From a virus, in the IMG/VR virus record IMGVR_UViG_3300008110_000030, positions 34,707 to 98,706 of that record: 64,000 bases of DNA; one strand, 5' to 3'. Below the pieces are notes generated by a model. It did no database searches. It had not been told where the DNA came from and saw only the letters and a list, made by a program, of their open reading frames with translations. Both the position numbers and the translations under genes were made by a program. How positions within the stretch are numbered: position 1 is the stretch's first letter; the number at the start of each line of letters is the position of its first letter. Of this stretch, positions 1-64,000 are shown piece by piece.

Positions 1-449
1 AATGTTACGGATCGAATGCATACAGGCTAGATGCATGGAATGGTGATCAAAATGGTCATAGCCACAGTATTGTGTTTGACACAAAGACACAAGAAGTTTA
101 TGAAGTTACATCTTACGATTATCGAAACAGTCGTGCATATCGTTTGTTGAATCCCAATTTTGTTAAAAAACATAAGAAAGAATCCAAACGTCGAGATGTT
201 AATTTTGATGAAGCATGGGACGAAGTTAACTATATTGATCTAGAAGTTGATGACGATTGGATTCAAAAAGCATTGTCAATTGAAGCTGGTGAAGTGGACT
301 ATGATACTCGTGTGTCAGTTCCTTTGACTCTAGATCGTGACCAAATGTATGAACTAATGAGTATGGCACATGAACGTGACATGACTTTAAATCAGTTGGT
401 TGAATTTGTTATTAGACAAGAAATTAAAAGGATTGAAAATGGACTATAA
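1..449 (+). CDS. hypothetical protein, probably 5'-partial (reading frame open to window start; ORF-track start at 72 is GTG without SD)
   Basis: No stop in this frame between position 3 and 449; stop overlaps groES start (ATGGACTATAA). Confidence 0.4.
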   Translation, partial: CYGSNAYRLDAWNGDQNGHSHSIVFDTKTQEVYEVTSYDYRNSRAYRLLNPNFVKKHKKESKRRDVNFDEAWDEVNYIDLEVDDDWIQKALSIEAGEVDYDTRVSVPLTLDRDQMYELMSMAHERDMTLNQLVEFVIRQEIKRIENGL

Positions 450-729
450 ACCAGGCGTTGGAAAAGTTGTAGTAAAATTAACGAATCCAGAAAAAACAAC
501 CGCTGGTGGACTTATACTTGCGGAGACTGCGGTTGACCAAACAAATCGAGGAACCGTAATGGCAGTGGGGAAAGGCAAGACGTCAGATGCAGGTGTGGTT
601 ATTGATATTCCTGTTAGTGTAAATGATGTAGTAATGTTCAGTACAGGTGCTGGAGTTGTGGTTGCCATTGACAGTGAAGAAATGCTAGTTCTTAGAGAAG
701 AAGATATCTTCGCTATTGTTGAGGAATAA
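439..729 (+). CDS. groES: co-chaperonin GroES (Cpn10)
   Basis: 96 aa; AGGA 7 nt upstream of ATG 439 (ORF-track start 400 is TTG); matches E. coli GroES motifs TAGG(I/L)xL, AVGxG, C-terminal EExLxLxExDIxAIVE. Confidence 0.85.
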   Translation: MDYKPGVGKVVVKLTNPEKTTAGGLILAETAVDQTNRGTVMAVGKGKTSDAGVVIDIPVSVNDVVMFSTGAGVVVAIDSEEMLVLREEDIFAIVEE

Positions 730-731
730 TC

Positions 732-986
732 GTGACCTATAATTTTAACTTTGATGTCAGCGCACAAATTTCTGCCAAGACCGTAGAAGAAATGATTAAG
801 AAGGTTGTGGAAGAACAAACTGGAAAAAAGGTTACACGCATTGAAATGAAAATGCAAAATGTAACCAAAGGTCTTCAAACAAATGAATATACAGAAACAA
901 CATTTAACGGTTGTAGTGTATATTTTGAAAGTAGTAACACTGACATTGTTTATAATAACTCTTTTAAAAAGGAGACGTACAAATAA
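732..986 (+). CDS. hypothetical protein
   Basis: GTG start with GAGGA SD 6 nt upstream; co-directional tight packing. Confidence 0.45.
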   Translation: MTYNFNFDVSAQISAKTVEEMIKKVVEEQTGKKVTRIEMKMQNVTKGLQTNEYTETTFNGCSVYFESSNTDIVYNNSFKKETYK

Positions 987-1891
987 TGGCCACTTTAGAA
1001 CAACAACAAGAGTTAATTGAAACTCTAAAATTTACACCACGCACTTACAAAATCTATATTGGCGGATATGGTGGAGAATCATATGCCGGCACTGTGAGCA
1101 AAGAAATATACGAGTTTTTCAAAGAAAAGAAAATTAATATTGAACAGTACGCTACGGACTGGGATAACTTGTTTGGTGATGTTCCTAGAGAATTGCAACC
1201 ATATAGTCCTGGTAGCCCTTACGACTGTGGCAACTTGTTTCATGCAAGTGGCGCAGAGATGTCCAACTCAAACGAAATTCAAATTATAGATGAAAATGGT
1301 AACGATCATTGGTCTTGTGCCGCAGGTTTAAACGAACTTGAAGATGCTGGTGTTACTGTGAACGAATGGGGTGGATGTAATTTAGATGATTTGCCTGAAG
1401 ACACTATTGTACACTGGGGTGGTCAAGGTGAGAAGGGCACATTCTTTGATGGGGAATTTGAACTAACACAACCTTTTAATCCAAAGCTCTTAACAGTTAG
1501 CTATGAAAATTGTGATGGGTGGTGGATCATTAATGGTGTCGAATATGATGGTGTTGAAATTGATGGCTCAAACGGATATTCAACTACTGGCAAATGGAAT
1601 GAAACTAAATGGATCCTTTGCAACGGTGATGAACCATACGAAGGTGAAGAGCGAGATGAAGACTATGTTGCTGAACCTAATGAACAAACATTTCATGCTG
1701 AAACAACAGAATGGTTTGATAAAGCAGTAAAGCCTACACACAAGGGCAACTATGAAGTTATGATAGATGCCGCTTGGCCTAATGGTGGTGTAGGAATGGT
1801 AGAATGGACTGGCCGAGGTTGGAAACAAGATGGAAAGAAAGTTGCTATAGTTCAATGGCGTGGACTAAAATTTAAACCAAGTAGTGAATAA
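986..1891 (+). CDS. hypothetical acidic Gly/Trp-rich protein
   Basis: 301 aa ORF, AAAAGGAGA SD before ATG. Confidence 0.55.
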   Translation: MATLEQQQELIETLKFTPRTYKIYIGGYGGESYAGTVSKEIYEFFKEKKINIEQYATDWDNLFGDVPRELQPYSPGSPYDCGNLFHASGAEMSNSNEIQIIDENGNDHWSCAAGLNELEDAGVTVNEWGGCNLDDLPEDTIVHWGGQGEKGTFFDGEFELTQPFNPKLLTVSYENCDGWWIINGVEYDGVEIDGSNGYSTTGKWNETKWILCNGDEPYEGEERDEDYVAEPNEQTFHAETTEWFDKAVKPTHKGNYEVMIDAAWPNGGVGMVEWTGRGWKQDGKKVAIVQWRGLKFKPSSE

Positions 1892-2023
1892 CAATGTTAA
1901 ATCTTCGTGAAATGATGATTGAATATATTTGTTTTGCTTTTGAAGAACAAGAGCTTATGACAAAGTTTCATGTGAGTAAAAATGAATTGTCTGATTTATG
2001 TGATCTCGATTTGTTAGAGATTT

Positions 2024-2287
2024 ATGACCAAACCATACTTTCCCCAATTCAAGAATAAAGAAGCAGCCATTGCTTTCATACGCAAAGTAATGGGTCCACC
2101 TAAGGCTACATTGGACGGCAAACAAAAAAGTGATATTCTTTTGCTCATAGCCATGATGGAGCCTTTTCGTGCAACAAACAATCAGCACAGTTTTACAGAA
2201 TATTATCGTATAGGCGATACTGAATATCATGTGACTACATTTCCAGACGGAGACATAGTTGTAGACAAGATGTTAAAGGATGACTAA
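2024..2287 (+). CDS. hypothetical protein
   Basis: 87 aa ORF co-directional with neighbours; competes with antisense ORF 1955-2230. Confidence 0.4.
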   Translation: MTKPYFPQFKNKEAAIAFIRKVMGPPKATLDGKQKSDILLLIAMMEPFRATNNQHSFTEYYRIGDTEYHVTTFPDGDIVVDKMLKDD

Positions 2288-2526
2288 TGGCAAGTCTGGC
2301 TGAATGGTTTGAAAAGCAAGAACGATACAAACCCAAATGGGAATACGGTACCCGTGTATTTGGCTACTGGAATAAAATTCCGTTCGTTGGTATGATAATT
2401 GCTGATAGAGAAAAGGATCATATCCTAGTTCACGCAGACTTGCCAATTAAGTTTGATAACAAATTACACAATGTCATAGTGGTTAAACATAGAGACATCA
2501 AATCAAAGTTACAGCCTCTTTTGTAA
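2287..2526 (+). CDS. hypothetical protein
   Basis: ATGA overlap with previous gene (translational coupling). Confidence 0.4.
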   Translation: MASLAEWFEKQERYKPKWEYGTRVFGYWNKIPFVGMIIADREKDHILVHADLPIKFDNKLHNVIVVKHRDIKSKLQPLL

Positions 2527-2574
2527 CCATAAATAGATTGTTGGATTTTCTTCCAACATTTTTAAGGAGAAAAG

Positions 2575-3615
2575 ATGGACTTTGTATTAAACGTTCTGTT
2601 AAAGAACATGTCATACCTATGGATGATATTCTTCATTATGATCACTGCTGGACTAGCTAAAGAGTACGCTCTTTTTGCCCCAGCATTTGCCTATGTAAGA
2701 AACACATTCCGTAGCAATAAGTTCGTAGTAGTTCTCCTAAGCGCAATTGGCGGAGTATTGCCAATTGAAGGTCGAGTCACTGTGTCAGCAGGTCTGCTTG
2801 ATACAGTAGCGCCAAAAGATGGACCAGGCCGTGAAAAGTTAGGTATTGTTGATTACTTGAGTACGCACCACTATTATTTGTGGAGCCCTCTTGAGAAAAC
2901 AGTAATCCTACCAATTGCGGCATTTGGTTTAACTTATGGTGCATGGCTTGGTCTGGTTGCACCGTTGTTGATTGTTAGTTTTGCTTTTATTACTTGGTAT
3001 ATATGGAGTCAAGTACATAACGAGCAAATAGTGATCACACCAGGAAACTTTAAACTATCATCAGTCTTACGCAATGTTATTCCAATGTTTGTGGCCATTG
3101 GTCTTTACATTTACAATGACAAGTGGATGGTTGGTTGTTTTGGTTTCCTAACCCTGTACTACATTATCATTAGCCAACAGTGGAACATTAAGAAATTATT
3201 AGGCTACGTTCGATGGGATGTATTGGCATGGGTTGGTGCAGTTATTATGCTAGGAAACTACATGAAAACTTATGATGCCGCATGGCAAACAATGCTAAAG
3301 ACAAGTGTGCTTGATCCGCATACTTTTGTTGGCATGGTTGCTATATCAGCAATTGGTTTCATAGCCAGCTTCTTAATGGGTAGTAGTGGAAAGTTTATAG
3401 CAATCGCTGTATTGATGTCTCAAGTCTTTGGAGTTGAGTATTTCTTATGGTTCTTTGCTATCGACTTTGCAGGCTATCTCATTAGCCCTACGCATAAGTG
3501 CGTTATGATTGGAAACAAATATTTTGGAACTCCAGTCGGCACTTATTATAAGGCATTAGGAGCATGGGGTGGATTAATGCTGATAACGGCAGGTTTGATT
3601 ACTTTTGTAATCTAA
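2575..3615 (+). CDS. polytopic integral membrane protein (about 8-10 predicted TM helices)
   Basis: 346 aa, many long hydrophobic stretches; TAAGGAGAAAAG SD before ATG. Confidence 0.6.
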   Translation: MDFVLNVLLKNMSYLWMIFFIMITAGLAKEYALFAPAFAYVRNTFRSNKFVVVLLSAIGGVLPIEGRVTVSAGLLDTVAPKDGPGREKLGIVDYLSTHHYYLWSPLEKTVILPIAAFGLTYGAWLGLVAPLLIVSFAFITWYIWSQVHNEQIVITPGNFKLSSVLRNVIPMFVAIGLYIYNDKWMVGCFGFLTLYYIIISQQWNIKKLLGYVRWDVLAWVGAVIMLGNYMKTYDAAWQTMLKTSVLDPHTFVGMVAISAIGFIASFLMGSSGKFIAIAVLMSQVFGVEYFLWFFAIDFAGYLISPTHKCVMIGNKYFGTPVGTYYKALGAWGGLMLITAGLITFVI

Positions 3616-3621
3616 GCATTA

Positions 3622-3645
3622 GAGGGGCTCAATGCCCCTCTTCTT
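3622..3645 (+). terminator. rho-independent terminator hairpin GAGGGGC-TCAAT-GCCCCTC followed by TTCTT
   Basis: perfect 7-bp GC-rich stem directly after stop of 2575-3615. Confidence 0.7.
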
Positions 3646-3726
3646 AACTAAAAATTATCGACTTGGTATAACCAGTCGCTTGAGAATCGGAAGACGGCTC
3701 TCAACTTAAATCTTAAAGGTGATTAT

Positions 3727-4620
3727 ATGAAACAAATAGCAATACTAGCTATACTGTTGGCTACCACGTCAATAGCTATGGCACAAAGTAGAGTTGGCAC
3801 CATAGCCGACGAAGCAGTTAAAGAAATGTCAGCAAAACAAAATCTTCCAGACCTGTCTGGAGAGTCGCAGACATTACCTCCCGTAACAGTTACAGCAGAA
3901 AAAATTGATCAATTTGATCGAGTTGGACCATACAATCAACCAGTGTGGACTACTGGTAGAATGTTTCCTAGTACTAGAACTTATGTTATGACCCCACCAG
4001 GGACAATGATGTACGAAAAATGGTTTGACTTTAGAAATAGACGTAATGGCCCAACCCAAATTCGTATGCGAGATGAGTTTGCGTTTGGTCTTGGAAATAG
4101 GTTAGAGTTAGACCTATATGCACACACAGTTTATGACGGCCCGTCAGAACAAAAAGAGTTCAATTGGCGAGGCTTTAGTTGGGAGATACGATATGCTCTA
4201 GCTGATTGGGGTAAAATTCCTGGTAACCCCACTTTGTACTTTGAGCACAAATTAATTAACGGTCGTCAAGGAATTGAACCTAAATTATTACTAGGAGATA
4301 GAATTGGGGAGACAGATTATATCTGGAGTGCAAACTTCATATATGAAGCCAATCTCGCCAAAGCTAATGCTGACAAAGAACGAGAGTACGCCGCTACATT
4401 TAGTTTAGGCAAGATTATTGATAATGATCTCATGCTTGGTTTCTCGTCTATGTATCGTTATCATAACTATGATCAAAACATTCAAGAGCTTTATGCTGGT
4501 CCCGTAGTAAATTGGCGGATCAATAAAAAGGCTAGACTTAGTTTTGAACACATGCCTAGATTAAGCGACGACGGATATAACGACAGCAGAAGTTTGTTTA
4601 TTTTTGGTTGGACTTTATAA
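3727..4620 (+). CDS. secreted protein, possibly outer-membrane beta-barrel-like
   Basis: N-terminal signal peptide MKQIAILAILLATTSIAMAQ; alternating amphipathic segments; aromatic-rich C-terminus FIFGWTL. Confidence 0.5.
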   Translation: MKQIAILAILLATTSIAMAQSRVGTIADEAVKEMSAKQNLPDLSGESQTLPPVTVTAEKIDQFDRVGPYNQPVWTTGRMFPSTRTYVMTPPGTMMYEKWFDFRNRRNGPTQIRMRDEFAFGLGNRLELDLYAHTVYDGPSEQKEFNWRGFSWEIRYALADWGKIPGNPTLYFEHKLINGRQGIEPKLLLGDRIGETDYIWSANFIYEANLAKANADKEREYAATFSLGKIIDNDLMLGFSSMYRYHNYDQNIQELYAGPVVNWRINKKARLSFEHMPRLSDDGYNDSRSLFIFGWTL

Positions 4621-4712
4621 AATTGTTTTGCTATTGACTTATGAAATAAATATCATTATAATAGCATATTATACACTATTCAGAGCATAGCTCTTATATT
4701 ATAAAGAAAGCA

Positions 4713-4747
4713 GTGGGGGCATTATTATTCAGCCCCCACTTTTATTA
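4713..4747 (+). terminator. rho-independent terminator AGTGGGGGC-loop-GCCCCCACT + TTTTATT
   Basis: 9-bp GC stem followed by T-tract downstream of 3727-4620. Confidence 0.75.
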
Positions 4748-4767
4748 GCACTGTGGCATTCTTGATG

Positions 4768-4775
4768 TATAAATA
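4768..4775 (+). promoter_or_regulatory. T4-type late-promoter-like motif TATAAATA upstream of dnaK
   Basis: exact TATAAATA 80 nt upstream of dnaK ATG, just after a terminator; motif alone is weak evidence in AT-rich DNA. Confidence 0.3.
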
Positions 4776-4855
4776 ATTATACACTGATGCACCTAATGGG
4801 CACAGTAAACGGGCAAAGCCCAAATATAAAGATCTTACTTTAAAAGGAGATAAAA

Positions 4856-6745
4856 ATGTCAAAGATCATCGGTATCGACCTCGGTACAACAAACTCATGC
4901 GTAGCCGTTATAGAAAACGGAATCCCCAAAGTTATTGAAAATAGTGAAGGTGCTAGAACTACACCCTCAATTGTTGCCTACGCCAACAATGAAATCTTAG
5001 TAGGTGCTACTGCAAAACGTCAAGCAGTAACAAATCCTAAAAATACAATCTATGCTAGTAAGCGTTTGATTGGACGTAAGTTTGAAGAACAAGCTGTACA
5101 AAAAGATATTGACCTAATGCCTTACAAAATTGTTCGAGCAGACAATGGTGATGCATGGATTGAAGCTAACAACGACAAACTTGCCCCACCACAGATTTCG
5201 GCAGAAGTACTCCGCAAGATGAAAAAAACTGCGGAAGACTATCTTGGAGAAACTGTAACACAGGCAGTTATTACAGTCCCAGCTTACTTTAACGACAGTC
5301 AACGTCAAGCAACAAAAGATGCAGGCAAAATTGCTGGCTTAGAAGTTCTACGTATTATTAATGAACCAACAGCGGCTGCACTTAGTTATGGTGTTGACAA
5401 AGCTGATAAAGCTGACAGGAAAATTGCTGTTTACGACCTTGGTGGTGGTACATTTGACGTAAGCATTATTGACATTGCTGATGTTGATGGTGACAAGCAA
5501 ATTGAAGTGTTATCAACCAACGGTGACACATTCTTAGGCGGTGAAGATTTTGACCAACGTATTATGGATTACTTGGTTGACGAATTTAAGAAAGAGCAAG
5601 GTGTTGATCTAAAGAAAGACATGTTGGCTCTACAACGTCTTAAAGAAGCAAGTGAAAAAGCTAAAATTGAATTATCAAGTTCAGCACAAACAGATGTTAA
5701 CTTGCCATACATTACAGCAGATGCAAGTGGTCCTAAACACATGGCAATTAAGTTGACTCGTGCTAAATTTGAATCAATGGTTGATGACCTAATTCAACGC
5801 AGTTTAGATCCATGCCGTCAAGCTATGAAAGATGCTAGTGTTACTGCCGCAGACATTGACGAAGTTATCTTGGTTGGTGGTCAAACACGTATGCCTAAGG
5901 TACAAGAAGAAGTTGAAAAACTTTTTGGTAAAGCTCCACGTCGTGATGTAAATCCGGACGAAGCTGTAGCAGTTGGTGCGGCAATTCAAGGTGCTGTTTT
6001 AGGTGGTGATCGTAAAGATGTTCTACTACTTGACGTTACTCCATTAAGTCTTGGTATTGAAACACTGGGCGGCGTAATGACCAAGATCATCCAGAAGAAT
6101 ACAACTATTCCTTCTAAAGGACAGCAAACATTCTCAACAGCTGAAGATAACCAGCCTGCGGTTACTATTAAAGTATTCCAAGGTGAGCGTGAACTTTGCC
6201 AGCATAATAAAATGTTGGGAGAGTTTAATCTTGAAGGCATTGCTCCAGCTCGTCGTGGTCAGCCACAGATTGAAGTTACCTTTGACATTGACGCTAACGG
6301 CATCATGAACATTAGTGCTAAGGACAAGTCAACTGGAAAAGAAAACAAGATTACTATCAAATCAGATAGCGGTCTTAGCAAAGAAGAAATTGAAAAAATG
6401 ATTCAAGAAGCTGAAGCAAATGCCGAAGCAGATAAAAAAGCACGTGAACTAATTGATTCTCGCAACAACGCAGAATCACAAGTACACTCTGTTAAGAAAG
6501 ACTTAACAGAGTATGGTAGTAAAATCACTGAAGATGACAAGTCTAAAATAGAAACTGCTATTAAAACTGTAGAAGATTCTATTAAGGGCGACGACACTGA
6601 AGTGATTACTAAATCAGTGACAGCATTGTTTGAAGCAATGACACCACTGATTCAAGCAAAGACTAGTACTGCTTCAGAAAGCAACAACAATAATCAAGAC
6701 GATGTTGTTGATGCTCAATACACTGAAACACCTAAGTCTGAATAA
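4856..6745 (+). CDS. dnaK: molecular chaperone DnaK (Hsp70)
   Basis: 629 aa; canonical Hsp70 motifs [33 protein letters not shown]; AAAGGAGAT SD. Confidence 0.95.
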
Positions 6746-6793
6746 GGCACCGTTAAGGGCCTAATTTGATTCTTACTTTAAAAGGAGATTATC

Positions 6794-7228
6794 ATGAATC
6801 AACTAAGAACTATAGATGCAGATACACTAACAAAAGCTCTAATTGGATTTGACACAATGTTTGACCAATTTGAACGTAGGTTTTCTAATTCAATGAGTAA
6901 TACATATCCTCCTCATAATGTTATCAAAATTGATGACAACAATTATGAGATTCAAGTGGCTGTAACTGGTTTTGGAAAAGATGATGTTACTGTTGAACTT
7001 GATCAGAACGTGTTAATTGTGACTGCTGGTAGAGATGTTGTTGAAGATGAAAAAACATATCTACACCGTGGACTTGCACAACGCAATTTTGTTCGCAACT
7101 TCCCACTTGCTGAGCATATTGAGGTTAAAGGTGCAGAACAAAAGAACGGCATCTTGTCTATTAGACTAGAGCGCATTGTTCCAGAAGCACTCAAGCCACG
7201 TCGAATTAACGTCACGTATTCAGAGTAA
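6794..7228 (+). CDS. ibpA: small heat-shock protein, IbpA/IbpB (Hsp20) family
   Basis: 144 aa; near-collinear with E. coli IbpA (YPPxNV, RTYLxxGxAxRNFxRxFxLAExIxVxGA, ERxxPEAxKPRRI). Confidence 0.9.
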   Translation: MNQLRTIDADTLTKALIGFDTMFDQFERRFSNSMSNTYPPHNVIKIDDNNYEIQVAVTGFGKDDVTVELDQNVLIVTAGRDVVEDEKTYLHRGLAQRNFVRNFPLAEHIEVKGAEQKNGILSIRLERIVPEALKPRRINVTYSE

Positions 7229-7233
7229 TTGGC

Positions 7234-7263
7234 AAAGGGGCCACTTGTGCCCCTTTGTTATTT
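7234..7263 (+). terminator. rho-independent terminator AAAGGGGC-CACTTGT-GCCCCTTT + GTTATTT
   Basis: 8-bp stem immediately after ibpA-like stop. Confidence 0.7.
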
Positions 7264-7300
7264 GTAGTATAATAAGTAAAAATAATATTTAGGAACTTAA

Positions 7301-7603
7301 ATGGGTGAAATTGCTACCAAACAAAAAAGTCTAGTAACTACAGATCTAATTGAACCTAGAAAGTTCAAAGTGATTTTCTTTAATGATGATAAAACTCCAA
7401 TGGATTTTGTTATAGATTTGTTGATTAATTTATTCAATCATGACCAAACTAGTAGCAGTAAACTAACAATGGAAATTCACAATGAAGGGTCAGCAGTAGT
7501 TGGGATTTACCCTTATGAAATCGCCGAGCAAAAAGGAATTGAATCCACACACATTGCTCGTCAAGCAGGCTACCCATTATTGATTAAAGTTGAATCGGAG
7601 TAA
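7301..7603 (+). CDS. clpS: ATP-dependent Clp protease adaptor ClpS
   Basis: 100 aa; FKVIFFNDDKTPMDFVIDLL matches ClpS core [20 protein letters not shown]; C-terminal HPLL-like YPLLIKVE. Confidence 0.85.
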   Translation: MGEIATKQKSLVTTDLIEPRKFKVIFFNDDKTPMDFVIDLLINLFNHDQTSSSKLTMEIHNEGSAVVGIYPYEIAEQKGIESTHIARQAGYPLLIKVESE

Positions 7604-7605
7604 CG

Positions 7606-8151
7606 ATGAGTTTACGAGAAATTACTAAAGATTTACATCACGAAGCAGAAATAACAAAATTTGCCAAGTTATTGCTAAGTGGAAAAATTGAAAAATCTGA
7701 TTATAAGAATTATCTATATAATCTAATGGCAGTATACGATCCAATCGAGTGGTACTGCAAACGTCAAGGTTTCCTTGACACAATGCCTACACTGCCAAGA
7801 CTACATGCTATCCATGCAGACTTTGTAGAATTAGATGATGGCACATATTGTTATCTAACGCCAGCGGCTTTAGAATATCAAGCATACTTACATAAACTAG
7901 GCAATGATCCAGAACGTAAACATTTGGTTAAGGCGCATTTATATTGCCGCCATATGGGCGACCTATTCGGTGGTCAAATCATTAAGAAACAAGTAGCACA
8001 CATTTCAAGTGGTAAATTTTACGACTTTGAAAATGCTGATGCTATGAAGATGTCTATTCGAGAAACACTCACAGATGATCTAGGAGATGAAGCTCGTGTG
8101 GCATTTGAATTTGCTATTAAGATGATGCGTGACTTATATGCAGGAGAGTAA
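7606..8151 (+). CDS. heme oxygenase (HO-1/HemO family)
   Basis: 181 aa; N-terminal LxExTKDLHHEAE...F (proximal His region) and LYxxYxxxE pattern of heme oxygenases; GGAG SD. Confidence 0.8.
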   Translation: MSLREITKDLHHEAEITKFAKLLLSGKIEKSDYKNYLYNLMAVYDPIEWYCKRQGFLDTMPTLPRLHAIHADFVELDDGTYCYLTPAALEYQAYLHKLGNDPERKHLVKAHLYCRHMGDLFGGQIIKKQVAHISSGKFYDFENADAMKMSIRETLTDDLGDEARVAFEFAIKMMRDLYAGE

Positions 8152-8827
8152 AGTATGGGACACACTAATTGAGATCCAAGCTCTACTTGAGGAGTCGTTT
8201 GAAAAAACAGGAGTCGAAGTATTCGAACCTGGAATGGATCGTTTTAATCAACCTGGTTGGGTTAATCGTGTATGGTCTAGTGATAAGTATCGCCGGGCCC
8301 ACGTTGATGTCGTTGATGCTAGGCTGACCAAAGGTCTTTGGATGATGCACTGTTGCATCTTCCCTCATACACACAATCCAGCACCAATTTACGGCTTTGA
8401 TGTTATTGCTGGTAAGAACAAAATTACTGGTTGTTTCCACGACTATAGTCCTGCTGGCGACAAAAATCATCCTATGATAGAATGGTTTGGTCAAGAAGTT
8501 AGCAAGTTAGAGTGGCGCAGAGAACGAGCACTTCCTGATTGGGCTCAGCGTATTTTTACCAAGCACATGGTGGCGGCAGGCAATGTTCAAGATGAAACTG
8601 AGTTACAACAAATTACAGATCTTGCTAAAACTACAGTAGAACACTATCTCAGTACTGTTGCAGAAACTAATAATACAGTGCCTGATACTACATTTGAGCA
8701 AGACTACTACGCACAAAATCAAAAACAAAACCCACATACTCCTAGAGTTATGGTTAGTTTAGGGCTTTCAGAGGACGATGTCAAGCATTTCATACAAGAA
8801 TGTCTATTTCCCGAAATTGGTAAATAA
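8129..8827 (+). CDS. ferredoxin-dependent bilin reductase (PcyA/PebS/PcyX family)
   Basis: 232 aa directly after heme oxygenase; LWMMHCCIFPHTHNPAPIYGFDVIAG...DYSP parallels PcyA LDILHCVMFPEPxYGLPLFGCDIVAG...DLSP; start ambiguous (8129 or 8138). Confidence 0.7.
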   Translation: MTYMQESKVWDTLIEIQALLEESFEKTGVEVFEPGMDRFNQPGWVNRVWSSDKYRRAHVDVVDARLTKGLWMMHCCIFPHTHNPAPIYGFDVIAGKNKITGCFHDYSPAGDKNHPMIEWFGQEVSKLEWRRERALPDWAQRIFTKHMVAAGNVQDETELQQITDLAKTTVEHYLSTVAETNNTVPDTTFEQDYYAQNQKQNPHTPRVMVSLGLSEDDVKHFIQECLFPEIGK

Positions 8828-8833
8828 TACATT

Positions 8834-10609
8834 ATGCGTTTAGATGAATTTCAATTAGCAGGGCAAATGCCCTCCAATATACAAAGAGCTGTTCCTGTAA
8901 CAGCTCAACCTTCTCAACCAGCAGTTGGTTCAGCTGGCGGTAACTCTTTAGAAGATAGCTTGGTAAAATTCGTTGATAAGGCTGACGATTTTCCAGATGA
9001 CTCACCTGTTCATGCTTATGTAAACAGCGTACTTAAAACAATTTTATCTTACATTCCAGATATTACGATACGTGAGAATTCAGCAACAAATCAATCATCT
9101 TTAGATGACACTAATCGTTCGTTATTGGAAGACCTCTTTCCTTATCTATCACAACTTAGTGAAGATTCTAGAAATACCCTTAAGGACTCGATTGACGGTG
9201 CAATACTTACATTAGAGCAAAAACAAAAACTTAGCGGTGAACTTTATAAGATTAAGGGTGCTAAAAAAGCCTTTACTAAACAGAATGTAACAATTCAATT
9301 AGACACCAAAGGCAACATTGCAAAGATGGATGCTGATATTGAAGCAACTGCTAGACAATTTGCCAAAGACTTTAAACTACCATTAAAATGGGCACGTAAC
9401 TTAATTGGCATGTTTGAGGTCAATATCACTAGAGAACAAAGAAAAGAATTCTTAATAGCCTGTAGAGCTGGTACTGCGCTTGATGTTGGTAAAATGATCA
9501 ATGACGGCGAAGGTCGTGTTGAAGACTATGTTTTGTTAGAACAGCCAGAACTTAAGGAAGTTTATAACAGTGTTAAAGACACGCTCCTAGACATCAGTTT
9601 AAGTACAGGTCAACGCGGAGCAACTGGTCCATTTGAAGCCATGATGGCCATCATGGGCGGATGTAAAAAACCTGGTATAAACGAGGGTGGTGATTTAAAG
9701 TATAAAGATTTAAAACTTGAAGTTAAAGCAACCTCAATTAGTGCTGTAACTGAATCTGCTACAGCAGGTAAAGCTAATTCTGCTTGGTTAGATTCTACAG
9801 CAGGTAAAGAAATATCAGGATCAACACTGAGAAGTGTGGCAAATGATTGGTTAGATAATTATGCTACAGAAGCAAGAACAAACAAAGCATTCCAAGATTC
9901 TTGGAAGAAAGCTGATTTCAGACCAGCAGGTCTTGAAAGTTTAAAACAGTGTTTAGTTGATCTTAGAAGTGTAGAAGGAGTTCCTGTTGCTCCAGCTAAG
10001 AAATTAATCAAATATATGATGGGAACTATGTTTCCAAGTATAGTGAAATTACAAAATGAAGGTTATGATTTTGACGCATCTTGTATGAGAATACTAACTG
10101 CAATTGGTAAGTTAGATACAAGCTCTATTGCTAAAGAACAAGGAGTTATGGCTTTATTAGAATATATAACTGGAAAAGGAAATGACGGTTTTGTATTCTT
10201 TAATCCATCAACTCAGAAATTCAAAATTGTTATGGGAGTAAAAGGTGTACTAGAAGAACTCAAATCAAAAAACGGTTCCAACCTACATTTTGATAGTACC
10301 ATGACCATGGGTAAGTCTGCAAAAGCCAGTCCAGGAATATATTATGGTGCAAAACCAAACTCGCCCGAAGGTATAGAATATCTAAAGAAATTTAATTCAA
10401 GTCCAGAACGTGTAGCTCAATTAAAACAAATAGAAGCAGATAAAGCAGCCGCAAGAGAAAATAAATCATTAGCCATGATTCAAGCCGCCAAAGAAGGCGA
10501 GTCAGAATTTGAATTTGATGGTAAAATGTATGCTGTTTCTAAAGCCGCTTTAAAGAAGTATTTTGAGCCTGACATGCCAATCTCCAGAACCAAAAAGAAA
10601 ACCCGTTAA
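8834..10609 (+). CDS. hypothetical protein (591 aa)
   Basis: long ORF, co-directional, no recognisable motifs. Confidence 0.55.
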   Translation: MRLDEFQLAGQMPSNIQRAVPVTAQPSQPAVGSAGGNSLEDSLVKFVDKADDFPDDSPVHAYVNSVLKTILSYIPDITIRENSATNQSSLDDTNRSLLEDLFPYLSQLSEDSRNTLKDSIDGAILTLEQKQKLSGELYKIKGAKKAFTKQNVTIQLDTKGNIAKMDADIEATARQFAKDFKLPLKWARNLIGMFEVNITREQRKEFLIACRAGTALDVGKMINDGEGRVEDYVLLEQPELKEVYNSVKDTLLDISLSTGQRGATGPFEAMMAIMGGCKKPGINEGGDLKYKDLKLEVKATSISAVTESATAGKANSAWLDSTAGKEISGSTLRSVANDWLDNYATEARTNKAFQDSWKKADFRPAGLESLKQCLVDLRSVEGVPVAPAKKLIKYMMGTMFPSIVKLQNEGYDFDASCMRILTAIGKLDTSSIAKEQGVMALLEYITGKGNDGFVFFNPSTQKFKIVMGVKGVLEELKSKNGSNLHFDSTMTMGKSAKASPGIYYGAKPNSPEGIEYLKKFNSSPERVAQLKQIEADKAAARENKSLAMIQAAKEGESEFEFDGKMYAVSKAALKKYFEPDMPISRTKKKTR

Positions 10610-10684
10610 GTATTAATTTACTAAGCATTTAATTTATCGCTCTACTACCGTTAAATAATAATGACGGTAATCGGAGAGCGAGCA

Positions 10685-11230
10685 ATGAAAAAACAAATGT
10701 ATGCCTTTATGCTATTGGCATGGGTAAGTGCTATTCATTCGGCACCATTGAATGACTTTCAATTTAAAAGTCCTGCATTCAATGGAGTTGGTTATAGTTC
10801 ACATGTACTAACCATAGAAAATCAAGAACGTACACGTCAAAACGAACGTGCAGATAAACTACAGGCTGAAATTGACAAAGCAATTTCAGATAAGAAAAAC
10901 ACGAATCTTGCTAAGTTTGTTAGTAACTTAGAATCGCGTATCTACGCACAGATTAGCCAAAACGTAGCAACTGCTATGTTTGCCAATAATAATTGTACAG
11001 CAAGTAGCAACACAAACTGTTCAGGGAATATTGATTTCCAAGGAAACTATATTAGTTGGAGCAAGGTATTAAGCTCTGATGATTCAAACTGTTCTACAGC
11101 ATATGGTTCTTGCATCATGTTGAGAATAGCAGATCCTACAGCAACGAACCCAACAACAGCACCTTGTAATTCTGATGGTGTATCTTGTATCTATGTGCCA
11201 CTAAGTTCATTCCAAATGCCAGGGAATTAA
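10685..11230 (+). CDS. csgF: curli assembly protein CsgF-like
   Basis: signal peptide; mature N-terminus FQFKSPAFNGV matches CsgF FQFRNPNFGGN; immediately precedes csgG; GGAGAG SD (ORF-track start 10661 is upstream alternative). Confidence 0.6.
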   Translation: MKKQMYAFMLLAWVSAIHSAPLNDFQFKSPAFNGVGYSSHVLTIENQERTRQNERADKLQAEIDKAISDKKNTNLAKFVSNLESRIYAQISQNVATAMFANNNCTASSNTNCSGNIDFQGNYISWSKVLSSDDSNCSTAYGSCIMLRIADPTATNPTTAPCNSDGVSCIYVPLSSFQMPGN

Positions 11231-11233
11231 CCC

Positions 11234-12484
11234 ATGAAAAAGACTATTATATCTTTGGCAATCGTAAGTATGCTTTCTGGCTGTGCAATTTTGCAGTCAA
11301 CAGGAGAGTTTGATAAAACTCCAGAACTGACTACTCAGATGAAAGGTGTTAAGAAAGAGTTTGACACCATTCCAAGTCCATCAGCTGGTAGACCATTAAG
11401 TGTTGCTGTATACAGTTTTACTGATAAAACGGGTCAACGTAGACCACAGGCTAATATTGCCAGTTTAAGTTCAGCAGTTACACAAGGCGCAGAATCTTTT
11501 CTAATTCAAGCACTACAAAATGTAGGTCAAGGACAATGGTTTGATGTTGTAGAAAGAGTAGGCATTGATAACCTGACTAAAGAACGATTAATTATTCGCC
11601 AGATGCGTGAAGCATACGAAGGTAAAGATGCTAAACCATTACTACCAATGCAGTTTGCAGGCATTATTATTGAAGGCGGCATTGTAGGCTATGACTCTAG
11701 CACAACTAGTGGTGGTGTTGGACAACGTATTTTTGGTATTGGAAAACAAACACAATGGTCCACTGATAGGGTTACCGTAAGTTTACGAGCAGTTAGCGTA
11801 AACACTGGCAAAGTATTAGCCACAGTGACTACTCAAAAGACTATAATGAGTTCAGCAGACAGTGTGTCTGCATTAAAATTCTTTGATGCTGGAACACAGG
11901 CGTTTGAAGCTGAGGCAGGTTTAACCATAAACGAGCCAGGTACATACGCTGTAAAGGCAACAATTGAAATGGCAGTAGTTGAATTAATTAAAGAAGGACA
12001 ACGCAAGGGAGTATGGGATTACAAGACAGTGGTTAAAGAATCACCACCTGTATCAATCGCACCACCCCCACAGGCAGCTCCAGTGATTAGCAGTGAAGTA
12101 AGACAGAAAGAAGAAATTAAAGTAGAGGAGAAGAAAGATGTCGTGGTTCAATCACAAACCCAATCCGAAACGAAAACAGAAGCCGCACCCAGTGCCTCCA
12201 CAGAAGTAAAAAAAGAGACACTTAAGGACGGTGCAGAACTAAAAGTAACAGCAATGCAAACTGGGGTAAAACCAACAATAGATCTTTTTGGTGCTAGGTA
12301 TTTAAAAGAAGATTCATTTGTATATAAAGAAGCAAACGAAAAAAGTCAGCGAACTTGGCTATTAAAGAAAGGCACTGAATTATACATTATTACTCCAGGA
12401 CCAGAAGGTTGGCACCAAGTAAGAGACGCAGAGAAGCGTAAAGGTTTTGTCAAGAATTCAGTACTCGGAACTGACAAACCATAA
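11234..12484 (+). CDS. csgG: curli production assembly/transport lipoprotein CsgG with C-terminal Pro/Lys/Glu-rich linker and SH3-like extension
   Basis: lipobox LSGCA; collinear with E. coli CsgG (VAVYSFTDKTGQ, IIEGGIVGYDSSTTSGGVGQRIFGIGKQTQ, LRAVSVNTGKVL); about 140 extra C-terminal aa. Confidence 0.9.
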   Translation: MKKTIISLAIVSMLSGCAILQSTGEFDKTPELTTQMKGVKKEFDTIPSPSAGRPLSVAVYSFTDKTGQRRPQANIASLSSAVTQGAESFLIQALQNVGQGQWFDVVERVGIDNLTKERLIIRQMREAYEGKDAKPLLPMQFAGIIIEGGIVGYDSSTTSGGVGQRIFGIGKQTQWSTDRVTVSLRAVSVNTGKVLATVTTQKTIMSSADSVSALKFFDAGTQAFEAEAGLTINEPGTYAVKATIEMAVVELIKEGQRKGVWDYKTVVKESPPVSIAPPPQAAPVISSEVRQKEEIKVEEKKDVVVQSQTQSETKTEAAPSASTEVKKETLKDGAELKVTAMQTGVKPTIDLFGARYLKEDSFVYKEANEKSQRTWLLKKGTELYIITPGPEGWHQVRDAEKRKGFVKNSVLGTDKP

Positions 12485-12582
12485 AGATAGCGAGTACGGA
12501 GGAACGTAGAGGTAAACTTAATTTAATGGCCGTAGGCCAAGGAGCGTGGTTGGAGAATATATAATCCAATCGTGTATAAAAG

Positions 12583-13557
12583 ATGGACAAAAGAAACAAA
12601 GGCGTTGGTAAGTTGTCGAGAAAATTACTTACAATTCTGGTGTTGTCTGGAATGGCAACATTGGGTCATGCGGCTGATAACAGCATCTACATTGATCAAG
12701 CAGGTGACAACAGCACAATTACTATGACACAAGATGGTGCTGGTAATAAAGTAAAAGGCATTTTGTCAAGCGGTGTTGCTGGAGGTACTACAGATCCTGC
12801 TAAACTTACTGGCAATGCTCAAACAGTTAACATTGAGCAAACTGGTGCAACCAACGTCTTGGCATTGGGAGTTAATTCAACGCAAGGTGGTTTAGTACAA
12901 GGATATGCTAACATAGGTGTGAATTTAAACTATCAAGTAAGTGGTGGTGGAAACACTGGTTATATTAACATTAATAACAATGGTCAAGGAACTGCAATTG
13001 GTAATGTGGTCAGTATTATACAAAGTGGTGGCGGTGGAACAGCAACACTTAACATGACTGGAACTAGTAATCAATTGACTGTTGGTCAGAGTGGTGGTGC
13101 TAACAATACATTTATAGGCACAATCAATGCTGACGAAACTGTAGCAACTGTAAGTAACACACTAGGTGGTGGTAATACTACAACATTAGACATGACTGGA
13201 AATAAAGGTCAAGTTAGTGTTACAACAACAGGCACTACAAATACAACAAGCGTGACACAAAGCGCATTTGGATCAACTGGTGCGCAAGTACTAGTTAACA
13301 TTGATGGTTCAGGCAATAATACAACTGTTACACAAAGTGGTATGTATGATCACTATGCTAGTCTAAGTGTAGTTGGCAGTGGTAATAACTTTACAATAGC
13401 ACAGTCTGGTGGTTCTGCAACTGGACATTCTGCTACATTGTCTGTAACTGGAAGTACAAACACTGTTGGTATCACACAGCAAGGATCAGTTGCCAATCTA
13501 ACCAACATGGCAGTAAATGGTAGTAATAATACATACACTATACTACAGAAAAATTAA
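12583..13557 (+). CDS. secreted curlin-repeat protein (CsgA/CsgB-like amyloid subunit)
   Basis: signal peptide; many imperfect repeats of type N-x-T-V-x-Q-x-G-x-x-N (for example NQLTVGQSGGANN, NTTVTQSGMYDH, NFTIAQSGGSATGHSATLSVTGSTNTVGITQQGSVAN). Confidence 0.7.
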   Translation: MDKRNKGVGKLSRKLLTILVLSGMATLGHAADNSIYIDQAGDNSTITMTQDGAGNKVKGILSSGVAGGTTDPAKLTGNAQTVNIEQTGATNVLALGVNSTQGGLVQGYANIGVNLNYQVSGGGNTGYININNNGQGTAIGNVVSIIQSGGGGTATLNMTGTSNQLTVGQSGGANNTFIGTINADETVATVSNTLGGGNTTTLDMTGNKGQVSVTTTGTTNTTSVTQSAFGSTGAQVLVNIDGSGNNTTVTQSGMYDHYASLSVVGSGNNFTIAQSGGSATGHSATLSVTGSTNTVGITQQGSVANLTNMAVNGSNNTYTILQKN

Positions 13558-13566
13558 GAGGTTGGA

Positions 13567-14673
13567 ATGAACGTATGGCTAGCAATATTACTTGTTTCGT
13601 TACTGCACACATCAAATGCTCAAGCGGCAATTGGTAAAGTAACGGAACAGGTAAACATACCTCCTACAATTCAACGAGATAAATCAACCCTAACTGGCAG
13701 CAAAGGTACAGGTGTTGAGATGAATGACTCAATTAAAACTTCTCAAGGCAAAGTGGGCATTACCTTTGAAGATGATACCCGTGTACAAGTAAACGAAAAC
13801 AGTAAACTGGTTATTGATGACTTTGTTTATGATCCAAAAACCAAAGCAGGTAAACTAGGTGCTAAGATTGCACTAGGTACTGTACGCTATGCTAGTGGAC
13901 AGATTGCTAAGAATAGTCCACAGAGTGTAAACCTTAATACACCTAGTGCTACTGTAGCAGTTCGTGGTACGGACTTTACAGCCACAGTAGACGAACTTGG
14001 TGAGAGTACAATTATTCTACTACCTAGTTGTCCTAACGATAGACCTACACGTACAGTAAAAGACATTGAAGCAAGTTGTAAAACTGGTGTAATTGAAGTC
14101 AGCAATGACGTGGGCACTGTAATATTAAATCAACCGTTCCAAGTAACTAAAGTACAGAGCAGAACACAACCTCCTACTCCACCTAAAACACTGGAGTTAT
14201 CTGAAATGGCTATCAGTAACTTGATAATTTTGAGTCCTCCAAAAGAAGTTAAGCAAGCTCAAGAAGAACAGCGTAAAGTGTTTAATCCTTTAGACATAGA
14301 TTTTCTAAAAGAAAAAGGATTAGAGAACTGGCTTGATATGCAAGCTGGAGTTATCTACGAAGACAAACTAAAGAAAAACTTTTTGGATAACGATTTCCTA
14401 GCCAGCTTATTTGACATTATTGGTAATCAATTGGATCAAAAATTCTTAGACCCAGTAGATCCTGTACTACCTGACTACAAGAGAGCTACTGGTATCGTTG
14501 CCTACAAAGATGATACGAGTATTGAATTGTGTAGAGATAGTGGTGCTGACATACAGTGTGTTAAAACTCCTTTAACACAGAACAGTACAATCTTCCAAAC
14601 ACAAGGTAGTTTAGAGTTTAAGAATCGTGTTAATCAAGGCGGTAATACTATCATTACCTTAATACAAAGATGA
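13567..14673 (+). CDS. secreted FecR-domain protein
   Basis: signal peptide; TPSATVAVRGTDFTATV matches FecR-domain core (x-V-x-V-RGT-x-F); sits between the two curlin-like genes. Confidence 0.5.
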   Translation: MNVWLAILLVSLLHTSNAQAAIGKVTEQVNIPPTIQRDKSTLTGSKGTGVEMNDSIKTSQGKVGITFEDDTRVQVNENSKLVIDDFVYDPKTKAGKLGAKIALGTVRYASGQIAKNSPQSVNLNTPSATVAVRGTDFTATVDELGESTIILLPSCPNDRPTRTVKDIEASCKTGVIEVSNDVGTVILNQPFQVTKVQSRTQPPTPPKTLELSEMAISNLIILSPPKEVKQAQEEQRKVFNPLDIDFLKEKGLENWLDMQAGVIYEDKLKKNFLDNDFLASLFDIIGNQLDQKFLDPVDPVLPDYKRATGIVAYKDDTSIELCRDSGADIQCVKTPLTQNSTIFQTQGSLEFKNRVNQGGNTIITLIQR

Positions 14674-15938
14674 AACGTTTTATTTTAGGATTTGTAATCT
14701 TGTGGTGTGTATGTTTGAGTGCAATTGCTCAAGCCACGTCTTTTACTGATTTAAAATTTGGTCAATATCAGATTGCAGATTCTCAATGGGACGTTGGGGC
14801 ATGTTTGTATACAAATACTTGTAATATTTACAGTACTCAACCAGGAACAATGTATCAAATACCTTGGTGGAACGGACAGTGGAACTGGCAATCTGGTCAG
14901 TATGTTAAATTTTTATTAAGTGGAATCTCTGGATATCCTTACACCGCAAATGTTTACAATAGTGACGGCAGTCTAGCAGGTAGTATAGGTAGTGGTAAAA
15001 TTATTAACATGGGTGTTGATGCAAATGGTTATGCATTATTTTTCTTTGTAGGGACAGATGATAATACTGGACAACTTTTTAGTACAAATTACGGATTTAC
15101 AGGTACGGGCGGATATTCTTGGACTGGTACATTAAATCCAACAATTTCACAAGTTGACTCATTTTCTGTAAGTTACGGATCAACGACACCATTAAGTCCT
15201 GGTCAAACATTTACTGCTACCAGTTCAACTCCATCTGGACCAACAGTCTCAGGCGGAACTATAACACAGTCTAACGCTCCAAATAATCAAATTATAGGCA
15301 GTGGAAGTGGTATTGGAATCAGCAACAATCAACAAAGTCGTGTAAACACTTGGAATAACGGTAGCAATCAAAATGCCAATAACTATTTGTATATTGATCA
15401 AGTAAGTGGTTCCTACAATGACGTAACTATTACACAAACAACTAGTACAGGTAAGAACAAAATAGAAGCGACAATAGGCGGAACTGGAAATAATGTTATT
15501 AACGCAACACAATCTGGTACTAACTATCTTAAGTTAGATGTCACTGGTAATAACAACAATGTAACAAGTCAACAGTCTAATAATAGTTTGACTAGCAATT
15601 ATAAAGAAACTACAGTTAATGGTAATAGTAATATTATTAGTACTAACCAAAAAGACAATTCTAATCACATAATGTTTACCACAGTAACTGGTAACAGTAA
15701 TAGTGTGACAGCAGTACAAGAAGGCACAGGTGGTCACTATTTAGAAAATAAACTTACTGGCAACAATAATAGTGTACTTGCTAATCAGAGCGGAAATACA
15801 AAAAATAACGCCACTATAGATTTAACTAATAATGGCGGAGCCGCCAGTGTTGATTTACAACAATCTGGCGGGAAATCTTTTAGTATTATTCAAAGTTGTA
15901 CCAATCCTGCAGGATGTAGTACTGTGGTAAGACAATAA
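14670..15938 (+). CDS. curlin-repeat protein with about 230-aa non-repeat N-terminal domain
   Basis: signal peptide; C-terminal half made of curlin-like repeats (YIDQVSGSYNDVTITQT, VINATQSGTNYLKLDVTGNNNNVTSQQS, VTAVQEGTGGHY, VLANQSGNTKNNATIDL, VDLQQSGGKS); ATGA overlap with previous gene. Confidence 0.65.
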   Translation: MKRFILGFVILWCVCLSAIAQATSFTDLKFGQYQIADSQWDVGACLYTNTCNIYSTQPGTMYQIPWWNGQWNWQSGQYVKFLLSGISGYPYTANVYNSDGSLAGSIGSGKIINMGVDANGYALFFFVGTDDNTGQLFSTNYGFTGTGGYSWTGTLNPTISQVDSFSVSYGSTTPLSPGQTFTATSSTPSGPTVSGGTITQSNAPNNQIIGSGSGIGISNNQQSRVNTWNNGSNQNANNYLYIDQVSGSYNDVTITQTTSTGKNKIEATIGGTGNNVINATQSGTNYLKLDVTGNNNNVTSQQSNNSLTSNYKETTVNGNSNIISTNQKDNSNHIMFTTVTGNSNSVTAVQEGTGGHYLENKLTGNNNSVLANQSGNTKNNATIDLTNNGGAASVDLQQSGGKSFSIIQSCTNPAGCSTVVRQ

Positions 15939-16628
15939 TTATACCTTAAATAACCATTTCTTTGTTATGTGTAATCTTGCCTTGTTGTACTGAACAGCAG
16001 TAATAACTAGAGCAACTGCCCAAGGTACAATAGTAGCGGCCCAAGGAACTAATCCTGCCCACCACGTAGCCATTAATGGTTCTTTCATCAACATTAACAT
16101 AGCCACGGCAAACAAGACAAACGATCCTACAAATACTGTGTCAGGATATTTTTCTAGTATCTTACTAACTAGGCCAGCACCAAACAAAATAATTGGCACA
16201 CTGATTAACAAGCCAGCAATTACTAAAACAAAACTTCCATTAGCGGCTGCGGCAATACCTAGTGCGTTGTCTATGCCCATAACAGCATCGGCAACTACGA
16301 TAGTACCAATAGCACCCCAAAAGGTGTCCTTGGCTTCTATGTTATGCTCGTCATGTGTAAATGCTAACTTCCAACCAATCCATAACAATGCAAGAGCACC
16401 TATTGCTCTAAGTCCAGGAATTAGTAATAGGTAAGTTAATGCGGCTACAGATATGAAGCGTATTGCGATGGCACCAAAGGTACCCCAAAAGATTGCTTTC
16501 TTGCGCAAGTGATCTGGTAGTTTATTAGCTGCCATTCCAATAACAAGAGCGTTATCGCCAGCTAATACAATGTCTATCAAAATGATAGCTAAAAATGCCC
16601 AAAGGGCCTGAAGCGTAAAGAGTTCCAT
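15939..16628 (-). CDS. TerC/YjbE-family integral membrane protein
   Basis: 229 aa on minus strand; duplicated LAGDNALVIG / GIDNALGIA motifs typical of TerC family; multiple TM helices. Confidence 0.8.
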   Translation of the reverse strand: MELFTLQALWAFLAIILIDIVLAGDNALVIGMAANKLPDHLRKKAIFWGTFGAIAIRFISVAALTYLLLIPGLRAIGALALLWIGWKLAFTHDEHNIEAKDTFWGAIGTIVVADAVMGIDNALGIAAAANGSFVLVIAGLLISVPIILFGAGLVSKILEKYPDTVFVGSFVLFAVAMLMLMKEPLMATWWAGLVPWAATIVPWAVALVITAVQYNKARLHITKKWLFKV

Positions 16629-16715
16629 AATTTACCTTAAAGTTATGGTCTCACCTCTTTGTCCATGCACCGGATACTGTTGTATCGTGTTGACGGCACA
16701 TAAAACCAACACCAG

Positions 16716-17300
16716 TTGGTTAGTTACTCCCCAAAGATATTTAGTAAATACAATATGCGAGCAAAAGAATTCATTATAGAAGCAGAAGCTAGCGATGCTG
16801 AGTTAACGCAACGTTACGGCAAGTTTGAACCCGAAGATAAACCAATGTTACCAACCACAAGAGTTGGTGGTGCGCCTTCCCCAACTTTATGGACAGCCTA
16901 CGAAGTAATTCGAAATATTTTAGGCAAAGATAAAGTTACAGACGACGATGATGAATTAGCTCCTGGAATGTACTATGTGTATCAAAGCTTAGGCTCTCCT
17001 ATGTTTAAAGACACAGGTGATGGAGTAGGTAGTATCAATCTTCCCAACTTAGATAGTACTAGTGCTCGAGATGTTGCCATGGCTGCTCACGAAGCATACC
17101 ATGCTTATGTACACAATAAAAGTCTTGGCGGAGTTGCTTATGCCAATGAAAAGATTATTAACAAACTAGCAGAAAAGTGGTTGAGAAATCACTTGTCAGG
17201 ACCAGCATTACACACTGCACTAGAAAAAATAGTGGGCAGTAGAATCAGTTATGGTCCAAACCATATGCCTAACAGTTCAACAATAGATAAAAGAAAATGA
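16716..17300 (+). CDS. hypothetical protein
   Basis: ORF-track start is TTG; first ATG at 16755; no recognisable motifs. Confidence 0.45.
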   Translation: MVSYSPKIFSKYNMRAKEFIIEAEASDAELTQRYGKFEPEDKPMLPTTRVGGAPSPTLWTAYEVIRNILGKDKVTDDDDELAPGMYYVYQSLGSPMFKDTGDGVGSINLPNLDSTSARDVAMAAHEAYHAYVHNKSLGGVAYANEKIINKLAEKWLRNHLSGPALHTALEKIVGSRISYGPNHMPNSSTIDKRK

Positions 17301-17593
17301 TTAAGAAAATCTTATTAATTCTATTGGTCTGCTTACCCAGTCTAGTTAACGCCCAATTCCAATACGATTATCCATTGTTGTGCGACCGCACTGCAAAGAT
17401 CATACAAAGTCTCGGGGACGACTGGAAAGAAACGCTGACTTGGAGTGGAAAACACATCAGTGACAACAGTGTCTACAGTCTGTGGACCAATGAAAAAAAT
17501 GGATCATGGACCCTATTAAAGATGACTTCAGAAGTTTCGTGTATACTTGGAACGGGTAGCGAATCAAAAGTAAACTTAGGAATGCCTATATAA
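17297..17593 (+). CDS. small secreted protein
   Basis: signal peptide MIKKILLILLVCLPSLVNAQ; ATGA overlap upstream and TAATG overlap downstream. Confidence 0.45.
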   Translation: MIKKILLILLVCLPSLVNAQFQYDYPLLCDRTAKIIQSLGDDWKETLTWSGKHISDNSVYSLWTNEKNGSWTLLKMTSEVSCILGTGSESKVNLGMPI

Positions 17594-19635
17594 TGATTAA
17601 GAAAATTTTATTAAGCCCTTGGACTGCTCTATTAACACTGGCGTTAGTAGTGGGCATACGTGCGGCAGACCCCACATTCGTTGAAAGCGTAAGACTACGC
17701 TACTTTGATACCTTAATTACTGCTAAGGAACCAACATTCAACAATATTGTAACAGTAAATATTGATGAAGCTAGCTTGGACAAGTATGGACAATGGCCAT
17801 TGCCAAGGACTGAATATGCCAAAATTATACGAGATCTATATCAGAGGGGAGCAGGACTTGTTGTACTTAATGTGCTCATGCCAGAGTCAGACCGTACAGG
17901 TGGCGACAGTGCGTTGGGTCAAACTCTAAAAGAATTTCCAGTAGTGCTAGGGTCAGTTCCTAGCAACAAAACAAAAAATACTCCACGTGCCCCAGGGTCA
18001 GCAGTATTAGGCCCAGAGCATTTGGATCAAATTATTCGGTATCCAGGTCTAATTGCCAATGTGCCATTGCTAGAAAATTCGGCGGCAGGAGTTGGCATAG
18101 TTTCAACACTACCTGAAGTAGACGGTGTTAATCGTAGATTACCTCTTATCGTCACTGTTGATGGTAAATTATATCCAAGCATAGCTATGGAAACGCTCCG
18201 CATTGCGGCTGGCGATAGCACCTTTCAAGTAAAACTATTTGAGGGCGGTGTTGAAAAAATGCGTATACCTAAATTTGGTCCTGTTACTACAGACAATTTG
18301 GGTCGTATATGGATTGACTGGAGTCAGCAAAATAGAAACTTTAGTTTAACTACATTACCAAAAGATTTAGAAGGTGCAATTGTCATCGTAGGCCCAACAG
18401 CCGCAGGTATTAGTAATCCAGTACCAACAAGTAAAGGGGCAGTATTTCCACACGAAGTACAAGCCGCAGTTATTGGTACAATGGTAAACGGAGTTGTAAT
18501 TGAACGTCCTGATTATGCAGATGGCGCAGAGATTATAGCATTATTAGCATTTGGTTTATTATTAATTTTCTTATCGAGGTGGACTTATGTTGGCATTTGT
18601 GCTACTGTGGTTATTGTTGGTGCCGTCGTTCCTGGTACTATGTACGCTTTCACTAATTGGCTCATCCTATCAGACGCGACTGCAATCACGTTTGGGCTTA
18701 TTATCGTTGCTCTTCATACTTATGGCGTTAAGTTTGTAAGCGAGTTCTTACAGAAGCAGGCAATTAAGAAACAATTTGAGGGATATGCAAGTCCTACAGT
18801 AGTTAAACTACTACAAGAAAATCCAGACATCATCAAGAACGGAACTAAACGTGAAGTATCTATAGTGTTTTCAGACCTACGTGGATTTACTCCATTAGGT
18901 GAAAGTTTTGGTGATGACGTTAAAGGTCTAACTGAAGTTATGAACGGCTACATGGATGCTATTACACAACCTGTACTAGATGCAGATGGTATGATTATCA
19001 AGTACATTGGTGATGCAAGTATGCATATTCATAATGCACCTATTGATGATCCTGACCATGCTAAGACAGCAGTAGCTACTGGACTTAAAATGTTGAAAGC
19101 TGTTAAAAAGTTCAGCATTGAATTAGAGGCTAAAGGACGTCCAGGAGTCAAGATGGGTGCTGGTATCAATACTGGTTTAGGTTATATTGGCGAGATGGGA
19201 TCAACTCGTCGTCATTCATATGATGTACTAGGTGATGCAGTGTCAACAGCCGCACGTATTGAAAGCAAGTGTAAAGAATATGGATGCGTATTATTAGTTG
19301 GCGGTGCAACTGTGGAACAATGTGGTGATGATTTCTTCTTCTTAAAAGTAGATGACCTGGCTGTTAAGGGTAAGAGTGTGGGAGTTGCTATCTATACAGT
19401 ATTAGATGATGTTACTGCTGAGTATCATGTGAGTAAAAAGATACATGATGCTATGCATAATGCATATAGATCACAAAAATTTAACATGGCTATCAGTATG
19501 TGCAAACAACTTAGAGATCAGTTTGACAGTAGATTGACTGGTTACTATGACATGTGGATAGAACGTTGCGAGTTCCAATTAACACAAACATTGCCTGAGG
19601 ATTGGAACGGCGTGTTTATAGCAACTTCTAAATAA
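17593..19635 (+). CDS. CHASE2 sensor domain-containing class III adenylate/guanylate cyclase
   Basis: 680 aa; N-terminal periplasmic domain, TM cluster, C-terminal cyclase homology domain (VSIVFSDLRGFTPLGE, IKYIGDASM, GINTGLGYIGEMGS). Confidence 0.85.
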   Translation: MIKKILLSPWTALLTLALVVGIRAADPTFVESVRLRYFDTLITAKEPTFNNIVTVNIDEASLDKYGQWPLPRTEYAKIIRDLYQRGAGLVVLNVLMPESDRTGGDSALGQTLKEFPVVLGSVPSNKTKNTPRAPGSAVLGPEHLDQIIRYPGLIANVPLLENSAAGVGIVSTLPEVDGVNRRLPLIVTVDGKLYPSIAMETLRIAAGDSTFQVKLFEGGVEKMRIPKFGPVTTDNLGRIWIDWSQQNRNFSLTTLPKDLEGAIVIVGPTAAGISNPVPTSKGAVFPHEVQAAVIGTMVNGVVIERPDYADGAEIIALLAFGLLLIFLSRWTYVGICATVVIVGAVVPGTMYAFTNWLILSDATAITFGLIIVALHTYGVKFVSEFLQKQAIKKQFEGYASPTVVKLLQENPDIIKNGTKREVSIVFSDLRGFTPLGESFGDDVKGLTEVMNGYMDAITQPVLDADGMIIKYIGDASMHIHNAPIDDPDHAKTAVATGLKMLKAVKKFSIELEAKGRPGVKMGAGINTGLGYIGEMGSTRRHSYDVLGDAVSTAARIESKCKEYGCVLLVGGATVEQCGDDFFFLKVDDLAVKGKSVGVAIYTVLDDVTAEYHVSKKIHDAMHNAYRSQKFNMAISMCKQLRDQFDSRLTGYYDMWIERCEFQLTQTLPEDWNGVFIATSK

Positions 19636-20037
19636 TTAACCTTCGCCTGCAGCCGCAGTTTTTACATCATCAGGATCAATGTCATCTCTGCGTTTGATAG
19701 TTTTAGGTTGTTCTTTTTTACCGTCATGTGCAACTGCTTCTTGAAATTTTTCAGAAGCTTCACGCTCAACTTTAACACCTTCCATAACACGATCACTTTC
19801 AATCATCTTACCACGTAGGTGTAACACAGTATTAACTTTTTGGTTTAAACGAATCAAATCGTTGTCCAACATACGGATACGATCTATTAGAGCGATAAGA
19901 ACTGTATTGGCTTCTGAGATGACTGGTTTAACTTCTTTGGTTGACCATTCCCATACATATTTGATAATATAACCCATTCCCACTGCCATGACAATGGGAA
20001 ATCCATATTTGTTTACTAACTCTACTATTTCAGTCAT
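19636..20037 (-). CDS. small single-pass membrane protein (paralog of 20510-20818; BhlA/UviB-like topology)
   Basis: N-terminal TM (GFPIVMAVGMGYII) then coiled-coil-like region; GGAG SD; paralogy with 20510-20818. Confidence 0.5.
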   Translation of the reverse strand: MTEIVELVNKYGFPIVMAVGMGYIIKYVWEWSTKEVKPVISEANTVLIALIDRIRMLDNDLIRLNQKVNTVLHLRGKMIESDRVMEGVKVEREASEKFQEAVAHDGKKEQPKTIKRRDDIDPDDVKTAAAGEG

Positions 20038-20309
20038 TTATTACTCCTTATTCCAAAATCCCCAAGGGTTATATATTTTCTTTACTTGTTTTTTTGGTTC
20101 ATAATGATACCAAAAAGCTACTGCTACTAACATTAGTATCTCTAAAAGATAAAATACTAGAAATGATTCAAAGAGCAAGCCCAATTAATGTTCCTAAAAA
20201 TACACCAAACAATCCCGCTCGCCACATGTCACTATCATACCATATAGCCTGAGGTTGATCCATCCAGTCTTTGATATGTTGCGGTTGTGCATCATACCAC
20301 GCTTCCCAT

Positions 20310-20513
20310 TTATTTTTCTTGAACATTTGGTTTATATCCCCTAACAAAAGCTTCTATTGGTTCTATTTTCTGTAATATTTGTTTACCGTTAACATTGGTA
20401 AACTTAAATAGATCCCCTGCTCGCCAACCCAATTTATCAGAATTAAATTCTTCATCTAATATAATACCGTTAGGTGAACAATCCCAATTATAATCAAAGT
20501 GTAGCATTATCAA
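20310..20513 (-). CDS. hypothetical small protein
   Basis: 67 aa ORF within minus-strand island, 4-nt overlap with upstream gene. Confidence 0.35.
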   Translation of the reverse strand: MIMLHFDYNWDCSPNGIILDEEFNSDKLGWRAGDLFKFTNVNGKQILQKIEPIEAFVRGYKPNVQEK

Positions 20514-20818
20514 TCCCTTCTTGCATCATTCTTTCCGTCTGCTCGAGCAATACGATCAGCATCCGGACGTAGACCTAGCGCATTAGATACGATAGTATCA
20601 ATACGAATAACGTCGTGATTCATTGTTTTAACACGATTATCTAATGCTACGATAATACCTGCCATACCTTTGATACTGCCCAAAACTCCCTGTAACAGAA
20701 GTTTGATAGTCAAATATACAAAGTACCCGCCCGCAAACGCAACAGCTATAGGGAACCCTAAATCACCAATTAATTTAAAAATTTCGTTCATAATCGCTCC
20801 ATTTTTTACTATATCCAT
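20510..20818 (-). CDS. small single-pass membrane protein (paralog of 19636-20037)
   Basis: shares GFPIxVAxxxGY TM segment and ALDNRVKTMNHDVIRI / ALIDRIRMLDNDLIRL segment with the 133-aa gene. Confidence 0.5.
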   Translation of the reverse strand: MDIVKNGAIMNEIFKLIGDLGFPIAVAFAGGYFVYLTIKLLLQGVLGSIKGMAGIIVALDNRVKTMNHDVIRIDTIVSNALGLRPDADRIARADGKNDARRD

Positions 20819-20828
20819 ATTTATGGTG

Positions 20829-20857
20829 TTGACAAATATATCGTTAGAGCATATAAT
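20829..20857 (+). promoter_or_regulatory. sigma70-type promoter TTGACA-N17-TATAAT (ATG of next gene at +7: leaderless)
   Basis: perfect -35 (20829-20834) and -10 (20852-20857) hexamers. Confidence 0.6.
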
Positions 20858-20863
20858 ACATGT

Positions 20864-21103
20864 ATGAACACTATTGATAAAGCACTAATTGAGCTGAAAT
20901 GCCAAATCTTGGACATTTTGTTTGTTAAACGACTTCAAGGAAAAACCGAAATTCCTGTACAAGAACTGCTTGAAGAATTGGGTATGGATGAAGATACCAA
21001 TCTAACAGGGCTTAATCCCAATGACACTATTGAATTGAACAGTAAGACACTTGATGATATAGAGCAGGCGAAACGTCGAATTCGCTCGTCTATGTTTCAT
21101 TAA
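20864..21103 (+). CDS. hypothetical small protein
   Basis: 79 aa ORF starting 7 nt after -10 box. Confidence 0.45.
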   Translation: MNTIDKALIELKCQILDILFVKRLQGKTEIPVQELLEELGMDEDTNLTGLNPNDTIELNSKTLDDIEQAKRRIRSSMFH

Positions 21104-21112
21104 ATATCATAA

Positions 21113-21187
21113 CTGGCGATAGTTCAACGGATAGAACAGTAGCCTTCTAAGCTATTAATCCAGGTTCGATTCCTGGTCGCCGGACCA
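21113..21187 (+). tRNA. tRNA-Arg (anticodon TCT), CCA encoded
   Basis: cloverleaf folded by hand: acceptor CTGGCGA/TCGCCGG (one G-U), D arm GTTC-AACGGATA-GAAC, anticodon arm GTAGC-CTTCTAA-GCTAT, T arm CCAGG-TTCGATT-CCTGG, discriminator A + CCA; 75 nt. Confidence 0.85.
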
Positions 21188-21204
21188 CTTTTAGAAAGTT
21201 TGAA

Positions 21205-22038
21205 ATGAAAATCAATCTAGTCAGCGACATGCACATCAACTTCCAGGACATTAATTTGCCAGGCGGTGATGTACTCATTATGGCTGGGGATATCATGGAA
21301 GCTGGTCACCTACGTTTGGCTGACAATGCTAAACAAAATACATTTATTGCTGATAGATATCGTAGATTCATCAATGAAGAATTGTGCAAGTATCGTCATG
21401 TGATTTATATTGCAGGCAATCATGAGCACTATAGCAACAGCTATGACGACACACATATTCGAATAGGTCGTGAACTGCCAGACAACGTACACTTCTTAGA
21501 AGCAGAATCAATCAAGATTGATGACGTGTGGTTCTTTGGTGGCACATTTTGGACTGATATGAACAAAGGCGATCCTATCACTGCCAGTGTGCTTAAACAA
21601 CGCATGGCTGATTTTAGTGGTTCAATTAAATTTGGTAACAGTATCAAAGTTGATACCGCTTGGGGAGACAGTTATTACACTAGTAAGTTCACTCCTGCTT
21701 ATGCTAAAGGCGTGTTTCACGAAACAATGGAAAAATTAAAAACTTTTTTAGAAGCTCATCCTGATGAAAAAGTTGTTGTAGTAAGTCATCACGCACCAAC
21801 TGAGTTGAGTGTTAATGAATATTACAAAAATGAATTTCATATGAATGGTGGATATCACAGCAGACTAGGTGATTTTATTTTAGACCATCCCAACATTAAG
21901 GTATGGTGTCATGGTCACATGCACGATCCAGTTGACTACACTATTGGAACTACTCGTGTACTGAGTAACCCACGTGGTTACAAAGGATATGAACACCAAG
22001 CTGAAGTGTTTGATCCTAATTTTAGTTTTGACGTATAA
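21205..22038 (+). CDS. calcineurin-like metallophosphoesterase
   Basis: 277 aa; motifs DMH, GDIME, GNHE(H), HGHMH. Confidence 0.75.
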   Translation: MKINLVSDMHINFQDINLPGGDVLIMAGDIMEAGHLRLADNAKQNTFIADRYRRFINEELCKYRHVIYIAGNHEHYSNSYDDTHIRIGRELPDNVHFLEAESIKIDDVWFFGGTFWTDMNKGDPITASVLKQRMADFSGSIKFGNSIKVDTAWGDSYYTSKFTPAYAKGVFHETMEKLKTFLEAHPDEKVVVVSHHAPTELSVNEYYKNEFHMNGGYHSRLGDFILDHPNIKVWCHGHMHDPVDYTIGTTRVLSNPRGYKGYEHQAEVFDPNFSFDV

Positions 22039-22049
22039 AGGCAACAGAC

Positions 22050-22679
22050 ATGGGATTTGTTACTGACGGAGATTTATCTAAAATATTTGGACGTATTGAC
22101 AAAAAACTGTCTGTTGTTCATGACAAGGACAAGTCTTTAGTTGAAATACTTGATCTTGATATCGCTAGCGGGCCTTGGCTTGCTGGCGGTGCTGTACTTA
22201 CTTGGCTTAGTGGTAACCCAGTTGGCGACAGTGACTTTGATATATTTTTCAAAGATTTGCGACAGTTTGATGAAGTGTTTGGCAGACTCATGCGCAACCA
22301 TGCTAGTATCATCTACACCAGTGAAAACGCATTGACCTTGCATCTTGTTATTGATGACGATCTCAAACGAATCCAATTGATTCGAAAAAATTATTTTGAT
22401 TCTGCAAAAGATGTAATTGATCATTTTGACTTTACTATTTGTCAACTGGTAACTGATGGCTACCAAATAGTTGGTGCTGACCACACATTTGAACATATAA
22501 AAGAAAAACGAATTGTATCTGTTGGACCTGCCAAACGATCTATTGTAAAAAGAATTGTCAAATATGTTAGTTATGGATACACTGTTGATTGTGATTTAAT
22601 GCAATCAATTCTCGACAATCCTGAAGAGTATGATTGGTCATTTAATAACATAGATGAAAATTATGAAAACGCATTCTAA
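22050..22679 (+). CDS. putative Pol-beta-superfamily nucleotidyltransferase
   Basis: GGAVLTWLSGNPVGDSDFDIFF fits hG[GS]-x9-13-DhD motif; downstream VIDDD may give third acidic residue. Confidence 0.5.
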   Translation: MGFVTDGDLSKIFGRIDKKLSVVHDKDKSLVEILDLDIASGPWLAGGAVLTWLSGNPVGDSDFDIFFKDLRQFDEVFGRLMRNHASIIYTSENALTLHLVIDDDLKRIQLIRKNYFDSAKDVIDHFDFTICQLVTDGYQIVGADHTFEHIKEKRIVSVGPAKRSIVKRIVKYVSYGYTVDCDLMQSILDNPEEYDWSFNNIDENYENAF

Positions 22680-23046
22680 TTACCACAGTTGGAGTTTGCT
22701 AGATCCACGTCCAGTATTTTATCTAGACGAAAAGACACATACTGAATTGTGCGTATGGAATGGCATTTACATGACCAAAAAACAAGCTCTGCTGATTGCT
22801 TGTGAAAAGTATTTGTCAATTTGGCCCACCCCAACGATGAAAAATCGTAGTTATCAAGAGTTTATTACTGCATATTTTAGTAATGCATTTGGTCACAGAG
22901 AGTGGGACGGCATTATTTCTAAACTAAACAACGGACAAGATCATTACAATCTTTTGGTAAAAATGCTAAAACCTCATACACAAAAGATGGCAACATACTC
23001 TGGTCCAGAGGTTTTATCTTGGTTCAATCTTCATAAACAAAAATAG
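22654..23046 (+). CDS. hypothetical protein
   Basis: 130 aa ORF overlapping previous gene end. Confidence 0.4.
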   Translation: MKIMKTHSNYHSWSLLDPRPVFYLDEKTHTELCVWNGIYMTKKQALLIACEKYLSIWPTPTMKNRSYQEFITAYFSNAFGHREWDGIISKLNNGQDHYNLLVKMLKPHTQKMATYSGPEVLSWFNLHKQK

Positions 23047-23054
23047 ACTATATT

Positions 23055-23273
23055 ATGACTCGTTATACAGCAGAAGTTAAATACGACAAAGAGACAGACG
23101 AACACTACTTGCAATTTGATCCAGAAGTTCTATCTCAAATGGGTTGGGACTTTGGCGATACCATAATTTGGAAGGATAATAATGATGGGTCATTCACGCT
23201 TACGAAAAAAGTGGATAACCACCCCAGTGACCAGACTTCAAATGTTCCAACTGATGGAGCCTCTGAAGAGTAA
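23055..23273 (+). CDS. hypothetical small protein
   Basis: 72 aa ORF. Confidence 0.35.
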   Translation: MTRYTAEVKYDKETDEHYLQFDPEVLSQMGWDFGDTIIWKDNNDGSFTLTKKVDNHPSDQTSNVPTDGASEE

Positions 23274-23868
23274 ACTAATTGGTTTTCCTTTGTATAAAGG
23301 AGAAATTAGTTCTATAATTGGTGAATTGATTAGTAGTAAATTTAGAGCAGATATTATACAAGCTGAAGCAAGTCAAGTAGACATTGGCGATTTAAATGTA
23401 AGTGCTTGTTATGATCCAGAATTGGATAGTATGGATCGTCCTTGTATTGAAATTGTACTAGTTTATAATCCTTACGATAATTTTTTAATTTTTGATCAAG
23501 AATTATTTTCCACAATAACCAAAAGACTTTGTGATGCTCTATCACATGAGCAAATTCATCAACAACAGCACAGAGCAAGATTTTGGGAAGATGTAGACTA
23601 TGATGATCCAGATGATGATGAAGCATATTTGGCTAACAAAGATGAGATTGATGCTTATAGTCACAACATTGCTAACGAACTTTTGGACTTTGCAGACCTA
23701 AATCAGGTATTGACATTAATACAATATCCAAGTAAAATAAAGATTGAACACAGCGTAAACCTTTGGGTTTACATGCAGACATTTAACAACGATACAAATC
23801 ATCCAGTAATCAAAAGATTACTAAAAAAAGTTACAAAAATACTACCTAAGGTAGTTTTACAAAGATAA
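23254..23868 (+). CDS. hypothetical protein with HExxH (HEQIH) putative zinc-metallopeptidase motif
   Basis: ORF-track start 23182 overlaps previous gene by 90 nt; internal ATG 23254 chosen; HEQIHQQQH motif. Confidence 0.4.
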   Translation: MEPLKSKLIGFPLYKGEISSIIGELISSKFRADIIQAEASQVDIGDLNVSACYDPELDSMDRPCIEIVLVYNPYDNFLIFDQELFSTITKRLCDALSHEQIHQQQHRARFWEDVDYDDPDDDEAYLANKDEIDAYSHNIANELLDFADLNQVLTLIQYPSKIKIEHSVNLWVYMQTFNNDTNHPVIKRLLKKVTKILPKVVLQR

Positions 23869-23985
23869 ATAGAGTACTATGAAGACAACAGCATATCAAT
23901 TTGCATCCAGTAAGAAGATTCCTTCTTCAGTTGTCTACTTGTCTTTAATCCCACGAATACGATTACAACACTCTTAAAAAGTTAA

Positions 23986-24086
23986 GGGAGTGTTGCTAAT
24001 ATTGGCCTAAGGGCAGAGCTTATACCTCTGTAAGCACCGTCTAGATAAGGCGGCGAATGTGGGTTCGATTCCCGCCACTCCTACCA
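23986..24086 (+). tRNA. aberrant tRNA-like element (101 nt): canonical T arm and acceptor + ACCA end but over-long interior; possible disrupted or insert-containing tRNA (candidate anticodon loops CTTATAC or TAGATAA)
   Basis: GGGAGTG...GTGGG-TTCGATT-CCCGC-CACTCCT-A-CCA; acceptor pairs (G-U at pair 1) but no standard D arm could be folded. Confidence 0.3.
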
Positions 24087-24092
24087 AAAATT

Positions 24093-24177
24093 GCCTGCAT
24101 GGTGAAATCGGTAAACACAGCAGACTTAAAATCTGCCGGAGAAATCCTTCCCAGTTCGATTCTGGGTGCAGGCACCA
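24093..24177 (+). tRNA. tRNA-Leu (anticodon TAA), type II with long variable arm, CCA encoded
   Basis: acceptor GCCTGCA/TGCAGGC, D GTG-AAATCGGTAAA-CAC, anticodon GCAGA-CTTAAAA-TCTGC, variable CGGAGAAATCCTT, T CCCAG-TTCGATT-CTGGG; 85 nt. Confidence 0.85.
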
Positions 24178-24187
24178 AAATACATAG

Positions 24188-24216
24188 TTGACAAAAATAA
24201 CAAACACATATATAAT
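24188..24216 (+). promoter_or_regulatory. sigma70-type promoter TTGACA-N17-TATAAT driving the downstream tRNA
   Basis: perfect consensus hexamers 24 nt upstream of tRNA 5' end. Confidence 0.65.
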
Positions 24217-24239
24217 ATAGAACACTTTACAAGGACATT

Positions 24240-24324
24240 GCGACTGTGGTGAAATAGGTAGACACAAGAGACTTAAAATCTCTCGCCCACAGGCATCCCG
24301 GTTCGATTCCGGGCAGTCGCACCA
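24240..24324 (+). tRNA. tRNA-Leu (anticodon TAA), second divergent copy, type II, CCA encoded
   Basis: acceptor GCGACTG/CAGTCGC, D GTG-AAATAGGTAGA-CAC, anticodon AGAGA-CTTAAAA-TCTCT, variable CGCCCACAGGCAT, T CCCGG-TTCGATT-CCGGG; 85 nt. Confidence 0.85.
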
Positions 24325-24330
24325 AACATT

Positions 24331-25164
24331 ATGAGAAATCACTATTGGACATGTAGCAAATTTGCAGACTGGGTTCGCGGTACTAAGAAACTAGAAGCCG
24401 GTACAGCCGAACAATGGGATGAATGGACTACCACAGCACAAATGAAACACAATTTTCGTTACTGGTTGGCTGAAGAAGGTCTGGACATTTTGCAACGTAT
24501 TGTCTACTGGCCCACTGATAAACTTTATGAAATCAAATACTACATCAACAATCGGTTTGTCACTCGCACTCACAGTCTTACTGCTCATCCCAGAGACATT
24601 AAGCCTGGTCAGTGGTGCGATGTTGGTAACCGCTTTCTTCCTTGTTTGTTTAATGAGCTTGTGGATTTTGTGGAAGTAGAACTAGCATGGTGGCATATTG
24701 TATGGGACGAAGAAGCACGTAAACAATTTAAGAGTCCATGGTATGCTACAGGATGGTTCCGTTGGCGTACATGGCGTAATGCAGAGTGTGGACTTGCTAA
24801 CTTAGAGTGGCAACGTCAACTTCGTTGGAAAGAAGAAGAAGTTGGTGCAGACTTTAAAGGTCTAGGCGAACTTACTCCGCAAGCCGTTAAGGCACAAGAG
24901 ATTTTGGACTTGTATACTTGGTGGACGCAAACATATCGCAATCGTCCGGACCCTTACGAAGCAAGTGGTTGGACAGCGGCATGTGAAGCACAGCGTATTG
25001 CTAACGGTGGTAAACTAAGTTGGAAAACTCCTAAAGATCCTGTGCTCAAAAAACAAAGTGATAAAGCGCATAAGCTACTTCAAAAGATTGAAGCAGACTA
25101 TGAGAAGGAAGATGAACAAATGATGATTCGTCTCATTAAAGTTAGAGATGGACTTTGGACGTAA
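24331..25164 (+). CDS. hypothetical Trp-rich protein
   Basis: 277 aa ORF starting 7 nt after tRNA. Confidence 0.5.
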   Translation: MRNHYWTCSKFADWVRGTKKLEAGTAEQWDEWTTTAQMKHNFRYWLAEEGLDILQRIVYWPTDKLYEIKYYINNRFVTRTHSLTAHPRDIKPGQWCDVGNRFLPCLFNELVDFVEVELAWWHIVWDEEARKQFKSPWYATGWFRWRTWRNAECGLANLEWQRQLRWKEEEVGADFKGLGELTPQAVKAQEILDLYTWWTQTYRNRPDPYEASGWTAACEAQRIANGGKLSWKTPKDPVLKKQSDKAHKLLQKIEADYEKEDEQMMIRLIKVRDGLWT

Positions 25165-25183
25165 TAAACTAGGAGAACTAAAA

Positions 25184-25363
25184 TGGCAGGTGTAGCGAAA
25201 AGTAATTATCTCACAGTGACAGAAGTAATTGACGGTAAACATGTCACAGTGTTTAACAAAATGTTCTTCAATGCTGGTGATATGAACAAGTACATTAAAG
25301 AAGAAAAGTTTTTAGAAAAATATCCAAAACCTCAATATACCATTTATAAGGAATGTTACTAAT
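25184..25363 (+). CDS. hypothetical small protein (59 aa), not in ORF track
   Basis: GGAGA SD 8 nt upstream of ATG; fills gap between flanking genes; TAATG overlap with next gene. Confidence 0.35.
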
Positions 25364-25565
25364 GAGTGATCCGTTAGACGAAGCAGAAAGATTCACCAAT
25401 TTGTTCTTGCAAGAAGGGCTAGCCAAAAGAGCAGCCGTTCCTGAGAAAACTGGTTTTTGTTTAGTCGCAGATTGTGGTGAACCTACTGAAGGATCTTTTT
25501 GTTCAAAAGAATGTCGTGAAGATTATGAGAAGATTGAGCGGCTTCGTAAAATTCGTGGCTATTAA
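25362..25565 (+). CDS. small zinc-ribbon-like protein (CxxxC...CxxxC)
   Basis: CLVADCGEPTEGSFCSKECRE; start moved to ATG 25362 (ORF-track 25353). Confidence 0.4.
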   Translation: MSDPLDEAERFTNLFLQEGLAKRAAVPEKTGFCLVADCGEPTEGSFCSKECREDYEKIERLRKIRGY

Positions 25566-25569
25566 TCAG

Positions 25570-25598
25570 TTGACACTGCCCAGCGTAGTTGTTACAAT
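25570..25598 (+). promoter_or_regulatory. sigma70-type promoter TTGACA-N17-TACAAT
   Basis: consensus -35, near-consensus -10, 37 nt upstream of ATG 25636. Confidence 0.55.
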
Positions 25599-25635
25599 CA
25601 AGTATAGTTAAACAAAGACACACTAAAGGATTTAC

Positions 25636-26724
25636 ATGTCTTACTTTTTAAAATCTGGTAACACGTTCCGAGTTTCTACCAAAGAAGCAATGGATCTACA
25701 TGAAATGTTGCCAGCAGGCAACTACGTGGTCAAAGAGATGCCTATGGACGGGCCTTTGTACCTTGAACACATTGAGTCGTTTGAAATTAAAGGTAAGCGT
25801 TATGGAGACCTTGATAAAAATACAGACCGTATCTTGAATACGTTTATGGATCGTAGTTCGTCAACTGGCGTAATGTTGGCTGGCGAAAAAGGTTCTGGTA
25901 AATCATTGCTGGCTAAAAACTTGGCAATTGAAGCTGCCAAACGTATGGAGATTCCATGTATTGTTATCAATGCCCCATGGGTTGGTGACAAGTTCAATGC
26001 GTTCATGCAAATGATTGAACAACCATGTATGGTTCTGTTTGATGAGTTTGAAAAGGTCTACGATAGCGATGATCAAGAGAAAGCATTGACTCTGTTGGAT
26101 GGTGTGTTCCCTAGCAAGAAGTTGTTTGTCTTGACTTGCAACGACAAGTGGCGTATTGACCAACACATGCGGAATCGTCCAGGACGTTTGTACTACATGT
26201 TGGACTACAAAGGTTTGGATGCCAATTTTATTGTTGAATACTGTAACGATAACTTAAAGCCGGCCTTGTTGGAGCACACTGAAAAGTTGTGCCAAATTGC
26301 ATCATTGTTTGCTCAGTTTAACTTTGACATGTTGAAAGCAACTGTTGAAGAAATGAATCGTTATAATGAAGGTCCTGAAGATGCTCTGCGTATGCTGAAC
26401 GTCAAGCCAGAATTTGACAGTGGTAATAACTTTGAGATTAAACTTCAAATTAATGGCGAAGATTTGCAGGATACTGATTTGGAAAGCCAACAATGGAAGG
26501 GTAATCCACTGCAAAGTCAAGTTCAAATACACTACAAAAACTTTGCTGAACAGCAAGGTGATGAAGGAGATTTGGATTGGGACTGGGAACGTTTGCGGTT
26601 TGAAGCAGTTGACTTGAAGAAGATTGATAGTCAAACTGGAAAATTTGTTTTCGTCAAAGGTGGCGCTGTTTTAACCTTGAATAAAATCAAGGAAAAGAGT
26701 TACAACTATTACGATGCATTTTAA
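25636..26724 (+). CDS. AAA-family ATPase
   Basis: Walker A GEKGSGKS, Walker B MVLFDEFE, sensor-like RNRPGR. Confidence 0.6.
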   Translation: MSYFLKSGNTFRVSTKEAMDLHEMLPAGNYVVKEMPMDGPLYLEHIESFEIKGKRYGDLDKNTDRILNTFMDRSSSTGVMLAGEKGSGKSLLAKNLAIEAAKRMEIPCIVINAPWVGDKFNAFMQMIEQPCMVLFDEFEKVYDSDDQEKALTLLDGVFPSKKLFVLTCNDKWRIDQHMRNRPGRLYYMLDYKGLDANFIVEYCNDNLKPALLEHTEKLCQIASLFAQFNFDMLKATVEEMNRYNEGPEDALRMLNVKPEFDSGNNFEIKLQINGEDLQDTDLESQQWKGNPLQSQVQIHYKNFAEQQGDEGDLDWDWERLRFEAVDLKKIDSQTGKFVFVKGGAVLTLNKIKEKSYNYYDAF

Positions 26725-26767
26725 ATAACTGTTGTAGAAATACAACACTTTACAGTAACAGGACTAG

Positions 26768-26796
26768 TTGACAAAACCATCTAGTCCTGTTATAAT
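26768..26796 (+). promoter_or_regulatory. sigma70-type promoter TTGACA-N17-TATAAT embedded in inverted repeat ACAGGACTAG...CTAGTCCTGT; ATG at +7 (leaderless)
   Basis: perfect hexamers; 10-bp inverted repeat flanks -35 and spacer. Confidence 0.65.
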
Positions 26797-26802
26797 TTGA
26801 AC

Positions 26803-27369
26803 ATGACAAAAACATATATAACATCAGATTTGCATTTTGGACATAGAAACATTATGAATTTCTGTCCAGTTAGCCGAGCACGATATAACGGCGATGTAGA
26901 TTACATGAACGAAGCTATGGTAAAAGAATGGAACGAAATAGTCGAACCTGAAGATACAGTTTATATTTTGGGTGATGTTGCATTCTTGCCCACTGACAAA
27001 GCAGTTAAAATTATGCGCCGTTTGAATGGCACAAAGATTTTGATTGAAGGCAATCATGACCGTAAGGCATTGCACGATCCAGTATTTCGTAGTTGTTTTG
27101 CAGAAGTACACAAGTACCTTTGGATTGACTATAAGGGCACACAGGTAATAATGTTTCACTATCCTATTGCAGAGTGGGATCAGATGCATAGAGGCAGTGT
27201 ACACTTTCACGGACATTTGCACGGAAACACAAGCGGTATGGAAAAATATCGTTGTATTGATGTAGGCATGGACGCTACTGGTTGGATAGTAATTGAAATG
27301 GAAGACGCTATTCAAAGAGCCTTGAAGGGCGAAGTTAAAGGTCATCATAAGAAGGAAGAAAATGCCTAA
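26803..27369 (+). CDS. metallophosphoesterase (calcineurin-like)
   Basis: motifs DLHFGH, GDV, GNHD, HGHLH; ORF-track start 26797 is TTG, ATG at 26803. Confidence 0.75.
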   Translation: MTKTYITSDLHFGHRNIMNFCPVSRARYNGDVDYMNEAMVKEWNEIVEPEDTVYILGDVAFLPTDKAVKIMRRLNGTKILIEGNHDRKALHDPVFRSCFAEVHKYLWIDYKGTQVIMFHYPIAEWDQMHRGSVHFHGHLHGNTSGMEKYRCIDVGMDATGWIVIEMEDAIQRALKGEVKGHHKKEENA

Positions 27370-27826
27370 GTGTTATCAATTAATTGGTGTTCCAGCTTCA
27401 GGAAAAAGTACCTGGGTTAAAAATCAAGATTGGGCAGTTGACTGTGTAGTAGTTTCTACAGATGAATTTGTTGAAGATTATGCCAAAGAGTGTGGCTTAA
27501 CTTATAGTGAAGTATTTGACGACTACATGCCAACTGCTGTTGATTTGATGGCTGAGAAAGTTATTCGTGCTCGAGAAGCAGGCAAAGATATTATTTGGGA
27601 CCAAACTAGTACATCGTGGACCAGTCGTCGACGTAAATTTAATATGTTGCCTGACTATGAACATATTGCTGTAGTGTTTCAAACTCCTGATGAAGAAGAA
27701 CATCTACGTCGGTTAAAAACACGTCCAGGAAAAGTTATTCCAGAAGCAGTATTGTTTGACATGGTTTGGAATTTTGAAATGCCTACTGAGGAAGAAGGCT
27801 TTAAAGAAATTTGGAGAGTATCATGA
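27362..27826 (+). CDS. P-loop polynucleotide kinase (T4 Pnk kinase-domain-like)
   Basis: GVPASGKSTW matches T4 Pnk GCPGSGKSTW; downstream DQTSTS..RRRK and RPGKVIPEAVL parallel Pnk DTNLNPERR and RGTKAVPIDVL. Confidence 0.6.
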   Translation: MPKCYQLIGVPASGKSTWVKNQDWAVDCVVVSTDEFVEDYAKECGLTYSEVFDDYMPTAVDLMAEKVIRAREAGKDIIWDQTSTSWTSRRRKFNMLPDYEHIAVVFQTPDEEEHLRRLKTRPGKVIPEAVLFDMVWNFEMPTEEEGFKEIWRVS

Positions 27827-28263
27827 AAGAAGAATTTGATAAAAATCTAGTAGAAAAATATCCTAAGATATTTGCTAATCGTAATGGTGATCCTAAAGAA
27901 ACATTAATGTGTTGGGGTTTTGAATGTGGTGATGGTTGGTATCCTATCATTAATACTCTTTGTAGTGAAATACAATCTCGAATTGATTGGAATAATAAAA
28001 ACGTAGATAACGGATATGGAAACTACAAAGAGATCAAACAGGTAGTAGCTGTACAGATTAAAGAAAAGTTTGGTGGACTTCGTTTTTATTACGAAGGCGG
28101 TGATGATCATATTCACGGCATGGTCCGTATGGCAGAAAATTGGGCAAGCACTACCTGTGAAATATGTGGGAATCCTGGACAAACAAGACATGGGTTTTGG
28201 ATTAAAACATTGTGTGACGAACATGAAGCAGAACGACAAGAGAGATATAAGGACAGGTCATAA
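27823..28263 (+). CDS. hypothetical Cys-rich protein
   Basis: GGAGAG SD before ATG 27823 (ORF-track start 27811 is TTG). Confidence 0.45.
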   Translation: MKEEFDKNLVEKYPKIFANRNGDPKETLMCWGFECGDGWYPIINTLCSEIQSRIDWNNKNVDNGYGNYKEIKQVVAVQIKEKFGGLRFYYEGGDDHIHGMVRMAENWASTTCEICGNPGQTRHGFWIKTLCDEHEAERQERYKDRS

Positions 28264-28454
28264 TGAAAGACGAAAGTCAACTACCAGTGTCTGCGCAAAG
28301 TCTAGTATATCGTTTACGTAAGCGGGCAGAGATTCGGCGACAAATCAAAGACCGAAAGAGTGTTCAAGAAGGTGCGCCAGATCGTATTGCAGATCTCTTA
28401 GAAGAGGCGGCTGACGAGATTGAACGCCTTCAAATTGGTAAAATCAGTGGTTGA
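28263..28454 (+). CDS. hypothetical small basic protein
   Basis: 63 aa, ATGA overlap with previous gene. Confidence 0.35.
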   Translation: MKDESQLPVSAQSLVYRLRKRAEIRRQIKDRKSVQEGAPDRIADLLEEAADEIERLQIGKISG

Positions 28455-28480
28455 CTGCCACTGGTTTTTCCTATATAATT
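28452..28480 (+). promoter_or_regulatory. sigma70-type promoter TTGACT-N17-TATAAT upstream of rIIA
   Basis: near-consensus hexamers; IR CAGTGG/CCACTG around -35. Confidence 0.55.
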
Positions 28481-28514
28481 TACACATACACTAACAAACA
28501 CAGAAAGGTTTTCT

Positions 28515-30686
28515 ATGCTTCTTAATCTTGCTCCTAACAACGAAGCTATTTTGAGCAATGTTGGCCAAATTGGCGAATTCCGTATTCGCAACAGTGCTAA
28601 AGCATTTAACATTTTGAGCTCAGGCTTGTATGCTAACAAGATCCGTGCTATTGTACGTGAGCTGTCATGTAACGCAGTGGATAGTCATGTAGCGGCAGGT
28701 CGTAGTGAAACTCCTTTTGATATCCATCTTCCAAATCAATTAGAGCCTTGGTTTGCTATTCGCGACTACGGTACTGGCTTGTCACATGATCAAGTGACTA
28801 ACATCTACACCACTTACTTTGAGTCTACTAAAACTAATAGTAACGACTTTATTGGTGCGTTGGGTTTGGGTTCTAAGAGCCCATTCAGCTACACTGATAA
28901 CTTTACCGTAACTGCTATCAAAGATGGCATTAAAGGTATCTACAGTGCTTTCATTAATGCTGAAGGTGTTCCTTCTATTGCTAAGATGGGCGAGGAAGAA
29001 ACTACAGAACCTTCAGGTGTTGAAGTTAAATTTAGTGTTAATGACCGTTGGGACTTTTCAAAGTTCCACGACGAAGCACGTCAAGTTTTTACTTACTTTA
29101 AACTTCGTCCTGTTATTGGCGGTGTGAGTGATTTTAAGTTTCGTGATGTTGAATACGAAACTGAAAACATCATTCCTGGTGTACATTCAACAACAAATCG
29201 CCATAGTGTTGCTATCATGGGTAATATTGCCTACCCTGTGCAAGTTCCAGAAGCTAACCAAAAGGACTTGGGCGATGTTGCAGTATTGTTGAACTGTGGT
29301 TTGGAAATGCACTTTGCTATTGGTGAATTGGACTTCCAAGCATCACGTGAAGGCTTGTCATACATTCCGCAAACAATTGACAGCATTAAGCGTAAGTTGG
29401 AAGCTGTGAATGCGCAATTGGCTATACACATTACTGAAGAAGCTAACAAGATTAAAAACTTGTGGGAACGTGCTTTCTTTCTGTTGAAGAAGAAAGAAAA
29501 TACATTGTGGCAAGCGGCTGTTCGCAAGTACGTTATTGACTCTAAGTTTGATTTGGTTGATGCAACTAACTCTAGTTATTACTACATGCGTGGTAAGGAA
29601 TTTGAATTCCCTGTCATGCAGTTGGCTAAAAAGTACAACATTGAAATTTTGGCATTCCAAAAGAATGTTGGTTCAAAGGGTACTAGCAATTTGAATAGCT
29701 ATACTGTTCATCCAAAGAACTCAACTGATGTTGCTTACAAGGCTTGGCAAATTCGTGTTAGCGAAGGCGTGAACTTTATCAAGAACGATACCAAAATTGG
29801 TGCGTTGTCTCGTGCTAAGTTCCACTTCAATAACACGCAGTTTCCTAAAGGTACTCACCACTATCAAACTGTGTATGTGATGAGTGCCGCTGATAAGGCT
29901 AAGCCTGCTCGTTTTGATGCATTTTTGAAAGCATTGTCTAATCCTCCAACTGTAGTGAACGCAAGTGACTTGATGGTGAAGGAACGTGCATCTAACTCTG
30001 CAACTGGCAAGAACGTGACCATTATGCGTTTGGAAGAACGTGGTCGTGGTGGATACTATGCTAGTAAAGAAATGGTTTGGCGTGATGCTGGCAAGGCTGA
30101 TAGTTTTGACAGCAAGGACACTTACTATTACTTGCCGTTGAGTGGCTTTGCTATTGTTAGTGATTTTGGATTGAACAGCACTAAAGAGTTTGCAGAAGAC
30201 TTGAAGCGTTGTGGTTTTGGTATGTTGAATGTTGAAGTTTACGGTGTACGTAAAACAGATATCGAATTTATCAAAACTCAAAAGAACTGGGTTAATATTG
30301 AACAACATTTGAAACAATACTTGTCCAATGTTAAAGAAGATGATTTGAAACGTTTGGTAGTTTCCGCTCTTGACAAAAAGGCAATTTTGCAGTATCATAA
30401 CACTATTGCAGACAACGTCGAAAACAAAGCTAGTCCCTATTTGAAGGTGGCTACAATGTTTAAAGGCGTAACTAAAGTTGATGGTTATAGTCAAGCTTCG
30501 TTACAACGTCTTTGCCGACGCTATGCTACAGAGCTTGAATTTTCCAAACTTGAACAAACGATTGAGAACGAATGTGCCGCAGTTCTTAACCGTTACCCAC
30601 TGTTGAGCGGCCTTGAAACTTACCGTATGAATAATCTTGCGGTAGCTGAATATATTAATTTGATCGACACAAAGAAAGGTGTTTAA
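28515..30686 (+). CDS. rIIA: rIIA-like protein (GHKL/HATPase-type ATPase domain)
   Basis: 723 aa; N-terminus KAFNILSSGLYANKIRAIVRELSCNAVDSH...DYGTGLSHDQ...NDFIGALGLGSKSPFSY matches T4 rIIA. Confidence 0.85.
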   Translation: MLLNLAPNNEAILSNVGQIGEFRIRNSAKAFNILSSGLYANKIRAIVRELSCNAVDSHVAAGRSETPFDIHLPNQLEPWFAIRDYGTGLSHDQVTNIYTTYFESTKTNSNDFIGALGLGSKSPFSYTDNFTVTAIKDGIKGIYSAFINAEGVPSIAKMGEEETTEPSGVEVKFSVNDRWDFSKFHDEARQVFTYFKLRPVIGGVSDFKFRDVEYETENIIPGVHSTTNRHSVAIMGNIAYPVQVPEANQKDLGDVAVLLNCGLEMHFAIGELDFQASREGLSYIPQTIDSIKRKLEAVNAQLAIHITEEANKIKNLWERAFFLLKKKENTLWQAAVRKYVIDSKFDLVDATNSSYYYMRGKEFEFPVMQLAKKYNIEILAFQKNVGSKGTSNLNSYTVHPKNSTDVAYKAWQIRVSEGVNFIKNDTKIGALSRAKFHFNNTQFPKGTHHYQTVYVMSAADKAKPARFDAFLKALSNPPTVVNASDLMVKERASNSATGKNVTIMRLEERGRGGYYASKEMVWRDAGKADSFDSKDTYYYLPLSGFAIVSDFGLNSTKEFAEDLKRCGFGMLNVEVYGVRKTDIEFIKTQKNWVNIEQHLKQYLSNVKEDDLKRLVVSALDKKAILQYHNTIADNVENKASPYLKVATMFKGVTKVDGYSQASLQRLCRRYATELEFSKLEQTIENECAAVLNRYPLLSGLETYRMNNLAVAEYINLIDTKKGV

Positions 30687-30687
30687 G

Positions 30688-31488
30688 ATGTCATATCCAT
30701 TTTTGGTCCAAGGTTCAAACATTGTTGTAGTAATTGACAACAAACCGCATACTATTTCTAAGACTCACATTACCTATGAAAAGGTATTGGAAGCAATTAA
30801 AGCGGGTGATTGGGAAACTGTTAAGGATACTATTGATCCTAAGAAAGTCGTTATCAATTACGGTAAGGGCAATGTTGAAGTACAGGGCGACAAGTTGTTC
30901 TGGAAAGGTAAAGAATTCCACAATGCTCTGTCAAGTCGTATGATTGGCATGTTGCAAGAAGGCTTACCAGTTGAACCGCTTATCCTGTTTATGGAAAACT
31001 TGATGGCAAATCCATCAATGCGTTCTGTTACAGAACTGTACGGTTTCTTGGAAAAGAACAACTTGCCAATTACCAGCGACGGTCACTTCTTGGCCTACAA
31101 GAAAGTTCGTAAAGACTTTAAAGACTGTCATACTGGTACAATGGATAACGGCATTGGTCAAGTGGTTGAGATGGTCCGCAACGAAGTTGACGATGACCAA
31201 AACCGTACTTGCAGTACTGGCTTGCACTTCTGTAGCCAAAACTACTTGAGTCACTTTAGTGGCGAACGTACAGTGATTGTCAAAATCAATCCTCGTGATG
31301 TCGTTAGTATTCCTACAGACTATGACTTCAGTAAGGGTCGTGCTTGCCGTTATGAAGTCATTGGTGAGTTGGGTGTACATCCAGATGACGCATTCAAGGA
31401 AACAGTTCAAGACGAAGCATACACTCAAGAGCAGTTGGATGCCGCAGTTAAGGCTGCTGTTGAAGCCGCACTCAAGGTCACACAATGA
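30688..31488 (+). CDS. rIIB: rIIB-like protein
   Basis: C-terminal 200 aa collinear with T4 rIIB (ENLMANPSMRSVTELYGFL, DGHFLAYKKV, DCHTGTMDNGIGQVV, CSTGLHFCS, HPRDVVSIPTDYD); ATG 30688 (ORF-track GTG 30679). Confidence 0.85.
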   Translation: MSYPFLVQGSNIVVVIDNKPHTISKTHITYEKVLEAIKAGDWETVKDTIDPKKVVINYGKGNVEVQGDKLFWKGKEFHNALSSRMIGMLQEGLPVEPLILFMENLMANPSMRSVTELYGFLEKNNLPITSDGHFLAYKKVRKDFKDCHTGTMDNGIGQVVEMVRNEVDDDQNRTCSTGLHFCSQNYLSHFSGERTVIVKINPRDVVSIPTDYDFSKGRACRYEVIGELGVHPDDAFKETVQDEAYTQEQLDAAVKAAVEAALKVTQ

Positions 31489-31622
31489 TTAGACTTTGGT
31501 TAGCATTTGCTATCCTTGCCTTCCTAATTCATCTGGGTATCATGACTAAGTCCGTAACGTATAGTATAATTGTCGCATTACTAGCGTTGCTGGTAATGAC
31601 TGTGATTGTAATTCTTTTTTAA
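31485..31622 (+). CDS. probable small membrane protein (45 aa), not in ORF track
   Basis: ATGA overlap with rIIB stop; two hydrophobic helices; fills intergenic gap. Confidence 0.35.
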   Translation: MIRLWLAFAILAFLIHLGIMTKSVTYSIIVALLALLVMTVIVILF

Positions 31623-31630
31623 GGTATCAA

Positions 31631-32440
31631 ATGACACGTATTTTTACTCTCTCTATTCTTGCCGCGGCAGTTCTTGCTACAGGTTGCACTCGTATCGAAA
31701 CTGGTGAAGTTGGTGTTCGAGTTGGCTTTGACAAACAAGTCCAGCAAGGCGAACTACTTCCCGGCTCGTTCAATCAAGTGTTGATTGGCGATGTGCTTAC
31801 ATTCCCAATTAAGGACGTTAATGTTAAGTTAGATGACATGACTCCTGTGGCTAAAGATAATAGCACAATGAAAGACTTTGATGCTGTGGTTATCTATAAC
31901 ATCAATCAAGCACAAGTAGCTGAACTTTACAGCCAAAAGAGTCAAGCATTCCACGCTCGACATAACGGCGACATTTACTTGATGTACAATTATATTGTTC
32001 AAACTACTCGTAATGCTATCTACAAAGAAGCACGTAAGTACGAAGCATTGGACATGGCAGATGCACGTCAGTCAATGGAACAGGCAATTAAAGAACAAAT
32101 CCAAAAATCACTTGCTGAAGAAAAACTTGACGGCAGTTTGGTTATTGGTCAAGTGTTGATTCGTAATATTGTACCTGCTGACTCAGTTGTGGCAAGTGCT
32201 AACGAGTTGGTCAAGGCTAAGAATGAGCTCAAGCAAAAGGAAGTTGAAGTTAAGACTGCTGAAGCAGAAGCTCGTCGTATTGCGGCACTTAATACAAATG
32301 CTGGCGCTATCCAGTACATGGATGCACAAGCTCGTATGAAGCAAGCTGATGCGGCACTTAAGATGGCAGAAGCAGTATCTAGTTTTAAGGGTAATACCCT
32401 TGTAATTGGTGCAGGTGCAAATGTTAACGTTGGCAAGTAA
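31631..32440 (+). CDS. SPFH/band-7 (prohibitin/HflC-like) lipoprotein
   Basis: lipobox LATGC; SPFH-type N-terminal domain followed by Ala/Glu/Lys-rich coiled coil. Confidence 0.7.
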   Translation: MTRIFTLSILAAAVLATGCTRIETGEVGVRVGFDKQVQQGELLPGSFNQVLIGDVLTFPIKDVNVKLDDMTPVAKDNSTMKDFDAVVIYNINQAQVAELYSQKSQAFHARHNGDIYLMYNYIVQTTRNAIYKEARKYEALDMADARQSMEQAIKEQIQKSLAEEKLDGSLVIGQVLIRNIVPADSVVASANELVKAKNELKQKEVEVKTAEAEARRIAALNTNAGAIQYMDAQARMKQADAALKMAEAVSSFKGNTLVIGAGANVNVGK

Positions 32441-32458
32441 TTAGATAAAAAGAAGAAC

Positions 32459-32484
32459 AAGGGCCTTGACGGCCCTTTTCTTTT
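32459..32484 (+). terminator. rho-independent terminator GGGCC-TTGAC-GGCCC + TTTTCTTTT
   Basis: GC stem plus T-tract right after SPFH gene. Confidence 0.7.
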
Positions 32485-32494
32485 ATGTTATACT
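32466..32494 (+). promoter_or_regulatory. promoter-like TTGACG-N17-TATACT overlapping terminator loop
   Basis: hexamers with correct spacing upstream of 32509 gene. Confidence 0.4.
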
Positions 32495-32508
32495 GAGCAT
32501 AATATAAA

Positions 32509-32781
32509 ATGATAAATTTTAATTTTTCTCTTTCAAATCCTTGGAGTAATCGATGGAAAACTCTTTGGACTAAACATCGACTATTGTACACAAACAAAGT
32601 TGTAGAGTTTAATGGCTATAAAACAAATTCATTGATCACTGTGAATTTTGATCTCAGTTTTCAAACTGATCACGCAGGTCTTAGATTGATGCTGGGCTTG
32701 TTTGGGTACGAAGTGGAAGTTCACTTTTATGATACAAGACATTGGGATAGCGAAAAAGATACTTGGGAAGTATATGATTAG
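32509..32781 (+). CDS. hypothetical protein
   Basis: 90 aa ORF. Confidence 0.4.
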   Translation: MINFNFSLSNPWSNRWKTLWTKHRLLYTNKVVEFNGYKTNSLITVNFDLSFQTDHAGLRLMLGLFGYEVEVHFYDTRHWDSEKDTWEVYD

Positions 32782-32793
32782 GGGAGTAAATCA

Positions 32794-32964
32794 TGCTTAA
32801 ATTTTCACCATTTAGAAATTGGGTTCGAGAAACATGGATGGAAAATTGTGAAGAACACTTGACATATTCTGAAGATCCTTATACAATAAAGCAGTATTGG
32901 GATAGATACAAGTGGTGGCTTAAACGTGAATTTAAATATCAAAAGGCAAAAAATGACAGATAAG
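32794..32964 (+). CDS. hypothetical small protein (56 aa), not in ORF track
   Basis: GGGGAG SD 6 nt upstream; Trp-rich; stop overlaps next ATG (ATGACAGATAA). Confidence 0.3.
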
Positions 32965-33219
32965 AAATTTGAAGAACTTAACGAAGATGAATTTAAAAAT
33001 TTGAAAGTTGAGTTTGCTCCTGGATGCTTTGACAATTTCGAAGGCACACAAGAAGAATTGGATGAATTGATTTCTTCAATCAAAGATATGTTTGCTTCTG
33101 GTGAAGCACAGAAGAAATCACGCCCAATTGATTTTGAAGAGCTTGATGAGGAAGACCTTGAATTAATTGAAAAACTTGAAGCATTTGAAGAAAATACCAA
33201 TAATAGAAAATTACAATGA
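32953..33219 (+). CDS. hypothetical acidic protein
   Basis: start moved to ATG 32953; highly acidic (E/D-rich); antisense ORF 32805-33200 judged spurious. Confidence 0.4.
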   Translation: MTDKKFEELNEDEFKNLKVEFAPGCFDNFEGTQEELDELISSIKDMFASGEAQKKSRPIDFEELDEEDLELIEKLEAFEENTNNRKLQ

Positions 33220-33437
33220 AAAATGACAGACTAGACGAACTGTACCAAAAGCAATGGTCTGTGACCAGCGTCATGTTAGAGGACAATCGTCCTATGGAAG
33301 TAGCAGGGGTTATGCTTGCCCAAGCTCTTAGAATTTACAAAACACTTTTGTCAGAAAAAGAATTTGATCAAATGATGGATAATATTTCTAATAGTAGAGA
33401 TAAAATAGAAAAATTTCAAGGACCTATTATACAATGA
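33216..33437 (+). CDS. hypothetical small protein
   Basis: ATGA overlap coupling. Confidence 0.4.
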   Translation: MKNDRLDELYQKQWSVTSVMLEDNRPMEVAGVMLAQALRIYKTLLSEKEFDQMMDNISNSRDKIEKFQGPIIQ

Positions 33438-33871
33438 AAGCAGAAAAACCCGCAGAAGGAATTTTAAAAACAAACGACTATGGTAACTCAAAATGGTATC
33501 AGGTAGTATGCGGGTGTGGGCAACCAGATCATGCTCTGACTGTAGAAGTGGAAGCAGACGAAACAGGAGTTAGCGTAAACACCTACGCCACAGTTAAAAC
33601 TGACTACTGGAATGAAACAGTTAAAAAGCGTTACGATATCGACAATCCTTGGTTGCAGGAGTGGGATTGGTTTTGGAAAGATCTAGTAAATGGACTTGTT
33701 GCTAGATTACGACTCACTCGAGATATTTGGTTTAAAGGGTATGTTCAATGCGAAACTACCACGCTTATGAGTAAACAGCAAGCTCTTAATTTTTCTGAAA
33801 CACTAAAGTTGTCTATTAAAGATGTTGAAGATTTCGAATTACAAAGAACAAAAATTTCAAAAGAAAGTTAA
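33434..33871 (+). CDS. hypothetical protein
   Basis: 145 aa, ATGA overlap. Confidence 0.45.
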   Translation: MKAEKPAEGILKTNDYGNSKWYQVVCGCGQPDHALTVEVEADETGVSVNTYATVKTDYWNETVKKRYDIDNPWLQEWDWFWKDLVNGLVARLRLTRDIWFKGYVQCETTTLMSKQQALNFSETLKLSIKDVEDFELQRTKISKES

Positions 33872-33879
33872 ATGTTTCA

Positions 33880-34077
33880 ATGTCCACATTAGAGAGGCTG
33901 ATAACAGCTACCATACTAGTTAGTTTTTTATATATGGTACTTTTCTATAATTTCATTGATTATTCTAATATAGTCATTTATGATTGCGAACATATAGAAT
34001 ATTATCATAATGTTCCTAGCGAAGTTAAAAAAGAATGTAATTCTTTAAAGAAACCTATACCCCAATTAATAATATGA
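33880..34077 (+). CDS. small membrane protein
   Basis: 65 aa with one TM helix. Confidence 0.35.
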   Translation: MSTLERLITATILVSFLYMVLFYNFIDYSNIVIYDCEHIEYYHNVPSEVKKECNSLKKPIPQLII

Positions 34078-34619
34078 TCAGCAAAAGCCCCAAGCGCCAT
34101 ACCTTCCAAGCAGAAGGATACGTCAAACGTTGCGAAGAAAAAGGTGAAGAACCACGAGAAGATTACCTAAATTTGTTTAAAACCTTTCGTGAACAAGACG
34201 ATGAAAACATGGTTGATCCAGAATGGCAAAAGAACAATTTGGAGTACGACTTGCGTTCCACTGAATGGATTTTGGAAAAAGCTCGGACTCGAGATGAGTA
34301 TGCTCAAAACATCTATGCCGCCATGTGCAATATGCGCTGGCAACGACTAGATGTCTTCCCAATACTAAAAGACGAGTTTTGGTCATGCAGTTGGCGCAGT
34401 GCTGGTGGCATTGTTGCAGATATGCTACAACAAGGTGACTATATTGATTGGTACTGTTCCGGAATGGGCGGACTAACTGGAGATTGGGATAAGGATAGTG
34501 AAACTTTTGAACAATGGCAAACCCGTACTAAGTACGTTCCAGAAGGCGTTGTCACTGAAGAAATTCGAATAGATTTCCAAAAGTTAGGATGGGTGCCAAG
34601 TGAATGGCCAGACGAATAA
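34074..34619 (+). CDS. hypothetical protein
   Basis: 181 aa, ATGA overlap. Confidence 0.45.
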   Translation: MISKSPKRHTFQAEGYVKRCEEKGEEPREDYLNLFKTFREQDDENMVDPEWQKNNLEYDLRSTEWILEKARTRDEYAQNIYAAMCNMRWQRLDVFPILKDEFWSCSWRSAGGIVADMLQQGDYIDWYCSGMGGLTGDWDKDSETFEQWQTRTKYVPEGVVTEEIRIDFQKLGWVPSEWPDE

Positions 34620-34632
34620 TCGGTAAAATCAG

Positions 34633-34661
34633 TTGTTGACAACCAACAATTCTGAATGTAT
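34633..34661 (+). promoter_or_regulatory. sigma70-type promoter TTGACA-N17-TATAAT
   Basis: perfect hexamers 35 nt upstream of ATG 34696 (GAGGAG SD in leader). Confidence 0.65.
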
Positions 34662-34695
34662 AATATATACATATTGTTAATTAGAGGAGCGCCAA

Positions 34696-35910
34696 ATGGC
34701 CACTAAAGCACCAGTTAAAAAATCCCGTGTTACTAAAAAGCAAGTAATCGCACACCGTCAGAATGCCAAAAAAGATCACAGCCCAATTTGGGATGGTTTC
34801 GAAACTATGACTGCGGATCAATTCAATTTACATTTTAGACGTAGTATGGAATACTATCGTTTGGAATTTAGTGGTAAGGATCTTAAACCCAAAGTCATTG
34901 ACTGGATGAGTAAGACTGGTTACGACAAAGATACTATTAAGGCATTTAAAGAAACTAAAGATCACCGTTGCAATAGTACAATGGGTGGCTTGGCTGCTTG
35001 TCTGTTGCGTGGCATGCCAGAAGTTCGTGCAGACTGGAACAGTGGCCGAAACAGTGCTGATTGGCTGAGAGCTTCTATAAAGAACGCGATTGAAGAAGGC
35101 GGACTTGATAAGACTGAAGCTGAGGCTTTAGAAGCTAAACTTGCTCCAAAAGTAGAAGTATACGTTCCAACTATTCAAGAGCGGTTGCGTGATACTGCTG
35201 GTGCAATGAGCGAAGAACTTGATATTGCAATTGATGACTTTAGCAGAGATCCAGATGCGTTTGATCCTAAGGCATTTAAGATTCCAAACTTGTTGCGTGG
35301 TAAAGGTGCGAAAGCCGCACATGCACGTTTGATTAAGCAATACTATATTCCAGCTCATACTGAGTTGTTGGAACTTGCAAGTGGTCAAGCTGACGAGCAA
35401 TTGAAAGAAGGCTACAGCCATTTGCCACGTAAGAACGTTAAAAAACTTATTGAGTTCTACGAAGCAATTATGACTGCATGTGATCAATTGGCAGTGGAAG
35501 CAAAGGCTCTTAAAAAGCCACGTGCTAAGAAAATCGTCCCTGCTGAGAAAATTGTTGCTAAACTAAAATATTTGAAAGCTGATGACAGCTTGGGCATTAG
35601 TTCAGTCTCACCAACTACTATTATTGGCGCACAATATATGTTTATATACAATGCCAAAGCTCGTAAGATTGGTATGTATATTGCTGGTAATAGTGAAGGA
35701 TTTGGTGTTAAAGGTACAACAATTACTAACTTTACTGACAAGAGTACACAAAAGACTGTGCGTAAACCTGCAGAGCAACTTAAAGCATTCAAAGATTTGA
35801 ACACGCAAAAACGTTGCCAAACTTGGTTTGAAAAAGATGTTAAGACCACTGAAGTTAAACTTAATGGTCGCTTCAATGAAGATACAGTAATTTTGAAAGT
35901 GTACAAATGA
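34696..35910 (+). CDS. hypothetical protein (404 aa, basic N-terminus)
   Basis: strong promoter + SD; no recognisable motif. Confidence 0.6.
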   Translation: MATKAPVKKSRVTKKQVIAHRQNAKKDHSPIWDGFETMTADQFNLHFRRSMEYYRLEFSGKDLKPKVIDWMSKTGYDKDTIKAFKETKDHRCNSTMGGLAACLLRGMPEVRADWNSGRNSADWLRASIKNAIEEGGLDKTEAEALEAKLAPKVEVYVPTIQERLRDTAGAMSEELDIAIDDFSRDPDAFDPKAFKIPNLLRGKGAKAAHARLIKQYYIPAHTELLELASGQADEQLKEGYSHLPRKNVKKLIEFYEAIMTACDQLAVEAKALKKPRAKKIVPAEKIVAKLKYLKADDSLGISSVSPTTIIGAQYMFIYNAKARKIGMYIAGNSEGFGVKGTTITNFTDKSTQKTVRKPAEQLKAFKDLNTQKRCQTWFEKDVKTTEVKLNGRFNEDTVILKVYK

Positions 35911-36164
35911 GCAAGGCAAGACACAAACCTCATCAATGGATTGATGGTGAAACAGCGGATCGTATTACCGCACTCAATCTTCGAGACTACCGTTCTTACC
36001 TTAAAAAGGAACTAGCACAATGGAAAAAGAATCCTAAAACAGAGGATAATCCAAAAGGCTTTTGGTTACATCCAGAAGATGTAAGCGGCAACATTCTTCG
36101 AATTGAAGCGTTGAATTTGATCATCAATGATTTTATTGAGGTTCCTGATGACATTACCCGATGA
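35907..36164 (+). CDS. hypothetical small protein
   Basis: ATGA overlap. Confidence 0.4.
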   Translation: MSKARHKPHQWIDGETADRITALNLRDYRSYLKKELAQWKKNPKTEDNPKGFWLHPEDVSGNILRIEALNLIINDFIEVPDDITR

Positions 36165-36762
36165 ACGATATCGAGCCGTAGTACAGACTCAGAGATTTTT
36201 ATTGAGAATCTTAACTACACCTAGAGTTCCAAAAGCTGTTAAAGATGAAGCTAGATATTGTTTGCGTCATTATCCTAGCAATTGGGATATGCAACGTGCG
36301 GCAGAAGGTTCTCCGGATGTTTTCCAAGAACGTATGGATGACCTACATAAATTTTTACTTAAAGGTTCAGAAATGAAAGCAAAAGAATTGTTTGAAAATA
36401 TTGAAGAGCTGGCAGCTGTCAGTGACGAGGCATTGGATAATGCATACCATTATGGGCGCAGTACTCCAGGTGCTAACTTTGGATGGCTTGCCAATATTGA
36501 AAGTGCCAAGGCAGCATCAAATCTTATTAATAGTGGTGAAACAAATATTGAAGTAATTGCAGACGCAATCCACGATGGTTGGAATATTACTGCAATGAAA
36601 GATTATAATGGTGAACTAAAATTAGACACGCCTACTCCACAAGAGAAAAAAGAAAAGAGAGCCGCACTTGCTCGGCAGTCGTATGCTCAACTTCCTGAAG
36701 TTGAGAAAGAGAAAGATAGAGTAGTGGCACGTGCCCTGCTTAAATTTATTAAAGGTGTATAA
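36148..36762 (+). CDS. hypothetical protein
   Basis: start moved to ATG 36148 (ORF-track 36127 overlaps 38 nt). Confidence 0.45.
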   Translation: MTLPDERYRAVVQTQRFLLRILTTPRVPKAVKDEARYCLRHYPSNWDMQRAAEGSPDVFQERMDDLHKFLLKGSEMKAKELFENIEELAAVSDEALDNAYHYGRSTPGANFGWLANIESAKAASNLINSGETNIEVIADAIHDGWNITAMKDYNGELKLDTPTPQEKKEKRAALARQSYAQLPEVEKEKDRVVARALLKFIKGV

Positions 36763-37208
36763 TGAAAATTGGACTTAGTTATAGTCGCTGTGTTAGAGAT
36801 ATCGTTGACGGTGTGGTAGACCTAGACGATGTGCTAGTATTAATTACACGCACAGACTTTGATCCACACAATGACGAACAATGGGCAAGCATTTGGTTGG
36901 GGTACGGGGGCGGAACTGAAAATGCGTACACACGTGGATTCTTTAGTCACAGTAATCCTGAGTGGGCTGGATATCCTCCTGAAGAAGAAGCCAAATTTCG
37001 TTTGATTAGTACTGAACTGTATGATCAAGGTAAATTGCATCAGCCTCGTAAGTTTGGAGCTCATCCAAAACGACGTCCTGAAATTTGGCTAGAAGCAGTA
37101 TTACCAAACAGCGAGTTGGACAAAAACCCAGCAGCCAAAGCCGCTTGGAATAGATTCCAGATGATTGCTGGATTAACAAATGTAGAATTAGATGACAAAT
37201 ATCAATAA
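36762..37208 (+). CDS. hypothetical protein
   Basis: 148 aa. Confidence 0.45.
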
Positions 37209-37218
37209 AGGAAACAAA

Positions 37219-37839
37219 ATGAGTTTAGTGCCAATGGTGGTTGAGAAAAGCAATCAAGGCGAACGTGCCTATGACATTTATAGTCGATTGCTCAAAGATC
37301 GTGTGATCTTTTTGAACGGTGAAGTGGAAGACTATATGGCCAATGTAATTATTGCGCAACTACTATTTTTAGAAAGTGAGAATAGCGAGTTGGATATTCA
37401 CTTGTACATTAATAGTCCAGGCGGTAGCGTGAGTGCCGGTCTTGCAATTTACGACACTATGCAGTTCATTAAACCTGATGTATGTACCTATGTAATGGGA
37501 CAAGCGTGTAGTATGGGCAGTTTCCTTGCACAAGCAGGGGCTCCTGGTAAACGAGTAGTACTACCAGAATCACGCACAATGATTCATCGTGTGAGTTCAG
37601 GTACTCGTGGTACAAGCGGTAGTATTCACGTACAAGACTTGCAATTTGAAGATGCTAAACGTAGCTTTGAAGAAGCACAGCGTATTAACAAACGTTTGAC
37701 TGAACTGTATGTACGTCACAATACTGTAGGCAAAACTTATGAAGAGCTGTTTGAGACTATGAAGTTTGATACGTTCTTGAGTGCCTCCGAAGCAGTATCT
37801 AATGGTCTTGCTGACCAAGTGATTGCAAAACGTCCTTGA
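37219..37839 (+). CDS. clpP: ATP-dependent Clp protease proteolytic subunit ClpP
   Basis: near-collinear with E. coli ClpP ([51 protein letters not shown] catalytic Ser, MIH His); AAGGA SD before ATG 37219. Confidence 0.9.
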
Positions 37840-37880
37840 TCCATCTAGTACGCTAATAAATATGCGTACTCGAGGGAACT

Positions 37881-38960
37881 ATGGCAGGACCTGCATTTAA
37901 CAGCAATCAGCTAATCAAAAACATACGTCCAGATCAACTGGACATACGTAAAGGGGAACTATCTGGAGATTTGATTTCAGGTGGTTCCATTTCTACGTTT
38001 GCTTCTACTGGTATTAAAGATGAAGCAAGTCAAACTTCTCTCATTGTCAAAGATAATGAAATAATTGTTGACAACATTACTACCAAGCAATTAACAGGAA
38101 ATATACTAGTTGAAGGTAATTTACAAGTATCTGGTCAAATAACTGCTGACCGAATACATGTTCGAGAATTAACTTCAGATAGAACATATGATAAAATGTA
38201 TCTAGAGTTTCAACCTGTAGATACAGCAAAAAATCCAAACGGTAGTGGACTCATTTGGAAAGGTACTGACTATACCAAATTATTTGTTCTTAAAACAGAC
38301 AAGTTTTTTAGTAGCGAACATATTGATTTACATGCTGATAAAAGTTTCAAAATTGACAATGTTGATGTACTAACAAAAAATTCTTTAGGTTCAACTATAA
38401 GAAAAAGTAGTCTTAGAGAAATTGGAACACTACATCATTTAACAGTAAGTGGCGATGTAAGTTTAGCTGACTTTGTAACATTTAGCAGTGACCAACAAAG
38501 AATATCAATTAACGTTGAACAACCTGTGGGCACTATTACCATAGGCGATGTTATGCAAGACGTAATCATGAACATTGATGTTGACAATGGTCGTGCTAAA
38601 ATTGGAACCTATAATAATAGACCTTTTGATCTAACTGCTGGTGATCAAACGCTAGTAACATTAGATCCAAAAGGAATAGTTAGTGTTGGTCATGAATATA
38701 AAACAGACACTGAAATTCGTTTGTACGGCAAAGTAGGAATTAATGTTAAGCATCCTGAAGCAGATTTAGATGTTAAGGGCGGTATAAGATTTGGTAATAA
38801 ACTTTTCATGGTATATAATTCTCCTCCAGAAAAAGGTAATTACAAGAGAGGGGACATAGTTTGGAACGAATCCCCTGCTATTAATTCACCTTTAGGCTGG
38901 GTATGTATTGTATCAGGTTCGCCTGGTAAATGGGCATCATTTGGGGACATTCATGAATAG
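37881..38960 (+). CDS. hypothetical protein, possibly virion-associated
   Basis: 359 aa; preceded by hairpin carrying AATAAATA late-promoter-like motif. Confidence 0.5.
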   Translation: MAGPAFNSNQLIKNIRPDQLDIRKGELSGDLISGGSISTFASTGIKDEASQTSLIVKDNEIIVDNITTKQLTGNILVEGNLQVSGQITADRIHVRELTSDRTYDKMYLEFQPVDTAKNPNGSGLIWKGTDYTKLFVLKTDKFFSSEHIDLHADKSFKIDNVDVLTKNSLGSTIRKSSLREIGTLHHLTVSGDVSLADFVTFSSDQQRISINVEQPVGTITIGDVMQDVIMNIDVDNGRAKIGTYNNRPFDLTAGDQTLVTLDPKGIVSVGHEYKTDTEIRLYGKVGINVKHPEADLDVKGGIRFGNKLFMVYNSPPEKGNYKRGDIVWNESPAINSPLGWVCIVSGSPGKWASFGDIHE

Positions 38961-39300
38961 GCATATTAAAACAGACAAAATTAAAAAACAAACTACTTAT
39001 TGGCTTTGGTTTGGTAGGGTAAGTCCACTACTATTCCTTATTGGATCTTTTTCGTTATTTGAAATTTTCAATACACAAATACCATTCATTTTCTATTCCA
39101 GTTGGATAATTTTTGTTACAATATCTTTAATTTGGTGGGCTTGGGTTCTTAGGACTATTTTAGAATTTATTAAATTTTTTCAAGAAGTCAGTCACTCTGT
39201 TGAAGACATAAAAGACAATATAATTGAAGTTCAACAGAGTATAACAATTTTGAAAGATTTAGAGTCAAACATAAACAAAAAGATTGACAATCCTAAATAA
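38953..39300 (+). CDS. small membrane protein (two TM helices)
   Basis: ATG 38953 overlapping previous stop. Confidence 0.45.
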   Translation: MNRHIKTDKIKKQTTYWLWFGRVSPLLFLIGSFSLFEIFNTQIPFIFYSSWIIFVTISLIWWAWVLRTILEFIKFFQEVSHSVEDIKDNIIEVQQSITILKDLESNINKKIDNPK

Positions 39301-39311
39301 TAATGTATAAT
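39284..39311 (+). promoter_or_regulatory. sigma70-type promoter TTGACA-N16-TGTATAAT (extended -10)
   Basis: hexamers at 39284-39289 and 39306-39311, upstream of queD. Confidence 0.5.
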
Positions 39312-39384
39312 TACTATATGCGGCCTTAGGCATTCATCCCGCAATATAAATTCTGCATGTCATTGTTCATAAAGGAAAACAACA

Positions 39385-39924
39385 ATGGCAAAATATCTTT
39401 CAACAAAAACATACGGTAACGACCGCGGCTTATCATGCTGTTTTAGACAGTGGCGTAGTACACATAGTCACTGCTCATTACTGCACGGATATTCAATTGG
39501 TATTAAACTAGTTTTTGAATCTGAAACACTGGATACTCGAAATTGGGTCATGGACTTTGGCGGACTCAAAGCATTTAAAGAGTGGGCTGACCACATGTTT
39601 GATCATACTTTGGTAATTGCTGAAGATGATCCCCATCGTGCCATGTTTGAAAAGATGGCTAGTTTGGGCTTACAAGATAAAGGTGGAGTGTGTGACGTCC
39701 GTATCGTAGAAGGTGTAGGATGTGAAAAATTCAGCGAATTAGCTTTTAAAACCATGCAAGAAATTTTGGAAACTTTCCAAAGAGGCGAAGGTTGGGAATT
39801 AAAAGACCAAACAGGCAAAACAGTAAAACTGTTTGGTGCTCGATACCCAGTTGGTTCTGATGTTAAATTACGGTCAGTAGAAGTTTTTGAACATGCGGGC
39901 AATTCAGCAGTTTACGAAGGTTAA
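39385..39924 (+). CDS. queD: 6-carboxy-5,6,7,8-tetrahydropterin synthase QueD / PTPS family
   Basis: 179 aa; CSLLHGY (CxxxHGH-type zinc motif) and PTPS-like core HxxDFGGLK. Confidence 0.7.
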   Translation: MAKYLSTKTYGNDRGLSCCFRQWRSTHSHCSLLHGYSIGIKLVFESETLDTRNWVMDFGGLKAFKEWADHMFDHTLVIAEDDPHRAMFEKMASLGLQDKGGVCDVRIVEGVGCEKFSELAFKTMQEILETFQRGEGWELKDQTGKTVKLFGARYPVGSDVKLRSVEVFEHAGNSAVYEG

Positions 39925-40077
39925 GAAACTTTGGCGTCTTTGGGCTAAGGCTTTGGGTGAAAAATCCGGCAGTTCGGATGAAGAAGCAGATAAAATCGCT
40001 TGCATTCGGACTGCAATTGTGTTAACATATATTATAACAAACTTTTTTATTGTAGCAGGCGTTATAAGGCATTGGTA

Positions 40078-40485
40078 ATGACTACTGGATTTACATGTTC
40101 AACATTTGATTTGTTTCACGCAGGTCACGTAATGATGCTCAAAGAAGCCAAAGAGCATTGTGATTATCTTCTTGTTGGGCTACAAACAGATCCAACCATA
40201 GATAGACCACACAAAAACAAGCCTATCCAAACAGTATTTGAACGTTTTATACAATTAAAGGCTTGTAAGTATGTTGACGAAGTTGTAGTGTATGCTACTG
40301 AAAAAGAACTTCGAGACATATTGCTTTCTTATCCTATTAGTATTAGAATACTGGGAGAAGAATATGCTGGTAAAGAATTTACTGGCGATGATATTGATAT
40401 GGACTTTTATTTCAATCGACGAGAGCACAGTTTTTCAACAACCGAACTAAGACAGCGTGTAGTAGACGCAGAAAGTAAAAAATGA
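40078..40485 (+). CDS. cytidylyltransferase-like nucleotidyltransferase (HxGH family, TagD-like size)
   Basis: GFTCSTFDLFHAGHVMML = (T/H)xGH signature; ATG 40078 chosen (ORF-track 40000). Confidence 0.6.
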   Translation: MTTGFTCSTFDLFHAGHVMMLKEAKEHCDYLLVGLQTDPTIDRPHKNKPIQTVFERFIQLKACKYVDEVVVYATEKELRDILLSYPISIRILGEEYAGKEFTGDDIDMDFYFNRREHSFSTTELRQRVVDAESKK

Positions 40486-41498
40486 TTAAGCGCATAGGCT
40501 TTGCATGTAAGTGGATCGACACTCCTGATCAAGTAGATGGTATCAGGGCTACTGATGATTGTAAGCAATACAACACTGGTGCTACCACCATAACTTGGTT
40601 AAATAAACAAACAAAAGAAGTTGCTGAACAAAAGCTATGGGATCTAATGGTCCAGAACTTAGAAGCGACTCGTTTGCTTGTTGAAAGGGTAGGTAAACAA
40701 CATGAAAGACTCCGCATGGTTCGCCTTAGTAGCGACATTCTTCCTGCTTATACCCAGTCTGATTGGAGTTACTTTTGGAGCAAGCCTGACGTTGTCCAGT
40801 ATCTTGAACGCAATTTTATCCTTATTGGGGATAGTGCTCGTGCAAGCAATACCCGTGTTTCTATGCATCCTGGTCAGTTTACTGTTCTTGCTAGTGATAA
40901 TCCGGACATTGTTCGGCGAAGCATAGAGGAGTTTGAATATCATGCAGATATGGTCAGGTACATGGGCTACGGTAAACAATTTCAGGACTTTAAGATCAAC
41001 GTCCACATCTCGGGTAGAGCCGGTCCCGAAGGTATTCGAGCTGCCTACAAAAAACTTACCCCCGAAGCAAGAAATTGCATCACCATTGAAAATGAGGAAA
41101 TGAGCCATGGTTTATCTACTTGCTTGTCTCTTGGTGACCTTCTTCCTATTGTACTTGATATCCATCATCATTGGATTAAAGAAGGTGAATACATCATGCC
41201 TAATGACCCAAAAGTACAGCAAGTACTTGACAGTTGGCGTGGTCTTCGCCCTACTATGCACTATAGCGTTAGCAGGGAAGACGTGTTGGTTGGTCATTGC
41301 ACACTGACTAAACCTGATCACAAGACTCTGTTAGAGTCTGGACATAAAAAACAAAAACTTAGAGCACACAGTAATTTTTATTGGAATAAAGAAGTTAATG
41401 ATTGGGCTTTGACTTTTAATGACCAATTTGATATTATGTGCGAAAGCAAGGCTAAGAACCTAGCCAGCAAGGCATTGTTTGACTACAGCAATACTTGA
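40482..41498 (+). CDS. uvdE: UV damage endonuclease UvdE/UvsE-like
   Basis: 338 aa; collinear with B. subtilis UvsE blocks (RIGFAC, LRMVRLSSDILP, MHPGQFTVLAS, INVHISG, IENEEM, IVLDIHHH, MHYSVS). Confidence 0.65.
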   Translation: MIKRIGFACKWIDTPDQVDGIRATDDCKQYNTGATTITWLNKQTKEVAEQKLWDLMVQNLEATRLLVERVGKQHERLRMVRLSSDILPAYTQSDWSYFWSKPDVVQYLERNFILIGDSARASNTRVSMHPGQFTVLASDNPDIVRRSIEEFEYHADMVRYMGYGKQFQDFKINVHISGRAGPEGIRAAYKKLTPEARNCITIENEEMSHGLSTCLSLGDLLPIVLDIHHHWIKEGEYIMPNDPKVQQVLDSWRGLRPTMHYSVSREDVLVGHCTLTKPDHKTLLESGHKKQKLRAHSNFYWNKEVNDWALTFNDQFDIMCESKAKNLASKALFDYSNT

Positions 41499-41513
41499 GT
41501 AAGTAAACACCCA

Positions 41514-41543
41514 AATAAAAACCCGCACTAGGCGGGTTTTTTG
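41514..41543. terminator. bidirectional rho-independent terminator AAAAACCCGC-ACTA-GCGGGTTTTTT
   Basis: A-tract/stem/T-tract between convergent genes. Confidence 0.75.
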
Positions 41544-41568
41544 TTGCCAAGAAGATTATAACTTATAG

Positions 41569-41859
41569 TTACGCAGTCTTCTTAGGCGCCCTAGGCTTAG
41601 TACCAACTTTCTTTACAGCTGGTGTCTTTGCTGGGGCTTTTGGTTTTGGAGCTGCCTTAGCTTTTGCAGGTGCCTTTGCAGGTGCCTTTGCAGGTGCCTT
41701 TTTAGTTGCTGGCTTTTTCTTAGCTGGTGCAATTGATTCAACAACTGCTTGACTAGCTTGCTCAACAACTGGTGTTGTCGCAGGTGCTTCCACTTTATAT
41801 GGAACTTCTGCTGTTACCGGCTTCTCTGAACCAAATAATGATTTTAGAAATTTAATCAT
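41569..41859 (-). CDS. histone H1-like Lys/Ala/Pro-rich basic protein
   Basis: 96 aa; C-terminal half KKKPATKKAPAKAPAKAPAKAKAAPKPKAPAKTPAVKK; AAGGAGAT SD. Confidence 0.6.
   Translation of the reverse strand: MIKFLKSLFGSEKPVTAEVPYKVEAPATTPVVEQASQAVVESIAPAKKKPATKKAPAKAPAKAPAKAKAAPKPKAPAKTPAVKKVGTKPRAPKKTA
41676..41711. repeat. 3 x 12-nt perfect tandem repeat GCAGGTGCCTTT (encodes KAPA repeats on minus strand)
   Basis: direct tandem repeats read from sequence. Confidence 0.85.
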
Positions 41860-41931
41860 AATTTAATCTCCTTGTCTTTTAATTATGCCTGTAGATTGTT
41901 CGATAAATAAAATTGTGAAAGTATTAAAAAG

Positions 41932-41960
41932 TTGACTTAAAGAGATATTGGTGCTACAAT
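41932..41960 (+). promoter_or_regulatory. sigma70-type promoter TTGACT-N17-TACAAT upstream of sufC
   Basis: near-consensus hexamers 44 nt upstream of ATG 42004. Confidence 0.5.
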
Positions 41961-42003
41961 GTTTACTGTGGGCCAAAAACTACAAAAACAATAAGGTTCA
42001 ATT

Positions 42004-42729
42004 ATGTTAAAAATTACAAATCTCTCCGTCAATTACGACGTTATTCCAATTTTGGAAGATATCAATTTAGAAATCAATGAAGGCGAAATTCACGCCATTT
42101 TAGGACCAACAGGTTCAGGCAAAAGTTCCTTAGTCAGTGTTATTGCTGGCAAATCAGATCTTAGCGTTGTCAAAGGTAAAATAAACTTTAAGAGAAAATC
42201 TTTAAACAGTTTAGATCCAAATGAAAGAAGTAAATTAGGAATTTTTACAACATTTCAGGAGCCACCTGAAATTAATGGCATTACAAATTTAAATTTAACT
42301 AGACAAATTTTGAATGCTCGAAATGATAAAAGATCATCAACTGACGTTATTAATGATTATAAAAATTTAATAAAACAATTTGATCTAGGAAGCGAATGGT
42401 CTAATCGAGATTACAACGTAGGAGCAAGCGCAGGCGAAAAAAAGAAAAATGAAATTGTACAGTTATACATGCTCAATCCATCTCTTACAATTTTAGACGA
42501 TATTGACAGTGGCTTAGACTTAGACACACTAACTGAAGTATTTAAAAGTTTAAAATCTTTCCTCTCACAAAAAGGAAAGGCAGCTATCATTATCACACAT
42601 CAACCAACGATCCTTGAAGCAATAGAGCCCACACATGTGCATGTTATCATAGATGGAAGAATCGTGGAGTCAGGTGATAAGAAAATAATTAAAAGGATCA
42701 TTTCAAATGGCTATCGAGAGTTTTCTTAA
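42004..42729 (+). CDS. sufC: Fe-S cluster assembly ATPase SufC
   Basis: 241 aa; Walker A GPTGSGKSS, ABC signature-like SAGEKKK, Walker B ILDDIDSGLD; typical SufC length. Confidence 0.85.
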   Translation: MLKITNLSVNYDVIPILEDINLEINEGEIHAILGPTGSGKSSLVSVIAGKSDLSVVKGKINFKRKSLNSLDPNERSKLGIFTTFQEPPEINGITNLNLTRQILNARNDKRSSTDVINDYKNLIKQFDLGSEWSNRDYNVGASAGEKKKNEIVQLYMLNPSLTILDDIDSGLDLDTLTEVFKSLKSFLSQKGKAAIIITHQPTILEAIEPTHVHVIIDGRIVESGDKKIIKRIISNGYREFS

Positions 42730-43531
42730 AGTTGATTCACAAGACCCAGATTGGTCAAACAGTCCTACACAGTACTTTGGTAAAAAATTTAAGGTCATTG
42801 ATGCAAATTGCTTAATGATAAAAGAAAATACTGATGACTTGATGGTTCTACGTATGAATCCAACTGAATCAGATTTGTTATGCAAAAATTTACAAGTGCT
42901 TGGAAGAGACAGTAGTAGGCTAGACTTATTCATTCTATGCGATGGATCTAAAAATACTCAACAGGTTTTTATTTACAATGTAACTGCTGAACCAAATTCA
43001 ATTATTAATATTGGGATTTTTGTTAAAGACGGGAAACTTAATAAGCATATATTTGAATGTGAGCTATACGAAAACTCTGTTATTAATATCTTTGGTCTAG
43101 CAGAAAATGGGGTTGGCGGTAGCAGTGAGATTATAAGCAAAGTTTATCACGCTGGTCCTTGTGCAGAGAGCAACACGTTTGTAAACAGTATTGCTGGAAA
43201 AAATAGTCGAACTGTCTTTCAGGGTATTGTTAAAATTGAAGAAGACATGATAGACAGCGTGTCCAGTGTAACTAATACCAGTATTGTCTGTGACGAAACT
43301 TCACAAGCATTTAGTACTCCACAAATGGTTATTGACTGTGGACAAGTACGGGCGTATCATAGTTGTGAAGTTACTACAATTGACGAACATAGTCTATGGT
43401 ATTTAGAAAGCAAGGGCATTGATAAAGTCAGTGCTGAGAACTTGTTAAAAACCCTGCATCAAGATAGTGTGTTGGAACTTATTGAATATCAAGACATTAA
43501 AGATGAACTCAAAGATTTTTTCCAAAGTTAA
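42707..43531 (+). CDS. sufD: SufD/SufB-family protein, short form (274 aa)
   Basis: C-terminal HAGPCAE...VFQGIVKI...AYHSCEVTTIDEHSLWYLESKGI matches SufB/D beta-helix core; overlaps sufC. Confidence 0.6.
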   Translation: MAIESFLKVDSQDPDWSNSPTQYFGKKFKVIDANCLMIKENTDDLMVLRMNPTESDLLCKNLQVLGRDSSRLDLFILCDGSKNTQQVFIYNVTAEPNSIINIGIFVKDGKLNKHIFECELYENSVINIFGLAENGVGGSSEIISKVYHAGPCAESNTFVNSIAGKNSRTVFQGIVKIEEDMIDSVSSVTNTSIVCDETSQAFSTPQMVIDCGQVRAYHSCEVTTIDEHSLWYLESKGIDKVSAENLLKTLHQDSVLELIEYQDIKDELKDFFQS

Positions 43532-44651
43532 AAGCGATTTTACTTTACCAGACAAAACATACTTAAACAGTGCATCACAAACTATAATTCCTAATCAGGT
43601 AAAGGATTCCTACCTTGATATTTGTAATAAAATTGATGCAAGGGATGAGTATGAGTTTATTAGACAAAAAGTAAAATTATTAATTAATTCTAAAAAAGAC
43701 AACGAAATAATTTTTACTCAAGGAAACAATCATGGCATAAACATGATTGCCAAGAGCATTTGTCACAAATGGCATTCAAATGATTGTGTAATTGTTCCTG
43801 AAAGTGAACACCATGCTAATTTTCTCATTTGGCAATACATGTCCATTGAATATGGTTTTAGATTTGAAACCGTAAATGTTATCAAAGATGGCAGTATGGA
43901 TCTTGGTCATCTTGAAGATTTACTCAATGGCTGTGATGGTAAGATATTGTTCAGTATGAGCCATATCTCTAACAGTATTGGTTATGTACAACCTGTTAAA
44001 AGTATATTTGATAAAGTCAAAGAATATGACGGGATAACTTTGCTAGATGCAAGTTTAAGCATTGGCAGAGAAACAATAGACGTGCAAGATTTCAATATTG
44101 ATTTTTTAACATTTACTGGACATAAATTTTATGGTCCAACGGGTGTTGGCATGTTATACGGGAAACAAAAGTATTTAGACAAGTTAGAACCTACTATATT
44201 AGGTGATAGCAATAGTACACTACTCCCTTGGAAATTAGAAATTGGCAAACCCAACATTGCAGGGGTAGTAATGTTAGGTTCAGCAATTGACTGGTTCACT
44301 TCATATGATTTAGAAAGTTTTAAAGTTCATGACAAACTTATGAATGCAAACTTTCAAATGATGTTGAATGACCTTGACTTCATAGAAATATTCCACCCAG
44401 GTTACTATAAAGGTGGCTTAATTGGCTTCAACGTACATGGCCACCATCCTGCTTATGTAGGAGAATTTTTACTTAACGAAGGAATTGTATTAAAATATGG
44501 TCATTTAAATGCAAGACCAATTGTAGAAGAAAAATTCCCAAATGGAATACTTAGATTGAGTTGGGCTTGCTACAATACTAAAGATGATGTTGAACATTTA
44601 AAACAGGGTCTTGTAAAATTCTACGATAAATACAATTCTAAAAGGACATAA
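43503..44651 (+). CDS. sufS: SufS/CsdA-like class V aminotransferase (cysteine desulfurase family)
   Basis: PLP-lysine motif FTGHKFYGPTGVGMLYG; C-terminal RLSWACYNTKDDVE like SufS RASLAMYNTHEEVD; ATG 43503 chosen; GHLNA where group II enzymes have GHHCA. Confidence 0.75.
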   Translation: MNSKIFSKVKSDFTLPDKTYLNSASQTIIPNQVKDSYLDICNKIDARDEYEFIRQKVKLLINSKKDNEIIFTQGNNHGINMIAKSICHKWHSNDCVIVPESEHHANFLIWQYMSIEYGFRFETVNVIKDGSMDLGHLEDLLNGCDGKILFSMSHISNSIGYVQPVKSIFDKVKEYDGITLLDASLSIGRETIDVQDFNIDFLTFTGHKFYGPTGVGMLYGKQKYLDKLEPTILGDSNSTLLPWKLEIGKPNIAGVVMLGSAIDWFTSYDLESFKVHDKLMNANFQMMLNDLDFIEIFHPGYYKGGLIGFNVHGHHPAYVGEFLLNEGIVLKYGHLNARPIVEEKFPNGILRLSWACYNTKDDVEHLKQGLVKFYDKYNSKRT

Positions 44652-44654
44652 AAT

Positions 44655-45041
44655 ATGGCATATTCAGACAAAGTAATCGATCATTACGAGAATCCTCGCA
44701 ACGTTGGTAGCTTTGACAAGAACGATACCGATGTTGGCACTGGCATGGTTGGTGCACCTGCTTGCGGTGATGTAATGAAACTACAGATAAAGGTAGACAA
44801 TGATACAGGTATTATTACAGATGCAAAATTTAAAACGTATGGCTGCGGATCGGCTATCGCGAGCTCGAGTCTCGTTACAGAATGGCTCAAAGGAAAAACT
44901 CTCGACGAAGCAGGAACAATCAAAAACTCCGAAATCGCCACAGAACTAGCATTACCCCCAGTAAAGATACACTGTAGTATTCTAGCAGAAGATGCTATTA
45001 AGGCGGCTGTAAATGATTACCGTAACCGACACAGCACGTAA
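44655..45041 (+). CDS. iscU: Fe-S cluster scaffold IscU
   Basis: 128 aa, nearly identical in long blocks to E. coli IscU (VIDHYENPRNVGSF, GAPACGDVMKLQIKV, KTYGCGSAIASSSLVTEW, LPPVKIHCSILAEDAIKAA). Confidence 0.9.
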   Translation: MAYSDKVIDHYENPRNVGSFDKNDTDVGTGMVGAPACGDVMKLQIKVDNDTGIITDAKFKTYGCGSAIASSSLVTEWLKGKTLDEAGTIKNSEIATELALPPVKIHCSILAEDAIKAAVNDYRNRHST

Positions 45042-45339
45042 GAGAATTAAACAGAATTTAGAAAAACGCGGCAAAGGCGTGGGTATTCGCATAGGTGTAA
45101 AAACCACAGGCTGTAGTGGATTGGCCTATACTATCGAATATGTGGATGAATACACTGCTGAACCTGGAGTCACTAATTTTGGTCAACCAGAATTTATTGT
45201 GCTGGTCGATGCCAAGAGTTTGGCTTATCTAAATGGTTTAACAATGGATTGGGTTCGCAACGGACTTAATGAAGGATTTGATTTTATTAATCCCAATGAG
45301 CGTGACCGCTGTGGATGTGGTGAAAGTTTTAGAGTTTAA
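45013..45339 (+). CDS. iscA: Fe-S cluster insertion protein IscA/SufA (HesB family)
   Basis: 108 aa; GCSGLAY...VDAKSLAYLNG...CGCGESF matches IscA. Confidence 0.85.
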   Translation: MITVTDTARKRIKQNLEKRGKGVGIRIGVKTTGCSGLAYTIEYVDEYTAEPGVTNFGQPEFIVLVDAKSLAYLNGLTMDWVRNGLNEGFDFINPNERDRCGCGESFRV

Positions 45340-45623
45340 ATCTTACCAATTGGCAATGTACTGCTAACTGGCATATCCCAAATTTTTCTTTTAGTAATGC
45401 CCATTCGTTGGGCAAATTTTTTGACGTCACATTCTCCGCAAACATGAAAATATTTGTTGCTGAGTCTTTTGGGGTCTATCTTAGCATGATCCCTTGTAAA
45501 ATCCCTGTCACAATTGTCACATCGAAAAACATTAATTGTTTTTGTTCTAGTATAATGATGTTCTTTGCCTAATTTACTGCTTCGAACATAATTAGAAATT
45601 TCTTTAAAGGATCGTATGAACAT
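45336..45623 (-). CDS. putative small zinc-ribbon protein
   Basis: 95 aa minus-strand ORF in otherwise non-coding gap; CDNCD...CGECD pairs. Confidence 0.4.
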   Translation of the reverse strand: MFIRSFKEISNYVRSSKLGKEHHYTRTKTINVFRCDNCDRDFTRDHAKIDPKRLSNKYFHVCGECDVKKFAQRMGITKRKIWDMPVSSTLPIGKI

Positions 45624-45704
45624 GCCATTATTTACATTAAGTTTATAAAACTATAAGGTAAATAAAGTGGACAGTTGGTATATCACCCAAATTTGGAGTT
45701 AATA

Positions 45705-48700
45705 ATGGCAAGAAAAGACGTTAATATTGGTTTAACAGGTAACGATGGAACAGGTGACAGCATACGTGATGCGTTTTCCAAAGTTAATGCAAATTTCCAA
45801 GAACTTTACGCTAGTCAAGGTCTAGAGGCCGGACTAACATTTGATAACTTAGTTGACGTTATCAAACCACTAAGACCTAACACAGTTTTAGGCTTAGACA
45901 GTTTAGGAAAAACGATTGTTAGTAGAGATTTAGAAGCGGCTATTGGTATCAGTATTGATACAGCTACTGATCCATCTAAAATAATCTTTAGTATTGCTAA
46001 CGTTCAAATTCGACAAGACCCAACTCCTACGCTGTCAAACGTATTAGACGGAAGTGGTTTTAAATTAAGTTTTATTGGTGATCCTGAAAATGACCAAGAT
46101 GCTGTTACTAGAAAATGGGTTTATCAGAATTTCTTAAACAGAGACAATATTGACAAGTTGGGCACCTTTGATCTTGCTGCCGGCAGTGTCATGCGTCAGA
46201 ACTTCAAAATTAGTCCTACTCCAGATAACGGCAACGTTAATGCTGGTACAAAAATTATTAGCGTTGTTGGATCTGACGGTGTTACTCCAAAGAATGATGT
46301 TTTCTTAAAATTCCAAGCAACGCACCCTGCTCATGCAACACGTAAAGAATATGTAGATACTAAACTTTCTTTACAGGGAACTAACACACTAGATCCAGCA
46401 ACTGGCTTTGTAAACAAGGGCATGGGCGTGATGACTGGTCCATTAATATTAAATGACCACCCTGGTGACTATGTTGGTATCAATCGTCTTCCAGACGGAA
46501 CACTATTTGTACAAGAAGATTACAGAGCAGTTACTAAAGGATATGTAGATTCTAAGTCATATTCTAGTAGTGGTAATTTGTATGTTAGTACAAAAGGTAA
46601 TGATGATATTTGGGATTTTGACAACGATCGTCCAAATCCAATCTATGGTTATCCAGAAGAAGAAATTGGTCGCAGTTGGAGTAAAGCATTTAAATCATTG
46701 AATGCCGCATGTCGCTATGCAACTCGAATTATAGACACTGTTGAATTACAAAATACACCATACCAAGTTACGCCACAACAAATTACTCGTTGGGCTCCGC
46801 CATTTACAACTCCAATTACAAGCCCAAGAACTCGTGTGCGTGTAAGTTTACAAAATCATGGATTTCAAGATGGAGATTACGTTTTAGTTAGTGGAGCTAT
46901 CTTAGGATCACTGGACACAAGAAATTTAAATGGTATCCATAGAGTTAATGCTTTAGATGTTAATAACTTTGAATTAAATTTAAAATCATTAGTAACATGG
47001 CCAAATCCAGAAGTTGCTCCTGGCGGAACTATTAGCATTTCATTAGCTAACAAAAAGGATGGTCCTTACAGTATAACTTCTAAAGTCGATTTTGGATTTA
47101 GAGGATTCTTTGTACCAAAACCTGAAATTACTATTATGGTTGAGTCAGGTGTATATTTTGAAGAAGCTCCAATTTTTGTCCCACCTAACTGTGCTATTAA
47201 GGGTGACGAATTTAGACGTACATTAGTTAAACCAAAACCAGGTCCAGTTGACCCTGTTAAATCTCAACAGCTCAAGTTTGTTCGAGGCGACCGAAGCCAA
47301 AGTGCTACCTTTTGGTATAACACTCACTACTACCACCAACTTGCTAGATCAGTTGGAACTACTAACGTAGTTGGTAGTACAAAATTAGAAATTAAAAATA
47401 GTCCTTATAGACCAAAGAGTGGTATGAGGTTTATTGTAGGAACCGTTGGTGGAATACCTAATGTCTACAGAGTTGGGCGTGAAGTTAATATTGTTTACAA
47501 AGACCCAAATCCAGATTTAAACATTGCTCCAGGAACATATATTATGGACATTGTTGACGACAACGGTGATCCAAAACCACTAGCAACTGGTATCCCAGAT
47601 TCATCAACAATTGAATTCTTGTTAGACAACGAGCACTGCGATGCATTATTGGTTGCTGATGCATTCCAATTGCGTAACCTAACACTTATTGGATTCAAAG
47701 GCTTTGCTATGTCTTTTGATCCAAATAGACAAATCAAAACACGTTCTCCATATGCACAAGTTGGCGCTGTATTTGCTGGGGAAGGCGGTGGTGGTCAATT
47801 GGTTGACGGTATGTCTGGTAACCAAGTTTGCTACGTTCAAGACACTAGCTATACAGATCCGTTCACTGGTACACAAGGTTCTAGTGGTCTCAAAATGACT
47901 GTTACTGGTCTTGTGCGTACTCCTGAAACTCCAAACACATTTTTCTTAGCTAAGAAAAAGTATGTCATTATTGATTCAACAACTCCAGATGCTAATGGAA
48001 CTGCTACATTAACATTGAGTACTACTACTCCAATTGAACTTGATGATACTTATTTGCCAGCAGGATTTATTCCAAACGGTTCTCAGATTTTAATTGAAAC
48101 TGCTGGTAATAGATCTATGTTGTCTAATGACTTTACCATGATCAACGATTTAGGTTATGGTCTAGTTTGTGAAAACAACGGTGTTGCAGAAGCAGTTAGT
48201 CAATTTACATACTATTGCCGTGCCAGCTATTTGTCTAGATCAGGCGGTCAAATTCGTTCTGTAACAGGCTCAAGTTGTTATGGTATTGTTGGTTTACAAT
48301 CTGAAGGTAGCGATCCTAACGAAGCTATTCAAATTGGTAGAGTTAAAACTGACATTGGTAACATCATGCAAGTGTATATTGATGATCCAGATGCAGATGG
48401 TAACCAAGGTGCTGTAAATTTAGTAATGGGCGGCTTGGCTAGCAAGCCTATAAGAAATGCCACATTCAAACTGACCAAACATGAAGTTATTATTAAAAAT
48501 ATTGCTAGAGCAAGATTGCCAGGTGGGACATTAACTAATGGTCCTCTAGTAGTAACTACATATTATCCTCACCCTTTCTCAACTGGAGAAAGTGTACAAA
48601 TGACCAGTGTTCGAGGATTGCAATTGCCTGCAATTCCTCCAAGTACTACTCCTAGAACAACTGATGTTGACGGCAGAGTTTACACAATTACCTCTATCAG

Positions 48701-51700
48701 TGACCATACCTTTACGTTAGATGGTTCTGAGAGTACTAACTATATCAATGATTTAGGAACTTATAATTTTGCTGACTTGCCGGCTCGCGCTATATCCAAT
48801 TTAGTAATTGGGGCACAAGACGTTGTATTCTCAATTAAAGGTGATCCAAGCCCATCTAATATTACAGGTAGAGCAAGGTTTGATGGAATTCCTGGTGAAA
48901 ACCAAGCTGGTCAAAACGTACTAAAACTTCAACGTCTACAACGTCCAGCTGTTGTTGGAATGAAAACAACTATACCTGGCGGTGTACTGACCTACACTGT
49001 AACTGGTGTTACTGAAAAAACGGTCACATTCAAACCTTCTCCAAGACCAACTCCTACTGGTGATAATGATAATAAAATTGGCGCACAGACCATTTATATC
49101 TATACCACTACAGACATTACAACAGGTGCTATTAGTGGTACTACTCTTACTGCTACTAATCTAGATCAAAATAATGTTGGTCAATTGGTCACAGGCGACA
49201 CTGTAGCTGCCAACACTTATATTATTGAAGTTACCAGTCCAACAACTGCAACAGTTTCAATTAGTCAAAGTGTTACTAATAGAACTTTAGAATTAAGTTG
49301 GGTGCCTAAGATAGGTTGGAGTTTCCAACATTTAGACACCAACATGGGTCTACAGTTAACTTATACAAGATATACAATTACTGATACCCCAGTTTATGAT
49401 GCAGTGTCAAACAGATGGGCTGTGACATTAGATACTCCTCTAACAGTTAACATGCAAAATCAAGAGGCAACTGGTCAGACTACCATCGTTGATGGCATAT
49501 GGGACGTTACTTTAAATTATGATTTAGAAGTGAGTATCGTTAATAGTGTGACTCCTGTGTCATTTACATTTGTTGATTCATATTGGGTTACAAGTATTGA
49601 TCCATCGCTGACTAACCCAATACCTACAGTCACTGATGCATATAATAGGACTCGTGCTCGTAAAATAAACTTGTATCAACAAAAGACAATTAGTGTAAGT
49701 CAAATTTTAAACAGACCTGCTATTATTAACAGTTCCGCCTTAAGATTTTCAGCTTCAAATTATGATCCAAGTATATACCGTATTTTAGGTAAGACATCTG
49801 ATGGCGGCATTACTCAAGACAAATACGCTGTTACTACAACAATAAATCCATTAAGTGGTCTCAACACCAATGCTGTACAAAAAGTATCAGATAACAAAAT
49901 TTGGATACAATCTGAAGTTATTGATTATTTGGCCACAATTTATCCTAACTTCCAATATAACATCAACACATGCTTCCGTGACGTTGGGTACATTATTGAT
50001 GCCGTTCTTTATGACTTGACCTATGGTGGTAACGTAAGAAGTCGTGCCGCTGGTATTAGTTATTATCAGCAAGGTAATCCAAGTGCGGCTCTTGTATTGA
50101 GTCAGCAAAAAATAGAAACTATTGATGCAATTAATTTTGCCACCACTGCGGCAATTACTGCACTGAATCAATACAGTGGTGCAACTATACCACAACTACA
50201 ACTACCATATCGTGGAAGCAATTTAAATGGTGTTGCACAAATACAAGCAAATAAATTATTTGTACAAGATGAAGTTATTGCATTTTTAGCACAAACATAC
50301 CCATCTTTACAATTTAATCAAACTACTTGCCGTAGAGACGTTGGTTTAATTCTTGATGCTGTTGCCTATGACTTAGAATATGGTGGTAACGTAGCAACTA
50401 GAACGGCTGCTCTAGCATATTATGACGGTTCAACAAGTTCACAATATGTGTTGTCTAATCAAAAAACACAAACCATTGCTGCCGTTAATAGAGCATCAAC
50501 TGTTGTTCAACAGATTGTTTTAGAAACAACTGTGACTGCAACAGCTGGAAATACATCAACGCAAAACACTGCTGGAACTCCTGGAGTTGCTGGGGTCGAC
50601 AACGTACGAGTTCAAGAATTAATGAACATTATAACCAATGTTCTACAGAACGGTACTTCAGTTGCTCCTGTTAGAAATTTAGGTATTAGAAGAAGTTACC
50701 AAGATCCTTTAAGTATAGATTACGTTGCACAAGATATTGACAGTGGCATTGTAGCTGAAGCTGGAGCGGCAACTGCTTTACAAGCCTTAATGGATCAAAT
50801 TGTAGCAATAATTCAATTTGGTGCTACTGGCCCTCATGTTATTGTTCAACCACAAGTGTTGGACACACTACAAGCAATTGACTTCCCACCAACTGCAACA
50901 TCACTACAATATGGTGCAGTATTAACTGGTATAGGAATTCCTAGAGCAGGAGTAGGTGGCGTAACTGAAGATACATTTATTAGAACTGTAACGCAGTTGT
51001 TTGACGAAAATCAAAATACAATTGGCTATAGAGCTAGAATTAGTGCTCCAGTCACACAAGCGATTCCTGCTGGTACAGAGATTACTATTACTGGTCCAGG
51101 CAGTGACTTCTTATTTGACCTAAACACCCCACTAGACCTTAGACACTTAGCTGGAGATGTAATTGGTATTACTACTACATTCTCAACAGTACGTGCAACT
51201 GGACATGATTTCTTAAACGTTGGTGCAGGTGGTTATGATGATTCTAACTATCCTAACAACGTTTATGGTCAACCAGTTAATACACCATCTGATAGTGCAA
51301 TTGCCACAGAAGTTGGAACAGGTCGTGTGTTCCACGTGTCCACTGATCAAAATGGTAACTTTAGAGTAGGTAGTTTCTTTAACGTTAACCAAGGCGACGG
51401 CTCTGTTAGTATTAGTGCTAAGATTGGTCTAAGTGCTGTTACAAGTTTAAGTTTCTTAACTGGTGCAACTGTTAACCAATTCTCAACTGATTCTAAATTA
51501 GACGACAACAGTGATAACATTGTTTCAACACAGAAAGCAATGAAGACCTACATCAATAACTTGATTGATGGTCGCTTTACAATTGATAACACTGATACTC
51601 CACAACGAGGTCTATTAAGACTTGACGGTGAGAGCATTATGGTTGGCGATTTAGACATTGGTTTAAACAGTGTTGAACGTATAGTAAACAGTCCAAACAA

Positions 51701-54236
51701 TGACGGTGCTGTCAATAGAAAATATGTAGATAATGTATTTGCAGGCGGAACTATTAATTATGATGGTTCTTATGAAATTGAAACAACTGGCAGTAGAACA
51801 AATGTATTAGCATTTACTATGATAACCGACAACACTTCAGTTGGCGGTGTTCCAAATAATAAGGGCGGAATTGATCTTAACAATAATAAGATAGTAAGTC
51901 TGAAAGCTCCAACTGAGTTGACAGATGCTGCCAATAGAGCTTATGTTGATCAGACCATTGCCACAGGCGGTGTAAGAACAGGTTGGACTGGATTCACACT
52001 TTCTAATACTACTATAAGAAATACTGTATCTAGTATCAGTATGGTAAACAACGGTGGCGGTTATCTTGTTCCACCAGTGGTTGTAATTTACTCTACTAGT
52101 GGTACTGGTGCTGCCGCAAGAGCAGTTCTTACTGCTGGAAGTGGTGCAAGAAGTGTTAACAACATTATTGTTGACAGTGGCGGGTATGGTTACACTGAAG
52201 CCCCAATGATTATTATTGGCGGCAGTGTGTCAAATGTAAACGTAAACAGTTCTGGATCAGGGTATAGCAGTGCCCCAACATTGACCTTTAGTGCTCCTCC
52301 AACTGGTGGTATTAGAGCTACTGGTTATGCTGTTATGCAAGGAAGCGGATCAAATCAAATTATTAGTAGCATTGTAATTACTAATGCAGGTGCGGGCTAT
52401 ACACTTGCACCAACTATTGCGCAATCTGGCGGTGGTTCACCTACTGTGACTGCAATTATTACTGCTGTTTTACAACCAGGATCAGGCGCAACAGCTACCG
52501 CAGGTATTACTGCTACTCTAAGAAATATTGATTTAAATGGTAACAAGGTAACTGGCTCTGCTGATCCAACACAAAATACAGATTTAGTAACTTTAAATTA
52601 TTTTAATACTAAAAACTTTATTGGCGAAATTGCTGACGTAACTATAACCAATGTTCCTGCAAGTGGTGATTTATTAGTATTCACAGGTACTGTACCAGCA
52701 GGAAGTAAAGGTGCTATGGTCAACGTGGCAGTTGATTCAAGTAGTGATATTTCGTTTGTAAGAAGTGCTAATACAATTGCTGTTAATATTAAAGACAATG
52801 CTATTATTGATAGCAACATTGCTCCTAATGCCGCAATTCAACAAACTAAATTATTGTTGAGTCGAGCAAATTCAGTTACTGAAGGCGCTGTACCTGGTGT
52901 TGGTGATTTTGGTATATCGTCATTTAATGCTACTGAATTTATCAGTGATAATGGTTTAATTAAACTACGTCAGTCAGAAAGTAAAAATACTGGTGTTCGT
53001 TTAGATAGAATGCAACAGATCACTAATTATCGAATACTAGGAAGATACAATGTTACTGAAGGTGAAACTTCAGTTGGCCCTATTACTGAAGTCCCGGTAA
53101 CAGATTTAAAACAATTACTAGGATTGAGTGCCGCAACTGTTCAAGTTCTTATTAGTGATGACATTTTAGGTGGTAAACAAGTTGATAGTGGCAATCCACT
53201 AAATCCATTACTTGCTACCAACTGGAATGGTAGTGCATCGTTTGGTGCGCTATTAAGACGTGGCGGATCAATGATTGGTAAAATAGTCATGACTGATGCT
53301 GGGGGATTGCCAGCAGGTGATGCAAATATTACTCCAATTATTGGTGTTGGCGCCGGCCTCACTGACAAGTTAGACATTGGTACAAGCTCATTAAGATTTA
53401 GAAACGTATTCTCTAAGAATCACTATGGTGACGTATTTGAAGGTGCAACATTTGGTAGTGCTAGTGCCCCGACAACACAAGGTAGTGGAGCAACATTTAA
53501 TGGAACTGCTACATTTGCTGGAAGTTCTGGAGCATTACAATTTGCGTTGGTTGCAGGTGGAGATATTGCTCTTAGAAATGGCGCAAATAATGTAAACTTT
53601 AATGGAAGTCAACAAGTTACTGTCAGTGTGCTAGCAGAAAGTGGTACTGTAAACAACAGTCTTGTAAGAAGAACTAGTGATGGTCAAATTAATGCAAGTC
53701 AGTTTAATGGTCCGTTAAATGGGTTGGCTACAAATGCAACTAACTTGCGTTTAGGAACTACTGATTATCCAGCAAGTGACAGTGCAAGTAGCACTTCAGT
53801 TCCGTTACGTATTAACGGAGTAATAAAGGCTACTACTTTTGAAGGTAAAGCAACCAGTGCCAACTATGCTGACTTAGCTGAAAATTATCAAGCTGACTTT
53901 GCATATGAGCCTGGTACTGTACTTGAATTTGGTGGCGCTCACGAAGTTACTGTTGCACAAGATGAAACTAGAAAGGTAGCAGGGGTTGTATCAACAAGAC
54001 CAGCACATTTAATGAATACTGAACTACAAGGTGAAAATGTTGTAGCACTTGCACTACAAGGGCGTGTTCCATGTAAAGTACGTGGTAAGATTAGTAAAGG
54101 CGACCTAATGGTTAGTGCCGGAGGTGGTTATGCTCGTCCAACACACGATCCAAAAATTGGAACAATTATTGGAAAAGCGTTAGAAGACTTTGATGGTGTT
54201 GAAGGTGTCATTGAAGTGGTTGTTGGAAGATTGTAA
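45705..54236 (+). CDS. giant virion structural protein, tail-fibre-like (2843 aa)
   Basis: GGAG SD before ATG 45705; N-terminal NDGTGDSIRDAFSKVNANFQEL motif shared with next gene; Ser/Thr/Gly/Asn-rich beta-repetitive composition; internal repeats. Confidence 0.8.
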   Translation: MARKDVNIGLTGNDGTGDSIRDAFSKVNANFQELYASQGLEAGLTFDNLVDVIKPLRPNTVLGLDSLGKTIVSRDLEAAIGISIDTATDPSKIIFSIANVQIRQDPTPTLSNVLDGSGFKLSFIGDPENDQDAVTRKWVYQNFLNRDNIDKLGTFDLAAGSVMRQNFKISPTPDNGNVNAGTKIISVVGSDGVTPKNDVFLKFQATHPAHATRKEYVDTKLSLQGTNTLDPATGFVNKGMGVMTGPLILNDHPGDYVGINRLPDGTLFVQEDYRAVTKGYVDSKSYSSSGNLYVSTKGNDDIWDFDNDRPNPIYGYPEEEIGRSWSKAFKSLNAACRYATRIIDTVELQNTPYQVTPQQITRWAPPFTTPITSPRTRVRVSLQNHGFQDGDYVLVSGAILGSLDTRNLNGIHRVNALDVNNFELNLKSLVTWPNPEVAPGGTISISLANKKDGPYSITSKVDFGFRGFFVPKPEITIMVESGVYFEEAPIFVPPNCAIKGDEFRRTLVKPKPGPVDPVKSQQLKFVRGDRSQSATFWYNTHYYHQLARSVGTTNVVGSTKLEIKNSPYRPKSGMRFIVGTVGGIPNVYRVGREVNIVYKDPNPDLNIAPGTYIMDIVDDNGDPKPLATGIPDSSTIEFLLDNEHCDALLVADAFQLRNLTLIGFKGFAMSFDPNRQIKTRSPYAQVGAVFAGEGGGGQLVDGMSGNQVCYVQDTSYTDPFTGTQGSSGLKMTVTGLVRTPETPNTFFLAKKKYVIIDSTTPDANGTATLTLSTTTPIELDDTYLPAGFIPNGSQILIETAGNRSMLSNDFTMINDLGYGLVCENNGVAEAVSQFTYYCRASYLSRSGGQIRSVTGSSCYGIVGLQSEGSDPNEAIQIGRVKTDIGNIMQVYIDDPDADGNQGAVNLVMGGLASKPIRNATFKLTKHEVIIKNIARARLPGGTLTNGPLVVTTYYPHPFSTGESVQMTSVRGLQLPAIPPSTTPRTTDVDGRVYTITSISDHTFTLDGSESTNYINDLGTYNFADLPARAISNLVIGAQDVVFSIKGDPSPSNITGRARFDGIPGENQAGQNVLKLQRLQRPAVVGMKTTIPGGVLTYTVTGVTEKTVTFKPSPRPTPTGDNDNKIGAQTIYIYTTTDITTGAISGTTLTATNLDQNNVGQLVTGDTVAANTYIIEVTSPTTATVSISQSVTNRTLELSWVPKIGWSFQHLDTNMGLQLTYTRYTITDTPVYDAVSNRWAVTLDTPLTVNMQNQEATGQTTIVDGIWDVTLNYDLEVSIVNSVTPVSFTFVDSYWVTSIDPSLTNPIPTVTDAYNRTRARKINLYQQKTISVSQILNRPAIINSSALRFSASNYDPSIYRILGKTSDGGITQDKYAVTTTINPLSGLNTNAVQKVSDNKIWIQSEVIDYLATIYPNFQYNINTCFRDVGYIIDAVLYDLTYGGNVRSRAAGISYYQQGNPSAALVLSQQKIETIDAINFATTAAITALNQYSGATIPQLQLPYRGSNLNGVAQIQANKLFVQDEVIAFLAQTYPSLQFNQTTCRRDVGLILDAVAYDLEYGGNVATRTAALAYYDGSTSSQYVLSNQKTQTIAAVNRASTVVQQIVLETTVTATAGNTSTQNTAGTPGVAGVDNVRVQELMNIITNVLQNGTSVAPVRNLGIRRSYQDPLSIDYVAQDIDSGIVAEAGAATALQALMDQIVAIIQFGATGPHVIVQPQVLDTLQAIDFPPTATSLQYGAVLTGIGIPRAGVGGVTEDTFIRTVTQLFDENQNTIGYRARISAPVTQAIPAGTEITITGPGSDFLFDLNTPLDLRHLAGDVIGITTTFSTVRATGHDFLNVGAGGYDDSNYPNNVYGQPVNTPSDSAIATEVGTGRVFHVSTDQNGNFRVGSFFNVNQGDGSVSISAKIGLSAVTSLSFLTGATVNQFSTDSKLDDNSDNIVSTQKAMKTYINNLIDGRFTIDNTDTPQRGLLRLDGESIMVGDLDIGLNSVERIVNSPNNDGAVNRKYVDNVFAGGTINYDGSYEIETTGSRTNVLAFTMITDNTSVGGVPNNKGGIDLNNNKIVSLKAPTELTDAANRAYVDQTIATGGVRTGWTGFTLSNTTIRNTVSSISMVNNGGGYLVPPVVVIYSTSGTGAAARAVLTAGSGARSVNNIIVDSGGYGYTEAPMIIIGGSVSNVNVNSSGSGYSSAPTLTFSAPPTGGIRATGYAVMQGSGSNQIISSIVITNAGAGYTLAPTIAQSGGGSPTVTAIITAVLQPGSGATATAGITATLRNIDLNGNKVTGSADPTQNTDLVTLNYFNTKNFIGEIADVTITNVPASGDLLVFTGTVPAGSKGAMVNVAVDSSSDISFVRSANTIAVNIKDNAIIDSNIAPNAAIQQTKLLLSRANSVTEGAVPGVGDFGISSFNATEFISDNGLIKLRQSESKNTGVRLDRMQQITNYRILGRYNVTEGETSVGPITEVPVTDLKQLLGLSAATVQVLISDDILGGKQVDSGNPLNPLLATNWNGSASFGALLRRGGSMIGKIVMTDAGGLPAGDANITPIIGVGAGLTDKLDIGTSSLRFRNVFSKNHYGDVFEGATFGSASAPTTQGSGATFNGTATFAGSSGALQFALVAGGDIALRNGANNVNFNGSQQVTVSVLAESGTVNNSLVRRTSDGQINASQFNGPLNGLATNATNLRLGTTDYPASDSASSTSVPLRINGVIKATTFEGKATSANYADLAENYQADFAYEPGTVLEFGGAHEVTVAQDETRKVAGVVSTRPAHLMNTELQGENVVALALQGRVPCKVRGKISKGDLMVSAGGGYARPTHDPKIGTIIGKALEDFDGVEGVIEVVVGRL
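49891..50610 (+). repeat. in-frame tandem duplication of a 360-nt (120-aa) module inside the giant gene
   Basis: copies start 49891 and 50251: ...EVIDYLATIYPNFQYNINTCFRDVGYIIDAVLYDLTYGGNV... vs ...EVIAFLAQTYPSLQFNQTTCRRDVGLILDAVAYDLEYGGNV... Confidence 0.8.
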
Positions 54237-54273
54237 GATATCCTAAAATAAATAAGATAAACAGGAACGAAAA

Positions 54274-57200
54274 ATGAGCATTCAATACATAAACATTGGT
54301 TCTAACGCAAATGATGGTACTGGCGATGATTTACGCACTGCGTTTTTAAAAGTAAATGATAATTTTCAATTACTTGCAACTATAGGTGGAGAGACTAACG
54401 TAGGCGCTAATTTAGGTGGTGGCAGTGGGCAGGTTTACGCTGGCAAAACTAATGAGACTCTTAACTTTAGAACAATTGCTGGTGATGTCAGTTCAGGTAT
54501 AACTGTAAATCAATCTGGCAATGTTATTACAATCGCTAGTAATTTTAGTGTTCCTGCATCTATTACTACATTAATATCCGACGACAACAGTGGACAATTT
54601 ACTACTACCAGTCCTGGAGCAACGTTTAGATTCAATGGAACTGGCGGTGTGACTACCAGTTTGAATGCTAATATATTAACTATTGATGGTCAATTTACTC
54701 TGGTACAAGATACACTACCTTTATTAGGTGGTAATTTAGATTTGAACGGAAGCAATGTTGTTGGTTTAGGTAACATTAGTATTATTGGTGATATTACCTC
54801 TGATTACTTAACTGTTGGAAGAATAGTAACTCCTGGAGTATTTCCAGCATCTGCTACTGTTAATGGTTCATTAACCGTACGTGGATCTTCAAGTTTACAG
54901 GCAGTTACTGCAACTACTATTCTTACTAACAATATTATAACTGCTCCAGGATTTACAGCAACAAGTGGAGCTTTCACTGGTAACCTTACTGGTAATAGTA
55001 CTGGCACACATTACGGCAATGTGGCTTTGAAAGTTGTTGATCCATTAGATCCTAATTATCCTGAAATAGTCATAGTTGATTCTGACACACAAACAATAAC
55101 TGGTACGCATTTTGGTACATTCAGTGGGGGAATGACTGGGTCACTAATTACTGGTGGGCTAGCATTGGATGGTAATGCTATTACTGGTCAAGGTAGAATA
55201 GAAATAACAGGATCACTAATTCCTACTAGCACTATGCCGTTTAAAGTGATTGGTAGATTCCATGGTGGCGATCAAGCTGATGGAGTTGCACCTGTATTAA
55301 GCGATGGTCCCGTTGGCGCAACTTTTTCAATGGAGCAACAACCAAATGGGTTTTCTGAACCAATTCGTTTACAGTCGTACAGTAAAAATGGAAGTAATTC
55401 GTTACCGCTAGGTCCAGGTATTAGATTTGAATCAATTAATGAAATAGATGTAACAGATCCGTTAACATACGATCCTTTAAATCCACCAACACAGCCAGAA
55501 TATGTACTACATGGACATATTGGTGTGCTATCTTATAGTGACGGTGTTGAGGGATCAAATCCTGAACATAGTTCATTTGTTGCTAGAGTTAGACATGGCG
55601 ATGCTGTAGGTGAGATGCGAGATGTAATTATTGCACGTGGTAATGATAGAGTAAGTATTACTGGTATTGACATTGATATTGCTAAAATTGGTACAAGAAT
55701 TATAGAAATTAGTCCTGGGGTCACTGGCCCAAGACCTTATGATTTAATTATTACTAATGAATCTTCAGGAAACTATATCAACTTTTATGGTGATTATGAT
55801 CCTCTCTTAGCTGAAGGCGCCGCAACTGGTCCTGGTTTTACTGGTTATAGTTTTCCAAAGGTGATTGGTGCTCCTGGTGAGGTACTGACTGTTCAATTAG
55901 GAACCAACCTACTGACATGGGCCACCCCAGGTGGCGGTGGAGGTGGAGGTGGTACAACTTTATTAAATTTAACTGACGTTCCAGACAGCTACGCTACCCA
56001 TGCTGGTAAACTTTTACGAGTAAAATCAACAAGTGATGGTATTGAATTTACAAACAGTTTTGATGCCACAGTAACTGGTAGTTTAATTGGTAATGCTGAC
56101 ACTGCAACTGCATTAGAAACTGCTAGAACAATTAACGGGTTTACGTTTGACGGTACTCAAAATATTACTATTGATACTAGACAAATTGAAGAATTAAAAC
56201 AACTGGCATCAAATGCCAGTCTAGTAGGCAGCAGTGGTTCTGTAGTAACAACAACTACTATTACTATTGCAGAATCTAATCTAACCATTAATGCTGGTGA
56301 GCCCTCTACTAACCAAGGTGCTCGTAAATTCCGTGTAGGAATGATAGTTAAAGGAATAGATATCCTCAATGCTGTTATTACTAATATTGCCTTAACTGGT
56401 GGTTCAACCCCTGTTCCTAATAACGACAGAACAGTAACTCTAACAATAACATTTGACAGCCAAGTAGTGAATGCACAAACTGGTCTTAGTATCACTGGCG
56501 AAGTTACAAATCAATGGTTTAATGATACAAAAGTTCGTGAAACCATTAGTGTTAGTCCTGGCAGTGCTCTTTCATATAACGAAACATTAGGTTTATTTAC
56601 ATTGTCAGATGCAGTGTCAAGTGTTAATGACACATTGGTAAGAAGAAATAGCACTGGTGAAGTATTTCTTAAAACTGCCTATGTTACTACACTAACAAAG
56701 AATAGTGCTGATAGTGTAATAACTGTAACAAGCCCAGTTTCTACTAATTCTGAGATAAACTCAACAGCAAACATTACCACAACAGGAACTGTTGTTGCTG
56801 GATTTATAACCTTAAATGGAGTAGGAAATCAAACCATAGCATCTAGTGCTGGTACTAGCATTATTTTACAACCAGGAACAAGTGTTGATGTAAGTGGCAA
56901 AAAGATAACGAATCTTTCAATTGCGGCTCCAACCGCAGACAGTGATGCTTCAACTAAAAAATATGTTGACGATGAAATTACAGGTCTATTTAATGAGACG
57001 TTTCAAGAATTACCAGTGTCTGGAGATACTGGTGGAACATTAAATGTACAACGTAGTGCAATTTTCACAGTCGCTGGTAGTTCAAATATTGCTACGGCAA
57101 CAACTGGTACTGGTGTTCAGATCAATTTAAAAAGTACAATTTCTGGAATTAGCATTAGTGGAAACTTACCAGTTACAGGAAACGTAACAAGTTCGGGTGG

Positions 57201-57693
57201 ATTTATAAAAGGTGGTAATGTTAAGATAGACGGAAATGCTGTTACACAAACTGTAAATGGTAGTGATTTAAATCTAGTTCCTGGAGATTTAGGTGGGTCA
57301 GTTGTAGTAAGTGGGAGCGATTTAAAACTAGTTAATAGTAGACTATTCCTTAACGGTTCTGATACAATGGAGTTTCCTCCTAATACATTAGAACAAGATA
57401 TTACGTTAGTAACAGCAACAACTTTTATTAGAACTGCTAACTGGGTTGACGATTCAGCAGGACTAGCTTATGCATCTTTGGCTAATGGTAGTCCAGGACA
57501 GATAAAAACAATTATTATGGCTAGCCGTGGTACATACGGTAATGCCTTAGATACAAGACCTAGATACTTGTTATTAAGTGGTAACATTAATGGATCCACT
57601 AGAACAGTAAACATTGCCGCTTCTGATCCTAACGGTTCAACAACGTTCTTGTTCTTGAACAACAGTTGGTGGCGAATTGCTCATGTGGCGTAA
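54274..57693 (+). CDS. large virion structural protein, tail-fibre-like (1139 aa)
   Basis: N-terminal NIGSNANDGTGDDLRTAFLKVNDNFQLL motif; octa-glycine run; Thr/Ser/Gly/Asn-rich. Confidence 0.75.
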   Translation: MSIQYINIGSNANDGTGDDLRTAFLKVNDNFQLLATIGGETNVGANLGGGSGQVYAGKTNETLNFRTIAGDVSSGITVNQSGNVITIASNFSVPASITTLISDDNSGQFTTTSPGATFRFNGTGGVTTSLNANILTIDGQFTLVQDTLPLLGGNLDLNGSNVVGLGNISIIGDITSDYLTVGRIVTPGVFPASATVNGSLTVRGSSSLQAVTATTILTNNIITAPGFTATSGAFTGNLTGNSTGTHYGNVALKVVDPLDPNYPEIVIVDSDTQTITGTHFGTFSGGMTGSLITGGLALDGNAITGQGRIEITGSLIPTSTMPFKVIGRFHGGDQADGVAPVLSDGPVGATFSMEQQPNGFSEPIRLQSYSKNGSNSLPLGPGIRFESINEIDVTDPLTYDPLNPPTQPEYVLHGHIGVLSYSDGVEGSNPEHSSFVARVRHGDAVGEMRDVIIARGNDRVSITGIDIDIAKIGTRIIEISPGVTGPRPYDLIITNESSGNYINFYGDYDPLLAEGAATGPGFTGYSFPKVIGAPGEVLTVQLGTNLLTWATPGGGGGGGGTTLLNLTDVPDSYATHAGKLLRVKSTSDGIEFTNSFDATVTGSLIGNADTATALETARTINGFTFDGTQNITIDTRQIEELKQLASNASLVGSSGSVVTTTTITIAESNLTINAGEPSTNQGARKFRVGMIVKGIDILNAVITNIALTGGSTPVPNNDRTVTLTITFDSQVVNAQTGLSITGEVTNQWFNDTKVRETISVSPGSALSYNETLGLFTLSDAVSSVNDTLVRRNSTGEVFLKTAYVTTLTKNSADSVITVTSPVSTNSEINSTANITTTGTVVAGFITLNGVGNQTIASSAGTSIILQPGTSVDVSGKKITNLSIAAPTADSDASTKKYVDDEITGLFNETFQELPVSGDTGGTLNVQRSAIFTVAGSSNIATATTGTGVQINLKSTISGISISGNLPVTGNVTSSGGFIKGGNVKIDGNAVTQTVNGSDLNLVPGDLGGSVVVSGSDLKLVNSRLFLNGSDTMEFPPNTLEQDITLVTATTFIRTANWVDDSAGLAYASLANGSPGQIKTIIMASRGTYGNALDTRPRYLLLSGNINGSTRTVNIAASDPNGSTTFLFLNNSWWRIAHVA

Positions 57694-57696
57694 ACT

Positions 57697-60600
57697 ATGA
57701 CCGTAAAACCTATTTGGATTACATCTTCTGGAAGTTTAGGAAGTTTTGAACAAAGTCAATCTATCACTCCAATTGTGTTGGAAGTGGCAAATGCCAACGA
57801 AGTAAAAATTATTTCTAAAACTTTGCCTAATGGATTAAAACTTGATTCAATAACTAAAACTATTACAGGAGTTCCACTTGACAGCGGAATTACAAAAACT
57901 TATGATTTTGTTGTTAGAGCAAGCATTGTAGATGTTGATGGCAAAGTCTATATACAAGATAGAACTTTTAACATTACGATTATTAGTAATGCACAGCCAA
58001 GACTGTTGACTCTTCCTGGAACTATATCCGTTGGATTGAATAGAGAAAATTTTGTTTTAAATAAATCTATTGTTAATTTTCAATTTGATGCAGTAGCAAG
58101 TAGTGTACCCCCTGGACAAAAATTAAAATTTTATTTAGAAGAAAATAAAGGCGAACTTCCTCCTGGACTTAAATTATCAGAAGAAGGTCTATTATACGGA
58201 ACAATTGATGATGATCTAGAACTAGATTTTAAAGTTGTTCAAGGAACATATGATAGAGATTTTTATGACATCAATCCGTATGACTATGGTACTCCAATTG
58301 AACCAGCTAGAGGCACAACAACAGTTGCAAATGGAAAAATACAATCCGTATCGGTGACCTATGGCGGAAATGGCTATTTGCTAGATCCAAAAATTATTGT
58401 TGGCGGCAGTGTAGATTTTAGCTCTATTGTTATTACTGATGGAGGTAGTGGTTATACTAGTGCGCCAACTGTAGTGTTTAGTAATAGTTTAACTATTGGC
58501 GGTATCACTGCAACAGGATATGCTGAAATATCAAACGGTGCTGTTACTAACATTGTTATAACAAATCCAGGAACTGGATATGATGTTGCTCCAACAATTA
58601 TATTCAAAGATCAAAATACAGGTAGTGGAGCCAGTGCAACATGTCAGTTACAGTTAGGTTTAGATGGTGCTCTTATTTCAAGAGTTACTAACGGAACGGT
58701 TGTTGACATTGACATTGCTAATCCTGGTAGTGGATATCAAACAGCTCCTGCAATAAGTTTTGGTGCTCCAACAGCAGGATCTAGAATCATATCTAAGACT
58801 TATAAGTTTTCTTTAACAGTTGCTAATGGTGAGTTGACAGATACTAAAATTTATACTATTTTTGTAAAAAGTGAAAACTCTCTACGTGTTGATACTACAT
58901 TTATATTTTCAGACACAGTTGATTTTGACACAAGTAGAACATACATTCAGCCGCCAATTTGGATTACTCCAAATACACTGCCTATTGTAAAAGGCAATAA
59001 CAATTACATATATGATTTAGAAATATTTGATCCAACTCCTACTGTAGGAAAATTATATTTTGGATTACTGGATTTTAATTTTGACGGAACTCCAAGCGAG
59101 TTTGGTCCAAGAAATAATGAGCGCAATCAGATTGCTCACAGTATAACTAATATTGATTTAGATTCCCCTGTTTTATTAACAGTAGCGCAACGACATACTT
59201 TTAACGACAGTGACCGAGTTAGAATATCAAATGTTGGTGGAACTACTGAGCTTAACGATGACGTATATTATGTTAAAGTAATTAATGAAACACAAGTTGC
59301 GTTATATTCTGATGTAGTATTAGTAAACCCAATTGTGGGAACATTTTTTAATGCGTATACAAGTGGTGGAACAATTAACCCAGAAGAGAACTATTTAAAA
59401 TTAGATCCTGTTGGTGGAGAAATCAACGGATTTATTCCATACCAACCAAGTGTAACAAAAACTTATACTTTTACTGTACAAATACAAAGAATTTTAGACG
59501 ATGTTGAAGTAGCAAATGCGTTCAAACAATTTCAATTGACTGTAGAAGGAAATATACAAGGTGACATTAATTTTATTACTCCAACACTTGTTGGCAACTT
59601 ACGACCAAACGAGCAAAGTTTATTAAAAATTGAAGCTGAGTCTACACTACCGTCTGCATCTGTAGTATACGATCTTGTTCCTGGCTATGGTAAAACGTCT
59701 AGAGTAAATTACACTGAGTTAAACATCAGCGAATATCGTGGAAATATCCTAATTGAAAATTACGGTATCAATCCTATATTAATTTTAGAAAAAGGTCAAA
59801 GCTATAAGATTAACGTAGACCTAGATAATTTTACAGTAGGTTTTAAAAACATTGACGGTACATATTATAATAGTGGTCTTCGACACAGCACAGGTGTCGT
59901 AGGACAGGCGGCACAAGAAAAATCTAATGGATATTATATTTTTATTCCTCCATTTAATGAAACTAGTAAAATTGAGTTAGTTTATACTAACACTAAAAAA
60001 GATGGCTTATTCTTAGCATTAAAAAAATTTAATGCTGACACAAAGGAATGGGATCGTCAAATCATAAACTCTTATTTTACAGAATATGATGCTTACACAA
60101 ATTTGACTAGACAAATTAATGCTGGACAGGATGCATTTGCTGTAATTTTAGACTATACTAAAATTCAGTTTGGTATTGAAAAATACAATGCTGGCACACT
60201 AACTTGGGACCTTGTAAATATCACAACCGTAAAACCAAGTAATCCTACAGGTAGTTCATACTGGCTAGATCTTTCTGAAAGTAGTTTTGGTGTTTTAGAA
60301 TTTAGATACTTTGGTCTACAGGGTCGTTGGGTACCAGTTGTTATGTCTGTTGTTACCACAATGCCAAATAACAGTGAAGGTGTCAACGGAAATTATAAAG
60401 TACTTAACGATGTTGGTACTTATAAAGTGCTTAGAAAAATTAATGGCGTTTGGAAAATAGTACAAAGATTATCTATTGATGTTAAAACTGCGTTTGATCC
60501 AAATGTTTTCTTTAAACCAGCCACTGCTATTGTACCAGTTACAAATTTACAGTATGATGTTTGGTTCAAATATAATGCATTATATAATGGGTTAGATCAA

Positions 60601-61938
60601 AAGATCACAGTTAATTTAAAAACATTAGATAATCTTCCTACAGATATTTCAATTGGTCTTAGTGGTGATATTATTGGTAAGATTACTCCAACTACTGGAA
60701 ACACATTTAAAGGTTATTACAGTCCTAATGTGTTGTACGTGGCTAACGATGTAGTCACTTTTAATAATTCTTTATATATTTGTATAAATCAATACAGATC
60801 TACTGGCAATTGGTATCAAGAATTAACTAATTGGAACAGTTTTGCTTATAGCAAACGTGTTGCTACAACTATTGACGTTAACAGTTATGGTGTGGCAAAA
60901 TTTAGTATTCATGGTATAAATGATGATGGTACTTCTATAGACAAACTTCTAAGATTTAGAATTAGAGCTAGAGATACACAAAATGTTAGTTCTTTAGAAA
61001 AAGATTTTACTATTAATTATGAAAGCAGTACTACAACATCATTAACTAACATATACCTACAACCATTTTTAGGAAAAGAAAGTAGAGATAGATATTTTAA
61101 TTTTATCACCAATACTGACATTTTCTTATCTGATAGTTTATATAGATCAGAAGATCCAAACTTTGGAATTCAACGTGTTCCTAAAATGCTTCTTCTTGGC
61201 GGTATTGAAAATACTAAATCTGATAATTACGTCAGTGCTGTTCAAAGAAACTATTATGACAGACCGTTATACTTTGGTGACATAAAAGTTGCCATTGCAA
61301 AAAACGAAGACAATTTAGAGTATGAAGTTATATACGTAGAAATCAACGATCCATATGAAATCAATAATGTAAGTGTGTCTGACAAAATTAAACTGTCATT
61401 TGATTATGATCCGCTTACTGTTGATTACAGCAAAATTAGAGTTGACGATACTGGTATAGTTGCAACTGATACAGGATTGGATACTATATACCCAAGTAGT
61501 ATTACGCTCATGCAAGATGCGTTGAAAAATGTCATGCTTGAAAAATCTGACAGTGTTTTAGTAACTCCAACTTATGAAGATTGGGGTGGTATCATAGGTT
61601 CAAGTTCTGATCTTGAAGATTGGGGATTAGTTGCTGAAAGAGTTTCATTAGTTGATGATTTCTTACTTGCTAGAAATAAAATAGGATTTGACGTTAAATA
61701 TCGTCCACTATGGATGAATACTAGTCAAGATGGTACAGGAAATCCAGTTGGATTTGTCAAAGCAATACCAATTTGCTATGTCAAACCTGGAGAAAGTGCA
61801 AAAATACTGCGACTAATTGAAAGAAGTAAGTTTGATTTTAAAACGTTGAACTTCAAAATTGACAGGATAGTAATTCAAAATCCTCTAGGTGAAACTGGGG
61901 ATAAATATATAAAGTTTATTAACAGGGAAATTATATGA
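57697..61938 (+). CDS. large virion structural protein (1413 aa)
   Basis: starts 4 nt after previous stop; shares GxGYxxAPT repeat array with the 2843-aa protein. Confidence 0.75.
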   Translation: MTVKPIWITSSGSLGSFEQSQSITPIVLEVANANEVKIISKTLPNGLKLDSITKTITGVPLDSGITKTYDFVVRASIVDVDGKVYIQDRTFNITIISNAQPRLLTLPGTISVGLNRENFVLNKSIVNFQFDAVASSVPPGQKLKFYLEENKGELPPGLKLSEEGLLYGTIDDDLELDFKVVQGTYDRDFYDINPYDYGTPIEPARGTTTVANGKIQSVSVTYGGNGYLLDPKIIVGGSVDFSSIVITDGGSGYTSAPTVVFSNSLTIGGITATGYAEISNGAVTNIVITNPGTGYDVAPTIIFKDQNTGSGASATCQLQLGLDGALISRVTNGTVVDIDIANPGSGYQTAPAISFGAPTAGSRIISKTYKFSLTVANGELTDTKIYTIFVKSENSLRVDTTFIFSDTVDFDTSRTYIQPPIWITPNTLPIVKGNNNYIYDLEIFDPTPTVGKLYFGLLDFNFDGTPSEFGPRNNERNQIAHSITNIDLDSPVLLTVAQRHTFNDSDRVRISNVGGTTELNDDVYYVKVINETQVALYSDVVLVNPIVGTFFNAYTSGGTINPEENYLKLDPVGGEINGFIPYQPSVTKTYTFTVQIQRILDDVEVANAFKQFQLTVEGNIQGDINFITPTLVGNLRPNEQSLLKIEAESTLPSASVVYDLVPGYGKTSRVNYTELNISEYRGNILIENYGINPILILEKGQSYKINVDLDNFTVGFKNIDGTYYNSGLRHSTGVVGQAAQEKSNGYYIFIPPFNETSKIELVYTNTKKDGLFLALKKFNADTKEWDRQIINSYFTEYDAYTNLTRQINAGQDAFAVILDYTKIQFGIEKYNAGTLTWDLVNITTVKPSNPTGSSYWLDLSESSFGVLEFRYFGLQGRWVPVVMSVVTTMPNNSEGVNGNYKVLNDVGTYKVLRKINGVWKIVQRLSIDVKTAFDPNVFFKPATAIVPVTNLQYDVWFKYNALYNGLDQKITVNLKTLDNLPTDISIGLSGDIIGKITPTTGNTFKGYYSPNVLYVANDVVTFNNSLYICINQYRSTGNWYQELTNWNSFAYSKRVATTIDVNSYGVAKFSIHGINDDGTSIDKLLRFRIRARDTQNVSSLEKDFTINYESSTTTSLTNIYLQPFLGKESRDRYFNFITNTDIFLSDSLYRSEDPNFGIQRVPKMLLLGGIENTKSDNYVSAVQRNYYDRPLYFGDIKVAIAKNEDNLEYEVIYVEINDPYEINNVSVSDKIKLSFDYDPLTVDYSKIRVDDTGIVATDTGLDTIYPSSITLMQDALKNVMLEKSDSVLVTPTYEDWGGIIGSSSDLEDWGLVAERVSLVDDFLLARNKIGFDVKYRPLWMNTSQDGTGNPVGFVKAIPICYVKPGESAKILRLIERSKFDFKTLNFKIDRIVIQNPLGETGDKYIKFINREII

Positions 61939-62552
61939 GCTCAAGCGCCATTGTTTACACAACAATTAACGAAAACTTTCCAGCCGCAGGGCAGGATAAT
62001 GATTCACAAGGTTTTAGAGATAACTTTGCCAGAGTCAAAACTGCATTAGGTACAGCACAAAGTGAAATCACTTATCTAAACAATAATGCTGTTGATAAAA
62101 CACAGAATAATGACATGGGTAATAACACCCTAAGCAATGTGATTTTAAAAAATTCTGGTATCGTAAGCAACACAGCACTAACGTCTGCTGCCGCAACCAG
62201 TGTTATTTCTTTTAGTGAGTTTCAATACAGACGATACAGCTTAGGTAATAACACAAACATTTTCCAAATTGACAACTGGCCCGTAGGTTGCTATTCTGAA
62301 ATGTTTATTGAAGTTGTTTCTTCAAGCGGTACCAAACAAATTAGATTCCAAACAGGTGTTATTAATAACAGTTTAGGAACTCCAACTAAGATCATGCATT
62401 TAGGTGCAGGATTTGGGAATAACGAGTATGTAGATTGTACTAGATTAGACGGTTCAAATAGATTACAAACATATCTATTCAAAGTTGCAACACCTGATGG
62501 CGGTGTAAACACTTACGTATCACTAGTTGACATGTTCAAACAGCAGGCTTAA
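61935..62552 (+). CDS. structural-module protein with tail-fibre-like N-terminal motif (205 aa)
   Basis: ATGA overlap; N-terminus AGQDNDSQGFRDNFARVKTAL resembles NDGTGDxxRDAFxKVN motif of upstream genes. Confidence 0.55.
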   Translation: MSSSAIVYTTINENFPAAGQDNDSQGFRDNFARVKTALGTAQSEITYLNNNAVDKTQNNDMGNNTLSNVILKNSGIVSNTALTSAAATSVISFSEFQYRRYSLGNNTNIFQIDNWPVGCYSEMFIEVVSSSGTKQIRFQTGVINNSLGTPTKIMHLGAGFGNNEYVDCTRLDGSNRLQTYLFKVATPDGGVNTYVSLVDMFKQQA

Positions 62553-62785
62553 TGCATCCTTTACAAGTAAACCTTGAAAATCTTACTGACAGTGAGATTG
62601 AAGATAAAATAAAAGAGCTAACCAAAAAGTACTTTGTGGTACTACAGGTTAGCCCTTCAGCGTCAACGCAAGTATTGATGCTGTTAGAAGATTACAAAAG
62701 CGAACAATCAGCAAGAGAACACAAACGACAAAACCACAAAACAGACCTAGGTGATGAATTTGATGGTTTGATCAATATTGGTTGA
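62552..62785 (+). CDS. hypothetical small protein
   Basis: TAATG overlap. Confidence 0.4.
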   Translation: MHPLQVNLENLTDSEIEDKIKELTKKYFVVLQVSPSASTQVLMLLEDYKSEQSAREHKRQNHKTDLGDEFDGLINIG

Positions 62786-62809
62786 CATTTTTGTAAATTC
62801 ATATATAAT
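62782..62809 (+). promoter_or_regulatory. sigma70-type promoter TTGACA-N16-TATAAT; ATG at +7 (leaderless)
   Basis: consensus hexamers at 62782-62787 and 62804-62809. Confidence 0.55.
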
Positions 62810-62815
62810 ACTGTA

Positions 62816-63331
62816 ATGCACAGTAATCAATATGGACAAGTTTTTAGGAATGAGCAGGAAGTTCTAGACTTAATGCTACAAAATCCTAATTTAGATATTT
62901 CCAAAATAAACTTTGAAAGCCTCGATGTCGTTAATCTGTTTAACGAGTCTGCAAATCGCTGTGGCATAAATGTAAACATACAGGCTGGAAAAGAGATTAC
63001 TATTGATTTAATCGAGTTTGATAAACAAAATCAAACTGAGTGGTTTATGCCAGAAGAATACTGTCCAAATCTTTTTGAAATGCTGTTTGCCAAGTGTGAT
63101 AACGATGAGAAAAGAGCAAGGGTAGATAAAGAGCTTGAACTATATATTAAGCATGGCATGGTAGAACTGCTACATTTCATGAAATACCTAGTAGATACAT
63201 TAAGGTCTAATAATGTAGTTTGGGGTGTTGGTAGAGGTTCTAGTGTAGCAAGTTATATACTATATTTGATAGGTGTTCATAAGGTTGACAGCATTAAATA
63301 TAATTTAGATATTAATGAATTTCTAAAATAA
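62816..63331 (+). CDS. hypothetical protein
   Basis: 171 aa ORF starting at predicted TSS. Confidence 0.5.
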   Translation: MHSNQYGQVFRNEQEVLDLMLQNPNLDISKINFESLDVVNLFNESANRCGINVNIQAGKEITIDLIEFDKQNQTEWFMPEEYCPNLFEMLFAKCDNDEKRARVDKELELYIKHGMVELLHFMKYLVDTLRSNNVVWGVGRGSSVASYILYLIGVHKVDSIKYNLDINEFLK

Positions 63332-63352
63332 AATTAAAAAGGAGACACTTTT

Positions 63353-63655
63353 ATGAGTGAACGAAAAATTTATAAAACTATGCAGGGAAAAATGATTGAT
63401 TTTGATGCATTACGTTTAGCAAATGAATTGACCCCAGCTATAGGCAATATGAAAGTCAATGCACGTGGGGATCAAATTGACCCTAATGGTACCATTGTTA
63501 GAACAAGGGACGACATTGTTCAAGAACGAACCATTAAAGAAAATGCTCATATTGAGGAATTTACTGAAGACTTTGGTCCTGAACCAGAAATTACTCCTGA
63601 AGAAGCACAAAAAATATTGTCCAAAAATAAAAAAAATAAACCTCAGGAGCAGTAA
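63353..63655 (+). CDS. hypothetical protein
   Basis: AAAAAGGAGA SD. Confidence 0.45.
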   Translation: MSERKIYKTMQGKMIDFDALRLANELTPAIGNMKVNARGDQIDPNGTIVRTRDDIVQERTIKENAHIEEFTEDFGPEPEITPEEAQKILSKNKKNKPQEQ

Positions 63656-64000
63656 ATGACTGTTAAAGGTAAATTGCGTCCTTTGCATAACAAGGTAATG
63701 GTCACCAATATGAATTTTGGTGAGGGTAAGACTAAAACTGGTATTGTTTTAACTTCTGATGATGGTAAGAGCAGTGGTCTACATCCAAGATGGTGTCAAG
63801 TCAAGTTTGTAGGGGAAGAACAAAAAGATATCAAAGTAGGTCAGTGGCTATTGATGCAACATGGTCGTTGGACACGCGGTATAAAATATGAAGAAGAAGA
63901 TGGCACTGAGATAACTCTACATATGATAGACACGGAAGGCGTCTTAGTAGTGAGCAATGAAGAACCTGAGACTGATGATTATAGAGTCAAAGTTGGGGCA
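63656..64000 (+). CDS. GroES/gp31-like co-chaperonin, 3'-partial (runs off window)
   Basis: GGAG SD; KLRPLHNKVMV resembles GroES IRPLHDRVIV; KTKTGIVL resembles GroES SAGGIVL region. Confidence 0.5.
   Translation, partial: MTVKGKLRPLHNKVMVTNMNFGEGKTKTGIVLTSDDGKSSGLHPRWCQVKFVGEEQKDIKVGQWLLMQHGRWTRGIKYEEEDGTEITLHMIDTEGVLVVSNEEPETDDYRVKVGA

Follow-up and report, generated by a model that had tools for sequence, protein, structure and literature searches.

The phage from which this DNA derives carries a genuine proteostasis gene set of its own, and the set is larger than a first-pass annotation of the same sequence had stated. The window (the whole 64-kb stretch analysed here) is part of the genome, about 215 kb long, of a T4-like jumbo phage that is uncultured and probably lives in fresh water. 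The rIIA product encoded in the window (phrog_612, E=4e-130) is only about 30% identical to that of the nearest cultured relative, and the phage therefore belongs to a separate, uncultured lineage. As its coding sequences show, the phage encodes a canonical DnaK, a class-B J-protein with an HPD motif, an IbpA-like small heat-shock protein (sHSP), GroES, a gp31-family co-chaperonin, ClpX, ClpA, ClpP and ClpS. Six chaperone and protease genes lie at or very near the positions that the first-pass annotation had assigned to them, with profile-search statistics far beyond chance; the HMM annotation that it had proposed gave matches to the DnaK, HSP20, ClpS, Cpn10 and CLP_protease profiles. The genes concerned are listed here.

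439 to 729, plus strand: groES-like co-chaperonin, 96 aa (Pfam Cpn10, E=1e-22; phrog_3188, 'co-chaperonin GroES')
4856 to 6745, plus strand: dnaK, canonical Hsp70, 629 aa (Pfam HSP70, E=2e-260; NCBIfam DnaK equivalogs)
6794 to 7228, plus strand: hsp20, IbpA-like sHSP, 144 aa (Pfam HSP20, PF00011, E=2e-18, 66.7 bits vs 20.8)
7301 to 7603, plus strand: clpS, N-degron adaptor for ClpA, 100 aa (Pfam ClpS, PF02617, E=4e-25)
7606 to 8151, plus strand: heme oxygenase, starting 3 nt past the clpS stop (Pfam Heme_oxygenase, E=3e-22)
8129 to 8827, plus strand: ferredoxin-dependent bilin reductase, overlapping the heme oxygenase gene (Pfam Fe_bilin_red, E=2e-14)
37192 to 37839 (alternative start 37219), plus strand: clpP, proteolytic subunit (Pfam CLP_protease, E=9e-65)
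63656 to 64000, cut by the window end, plus strand: divergent Cpn10 of the gp31 family (Pfam Cpn10, E=2e-6; phrog_931, 'head morphogenesis', E=1e-11)
L088:4487-5707, about 3.3-4.5 kb upstream, just outside the window: clpX, ATPase motifs intact
L086:19383-20225, 9-12 kb downstream, just outside the window: dnaJ-like gene, HPD motif intact
L093:1189-3471, 9-12 kb downstream, just outside the window: clpA, full-length, 760 aa, with Clp_N and two AAA modules

The dnaK product passed both NCBIfam DnaK equivalog cut-offs (NF001413, 999 bits against 648; TIGR02350, 924 against 823), so that the earlier claim of a complete phage DnaK at 4856-6745 stands. Identity with the paralogue HscA was rejected, since both HscA models failed (618 bits against 620, and 608 against 709). 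Alignment with residues 1-595 of E. coli DnaK required a single one-residue gap. In E. coli numbering, the ATPase residues D8, K70, E171, D194, T199 and D201, the J-domain site R167/N170/T173, the linker VLLLD and the pocket residues A429 and V436 are all kept, while M404 is replaced by Leu. The sHSP has the C-terminal I-x-V motif (RRINV, in the protein end ...KPRRINVTYSE) and falls in phrog_432, a phage Hsp20 family. IbpA was its best NCBIfam model, with 2-136 of 137 positions aligned, but the score of 131.5 bits is below the cut-off of 212. The earlier label of an IbpA-type sHSP thus holds for the alpha-crystallin domain, the I-x-V motif and the best model, and fails at the equivalog level; 'IbpA-like sHSP' is a name that the sequence makes defensible. 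In ClpS (PF02617, 87.9 bits against a gathering score of 23; best NCBIfam equivalog 82 against a cut-off of 149, not reached), the residues N34-D35-D36, T38, M40 and H66 of E. coli ClpS are kept and M62, which lines the N-degron pocket, is replaced by Thr. In E. coli ClpS, N34, D35, T38, M40, M62 and H66 are the residues that bind the alpha-amino group and the side chain of the substrate. The residues that contact the ClpA N domain, E79 and K84, are also kept, and a phage ClpA is available as partner. With dN/dS values of 0.028 for dnaK (against L001), 0.05 for hsp20 and 0.016 for clpS, that is 0.016-0.05 at dS 0.3-0.7, the three cassette genes are under strong purifying selection.

The two distinct Cpn10-like co-chaperonins reported earlier at the window ends were both recovered. 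GroES was the best NCBIfam match of the first (85 bits against a cut-off of 120), which is also a 96-aa gene call on JGI contigs; the full gp31-family gene, completed from L086:10304-10666, encodes 120 aa and would end at about 64018. Both predicted proteins have the Cpn10 signature and a hydrophobic mobile-loop tripeptide, within GGLIL in the former and TGIVL in the latter. In ClpP, the Ser (GQACSMGS), His (MIHR) and Asp (FDTFLSA) aligned with the E. coli catalytic triad, in agreement with the intact triad claimed before. The match to E. coli ClpP has E=1e-61, and those to solved ClpP structures 1e-61 to 4e-65; NF001368 was passed (256 bits against 249), TIGR00493 was not reached (243 against 309), and 10-12 aa are inserted after the catalytic His.

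Of the partner genes for which a search had been proposed, clpX and a dnaJ-like gene lie outside the window. ClpX, found upstream, has a Zn finger, Walker A, GYVG and the IGF docking loop (...HTGIGFNS...). ClpA, assigned through a contig (L093) whose DnaJ is 100% identical, has Walker A/B twice, GYVG and an IGF docking loop (...SNIGFGSQ...). The two IGF loops would make both of them cognate unfoldases of the phage ClpP. Targeted degradation 'via ClpS and ClpP', as first suggested, needs to be modified accordingly: ClpS works through ClpA, not through ClpP directly, and the phage encodes its own ClpA. The dnaJ-like gene was found downstream and encodes a class B J-protein, which has no Zn-finger domain. 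One IMG/VR contig of 245.5 kb has clpX, dnaK-hsp20-clpS, dnaJ and clpA together. For groEL the answer was partial, groES-groEL being located in or beside the cassette in some relatives (L003, L005, L049 and L050). GrpE was searched for as well: grpE was absent from about 94 kb of this phage genome of about 215 kb, and no match to E. coli GrpE was obtained in 189 phage loci (3.4 Mb), while 77 of 80 cellular loci, used as the positive control, gave one. Five IMG/VR contigs matched a GrpE profile, and none of them is of this lineage. A complete phage-encoded DnaK-DnaJ-GrpE system was thus not seen in these 94 kb, and the DnaK cycle would therefore depend on a host factor. ClpB was not found in this phage either. 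The sHSP, ClpS, GroES, ClpA and the DnaJ-like protein do not reach their NCBIfam equivalog cut-offs, and altered specificity is therefore possible for these five.

A simple possibility is that host DNA was mis-assembled or mis-binned into a viral contig. The DnaK is 66-76% identical to those of Burkholderiales and other proteobacteria, and several GenBank 'phage' records with a closer-looking DnaK are probably contaminated. However, no GC discontinuity, by which contamination was to be recognised, occurs at the flanks, where GC is flat at 0.37-0.39 (about 0.38). The window moreover contains rIIA, fibre-like and gp31-family genes, which mark it as viral. Relatives of this DnaK were found on at least 572 IMG/VR viral contigs, and in 73 of the best 80 loci dnaK, hsp20 and clpS follow in the same order, on dozens of independent contigs from many samples, so that the suggested comparison with related phages revealed a core cassette kept in many of them. 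In two relatives (L074 and L040) clpP is 2.8-7.4 kb from clpS. The nearest 80 cellular DnaKs, from Beta- and Gammaproteobacteria, are separated from the phage DnaKs in 100 of 100 NJ bootstraps, so that the phage DnaK genes form one viral clade. All 80 cellular genes lie in a grpE-dnaK-dnaJ type context and none is accompanied by hsp20-clpS; the phage loci never have grpE, and they have a phage-type promoter motif and leader before dnaK. Host contamination is thereby effectively refuted, and we regard its probability as practically nil. DnaK is indeed uncommon, as stated earlier, among deposited phage genomes, with matches in only 43 of 50,697 records, but in this uncultured lineage it is not. 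The top matches among the deposited records were unannotated fragments or records that also have host genes such as hscA, and are therefore probably host DNA.

We then consider the signals around dnaK and hsp20, which are listed below.

4634 to 4662, plus strand: sigma-70-like promoter TTGACT-17-TATAAT, intergenic, upstream of dnaK (11 of 12 consensus matches, as a pattern match only)
4768 to 4775, plus strand: TATAAATA, motif resembling a T4 late promoter, 81-88 nt 5' of the dnaK start codon
4783 to 4821, plus strand: two stem-loops in the dnaK 5' leader, at about 4783-4806 and 4811-4821 (MFE -16 kcal/mol, z=-4.7)
4834 to 4851, plus strand: 18-nt leader CTTACTTTAAAAGGAGAT, copy 1, containing the dnaK Shine-Dalgarno (exact repeat)
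6772 to 6789, plus strand: 18-nt leader CTTACTTTAAAAGGAGAT, copy 2, before hsp20 (exact repeat)
7230 to 7260, plus strand: GC-rich hairpin followed by a T-rich tail, 3' of hsp20 (12-bp stem, 6 GC pairs)

The sigma-70-like site is the best one within 3500-9000. The motif TATAAATA occurs once in the window, where 6.3 copies are expected. Its core ATAAATA occurs nine times on the plus strand, each copy just upstream of a gene start, and once on the minus strand, and it is invariant in all 56 distinct dnaK upstream regions of relatives. These features, namely an upstream, strand-specific and conserved motif of the TATAAATA type, suggest a T4-type late −10 element at dnaK. The window also contains fibre-like giant ORFs at 45675-61938 (proteins of 1100-2850 aa), yet only this one perfect TATAAATA; the true late consensus may therefore be looser, NATAAATA or other. 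In 55 of 56 relatives the equivalent leader segment also folds at z<-2, with stems that differ in sequence. The 18-mer CTTACTTTAAAAGGAGAT has just two copies in the window even when three mismatches are allowed (0.19 expected), and CTT(A/G)CTT...AAGGAG is kept across relatives in the dnaK leader. Hence dnaK and hsp20 have an identical and, by prediction, strong ribosome-binding leader. Folding of the giant fibre proteins and targeted degradation, the uses first suggested, are putative; of the features seen, only the late-promoter-like motif and the strong ribosome-binding sites hint at a function while virion proteins are being synthesised. The hairpin 3' of hsp20 is a candidate terminator, attenuator or 3' stabiliser, and a GC-rich hairpin of different sequence is found at this position in nearly all of 61 distinct relatives. 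The invariant ATAAATA, the hairpin conserved in the leader and the ribosome-binding leader present in two copies are concrete regulatory elements open to test.

In 32 of 51 relatives the heme oxygenase start is found within 15 nt of the clpS stop, and bilin reductase follows heme oxygenase in about 60 of the best 80 loci. From this arrangement the cassette looks like two expression units, dnaK-hsp20 with the late-type motif, the common leader and the 3' hairpin, and a translationally coupled clpS-heme oxygenase-bilin reductase. The gene order dnaK, sHSP, clpS given by the first-pass annotation is correct; the hairpin after hsp20 and the tight coupling of clpS to heme oxygenase suggest that the 'one module' is partly an accident of that order.

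On balance, we think it reasonably probable that the phage brings its own protein-quality-control machinery to infection, in the following way. The dnaK-hsp20 unit would be transcribed from the T4-type late promoter (ATAAATA), and possibly also from the early sigma-70-like promoter; the 5' hairpin would stabilise the transcript, and the unusually strong, identical ribosome-binding leaders would promote its translation. High levels of DnaK/J and sHSP would thus coincide with the synthesis of capsid, tail and fibre proteins, clients that they would hold and refold, with nucleotide exchange (GrpE) and disaggregation (ClpB) borrowed from the host, while GroES and the gp31-family protein would re-tool host GroEL. 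ClpS, expressed with heme oxygenase and bilin reductase and not with dnaK, would dock on the N domain of phage ClpA and direct ClpAP to proteins with N-terminal Phe, Leu, Trp or Tyr; ClpXP would handle degron-tagged proteins. Together these would give the phage control over the removal and recycling of host or phage proteins.

Control of the host response, and not help with folding, is another conceivable role. Since proteobacterial DnaK and DnaJ capture sigma-32 and pass it on to FtsH, DnaK and J-protein made by the phage would switch off, or change the timing of, the heat-shock response evoked in the host by the massive synthesis of phage proteins, with ClpXP and ClpAPS removing host regulators. 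The kept J-domain site and substrate pocket of DnaK, the phage's own J-protein and the sigma-70-like, possibly early, promoter before dnaK are consistent with this, and phage interference with the DnaK/sigma-32 circuit has a precedent in T4-related RB43, whose J-domain protein is described as stabilising sigma-32 (Perrody 2012, as cited in PMC12619734). However, it is the late-type motif, and not the sigma-70-like site, that is invariant in front of dnaK, and the co-expression of a holdase sHSP and the co-location of groES-groEL in relatives fit folding better, so that control of the host response seems unlikely. Another use of the same genes would be resource mining, in which ClpXP and ClpAPS mainly degrade host proteins to amino acids, clpS-heme oxygenase-bilin reductase frees heme iron for the phage Fe-S genes, and DnaK and IbpA keep unfolded intermediates soluble. 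Two full unfoldase-protease pairs are encoded, the window has sufC, sufD, iscS/sufS, iscU and iscA for Fe-S assembly, and the clpS stop abuts or overlaps the heme oxygenase start while the hairpin parts clpS from hsp20. This support is purely contextual, however; the heme oxygenase-bilin reductase pair also occurs in pmoC-phages described without mention of ClpS, and ClpS restricts rather than broadens the substrate choice of ClpAP. We accordingly consider this reading quite unlikely.

The chaperones might also serve to keep a phage curlin-repeat protein from cytoplasmic aggregation before export. A curlin-repeat gene with csgF and csgG lies 5-6 kb downstream of the cassette, csgF-csgG-curlin-FecR follows it in about 30-35 of the best 80 loci, and inhibition of CsgA polymerisation has been reported for E. 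coli DnaK. The combination of DnaK, curli and S21 recurs in Lake Baikal viral scaffolds (PMC7678222). Against this, several relatives have the cassette and no detectable curli genes nearby, mention of DnaK or Clp was not found for the pelagimyophages that have curli genes, and ClpS, ClpA, ClpX and two co-chaperonins are left unexplained; handling of the amyloid protein is hardly credible as the reason for the cassette. As regards ClpP, its best PHROG matches are 'head maturation protease' families (phrog_94, E=3e-44) and the next gene (37881-38960) resembles virion structural proteins, so that it might be a prohead protease and not the partner of ClpX, ClpA and ClpS. This seems very unlikely in view of the end-to-end alignment with cellular ClpP including the N-terminal region, the passed cellular NCBIfam model, the 87 bits obtained with the ClpP-related head-maturation model against its cut-off of 120, and the two phage unfoldases with IGF loops.

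Turning back to phage-borne protein quality control, a bolder version, to which we give little credence, would have two purpose-built viral circuits in place of a general chaperone supplement: the late-promoter dnaK-sHSP unit with its structured leader, shared across the lineage, and a clpS-heme oxygenase-bilin reductase unit linking N-degron proteolysis by phage ClpAP to heme breakdown and iron release for phage Fe-S assembly. If true, this would be a virus-encoded link of targeted proteolysis to tetrapyrrole and iron metabolism, within an almost host-independent proteostasis network long maintained in one of the more widespread jumbo-phage lineages of fresh water. In any case, uncultured aquatic phages of a large and apparently common group have retained an Hsp70 of bacterial type as a viral gene passed on vertically, alongside an sHSP, two co-chaperonins, a J-protein and both Clp unfoldase-protease systems with ClpS. 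The lineage is a good natural system for asking why bacterial viruses invest in proteostasis, candidate reasons being help in folding giant proteins of the virion, infection of hosts that grow slowly or live in cold water and have few chaperones to spare, and selective proteolysis.

The phage DnaK forms a viral clade of its own and shares at most 76% identity with the 80 nearest cellular homologues, which makes it a poor host marker. This carries a practical warning, since DnaK identity has been used for host assignment of what is very likely this lineage. Lake Baikal VP_1254 (Coutinho et al. 2020, PMC7678222) comprises scaffolds of about 17 kb with DnaK, curli-production genes and ribosomal protein S21, in which DnaK served only as a host marker pointing to Methyloglobulus. 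Here S21, dnaK and csgF/csgG lie in this order within about 16 kb, so that VP_1254 very probably represents this lineage and this locus. The nearest cellular DnaKs, from Burkholderiales and other Beta/Gammaproteobacteria, weaken that assignment; that account did not describe the cassette, its Clp partners or the grouping of the phage DnaKs in a viral clade, which are reported here. The 'Moraphages' (Arch Virol 2025, PMC12619734) are large freshwater phages in which the presence of DnaK, DnaJ and HSP20 was stressed as unusual. Their DnaK occurs in only 8 of 25 genomes and nests in Flavobacteriaceae; no mention of ClpS or ClpP was found in the text of that study. The DnaK of the present lineage is in contrast nearest to Beta/Gammaproteobacteria, and the two are independent acquisitions.

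The phage proteins agree with E. coli DnaK-DnaJ-GrpE/IbpAB and ClpAPS in domain architecture and in the key residues that were compared, and the sHSP is most similar to IbpA. Unlike the E. coli paradigm, the J-protein is without a zinc finger, the ClpP handle has an insertion, and the cellular grpE-dnaK-dnaJ type order is replaced by dnaK-hsp20-clpS, from which dnaJ is separated by about 66 kb and beside which grpE was not found. T4 gp31 has its counterpart in the gp31-family gene. Like this phage, Agrobacterium phage Atu_ph07 and its Rak2-like relatives, Pseudomonas PA5oct, Sinorhizobium Phosso and Salicola SCTP-2 are large myophages with ClpS, which is 30-41% identical to that of the window (tblastn). 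Atu_ph07 has ClpX, ClpA, ClpB, ClpP and DnaJ in addition to ClpS (PMC6102473), and thus encodes the ClpB not found here; DnaK is mentioned once in that text, in the reference list, and not for a phage gene. For these cultured phages no conserved dnaK-hsp20-clpS cassette is described, whereas this phage has one. Pairs of heme oxygenase and a PcyX-like bilin reductase are known in large freshwater phages, and pelagimyophages carry curli genes, S21 and peptide deformylase. With the cyanophage and pelagimyophage auxiliary sets this phage shares hsp20, heme oxygenase and bilin reductase, curli csgF/G and S21, in a larger genome of about 215 kb; no mention of DnaK, ClpA, ClpS or ClpX was found in the papers considered here on the cyanophage, pelagimyophage and heme oxygenase-bilin reductase phage groups. 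All the proteostasis components are thus already known from other large phages, and the present lineage is a new, unusually complete and widespread example.

The dnaK gene, hsp20 (encoding an IbpA-like small heat-shock protein, sHSP) and clpS were found as consecutive ORFs with Pfam support, and groES, clpP and a second Cpn10-like gene were also found by Pfam. All of these genes are present where the first-pass annotation had placed them, and its observation is therefore confirmed. The genes are as follows.

439-729, + strand: groES-like Cpn10 (Pfam E=1e-22)
4856-6745, + strand: dnaK, 629 aa (Pfam HSP70 E=2e-260)
6794-7228, + strand: hsp20, 144 aa (Pfam HSP20 E=2e-18)
7301-7603, + strand: clpS, 100 aa (Pfam ClpS E=4e-25)
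37192-37839 (alternative start 37219), + strand: clpP (Pfam E=9e-65)
63656 to beyond the window end, + strand: gp31-family Cpn10 relative (Pfam Cpn10 E=2e-6, a weaker match)

The gp31-family gene is incomplete at the window end and encodes 120 aa on contigs of the same phage. Its product was assigned to PHROG 931 'head morphogenesis', which is the annotation that would be expected for a T4 gp31-type co-chaperonin. Each proteostasis component is already represented by a PHROG family; ten other small window ORFs compared with Pfam gave nothing relevant. HscA was considered as the identity of the Hsp70 because Fe-S genes in the window suggested it, and was rejected, since the NCBIfam HscA models stayed below their cut-offs and the DnaK models passed.

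The first-pass annotation had considered that these genes might be host contamination, marked by a coverage or GC discontinuity at the flanks. GC is even, at 0.32-0.42 over the window and 0.37-0.39 across 4-8 kb, and nearly all window genes lie on the + strand. Phage-type genes include an rIIA homologue at 28515-30686 (phrog_612, E=4e-130) and very large fibre-like ORFs at 45675-61938 with PHROG matches to tail-fibre and virion proteins. Megablast of 4856-7603 against GenBank phages gave no match; deposited phage genomes do not include this lineage. A DnaK protein scan found a relative encoded by at least 572 IMG/VR stretches (572 of 600 candidates listed). The best 80 loci lie on viral contigs, the longest of 383 kb. 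Their DnaK is 76-97% identical, and tblastn with the window proteins showed that the order and orientation dnaK-hsp20-clpS (the cassette) are conserved in 73. In the remaining seven dnaK alone was detected, with the contig ending about 10 nt or less from dnaK in two of them.

The nearest 80 cellular DnaKs among 185,579 reference genomes, by contrast, belong to Burkholderiales and other Beta- and Gammaproteobacteria (66-76% identity); there dnaJ adjoins dnaK in 76 loci, grpE is present in 77, and hsp20 or clpS adjoins dnaK in none of the 80. When 68 distinct phage and 80 cellular DnaKs were compared by neighbour-joining over 597 columns, the phage proteins formed a single bipartition in 100 of 100 bootstraps. 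The dN/dS ratio was taken against the closest relative (L001) only, because synonymous sites are saturated in more distant ones, and was 0.028 for dnaK, 0.050 for hsp20 and 0.016 for clpS (dS 0.3-0.7). Taken together, the phage-type window genes, the synteny on viral contigs, the cellular contrast, the DnaK bipartition and dN/dS exclude host contamination. They also indicate a single old acquisition followed by inheritance within the viral lineage under strong purifying selection. Six JGI contigs, from several samples, carry the window DnaK sequence unchanged. The different start points of two assemblies (214,617 and 214,702 bp) suggest that the genome, of about 215 kb, is circularly permuted. 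One NCBI contig (L090; GCA_031545195.1, JAVQHV010088881.1) has in common with the window, at 5059-12737, IMPDH...groES...DUF401 and the gene preceding dnaK. At the expected dnaK site it carries a thioredoxin-reductase-like gene, GmrSD and Uma2 on the opposite strand; the contig is a chimeric assembly or else a variant without the cassette.

Partner genes were found beyond the window. On contigs carrying exactly the window's proteins, clpX lies upstream of the window, some 3.3-4.5 kb from its start. Its 406-aa product exceeds the cut-offs of both NCBIfam ClpX equivalog models and has a CxxC...CxxC zinc finger, Walker A (GPTGCGKT), GYVG in the pore loop and IGF in the docking loop. A dnaJ-like gene (280 aa) lies about 9 kb past the window end and is followed by peptide deformylase; in its product the HPD motif is intact, a stretch rich in Gly and Phe and a DnaJ C-terminal domain are present, and the zinc-finger domain is absent. 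Directly after the deformylase gene comes clpA (760 aa), seen on a contig with a DnaJ 100% identical to that of this phage (L093) and on a 245.5-kb relative (L092). ClpA aligns with E. coli ClpA over residues 3-746 at about 43% identity, and covers 3-733 of the 734 positions of TIGR02639 with 878 bits, under the cut-off of 993. It contains a Clp_N domain, Walker A and B in both AAA modules, GYVG and the IGF loop; the ClpB-like tblastn matches were the clpA gene in every case. The E. coli tblastn queries proved adequate, as judged by strong full-length matches and a positive control. On contigs of the same phage, ribosomal protein S21 directly follows clpX (L088, 5691-5939) and peptide deformylase stands between the dnaJ-like gene and clpA (L086, from 20234), so that genes of translation and maturation stand in between those of proteostasis.

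As to the chaperonin and exchange-factor partners also raised in the first-pass annotation, groEL was found in relatives: it adjoins groES, inside or beside the cassette, in four of them (dnaK-groES-groEL-hsp20-clpS in one locus, L005), and is absent from the sequence covered for this phage. In two other relatives clpP is 2.8-7.4 kb from clpS. No grpE was detected by tblastn in 189 phage loci (3.4 Mb), the same query having matched 77 of 80 cellular loci as the positive control, and a GrpE-profile scan of all IMG/VR gave five contigs only, none of this lineage. Among those five is a different large phage with the order hsp20-dnaK-grpE-dnaJ (L273, 1-2000, in IMG/VR 3300026521_000471, 224 kb; L274, 4100-9200, in 3300026512_000571). 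About 1.3 kb of inserted sequence, possibly an intein or mobile element, interrupts its dnaK match.

The encoded proteins were aligned computationally with their E. coli counterparts, and residues are given with the E. coli numbering and roles. DnaK aligns with residues 1-595 of E. coli DnaK with only one gap, one residue long, and retains the residues for catalysis and phosphate binding, the site that contacts the J domain, the VLLLD linker and the residues of the substrate pocket; position M404 is Leu. In ClpS the N-degron pocket residues N34, D35, D36, T38, M40 and H66 are retained, M62 is Thr, and E79 and K84, which contact ClpA, are retained. The Ser-His-Asp triad attributed to ClpP in the first-pass annotation is indeed intact. 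Directly after the catalytic His, ClpP has a 10-12-residue insertion in the handle region, which is the ring-ring interface, and it reads IHR where cellular ClpPs have IHQP. The sHSP is closest to IbpA in a near full-length alignment, under the equivalog cut-off, and ends with an I-x-V motif. Both Cpn10 proteins retain the hydrophobic mobile-loop tripeptide.

Two promoter-like elements are present in the 235-nt spacer upstream of dnaK.

4634-4662, + strand: near-consensus sigma-70-type promoter (pattern match)
4768-4775, + strand: late-promoter-like octamer TATAAATA, once in the window against 6.3 expected

The octamer is the T4 late-promoter consensus. Between the two elements there is a GC hairpin with a T run, which probably terminates the gene upstream of dnaK. 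The ORF in this position (3727-4620) encodes a 297-aa secreted protein with no family match, 95% identical in L001. The ATAAATA core has nine + strand copies in the window and one on the - strand; every + copy lies at most 210 nt upstream of a gene start or within the last 40 nt of the preceding gene, and among the genes with such a copy are a fibre gene, a virion-protein-like gene, sufC, iscU and DUF401. ATAAATA is invariant in 56 of 56 distinct aligned dnaK upstream regions and is followed 3' by one or two stem-loops, of which the fold is kept and the sequence varies between relatives. Owing to gaps in the MAFFT alignment of the dnaK leaders, RNAalifold gave no consensus structure; folding each sequence singly, with shuffles, gave z<-2 in 55 of 56 relatives. 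The leader (4761-4855, and its equivalents in L001-L080, the best 80 loci) has a bulged hairpin with a CC...GG(G) apex and often a UUCG-like loop, then a conserved CTT(A/G)CTT and AAGGAG. It is a candidate for a cis-regulatory or stabilising RNA element specific to the lineage. An ATAAATA motif, a leader hairpin and an AAGGAG site are also present at the DUF401 membrane protein gene (2575-3615).

An 18-mer, CTTACTTTAAAAGGAGAT, is identical before dnaK and before hsp20, with no other copy in the window at up to 3 mismatches; a full AAGGAG Shine-Dalgarno precedes six window genes only. The 18-mer resembles the T7 gene 10 translational leader, and looks more like a strong translation-initiation leader than an RNA thermometer. 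A thermometer before dnaK or hsp20 was not supported, as Rfam at gathering thresholds gave only tRNAs, and at dnaK the Shine-Dalgarno is unpaired in the predicted leader fold. Directly 3' of hsp20 is a GC-rich hairpin (7230-7260), likewise present in nearly all relatives, and the clpS stop codon is at most 15 nt from the start of the heme oxygenase (HO) gene in 32 of 51 relatives. Because of this hairpin, the clpS-HO proximity and the dnaK/hsp20 leader signals, the row of three genes, correct in its order, is read as two putative units, dnaK-hsp20 and clpS-HO-bilin reductase. The overlapping HO and ferredoxin-dependent bilin reductase (PcyX/PebS-like) genes directly follow clpS at 7606-8827, and the pair stands 3' of the cassette in about 60 of the best 80 loci; the nearest relatives of the phage by DnaK are proteobacteria that do not photosynthesise.

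Further along the window are a curli-type operon at 10661-14673 (csgF, csgG, a curlin-repeat protein and a FecR-domain protein), with csgF-csgG-curlin-FecR after the cassette in about 30 of the best 80 loci, and five consecutive Fe-S assembly genes at 42004-45339 (sufC-like ABC ATPase, sufD, class-V aminotransferase (iscS/sufS), iscU and iscA), ATAAATA preceding both sufC and iscU. The auxiliary genes also include, at 15939-19635, a TerC-family membrane protein (- strand) and a CHASE2-sensor adenylate/guanylate cyclase (680 aa), membrane and signalling genes of a sort unusual in phages. At 62816-63331 a 171-aa ORF matches nothing but part of the DNA polymerase III alpha NTPase domain (phrog_11127, E=6e-45), and may be a polymerase gene that is split or present as a fragment. 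There are three tRNA genes and a fourth, tRNA-like match by Rfam only.

21113: tRNA-Arg(TCT)
23986-24083: tRNA-like sequence, 98 nt (Rfam 38.7 bits; no ARAGORN call), adjoining the tRNA-Leu(TAA) pair
24093 and 24240: tRNA-Leu(TAA), two genes

The comparisons show that the phage has its own DnaK, J-protein, sHSP, two co-chaperonins, ClpXP, and ClpAP with ClpS, and that their genes are conserved and constrained. The purpose first suggested for the set, remodelling of host protein quality control, is plausible but unproven. Under late gene expression DnaK and sHSP would be produced in quantity, and with host GrpE they might hold and fold virion proteins, including the products of 1139-2853 aa. 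The co-chaperonins would redirect host GroEL, like T4 gp31; ClpS would shift phage ClpAP to N-degron substrates, and ClpXP could take other tagged proteins.

Other roles can be considered for the same genes. That the phage chaperones shut off the host heat-shock response via sigma-32 seems to us rather unlikely. The closeness of clpS to HO brings to mind resource or iron mining through this unit, a reading of which we are quite doubtful. Slight, too, is the chance that ClpS/ClpAP proteolysis, heme breakdown and Fe-S assembly are functionally coupled, and that the viral Hsp70 is under a late regulation specific to the lineage. The curli-type operon lies downstream of the cassette, and it is highly improbable that the chaperones serve to handle the phage's curlin-like protein. 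It is also unlikely that ClpP is a prohead protease. Quality control with virion-protein folding is the preferred, if unproven, purpose.

ClpS genes are found in cultured jumbo phages, e.g. PA5oct, Atu_ph07, Phosso and SCTP-2. For Atu_ph07, ClpX, ClpA, ClpB, ClpP, ClpS and DnaJ were reported (PMC6102473), and ClpX, ClpA, ClpP, ClpS and DnaJ are encoded here too. In 'moraphages' DnaK, DnaJ and HSP20 were highlighted, with DnaK from Flavobacteriales (PMC12619734); megaphage DnaK relatives show 49-59% identity. The Lake Baikal VP_1254 scaffolds of about 17 kb carry DnaK, curli genes and S21, the DnaK having served solely for host prediction, Methyloglobulus (PMC7678222). This content agrees with the S21...dnaK...csgG span of about 16 kb in our phage, and VP_1254 very likely belongs to the same lineage. 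Papers on pmoC-phages, Shemin-pathway phages and pelagimyophages describe HO/bilin-reductase, curli, S21 and deformylase genes, with DnaK and Clp unmentioned, and a literature search outside subscription journals found no published description of the conserved cassette dnaK-hsp20-clpS or of its leader. The observation is genuine, and the genes exceed what could be seen from the window alone. The set is unusually complete and very widespread, though no new type of system: auxiliary genes for chaperones and proteases are already known from large phages, and this set belongs among them.

Follow-up and report, generated by a model that had tools for sequence, protein, structure and literature searches.

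The retention of a heme-to-phycobilin pathway by phages of non-photosynthetic bacteria is a puzzle raised by the discoverers of PcyX themselves, and it is posed again by a gene pair in a 64,000-nt stretch of virus DNA (IMG/VR record IMGVR_UViG_3300008110_000030, positions 34,707 to 98,706; the whole stretch is hereafter called the window, with coordinates counted from its first nucleotide). A prediction made from the sequence had read two overlapping genes in this window as a heme oxygenase (HO) and a ferredoxin-dependent bilin reductase (FDBR). The computational analysis reported here suggests that the pair is likely to be a hemO-pcyX auxiliary-metabolism cassette of a jumbo phage of ~350 kb with a probable freshwater betaproteobacterial host, which would convert heme to biliverdin and then to phycoerythrobilin (PEB) as the predicted product.

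Gene Arrangement and Translation Start

Both predicted open reading frames (ORFs) are present on the plus strand, as are the motifs HCCIFPH (found as MHCCIFPH), PIYGFDVIAG, and DYSP. The gene hemO (7606..8151), with GGAG 5 nt ahead of its ATG, encodes a short HO-1-family heme oxygenase of 181 aa, and the pcyX-type FDBR gene (8138..8827) encodes a protein of 229 aa. The reductase had originally been taken as a protein of 232 aa; this ORF exists (8129-8827, plus strand), but its start at GTG 8129 was replaced by ATG 8138, which is most likely the start judging from recorded products, since the exact 229-aa product is found on 15 public contigs, whereas the exact-product look-up returned no public contig for the 232-aa form. 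The start at ATG 8138 produces an overlap of 14 nt with the 3' end of hemO and its stop codon (8138..8151, plus strand, read off the sequence), as in the Pelagibacter phage Mosig, and this arrangement probably reflects translational coupling.

The gene clpS (7301..7603, plus strand; PF02617, E 3.9e-25), encoding the ClpAP adaptor, lies 2 nt 5' of hemO. The direct position after clpS, together with the 14-nt overlap, suggests that hemO and pcyX are probably co-translated. Further upstream, dnaK (4856-6745; Pfam HSP70) and hsp20 (6794-7228; Pfam HSP20) are found on the plus strand, and a promoter-like site identified by consensus scan (4634-4662) lies upstream of this block. The gap between hsp20 and clpS contains a terminator-like hairpin (7230..7260, plus strand; a 12-bp stem with 6 GC pairs, then a T-run), identified by consensus scan only, which possibly marks the start of a clpS-hemO-pcyX unit. 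A 591-aa protein encoded just downstream (8834-10609) was discarded as a candidate for a conserved bilin-binding partner: it matches nothing in Pfam, PHROG, or NCBIfam, and only 6 of 78 related loci contain a homologue.

Family Placement of the Two Enzymes

The HO family call of the original prediction agrees with the match to PF01126 (E 3.2e-22; 79.8 bits, cut-off 23), which covers profile positions 6-203 of 204. The nearest HO with a solved structure is Synechocystis HO-1 (1WE1, E 1e-11); His11 of the window HO aligns with its ligand His, and GDLFGGQ aligns with its GDLSGGQ. This proximal His11 is kept in 79 of 80 relatives, and in the distal-helix motif G-D-[L/M]-x-G-G-Q the residues G, D, G, G, and Q are found in all 80, with L in 77 and M in 3. 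The vHemO of CB_2, a large phage of methanotrophs, was reported to cleave heme alpha-meso-specifically to biliverdin IX-alpha (PMC11480375), and biliverdin IX-alpha formation is predicted for the window HO.

Concerning the FDBR, the profile PF05996, which had been proposed as a check on the 232-aa protein, matches with E 2.4e-14 (54 bits, cut-off 31) over profile positions 39-228 of 228, and PHROG 7278 ('ferredoxin oxidoreductase') matches with E 4e-20. The expected likeness to the PcyX phages was borne out by phmmer, which gave 232 bits (E 7.6e-68) for PcyX (5OWG) against 59 bits (E 3e-15) for PcyA. Identity is 51-52% to the Mosig reductase, 48% over the full length to PcyX_EBK42635, and 24-29% to PcyA. 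PebS, PebA, and PebB gave no phmmer match even at E<=10 (core identity 10-17%), and the protein has His at the PcyA-His88 position, where the PebS/PebA/PebB/HY2 families carry Asn. Its score for the PcyA equivalog of NCBIfam (NF002760), 87 bits, is under the cut-off of 206. The signature Asp57, His71, Asp88, and Pro199 equals that of PcyX and is invariant across 121 homologues: Asp57 sits at the Glu76 position of PcyA, His71 and Asp88 are the equivalents of the catalytic pair His88 and Asp105, and Pro199, like its counterpart in PcyX, takes the place of Asp220 of PcyA.

A phylogenetic comparison with PcyA, PebS, PcyX, PebA, and PebB had also been suggested. In a neighbor-joining tree, with clade support computed from bipartitions, the window FDBR groups with freshwater GROS21 sequences (88% bootstrap) and then with marine PcyX (93%), inside an AX clade supported by 100%, and the cyanobacterial and cyanophage PcyA form a separate clade (100%). 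The AF2 model of the protein is of moderate quality (pLDDT 77, pTM 0.77), and the Foldseek search of the PDB with this model returned 5OWG first (E 1e-10; TM 0.74, target-normalised), the top 45 matches all being FDBR/RCCR. By these comparisons, the reductase is classified as PcyX-type (AX clade), not as PcyA, PebS, PebA, or PebB.

Predicted Product of the Pathway

In the proposed mechanism, HO would open host heme to give biliverdin IX-alpha, Fe2+, and CO, and the PcyX-type reductase would then convert biliverdin to a phycobilin with four electrons from ferredoxin. These enzyme activities, their regiospecificity, and the electron donor are what we infer for the pair. A six-frame scan of the window found no ferredoxin motif of the plant-type or adrenodoxin-type [2Fe-2S] or of the 4Fe-4S kind, and the electron donor is thus presumably the host's or encoded elsewhere in the phage. 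A lone rubredoxin-like motif match in the window lies on the minus strand, within an ORF that looks non-coding.

Glu76 is required for the 18-vinyl reduction by PcyA, and PcyX, which has Asp there, makes PEB (PMC13446030; PMC10151467); PebS carries out the same overall four-electron reaction from biliverdin to PEB (PMC13446030). As Asp, not Glu, occupies this 18-vinyl-directing position in the window protein, the product is predicted to be PEB, a pink bilin, via 15,16-dihydrobiliverdin as in marine PcyX, and not phycocyanobilin (PCB). This choice between PEB and PCB is based mainly on one residue and the phylogeny. The freshwater relatives in the AX clade have Ser, Val, Cys, or Glu at the Asp57 site, indicating that specificity is plastic in this family.

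The prediction has to be weighed against the possibility that the reductase is functionally a PcyA that makes PCB as the CB_2 enzyme does, for instance as the chromophore of a phytochrome-type sensor. The CB_2 enzyme, the sole freshwater phage FDBR assayed, was annotated as pcyX-like and was shown experimentally to make PCB (PMC11480375), so that sequence-based naming in this clade has been wrong once already; homologues of the window protein are also named 'phycocyanobilin:ferredoxin oxidoreductase' by JGI. However, the CB_2 enzyme has Glu at the Glu76 position where the window protein has Asp, and it is 36% identical and a basal branch of the AX clade, in contrast to the window FDBR, which is placed with marine PcyX at 93% bootstrap; the PcyA equivalog score, 87 bits against 206, likewise speaks against a PcyA function. 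We regard PCB as quite an unlikely product and keep PEB as the predicted one.

Comparison with Known Phage Cassettes

Similar pairs from freshwater phages were described by Chen et al. 2020, and Wegner et al. 2024 (PMC11480375) reported hemO, pcyX, and valaS on freshwater phage contigs of 320-375 kb. These published jumbo-phage pairs lower the novelty of the present one, and the window adds little to the catalogue. The boreal freshwater jumbophage paper makes no mention of HO, bilin, curli, DnaK, or Suf. The GROS21-1 contigs from Lake Grosse Fuchskuhle (PMC11480375, Suppl. Datasets 1 and 6; 318-374 kb, GC 38-41%) all have hemO, pcyA/X, and valaS, but not in a single contiguous cassette. Over the core, the window protein has 72% identity with the FDBR of SAMEA9560546 and 70% with that of SAMEA9560794; these two show the same Asp/His/Asp/Pro signature and form the clade of 88% bootstrap with it. 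The window is nevertheless a different species-level sequence, with an HO 42-43% identical to theirs and no valaS. A further freshwater jumbo phage, CB_2 (527 kb, GC 37.5%; Chen 2020; Wegner 2024), carries hemO and valaS together with an FDBR of the AX clade.

Among marine phages, PcyX_EBK42635 and its HemO from uncultured phages (Ledermann 2016, 2018; PDB 5OWG) likewise form a two-gene hemO-pcyX on phage DNA, and the reductase has the same catalytic Asp/His/Asp and the same Pro at the PcyA-Asp220 position. The marine pair belongs to T4-like, pelagiphage-type genomes of ~140 kb, in contrast to ~350 kb for the freshwater phage, its neighbouring genes differ, and PEB synthesis is demonstrated for PcyX_EBK42635 and predicted for the window FDBR. 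The nearest isolated-phage homologue is found in Pelagibacter phage Mosig EXVC030M (Mosig_00054/00053), a 141-kb Kyanoviridae myophage of SAR11, with HO directly 5' of the reductase and the same 14-nt overlap; its cassette is located between 2OG-Fe(II) oxygenase/ferrochelatase genes and neck genes, not behind dnaK-hsp20-clpS. The cyanophage genes ho1/pebS (P-SSM2) and pcyA (P-SSM4 and others) are likewise phage-borne heme-to-bilin auxiliary genes; their hosts are cyanobacteria, and cyanophage PcyA has Glu76 and is 22-29% identical to the window FDBR.

Phage and Host

Tail fibres, a prohead protease, rIIA/rIIB, and tRNAs are encoded in the window, and the related contig Ga0620986_00424 (JGI 3300071516), with ~95-97% DNA identity to it, is 350 kb long; these comparisons place the window in a jumbo-phage genome of about 350 kb. 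The 1.2-kb region of the gene pair gave no blastn match in 50,697 phage records, which indicates that there is no close isolate.

The original prediction had suspected a non-cyanobacterial host from the presence of curli, Suf, and dnaK genes, all of which were found in the window by Pfam, and this suspicion held up. Almost all of the 80 cellular DnaKs closest to that of the phage come from Betaproteobacteria/Burkholderiales (66-76% identity), and none is cyanobacterial; the search was by peptide pattern, which may overlook distant lineages, and this single gene is the basis of host inference. The DnaK result makes a cyanobacterial host improbable, and a freshwater betaproteobacterium is the most likely one. 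The nearest phage homologues of CsgG and of HO-FDBR are in pelagiphages (Pelagibacter) and methylophages (Methylophilales phages).

These data also bear on whether the locus is an ordinary cyanophage pigment cassette, with a freshwater cyanobacterium as the host and a bilin that supplies phycobiliproteins, as proposed for marine ho1/pebS and pcyA. The cassette type was first known from cyanophages, and the weaker FDBR matches in isolated phages are all cyanophage pcyA. Some source samples may come from bloom-affected lakes, which was counted in favour of this reading, and the samples numbered 33000082xx may be from Lake Erie; a literature search by JGI sample number gave no paper. Nevertheless, besides the lack of a cyanobacterial DnaK among the 80 nearest, the nearest phage homologues of FDBR and CsgG are those of Pelagibacter and Methylophilales phages, cyanophage PcyA is distant at only 22-29% identity, and the Pfam annotation of the window contains curli export genes and no photosynthesis/phycobilisome genes. 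A cyanophage cassette is very unlikely, and a betaproteobacterial host is preferred.

Conservation of the Locus

Of 79 related IMG/VR loci, 78 have HO immediately 5' of FDBR, and the last has it 1.5 kb upstream, so that the adjacency is not due to chance. By an ORF-start heuristic applied to 80 sequences (the window and 79 relatives), an overlap of 4-59 nt between the two genes is seen in 78. The gene clpS is at the same offset in 76 of 78 loci selected by FDBR and in 73 of 74 selected by DnaK, and the upstream synteny of dnaK and hsp20 is seen in 73/77 and 74/78 FDBR-selected loci, respectively. Among ~70 related phages that share the DnaK-Hsp20-ClpS block, about 9 have neither hemO nor pcyX; the pair is gained or lost as a unit. 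The FDBR relatives are numerous, with >120 protein clusters (90% identity) at 81-92% identity and 314 IMG/VR contigs. A genome scan of 185,579 species of bacteria and archaea, able to detect close relatives only, found none, which fits phage exclusivity.

The median identities in the DnaK-selected loci are 79% for DnaK, 75% for FDBR, 52% for ClpS, and 46% for HO. FDBR has the lowest dN of five genes (0.157), and its dN/dS is about 0.08, an approximate value because synonymous sites (dS) are saturated; from these substitution patterns, the reductase is judged to be under purifying selection. The window HO, in addition to its 42-43% identity to the GROS21 HOs, is 31% identical to the Mosig HO and closest to the GROS623 HO (54%), which is paired with a different, Glu-type FDBR. 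HO thus appears to be swapped between types, with a reductase about as conserved as DnaK. The conserved clpS-hemO-pcyX order, the behaviour of the pair as a unit, and the contrast of a shuffled HO with a reductase conserved like DnaK are the minor points that are new here.

The absence of the pair from about 9 of ~70 related phages indicates that it is dispensable for the lineage, as would be expected if the genes were decaying passengers without current function. This is extremely improbable, given intact ORFs in 79 relatives, invariant catalytic residues, an amino-acid divergence of FDBR far under the saturated synonymous divergence (dN/dS about 0.08), and >120 clusters kept at 81-92% identity to the window protein.

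Possible Role of the Bilin

The original prediction had left the bilin product and its function open, and this caution proved sound; the host and the physiological role of the pair are given here as what we infer. Our best guess is that the bilin itself, rather than iron alone, is the selected product, as suggested by a reductase conserved about as strongly as DnaK, a freely exchanged HO, and the 5-aminolevulinate synthase (valaS) of related genomes, which would feed tetrapyrrole flux. A tblastn search for valaS gave no match in the 64-kb window. The gene is on the same contig as FDBR in 7 related IMG/VR contigs; in the two contigs compared, it is ~27-30 kb upstream on the opposite strand, and the equivalent place would be outside the window. 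The Pfam annotation of the window shows no recognisable bilin-binding domain, and we know of no PEB-binding protein in Betaproteobacteria.

Alternatively, the selected function may be iron/heme management, in which iron released by HO would serve Fe-S assembly by the phage Suf genes and ferredoxin-dependent enzymes, and the reductase would only clear biliverdin. An iron-supply role has been discussed for such cassettes (PMC11480375). A five-gene Suf/Isc-type Fe-S assembly set (SufC, SufD, SufS, NifU/IscU-like, and IscA-like; 42004..45339, plus strand) is located 34 kb downstream in the same window, with matches to Pfam ABC_tran, SUFBD_core, Aminotran_5, NifU_N, and Fe-S_biosyn in the annotation of the identical contig L009; a link between these genes and HO-released iron would follow from context only. 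In mammalian HO-1, turnover is limited by biliverdin release, and a similar limit on HO would favour a reductase that removes biliverdin. However, iron management predicts a constrained HO, whereas HO shows the lowest conservation of the genes in the block and is swapped between types, with FDBR conserved like DnaK; valaS in related genomes raises tetrapyrrole synthesis and not scavenging; and any reductase would suffice, yet the Asp/His/Asp/Pro signature is invariant. We consider iron management a minority possibility to be taken seriously. This alternative bears on the role alone and does not conflict with the proposed chemistry from heme to bilin.

Returning to the bilin as the selected product, we tentatively suggest a broader reading, which is rather improbable as a whole: in a widespread freshwater jumbo-phage clade that infects heterotrophic/non-phycobilisome Betaproteobacteria, the predicted PEB may act on a bilin-binding target of the phage or host, such as a regulator or sensor, with the reductase as the constrained core and HO as an exchangeable supplier. 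The pair, the adjacent ClpS, and the distal valaS would then form a module for tetrapyrrole rewiring that is unrelated to light harvesting.

The window pair belongs to a very abundant clade and is a good candidate for a first enzyme assay of a freshwater Asp-type PcyX. The question of why such phages keep the pathway is sharpened in three ways by the present data, namely by a reductase about as conserved as DnaK, an oxygenase that is swapped, and a pair that comes and goes as a unit, and these patterns favour a role for the bilin itself.

Results

The gene pair and its start codon

On the + strand, the window carries a heme oxygenase gene (hemO, 7606-8151, 181 aa) that overlaps a gene for a ferredoxin-dependent bilin reductase (FDBR), whose reading frame runs either from an ATG (8138-8827, 229 aa) or from a GTG (8129-8827), and the overlapping pair proposed in the original prediction is thus present. 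Pfam placed the first product in Heme_oxygenase (PF01126), with E 3.2e-22 and 79.8 bits where the cut-off is 23, and the second in Fe_bilin_red (PF05996), with E 2.4e-14 and 54 bits where it is 31; the latter is the profile by which the prediction was to stand or fall, and the reductase also matched the PHROG 'ferredoxin oxidoreductase' (E 4e-20). The reductase gene lies where it had been predicted, but the proposed length of 232 aa was not retained, since ATG 8138 is the better start: the exact 229-aa product is recorded on 15 public contigs and the 232-aa product from GTG 8129 on none in the same exact-product look-up, and the ATG start also gives a 14-nt overlap with the hemO stop codon, as long as the one between the homologous genes of Pelagibacter phage Mosig.

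The heme oxygenase (HO) is a short protein, yet it spans the entire PF01126 profile. Of the solved proteins, Synechocystis HO-1 (1WE1; E 1e-11) is its best relative; His11 of the window protein aligns with the heme-ligand His there, and GDLFGGQ with the distal-helix GDLSGGQ. When the window protein was compared with 79 relatives, the ligand His was found in 79 of the 80 proteins, and the G, D, G, G and Q of the motif G-D-[L/M]-x-G-G-Q were invariant; at the third position, 77 proteins have L and the other 3 have M.

A PcyX-type reductase

Several lines of data show that the reductase is of the PcyX type. Against all PDB sequences, it matched PcyX_EBK42635 (5OWG) with 231.7 bits (E 7.6e-68) and any PcyA with at most 59 bits, while PebS, PebA, PebB and HY2 gave no match in this search even at E<=10; the NCBIfam PcyA equivalog reached 87 bits, under its cut-off of 206. 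Among 50,697 phage records, the sole close homologue was that of Mosig (51% identity), which likewise has an adjacent HO gene, and cyanophage pcyA products were 22-29% identical. Asp57 of the reductase occupies the position of PcyA Glu76, His71 and Asp88 those of His88 and Asp105, and Pro199 that of Asp220, and this Asp/His/Asp/Pro pattern is the one tabulated for PcyX (PMC13446030); none of the four residues varied among the 120 database clusters nearest to the reductase. An AlphaFold2 model (pLDDT 77, pTM 0.77) matched 5OWG best, and its 45 top PDB hits were all FDBR or RCCR folds.

The FDBR phylogeny, which had been suggested as a check, was built by neighbour-joining on 149 core columns with 100 bootstraps, support being scored on bipartitions, and with references drawn from Wegner et al. 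2024 (PMC11480375, Supplementary Dataset 6). The window reductase grouped with the freshwater phage sequences GROS21-1_SAMEA9560546 and 9560794 (88%), then with GROS542 (99%), and next with marine PcyX and a marine clade from cassettes with viral 5-aminolevulinate synthase (valaS) (93%). All of these sequences lie inside the AX clade (100%), from which the PcyA of cyanobacteria and cyanophages is separate (100%). The overall interpretation of a heme-to-bilin pair resembling that of PcyX phages is supported.

The phage and its probable host

The window is phage DNA with a GC content of about 38%. It contains rIIA, rIIB, a prohead protease, a DNA polymerase fragment and, at 45675-61938, three giant genes in a row (2853, 1139 and 1413 aa) whose products match tail-fibre or virion-structural PHROGs. 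JGI contigs of 38 and 101 kb match the window at 99.99% identity, and a contig of 349,857 bp does so at about 95-97%; the FDBR has relatives on 314 IMG/VR contigs, which reach 280 kb, and one relative selected by DnaK sits on a 383-kb contig.

Cell-like genes were also observed, namely Cpn10/GroES (439-729), TerC (15939-16628, - strand), a Gad2-domain gene (22050-22679), Band_7 (31631-32440), a PTPS/QueD-like gene (39385-39924) and the UV endonuclease UvdE (40482-41498), and an IMPDH gene lies directly upstream of the window on contig L002. At 17593-19635 the phage encodes a 680-aa protein in which a CHASE2 sensor is joined to a class III nucleotidyl (guanylate/adenylate) cyclase; it is kept in 27 of 42 relatives with loci extending that far. 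A curli-type cluster (10661-14673) comprises CsgF (10661-11230), a CsgG (11234-12484) that carries an SH3-like domain at its C-terminus, a 324-aa protein (12583-13557) whose matches to CsgB and CsgA curlin repeats are weak (E 5e-8 and 3.5e-6) and stay under the cut-offs, and a protein with a FecR domain (13567-14673). According to a pelagimyophage study (PMC7029224), phage curli clusters lack CsgA and CsgB, and the 324-aa product may therefore be a candidate curli subunit.

The suspicion that the host is not a cyanobacterium is supported by DnaK, as the 80 nearest cellular proteins (66-76% identity) are almost all from Betaproteobacteria/Burkholderiales, including Rhodoferax, Limnohabitans, Polynucleobacter, Variovorax and Paraburkholderia, and also Methylophilaceae, some of them on complete chromosomes, and none is cyanobacterial. 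The closest phage CsgG proteins belong to Pelagibacter phage HTVC008M and Methylophilales Melnitz phages. The tRNA-Arg(UCU) (21113-21187) and two tRNA-Leu(UAA) (24093-24177; 24240-24324) read AGA and UUA, which account for 37% of Arg and 35% of Leu codons in the phage genes; GC3 of these genes is 0.26, and this pattern suggests a host more GC-rich than the phage. Together with the absence of photosynthesis or phycobilisome genes from the Pfam annotation of the window, these data make a betaproteobacterial host likely.

Conservation of the cassette

Related loci were picked by FDBR similarity (79 loci) or by DnaK similarity (80 loci). The order dnaK-hsp20-clpS-hemO-pcyX was kept in the FDBR-picked loci, with dnaK in 73/77, hsp20 in 74/78, clpS in 76/78 and hemO in 79/79. 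A 591-aa ORF without Pfam, PHROG or NCBIfam match (8834-10609) begins 6 nt after pcyX; since its homologues were found in merely 6 of 78 related loci, its place is a hypervariable slot adjoining the cassette. The spacings from clpS through hemO and pcyX to this ORF (2, -14 and 6 nt), along with a strong terminator-like hairpin with a T-run between hsp20 and clpS (7230-7260), suggest that these four genes are transcribed as one unit. Because a consensus scan, which gave this hairpin, also placed a near-consensus sigma-70-like promoter (TTGACT-17-TATAAT, 4634-4662) before dnaK, dnaK-hsp20 may form a separate unit.

The pair was present in about 60 of 70 DnaK-picked loci. When truncated contigs were left out, about 9 loci without FDBR were also without HO although dnaK-hsp20-clpS was kept, and in L285, L288, L289, L296, L298, L299, L323 and others hemO and pcyX were absent for at least 5 kb downstream; hemO and pcyX therefore behave as one accessory unit, gained or lost together.

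Median identity to the window proteins in the DnaK-picked set was 79% for DnaK, 75% for FDBR, 52% for both ClpS and Hsp20 and 46% for HO, and FDBR had the lowest dN of the five genes (0.157), with a dN/dS of about 0.08 that is approximate owing to saturated synonymous sites. Identity to the window HO was bimodal (L010-L088), at 34-49% in 56 loci and 80-95% in 19, next to FDBRs of 78-89% identity. Beside such FDBRs, the HO was window-type in 22 loci (plus the window), GROS794-type in 39 and GROS823-type in 12. Moreover, the HO closest to that of the window (54%) is from GROS623, whose reductase is a different, Glu-type enzyme with only 46% identity to that of the window. With at least three HO types adjoining near-identical FDBRs, these data suggest that HO alleles are exchanged next to a constrained reductase by recombination inside the cassette.

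Discussion

Large freshwater phages with adjacent ho1 and pcyX-like genes were reported by Chen et al. (2020), and freshwater contigs of 318-374 kb and 38-41% GC with hemO, pcyA/X and valaS by Wegner et al. (2024, PMC11480375), who placed viral FDBRs retrieved from metagenomes within PcyX; two of these are 70-72% identical to the window reductase and share a subclade with it. As the hemO-pcyX configuration is already published, the finding is of modest interest. Apparently beyond the accessible parts of these two reports are the conserved link to clpS, the presence or absence of the pair as a unit, the exchange of HO alleles, a probable affinity to Betaproteobacteria and an explicit Asp-based prediction of phycoerythrobilin (PEB) for this freshwater subclade.

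Glu76 is required for 18-vinyl reduction by PcyA, and PcyX, which has Asp in its place, produces PEB (PMC13446030, PMC10151467). Since the window reductase has this Asp and groups with PcyX, the pair would be predicted to convert heme to biliverdin IX-alpha and, through 15,16-dihydrobiliverdin, to PEB. The only freshwater phage enzyme assayed, that of CB_2, a large phage of methanotrophs, is without the Asp and was shown to make phycocyanobilin (PMC11480375); our alignment places Glu at this site in CB_2 and Ser, Val, Cys or Glu in other freshwater AX-clade reductases, and specificity is therefore evolutionarily labile. The electron donor would presumably be a host ferredoxin or one encoded elsewhere in the phage, as the 64-kb window contains no ferredoxin motif. 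We consider it probable that the pair is functional and makes PEB.

Concerning the physiological role, which we infer, both an iron and a bilin reading are compatible with the predicted chemistry. The pair could serve iron and heme management, a role discussed in the literature (PMC11480375), and the window also encodes an Fe-S assembly set (SufC-like ABC ATPase, SufD, SufS cysteine desulfurase, NifU/IscU-like scaffold and IscA-like carrier; 42004-45339), which may, speculatively, be connected to iron released by HO. On the other hand, the reductase is more constrained than the oxygenase, its specificity residues are invariant, and valaS accompanies the pair in relatives. The valaS gene shares a contig with FDBR in seven IMG/VR records (3300028393_000019, 3300027679_000366, 3300010334_002087, 3300027969_002501, 3300027798_002580, 3300027836_000389 and 3300008119_000566) and occurs in all published GROS21 genomes (PMC11480375). 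No valaS lies in the 64-kb window; in the two contigs whose coordinates were compared (the first two records), it lies on the strand opposite to FDBR and about 27-30 kb upstream, a position that would put it outside the window. For these reasons we lean, with low confidence, towards the bilin itself as the functional product rather than towards iron management. A bilin-dependent function unrelated to photosynthesis in phages of Betaproteobacteria would be a tentative and, in our estimation, rather unlikely extension of this reading.

Follow-up and report, generated by a model that had tools for sequence, protein, structure and literature searches.

The closest described systems are the viral type VIII (curli) secretion modules of marine SAR11 and OM43 phages. 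In GenBank, the clusters of Pelagibacter phage HTVC008M and Methylophilales phage Melnitz (Kyanoviridae) are annotated in the order CsgF, CsgG, curlin repeat, FecR domain, curlin repeat and adenylate cyclase, and the module has been analyzed in three papers (Zaragoza-Solas, 2020, PMC7029224; Buchholz, 2022, PMC9004378; Wittmers, 2022, PMC9599517). HTVC023P-type podophages carry CsgF, CsgG, CsgA/B and FecR, often with a second CsgA/B and an adenylate cyclase, and have one or two short "histidine kinase" genes ahead of the module and no CsgE (PMC9599517). Viral T8SS proteins represent about 0.1% of the assembled viral proteins of GOV2.0, and expression of the module components was detected in Pacific metatranscriptomes (Wittmers, 2022). 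Since CsgE, CsgC and CsgD are missing from alphaproteobacterial as well as viral modules (PMC9599517), these three proteins do not define the wider T8SS family.

The window analyzed here, a stretch of 64,000 nucleotides from an IMG/VR virus record (IMGVR_UViG_3300008110_000030), contains at 10685–15938 five genes that constitute a genuine curli-type fiber secretion set within a phage genome (Table 1). All five proteins are secreted and carry signal peptides, all five genes are co-directional, and the same genome carries rIIA and rIIB. The first-pass annotation of this DNA had assigned them to a CsgF-like protein, CsgG, two curlin-type proteins and a FecR-domain protein. These assignments were confirmed by matches in Pfam, NCBIfam and the PDB, and the five open reading frames exist as described; the Pfam models CsgG, CsgF, FecR and Curlin_rpt all matched, the last one in the first curlin protein only. 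The absence of CsgE and CsgC was also borne out, no Pfam match to CsgE, CsgC or CsgD being detected in any open reading frame from 8834 to 20818. By contrast, the claim that curli export in a virulent T4-like phage was undescribed proved to be wrong in view of the GenBank entries and the three papers mentioned above. The cluster occurs in other phages, namely HTVC008M and Melnitz, and is conserved in 50 IMG/VR contigs. As judged by gene order (CsgF-CsgG-curlin-FecR-curlin-adenylate cyclase) and protein orthology, the present locus is a new carrier of the known viral module rather than a new kind of system, because that module, including its sensor cyclase, has already been described in SAR11 and OM43 phages.

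Table 1. Genes of the curli module, the genes inserted in it and the rII genes of the window.
Feature	Position	Strand	Match
CsgF-like secreted protein	10685–11230 (ORF opens at 10661)	+	Pfam CsgF, 29.9 bits (cutoff 25.8)
CsgG, predicted outer-membrane lipoprotein	11234–12484	+	Pfam CsgG, E 2.7e-46
First curlin-repeat fiber subunit (CsgA/CsgB-like), signal peptide	12583–13557	+	Curlin_rpt, 29.2 bits (cutoff 20.7), three stretches
Secreted FecR-domain protein	13567–14673	+	Pfam FecR, E 3.7e-10
Second curlin-type subunit, beta-rich N-terminal head and modeled C-terminal curli beta-solenoid	14670–15938	+	
TerC-family membrane protein, inserted inside the module	15939–16628	-	Pfam TerC, E 4e-40
Two small ORFs between TerC and cyclase (194 aa with HEAYH motif; 98 aa with signal peptide)	16716–17593	+	
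Membrane CHASE2 sensor fused to class III adenylate cyclase	17593–19635	+	Pfam CHASE2, E 3e-39; Guanylate_cyc, E 6e-18
Small single-pass membrane protein with coiled coil, paralogue A (133 aa)	19636–20037	-	phrog_18771, E 3e-29
Small single-pass membrane protein, paralogue B (102 aa ORF)	20510–20818	-	phrog_18771, E 1e-29
rIIA	28515–30686		PHROGs, E 4e-130
rIIB	30679–31488		PHROGs, E 1e-80

The span first proposed for the cluster held the right genes but was too short, leaving out the CHASE2 adenylate cyclase and the two small membrane proteins. The module comprises eight conserved genes (csgF, csgG, the first curlin, the FecR-domain gene, the second curlin, the CHASE2 adenylate cyclase and the two small membrane proteins), and the linkage of all eight was seen across related loci.

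In csgF, the second ATG, at 10685, yields a normal signal peptide, as opposed to the opening of the reading frame at 10661. The mature N-terminus of the protein is APLNDFQFKSPAFNG. The sequence FQFKSPAFNG, a putative CsgG-binding motif, follows directly after the signal peptide, is kept in about 50 related loci and shares the FQF..P.F.G pattern of E. coli CsgF; the whole protein shares 34–40% identity with its HTVC008M and Melnitz counterparts. CsgG is predicted to be an outer-membrane lipoprotein channel, with a lipobox (LSGC) conserved among related loci and a collinear match to the solved E. coli CsgG structures over residues 7–268 (E 5.5e-44). Beyond this CsgG part (residues 1–268), a linker rich in Pro, Glu and Lys leads to a C-terminal SH3-type domain (about residues 360–411), which obtained 24.4 bits against an SH3_4 cutoff of 24.1 when the tail was scanned alone. 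This extension (150-residue linker plus SH3 tail) is not found in CsgG of HTVC008M and Melnitz; 38 of the 58 related CsgG proteins are longer than 360 aa. At the constriction, the Y/N/F residues of E. coli are replaced by Q/S/L, and one extra residue is present. The locus also resembles E. coli curli (csgBAC-csgDEFG) in the curlin repeats of its subunits and in a modeled CsgA-like beta-solenoid, but it differs in the lack of CsgE, CsgC and CsgD, in subunits that are 2–3 times longer, one of them with a non-curlin head domain, and in the embedding of a FecR-domain protein and a CHASE2 cyclase in the cluster.

Secreted subunits built of curlin repeats of the CsgA/CsgB type were found in the locus. 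The first, which ends in ...NTYTILQKN, has its homologues in the first curlin proteins of HTVC008M and Melnitz. It also matched the NCBIfam models of CsgB (E 5e-8) and CsgA (E 4e-6), with scores far under the equivalog cutoffs. No direct Pfam Curlin_rpt match was obtained for the second, whose structure model predicts a curli fold, with a CsgA-like beta-solenoid at about residues 238–421 closing in a conserved Cys-x5-Cys loop. A fold search with its head (about residues 30–180) gave no identification. In relatives of this subunit, the same curlin tail bears a head of the F5/8 type C or PA14 kind, and the N-terminal head is swappable.

The FecR-domain protein is 40% identical to its counterparts in HTVC008M and Melnitz, has at least 7980 homologues in metagenomes and consists of the FecR domain (residues 55–147), a helical middle part and a curlin-like C-terminal tail (...NRVNQGGNTIITLIQR). 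When this tail was compared with the curlin repeats by hhalign, scores of 21.7 and 25.4 were obtained and none of 40 column shuffles reached either of them; the likeness is weak, with probabilities of 11–42% and a score of 19.9 for the reversed control against the second curlin protein. The structure model of the whole protein was unusable (pLDDT 48).

The cyclase lies downstream of the curli genes in every related locus with enough sequence and is 52% identical to that of Melnitz and 35% to that of HTVC008M. Its top PDB matches are adenylate cyclases; the Lys/Asp pair specifying adenine and the metal-binding Asp residues are kept, and the catalytic Asn is replaced by Ser. According to the Pfam matches, the locus encodes a secreted FecR-domain protein close to a membrane protein whose CHASE2 domain is periplasmic. 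Of 71 bacterial loci with a FecR homologue, 28 likewise have a CHASE2 protein within 8 kb, and none contains CsgG, CsgF or curlin; in bacteria, too, FecR and CHASE2 are paired, with curli genes lacking. As in the phage, the gene of a secreted FecR-domain protein lies next to that of a membrane CHASE2 sensor in these pairs, but the output domain varies, being a histidine kinase, a PP2C phosphatase or a cyclase. In a SAR11 single-cell genome, one gene row encodes a FecR-domain protein as well as a CHASE2-SpoIIE protein; the former, the one bacterial example examined, is too short, at 191 aa, to accommodate the helical part and the curlin-like tail. In S. meliloti, SMc02177 and cyaD1 are presumably adjacent genes. 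Their products, a FecR-domain protein and a CHASE2 protein that is likewise an adenylate cyclase, belong to one cAMP/Clr regulatory circuit (PMC5498481), and the FecR and CHASE2 pairing has also been published for Burkholderia as the BiofilmReg operon (PMC5192318).

The smaller members of the module are two paralogous membrane proteins. Paralogue A is 49% identical to the product of the HTVC008M gene 7181–7462, which directly precedes csgF, and accompanies the module in 31 of 58 loci, nearly every locus with sufficient flank. Among 50,697 phage records, homologues of the small proteins were confined to six, all of them carrying curli genes. Paralogue B probably starts at an internal Met, giving 93 aa, the typical length of its 3169 metagenome homologues, for which neither a Pfam domain nor an informative name was found in any source. 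Here, the orthologues of the two small genes that precede csgF in HTVC008M lie downstream of the cyclase gene and are encoded by the opposite strand. No HisKA/HATPase domain was detectable in either protein; going by the published description (PMC9599517), the short "histidine kinase" genes of HTVC023P-type phages are probably these same small membrane proteins.

With HTVC008M and Melnitz, the present module shares the genes and their order, orthology of every protein, the small-protein pair and the lack of CsgE. The identities, however, are only 25–52% (CsgG, 45–46%), the TerC gene and two small open reading frames interrupt the module here, and related contigs reach 245–373 kb versus 141–147 kb. 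Among window open reading frames of at least 80 aa, HTVC008M homologues were limited to the module genes and HSP20, so that, HSP20 apart, the phage backbone within the window is unrelated; rIIA and rIIB are a further difference. Comparison of the window with phage records at the DNA level gave no match, and the identity of rIIA to known phages is only 29–44%. These window comparisons (open reading frames, DNA and rIIA) placed the carrier neither with the Kyanoviridae pelagimyophages nor with the HTVC023P-type podophages, podoviruses likened here by published description, whereas the present carrier is a large phage bearing rIIA and rIIB. Of the T4-like context proposed in the first-pass annotation, the phage setting held (rIIA, rIIB and three tRNAs); the T4 label itself finds backing in rIIA and rIIB only. 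This check covered the window, outside which the capsid, terminase and polymerase genes fall. The T4 late-promoter motif TATAAATA was not enriched (1 match versus 6.3 expected), a head-maturation-protease-like gene was present, and the tail-fiber match was weak. Cellular-type genes, such as HSP70 and TerC, were also observed.

We consider it fairly probable that the locus is an intact viral T8SS copy on a different, larger uncultured phage, making an adhesive curli-like fiber with FecR/CHASE2 sensing. The gene identities, the orthology to the known viral module, the modeled curli fold of the second subunit and the eight-gene linkage are its basis; fiber assembly, adhesion and signaling are what we infer. 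During infection, the host Sec pathway would carry the five signal-peptide proteins over the inner membrane, CsgG would form the outer-membrane channel with the CsgF N-terminus as a cap, and the SH3 tail of this clade's CsgG, being periplasmic, may tether it to peptidoglycan. Both curlin proteins would then be exported and polymerize on the infected cell into a curli-like beta-solenoid fiber. Because the second subunit would contribute an exchangeable binding head, the fiber would act as an adhesin, altering the sticking partners of the infected cell or the access to its surface. Together with the CHASE2 cyclase, the FecR-domain protein may form a periplasm-to-cytoplasm sensor that sets cAMP, and the curlin-like tail suggests that the latter protein is physically tied to the fiber or the channel. 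Roles in the host envelope or biofilm matrix, raised in the first-pass annotation, had already been proposed (PMC7029224; PMC9004378; PMC9599517); virion decoration had not, and no evidence for it was found in this analysis. Several observations count against the fiber: the low NCBIfam scores of the first curlin protein, the second without Curlin_rpt, the lack of CsgE and CsgC, the altered CsgG constriction, the Asn to Ser change of the cyclase, the low-confidence FecR model, the weak likeness of the FecR tail, and the fold search that gave no identification for the head of the second subunit.

A lysis-timing role, in which CsgG/CsgF would have been co-opted as a gated pore of the outer membrane (pinholin or secretin) instead of exporting fibers, with the cyclase and two holin-like small membrane proteins as its control circuit, seems unlikely. 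It was proposed for Melnitz, whose infected cells showed no clumping in cytograms or electron micrographs, which also counts against a fiber (Buchholz, 2022, PMC9004378). Conservation is higher in the co-travelling small membrane proteins than in the curli proteins, and the former show weak matches to a holin PHROG (phrog_4898, E 7e-5 and 1e-3) and to YvrJ (E 0.005); the unusual constriction and missing CsgE would fit as well. The holin match, however, covers only the transmembrane segment, and holins act at the inner membrane, whereas CsgG resides in the outer membrane. Moreover, two secreted curlin-type proteins, one with a CsgA-matching model, are kept with the pore in about 50 loci, so that a pure pore role is insufficient, and heads of adhesin type (F5/8 type C, PA14) suggest that the product is extracellular.

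It is improbable that the module serves uptake, with CsgG standing open without its CsgE gate to cofactors, iron complexes or other solutes and FecR reporting the cargo, an option discussed by Zaragoza-Solas (2020, PMC7029224) and Wittmers (2022, PMC9599517). The missing CsgE and the FecR domain agree with it, but the curlin pair, CsgF and the adhesin heads would be left unexplained. In bacteria, FecR pairs with CHASE2 sensors of varied output in loci without linked iron transport genes, and "iron regulator" is therefore an inference from the family name.

Finally, that bacterial curli genes were misassembled onto phage DNA, or that the contig is bacterial, can practically be dismissed, despite HSP70, TerC and near relatives in contigs binned to bacterial MAGs (e.g., Polynucleobacter, Rhodobacteraceae and an actinobacterium), since four separate JGI samples yielded contigs that match 3567–24673 (21 kb, with both flanks) at 99.97–99.995% identity, synteny with an IMG/VR viral contig of 245.5 kb extends to each side of the module, rIIA and rIIB lie on the same contig, and two cultured phages carry an orthologous module. 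The module-bearing MAG contigs also encode the virus-only small membrane proteins and are most likely mis-binned phage contigs.

As for the genes interrupting the module, Pfam and PHROG gave no family for the two small open reading frames, which are present in few related loci only, and the TerC gene is an occasional passenger, found outside this window in just three related loci (L003, L025 and L029).

The curli-type cluster named in the first-pass annotation was recovered as five co-directional ORFs with Pfam matches to CsgF, CsgG, Curlin_rpt and FecR. When these profiles were run, each of the first four ORFs matched its family, and N-terminal signal sequences were read directly from the ORFs in all five proteins, confirming the gene-level reading. 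A CHASE2 adenylate cyclase was found downstream of the curli genes in every related locus with enough sequence, so it belongs to the module. Translation of the CsgF ORF from its second ATG, at 10685, yields a normal signal peptide with APLNDFQFKSPAFNG immediately after it, a type of motif that was nearly invariant across about 50 related loci. The N-terminus of E. coli CsgF sits inside the CsgG barrel, and APLNDFQFKSPAFNG is its counterpart. Residues 7-268 of the window CsgG were collinear with the solved E. coli CsgG (E 5.5e-44).

Features of the window, with profile matches and protein identity to phages HTVC008M and Melnitz
Feature	Position	Strand	Match or motif	Identity to HTVC008M / Melnitz
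HSP70/DnaK (629 aa), HSP20 and ClpS adaptor, in a row	4856-7603			
Heme oxygenase (181 aa) overlapping ferredoxin-dependent bilin reductase (about 230 aa)	7606-8827			
591-aa protein	8834-10609			
CsgF-like protein	10661-11230	+	Pfam CsgF, 29.9 bits (threshold 25.8)	34-40%
CsgG	11234-12484	+	Pfam CsgG, E 2.7e-46; lipobox LSGC	45-46%
First curlin protein	12583-13557	+	Curlin_rpt, 29.2 bits (cutoff 20.7)	25-31%
FecR-domain protein	13567-14673	+	FecR domain, E 3.7e-10	40%
Second curlin protein	14670-15938	+		25-31%
TerC-family membrane protein	15939-16628	-		
194-aa ORF	16716-17300		HEAYH	
CHASE2 adenylate cyclase	17593-19635	+		35-52%
Small single-pass membrane proteins (paralogous pair)	19636-20037 and 20510-20818	-	phrog_18771	
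tRNA-Arg(UCU)	21113-21187			
209-aa protein	22050-22679		PF26128 (Gad2)	
Two tandem tRNA-Leu(UAA), 62 bases apart	24093-24324			
rIIA and rIIB	28515-31488		PHROG, E 4e-130 and 1e-80	
241-aa protein	42004-42729		PHROGs annotated ABC transporter ATPase, E 1e-38	
Three successive ORFs of 2853, 1139 and 1413 aa	45675-61938		Tail-fibre PHROG, E 2e-6 (1139-aa ORF)	

The view that a curli machine in a T4-like phage was undescribed did not hold, as the system is annotated in the Pelagibacter phage HTVC008M and the Methylophilales phage Melnitz, and has been treated in three papers. HTVC008M and four Melnitz records were retrieved by a CsgG protein search of the phage collection. Their GenBank annotations give the same row as the window: CsgF, CsgG, curlin-associated repeat, FecR domain, curlin-associated repeat and adenylate/guanylate cyclase. 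Each window module protein was the reciprocal counterpart of an HTVC008M/Melnitz protein, in the same order. The module was reported as widespread in pelagimyophages, where "sibling capture" was proposed (Zaragoza-Solas 2020; PMC7029224). The CsgG-CsgF complex of Melnitz has been modelled; clumping was not seen and a pore timing lysis was proposed (Buchholz 2022; PMC9004378). CsgA/B-type proteins, FecR and the cyclase were described in podophage and myophage pelagiphages, with CsgE absent from the modules and expression detected in Pacific metatranscriptomes (Wittmers 2022; PMC9599517). Phage curli systems are very common: the genes occurred at all 65 GOV2.0 stations, at an estimated 0.1% or so of assembled viral proteins (PMC9599517), and the FecR family had at least 7980 members in the present analysis. 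This kind of system is thus already in the literature, and what is new here is the phage lineage, a few structural peculiarities and a sharper definition of where the module ends.

The phage setting of the cluster was confirmed by rIIA and rIIB on the contig, together with three tRNAs, a head-maturation-protease-like gene and a weak tail-fibre match. Positions 3567-24673 were 99.97-99.995% identical to contigs from four different JGI samples, and L003, an IMG/VR viral contig of 245.5 kb, was syntenic with the window on either side (80-87% nucleotide identity). A chimeric assembly was ruled out by this repeated recovery and by the syntenic flanks. The same cluster, with CsgG at 45-88% identity, was present on 50 IMG/VR contigs. 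Among window ORFs of at least 80 aa, homologues in HTVC008M were limited to the module genes and HSP20, the only non-module gene in common. The cluster DNA had no match in 50,697 phage records, where relatives were found at the protein level only; rIIA was at most 29-44% identical to those of known phages, and contigs with near-identical or closely related proteins reached 214-373 kb. Taken together, these comparisons indicate that the backbone carrying the module belongs to a large uncultured phage and is not related to that of the Kyanoviridae pelagimyophages. A literature search found no paper describing this clade of large curli-carrying phages. The module is therefore not confined to the small marine phages of SAR11 and OM43, and its presence on an unrelated backbone across a whole clade argues for horizontal spread as an eight-gene unit under strong selection.

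A literature search for the JGI sample numbers gave no match, and a freshwater habitat is no more than suggested by the titles of MAGs in which related contigs are placed, such as Polynucleobacter. Public MAGs (loci L057-L065) named Polynucleobacter, Rhodobacteraceae, Flavobacteriaceae, Legionellales, Luteolibacter and Pirellulales contain contigs with the complete viral module and its virus-only small membrane proteins; in all likelihood these contigs come from phages and were mis-binned into bacterial genomes. Between 10400 and 20200, a sigma-70 promoter scan gave 21 hits (29.7 expected) and a terminator scan 8 (6.2 expected), both at or below chance, and the T4 late-promoter motif TATAAATA was not enriched. 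Operon boundaries could not be drawn.

The pair of small membrane proteins also belongs to the module. In the window clade their genes come after the cyclase gene, on the other strand, whereas in HTVC008M the orthologues immediately precede csgF. They were conserved more strongly than the curli proteins. Within the phage collection they occurred only in the six curli-carrying records, so that their reading as ordinary T4-type core genes marking the insertion site was rejected. None was found in 71 bacterial loci with FecR homologues (L066-L136). The family has 3169 metagenome members, carries no Pfam domain and is not named informatively in any source; the two proteins showed a weak likeness to a holin PHROG and to YvrJ. 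The pair probably corresponds to the short "HK, sometimes two" placed before CsgF by Wittmers 2022 (PMC9599517); a search of the two proteins detected no kinase domain.

CsgG ends in 150 additional residues, in which a linker rich in Pro, Glu and Lys leads into an SH3-type domain (24.4 bits, cutoff 24.1, with the tail scanned alone). This extension was found in 38 of the 58 related CsgG proteins but is lacking in HTVC008M and Melnitz. Because CsgG has its C-terminus on the periplasmic side, and peptidoglycan is a frequent ligand of bacterial SH3 domains, the tail may act as a tether. In the second curlin protein, conservation was limited to the C-terminal 230 residues, and the N-terminal head was swapped even among close relatives: the L003 protein (575 aa) aligned only over residues 191-422. 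The window head was modelled with confidence (pLDDT above 90) as a beta-rich domain to which no fold was assigned; many homologues have an F5/8 type C (discoidin) domain in its place, and HTVC008M has PA14. A curlin anchor whose binding-type heads can be exchanged speaks for an extracellular, adhesive product of the module.

In class III cyclases, a Lys/Asp pair specifies ATP, Asp residues bind the metals and an Asn is catalytic. The window cyclase keeps the Lys/Asp pair and both metal-binding Asp residues, and its clade has Ser instead of the catalytic Asn, around YDVLGDAVSTAARIE (19200-19260). By contrast, the HTVC008M cyclase keeps the Asn (VNLAAR) but has Ser at the adenine-specifying Asp position.

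A CHASE2 protein was encoded within 8 kb of the FecR homologue in 28 of the 71 bacterial loci, and CsgG, CsgF and curlin were found in none of the 71. The Pelagibacteraceae single-cell genome AG-349-P05 (L117, 4620-8552) encodes in a row a CHASE2-SpoIIE (PP2C phosphatase) membrane protein, a 438-aa unknown and a 191-aa FecR-domain protein. SAR11, to which the hosts of the marine curli phages belong, therefore has a FecR-CHASE2 sensor of its own, and its output differs. In S. meliloti, cyaD1 and SMc02177 are presumably adjacent genes. Their products, a CHASE2 cyclase and a FecR-domain protein, are placed in one regulatory circuit (PMC5498481), and in Burkholderia a CHASE2 histidine kinase adjoins a FecR-domain protein (PMC5192318). 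FecR and CHASE2 thus appear to be a bacterial sensor pair in their own right. These pairings without curli leave "iron regulator" as a label taken from the family name, and the phage FecR-domain protein is better read as a putative periplasmic co-sensor for CHASE2.

Compared with this SAR11 FecR protein, that of the phage has about 170 more residues and ends in a conserved stretch, ...TQNSTIYQTQGSLEFKNRVNQGGNTIITLIQ[KR], in register with the curlin repeats. Comparison of this tail with the repeats by hhalign scored 21.7 and 25.4, against 13.5 or less for all 40 column shuffles and 10.6 and 19.9 for reversed controls, which is only suggestive of a curlin-like tail. The structure model of the protein (pLDDT 47.8), built on an alignment whose members all shared 68% or more identity with the query, was too poor for use.

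On the best-supported reading, the module would export fibres as a complete system and be linked to a sensor. The secreted proteins would pass the inner membrane through the host Sec pathway, and CsgG and CsgF would form the outer-membrane channel. Both curlin proteins would be exported and polymerise on the infected cell, the second subunit displaying its variable binding head, and the FecR protein and CHASE2 cyclase would convert an envelope cue into cAMP. Published proposals for the benefit to the phage are aggregation and capture of new hosts, the shielding of receptors from superinfecting phages, and a role in timing lysis. The last gains a little from the co-travelling pair of holin-like membrane proteins. 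Readings of the module as a pore only leave the conserved curlin proteins and adhesin heads unexplained. Improbable, in our view, is a further reading of the module as an outside-in sensing organelle built by the phage. A curli-like fibre, its second curlin subunit fitted with interchangeable lectin-type heads, would here be physically coupled to the cyclase via the curlin-tailed FecR protein and SH3-bearing CsgG. When the infected cell touched other cells, particles or phages, a cAMP signal would arise, and cAMP would control lysis timing or phage gene expression, perhaps via the two holin-like proteins. Testable handles on the mechanism, beyond the published hypotheses, are offered by the exchangeable heads, the CsgG SH3 tail, the curlin-like FecR tail, the bacterial FecR-CHASE2 pairing and the virus-only membrane proteins.

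Several other genes were also recorded. The TerC-family gene, between the second curlin gene and the cyclase, was present in only three related loci besides the window (84-91% identity) and looks like a passenger; a link to secretion is possible, since TerC proteins act at the membrane. The 194-aa ORF occurs in a few related loci, and its HEAYH motif fits the HExxH pattern of zinc metallopeptidases. Pfam and PHROG searches gave no family match for this ORF, a 98-aa ORF or the upstream 591-aa protein, and the three were not counted as core because they are not conserved with the module. Just upstream of the module, the heme oxygenase and bilin reductase (Pfam matches taken from the identical JGI locus) are a pigment-biosynthesis pair; there was no sign of a cyanobacterial host. 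The HSP70/DnaK is full-length and up to 67% identical to DnaK in phage-collection records with cellular-looking best matches. The PF26128 match of the 209-aa protein was precomputed in the identical JGI locus, and the protein would be a counter-defence gene if this is the Gabija anti-defence family. The 1139-aa ORF had no match but the weak tail-fibre one, and the 241-aa ABC transporter ATPase-like protein is unusual phage cargo.
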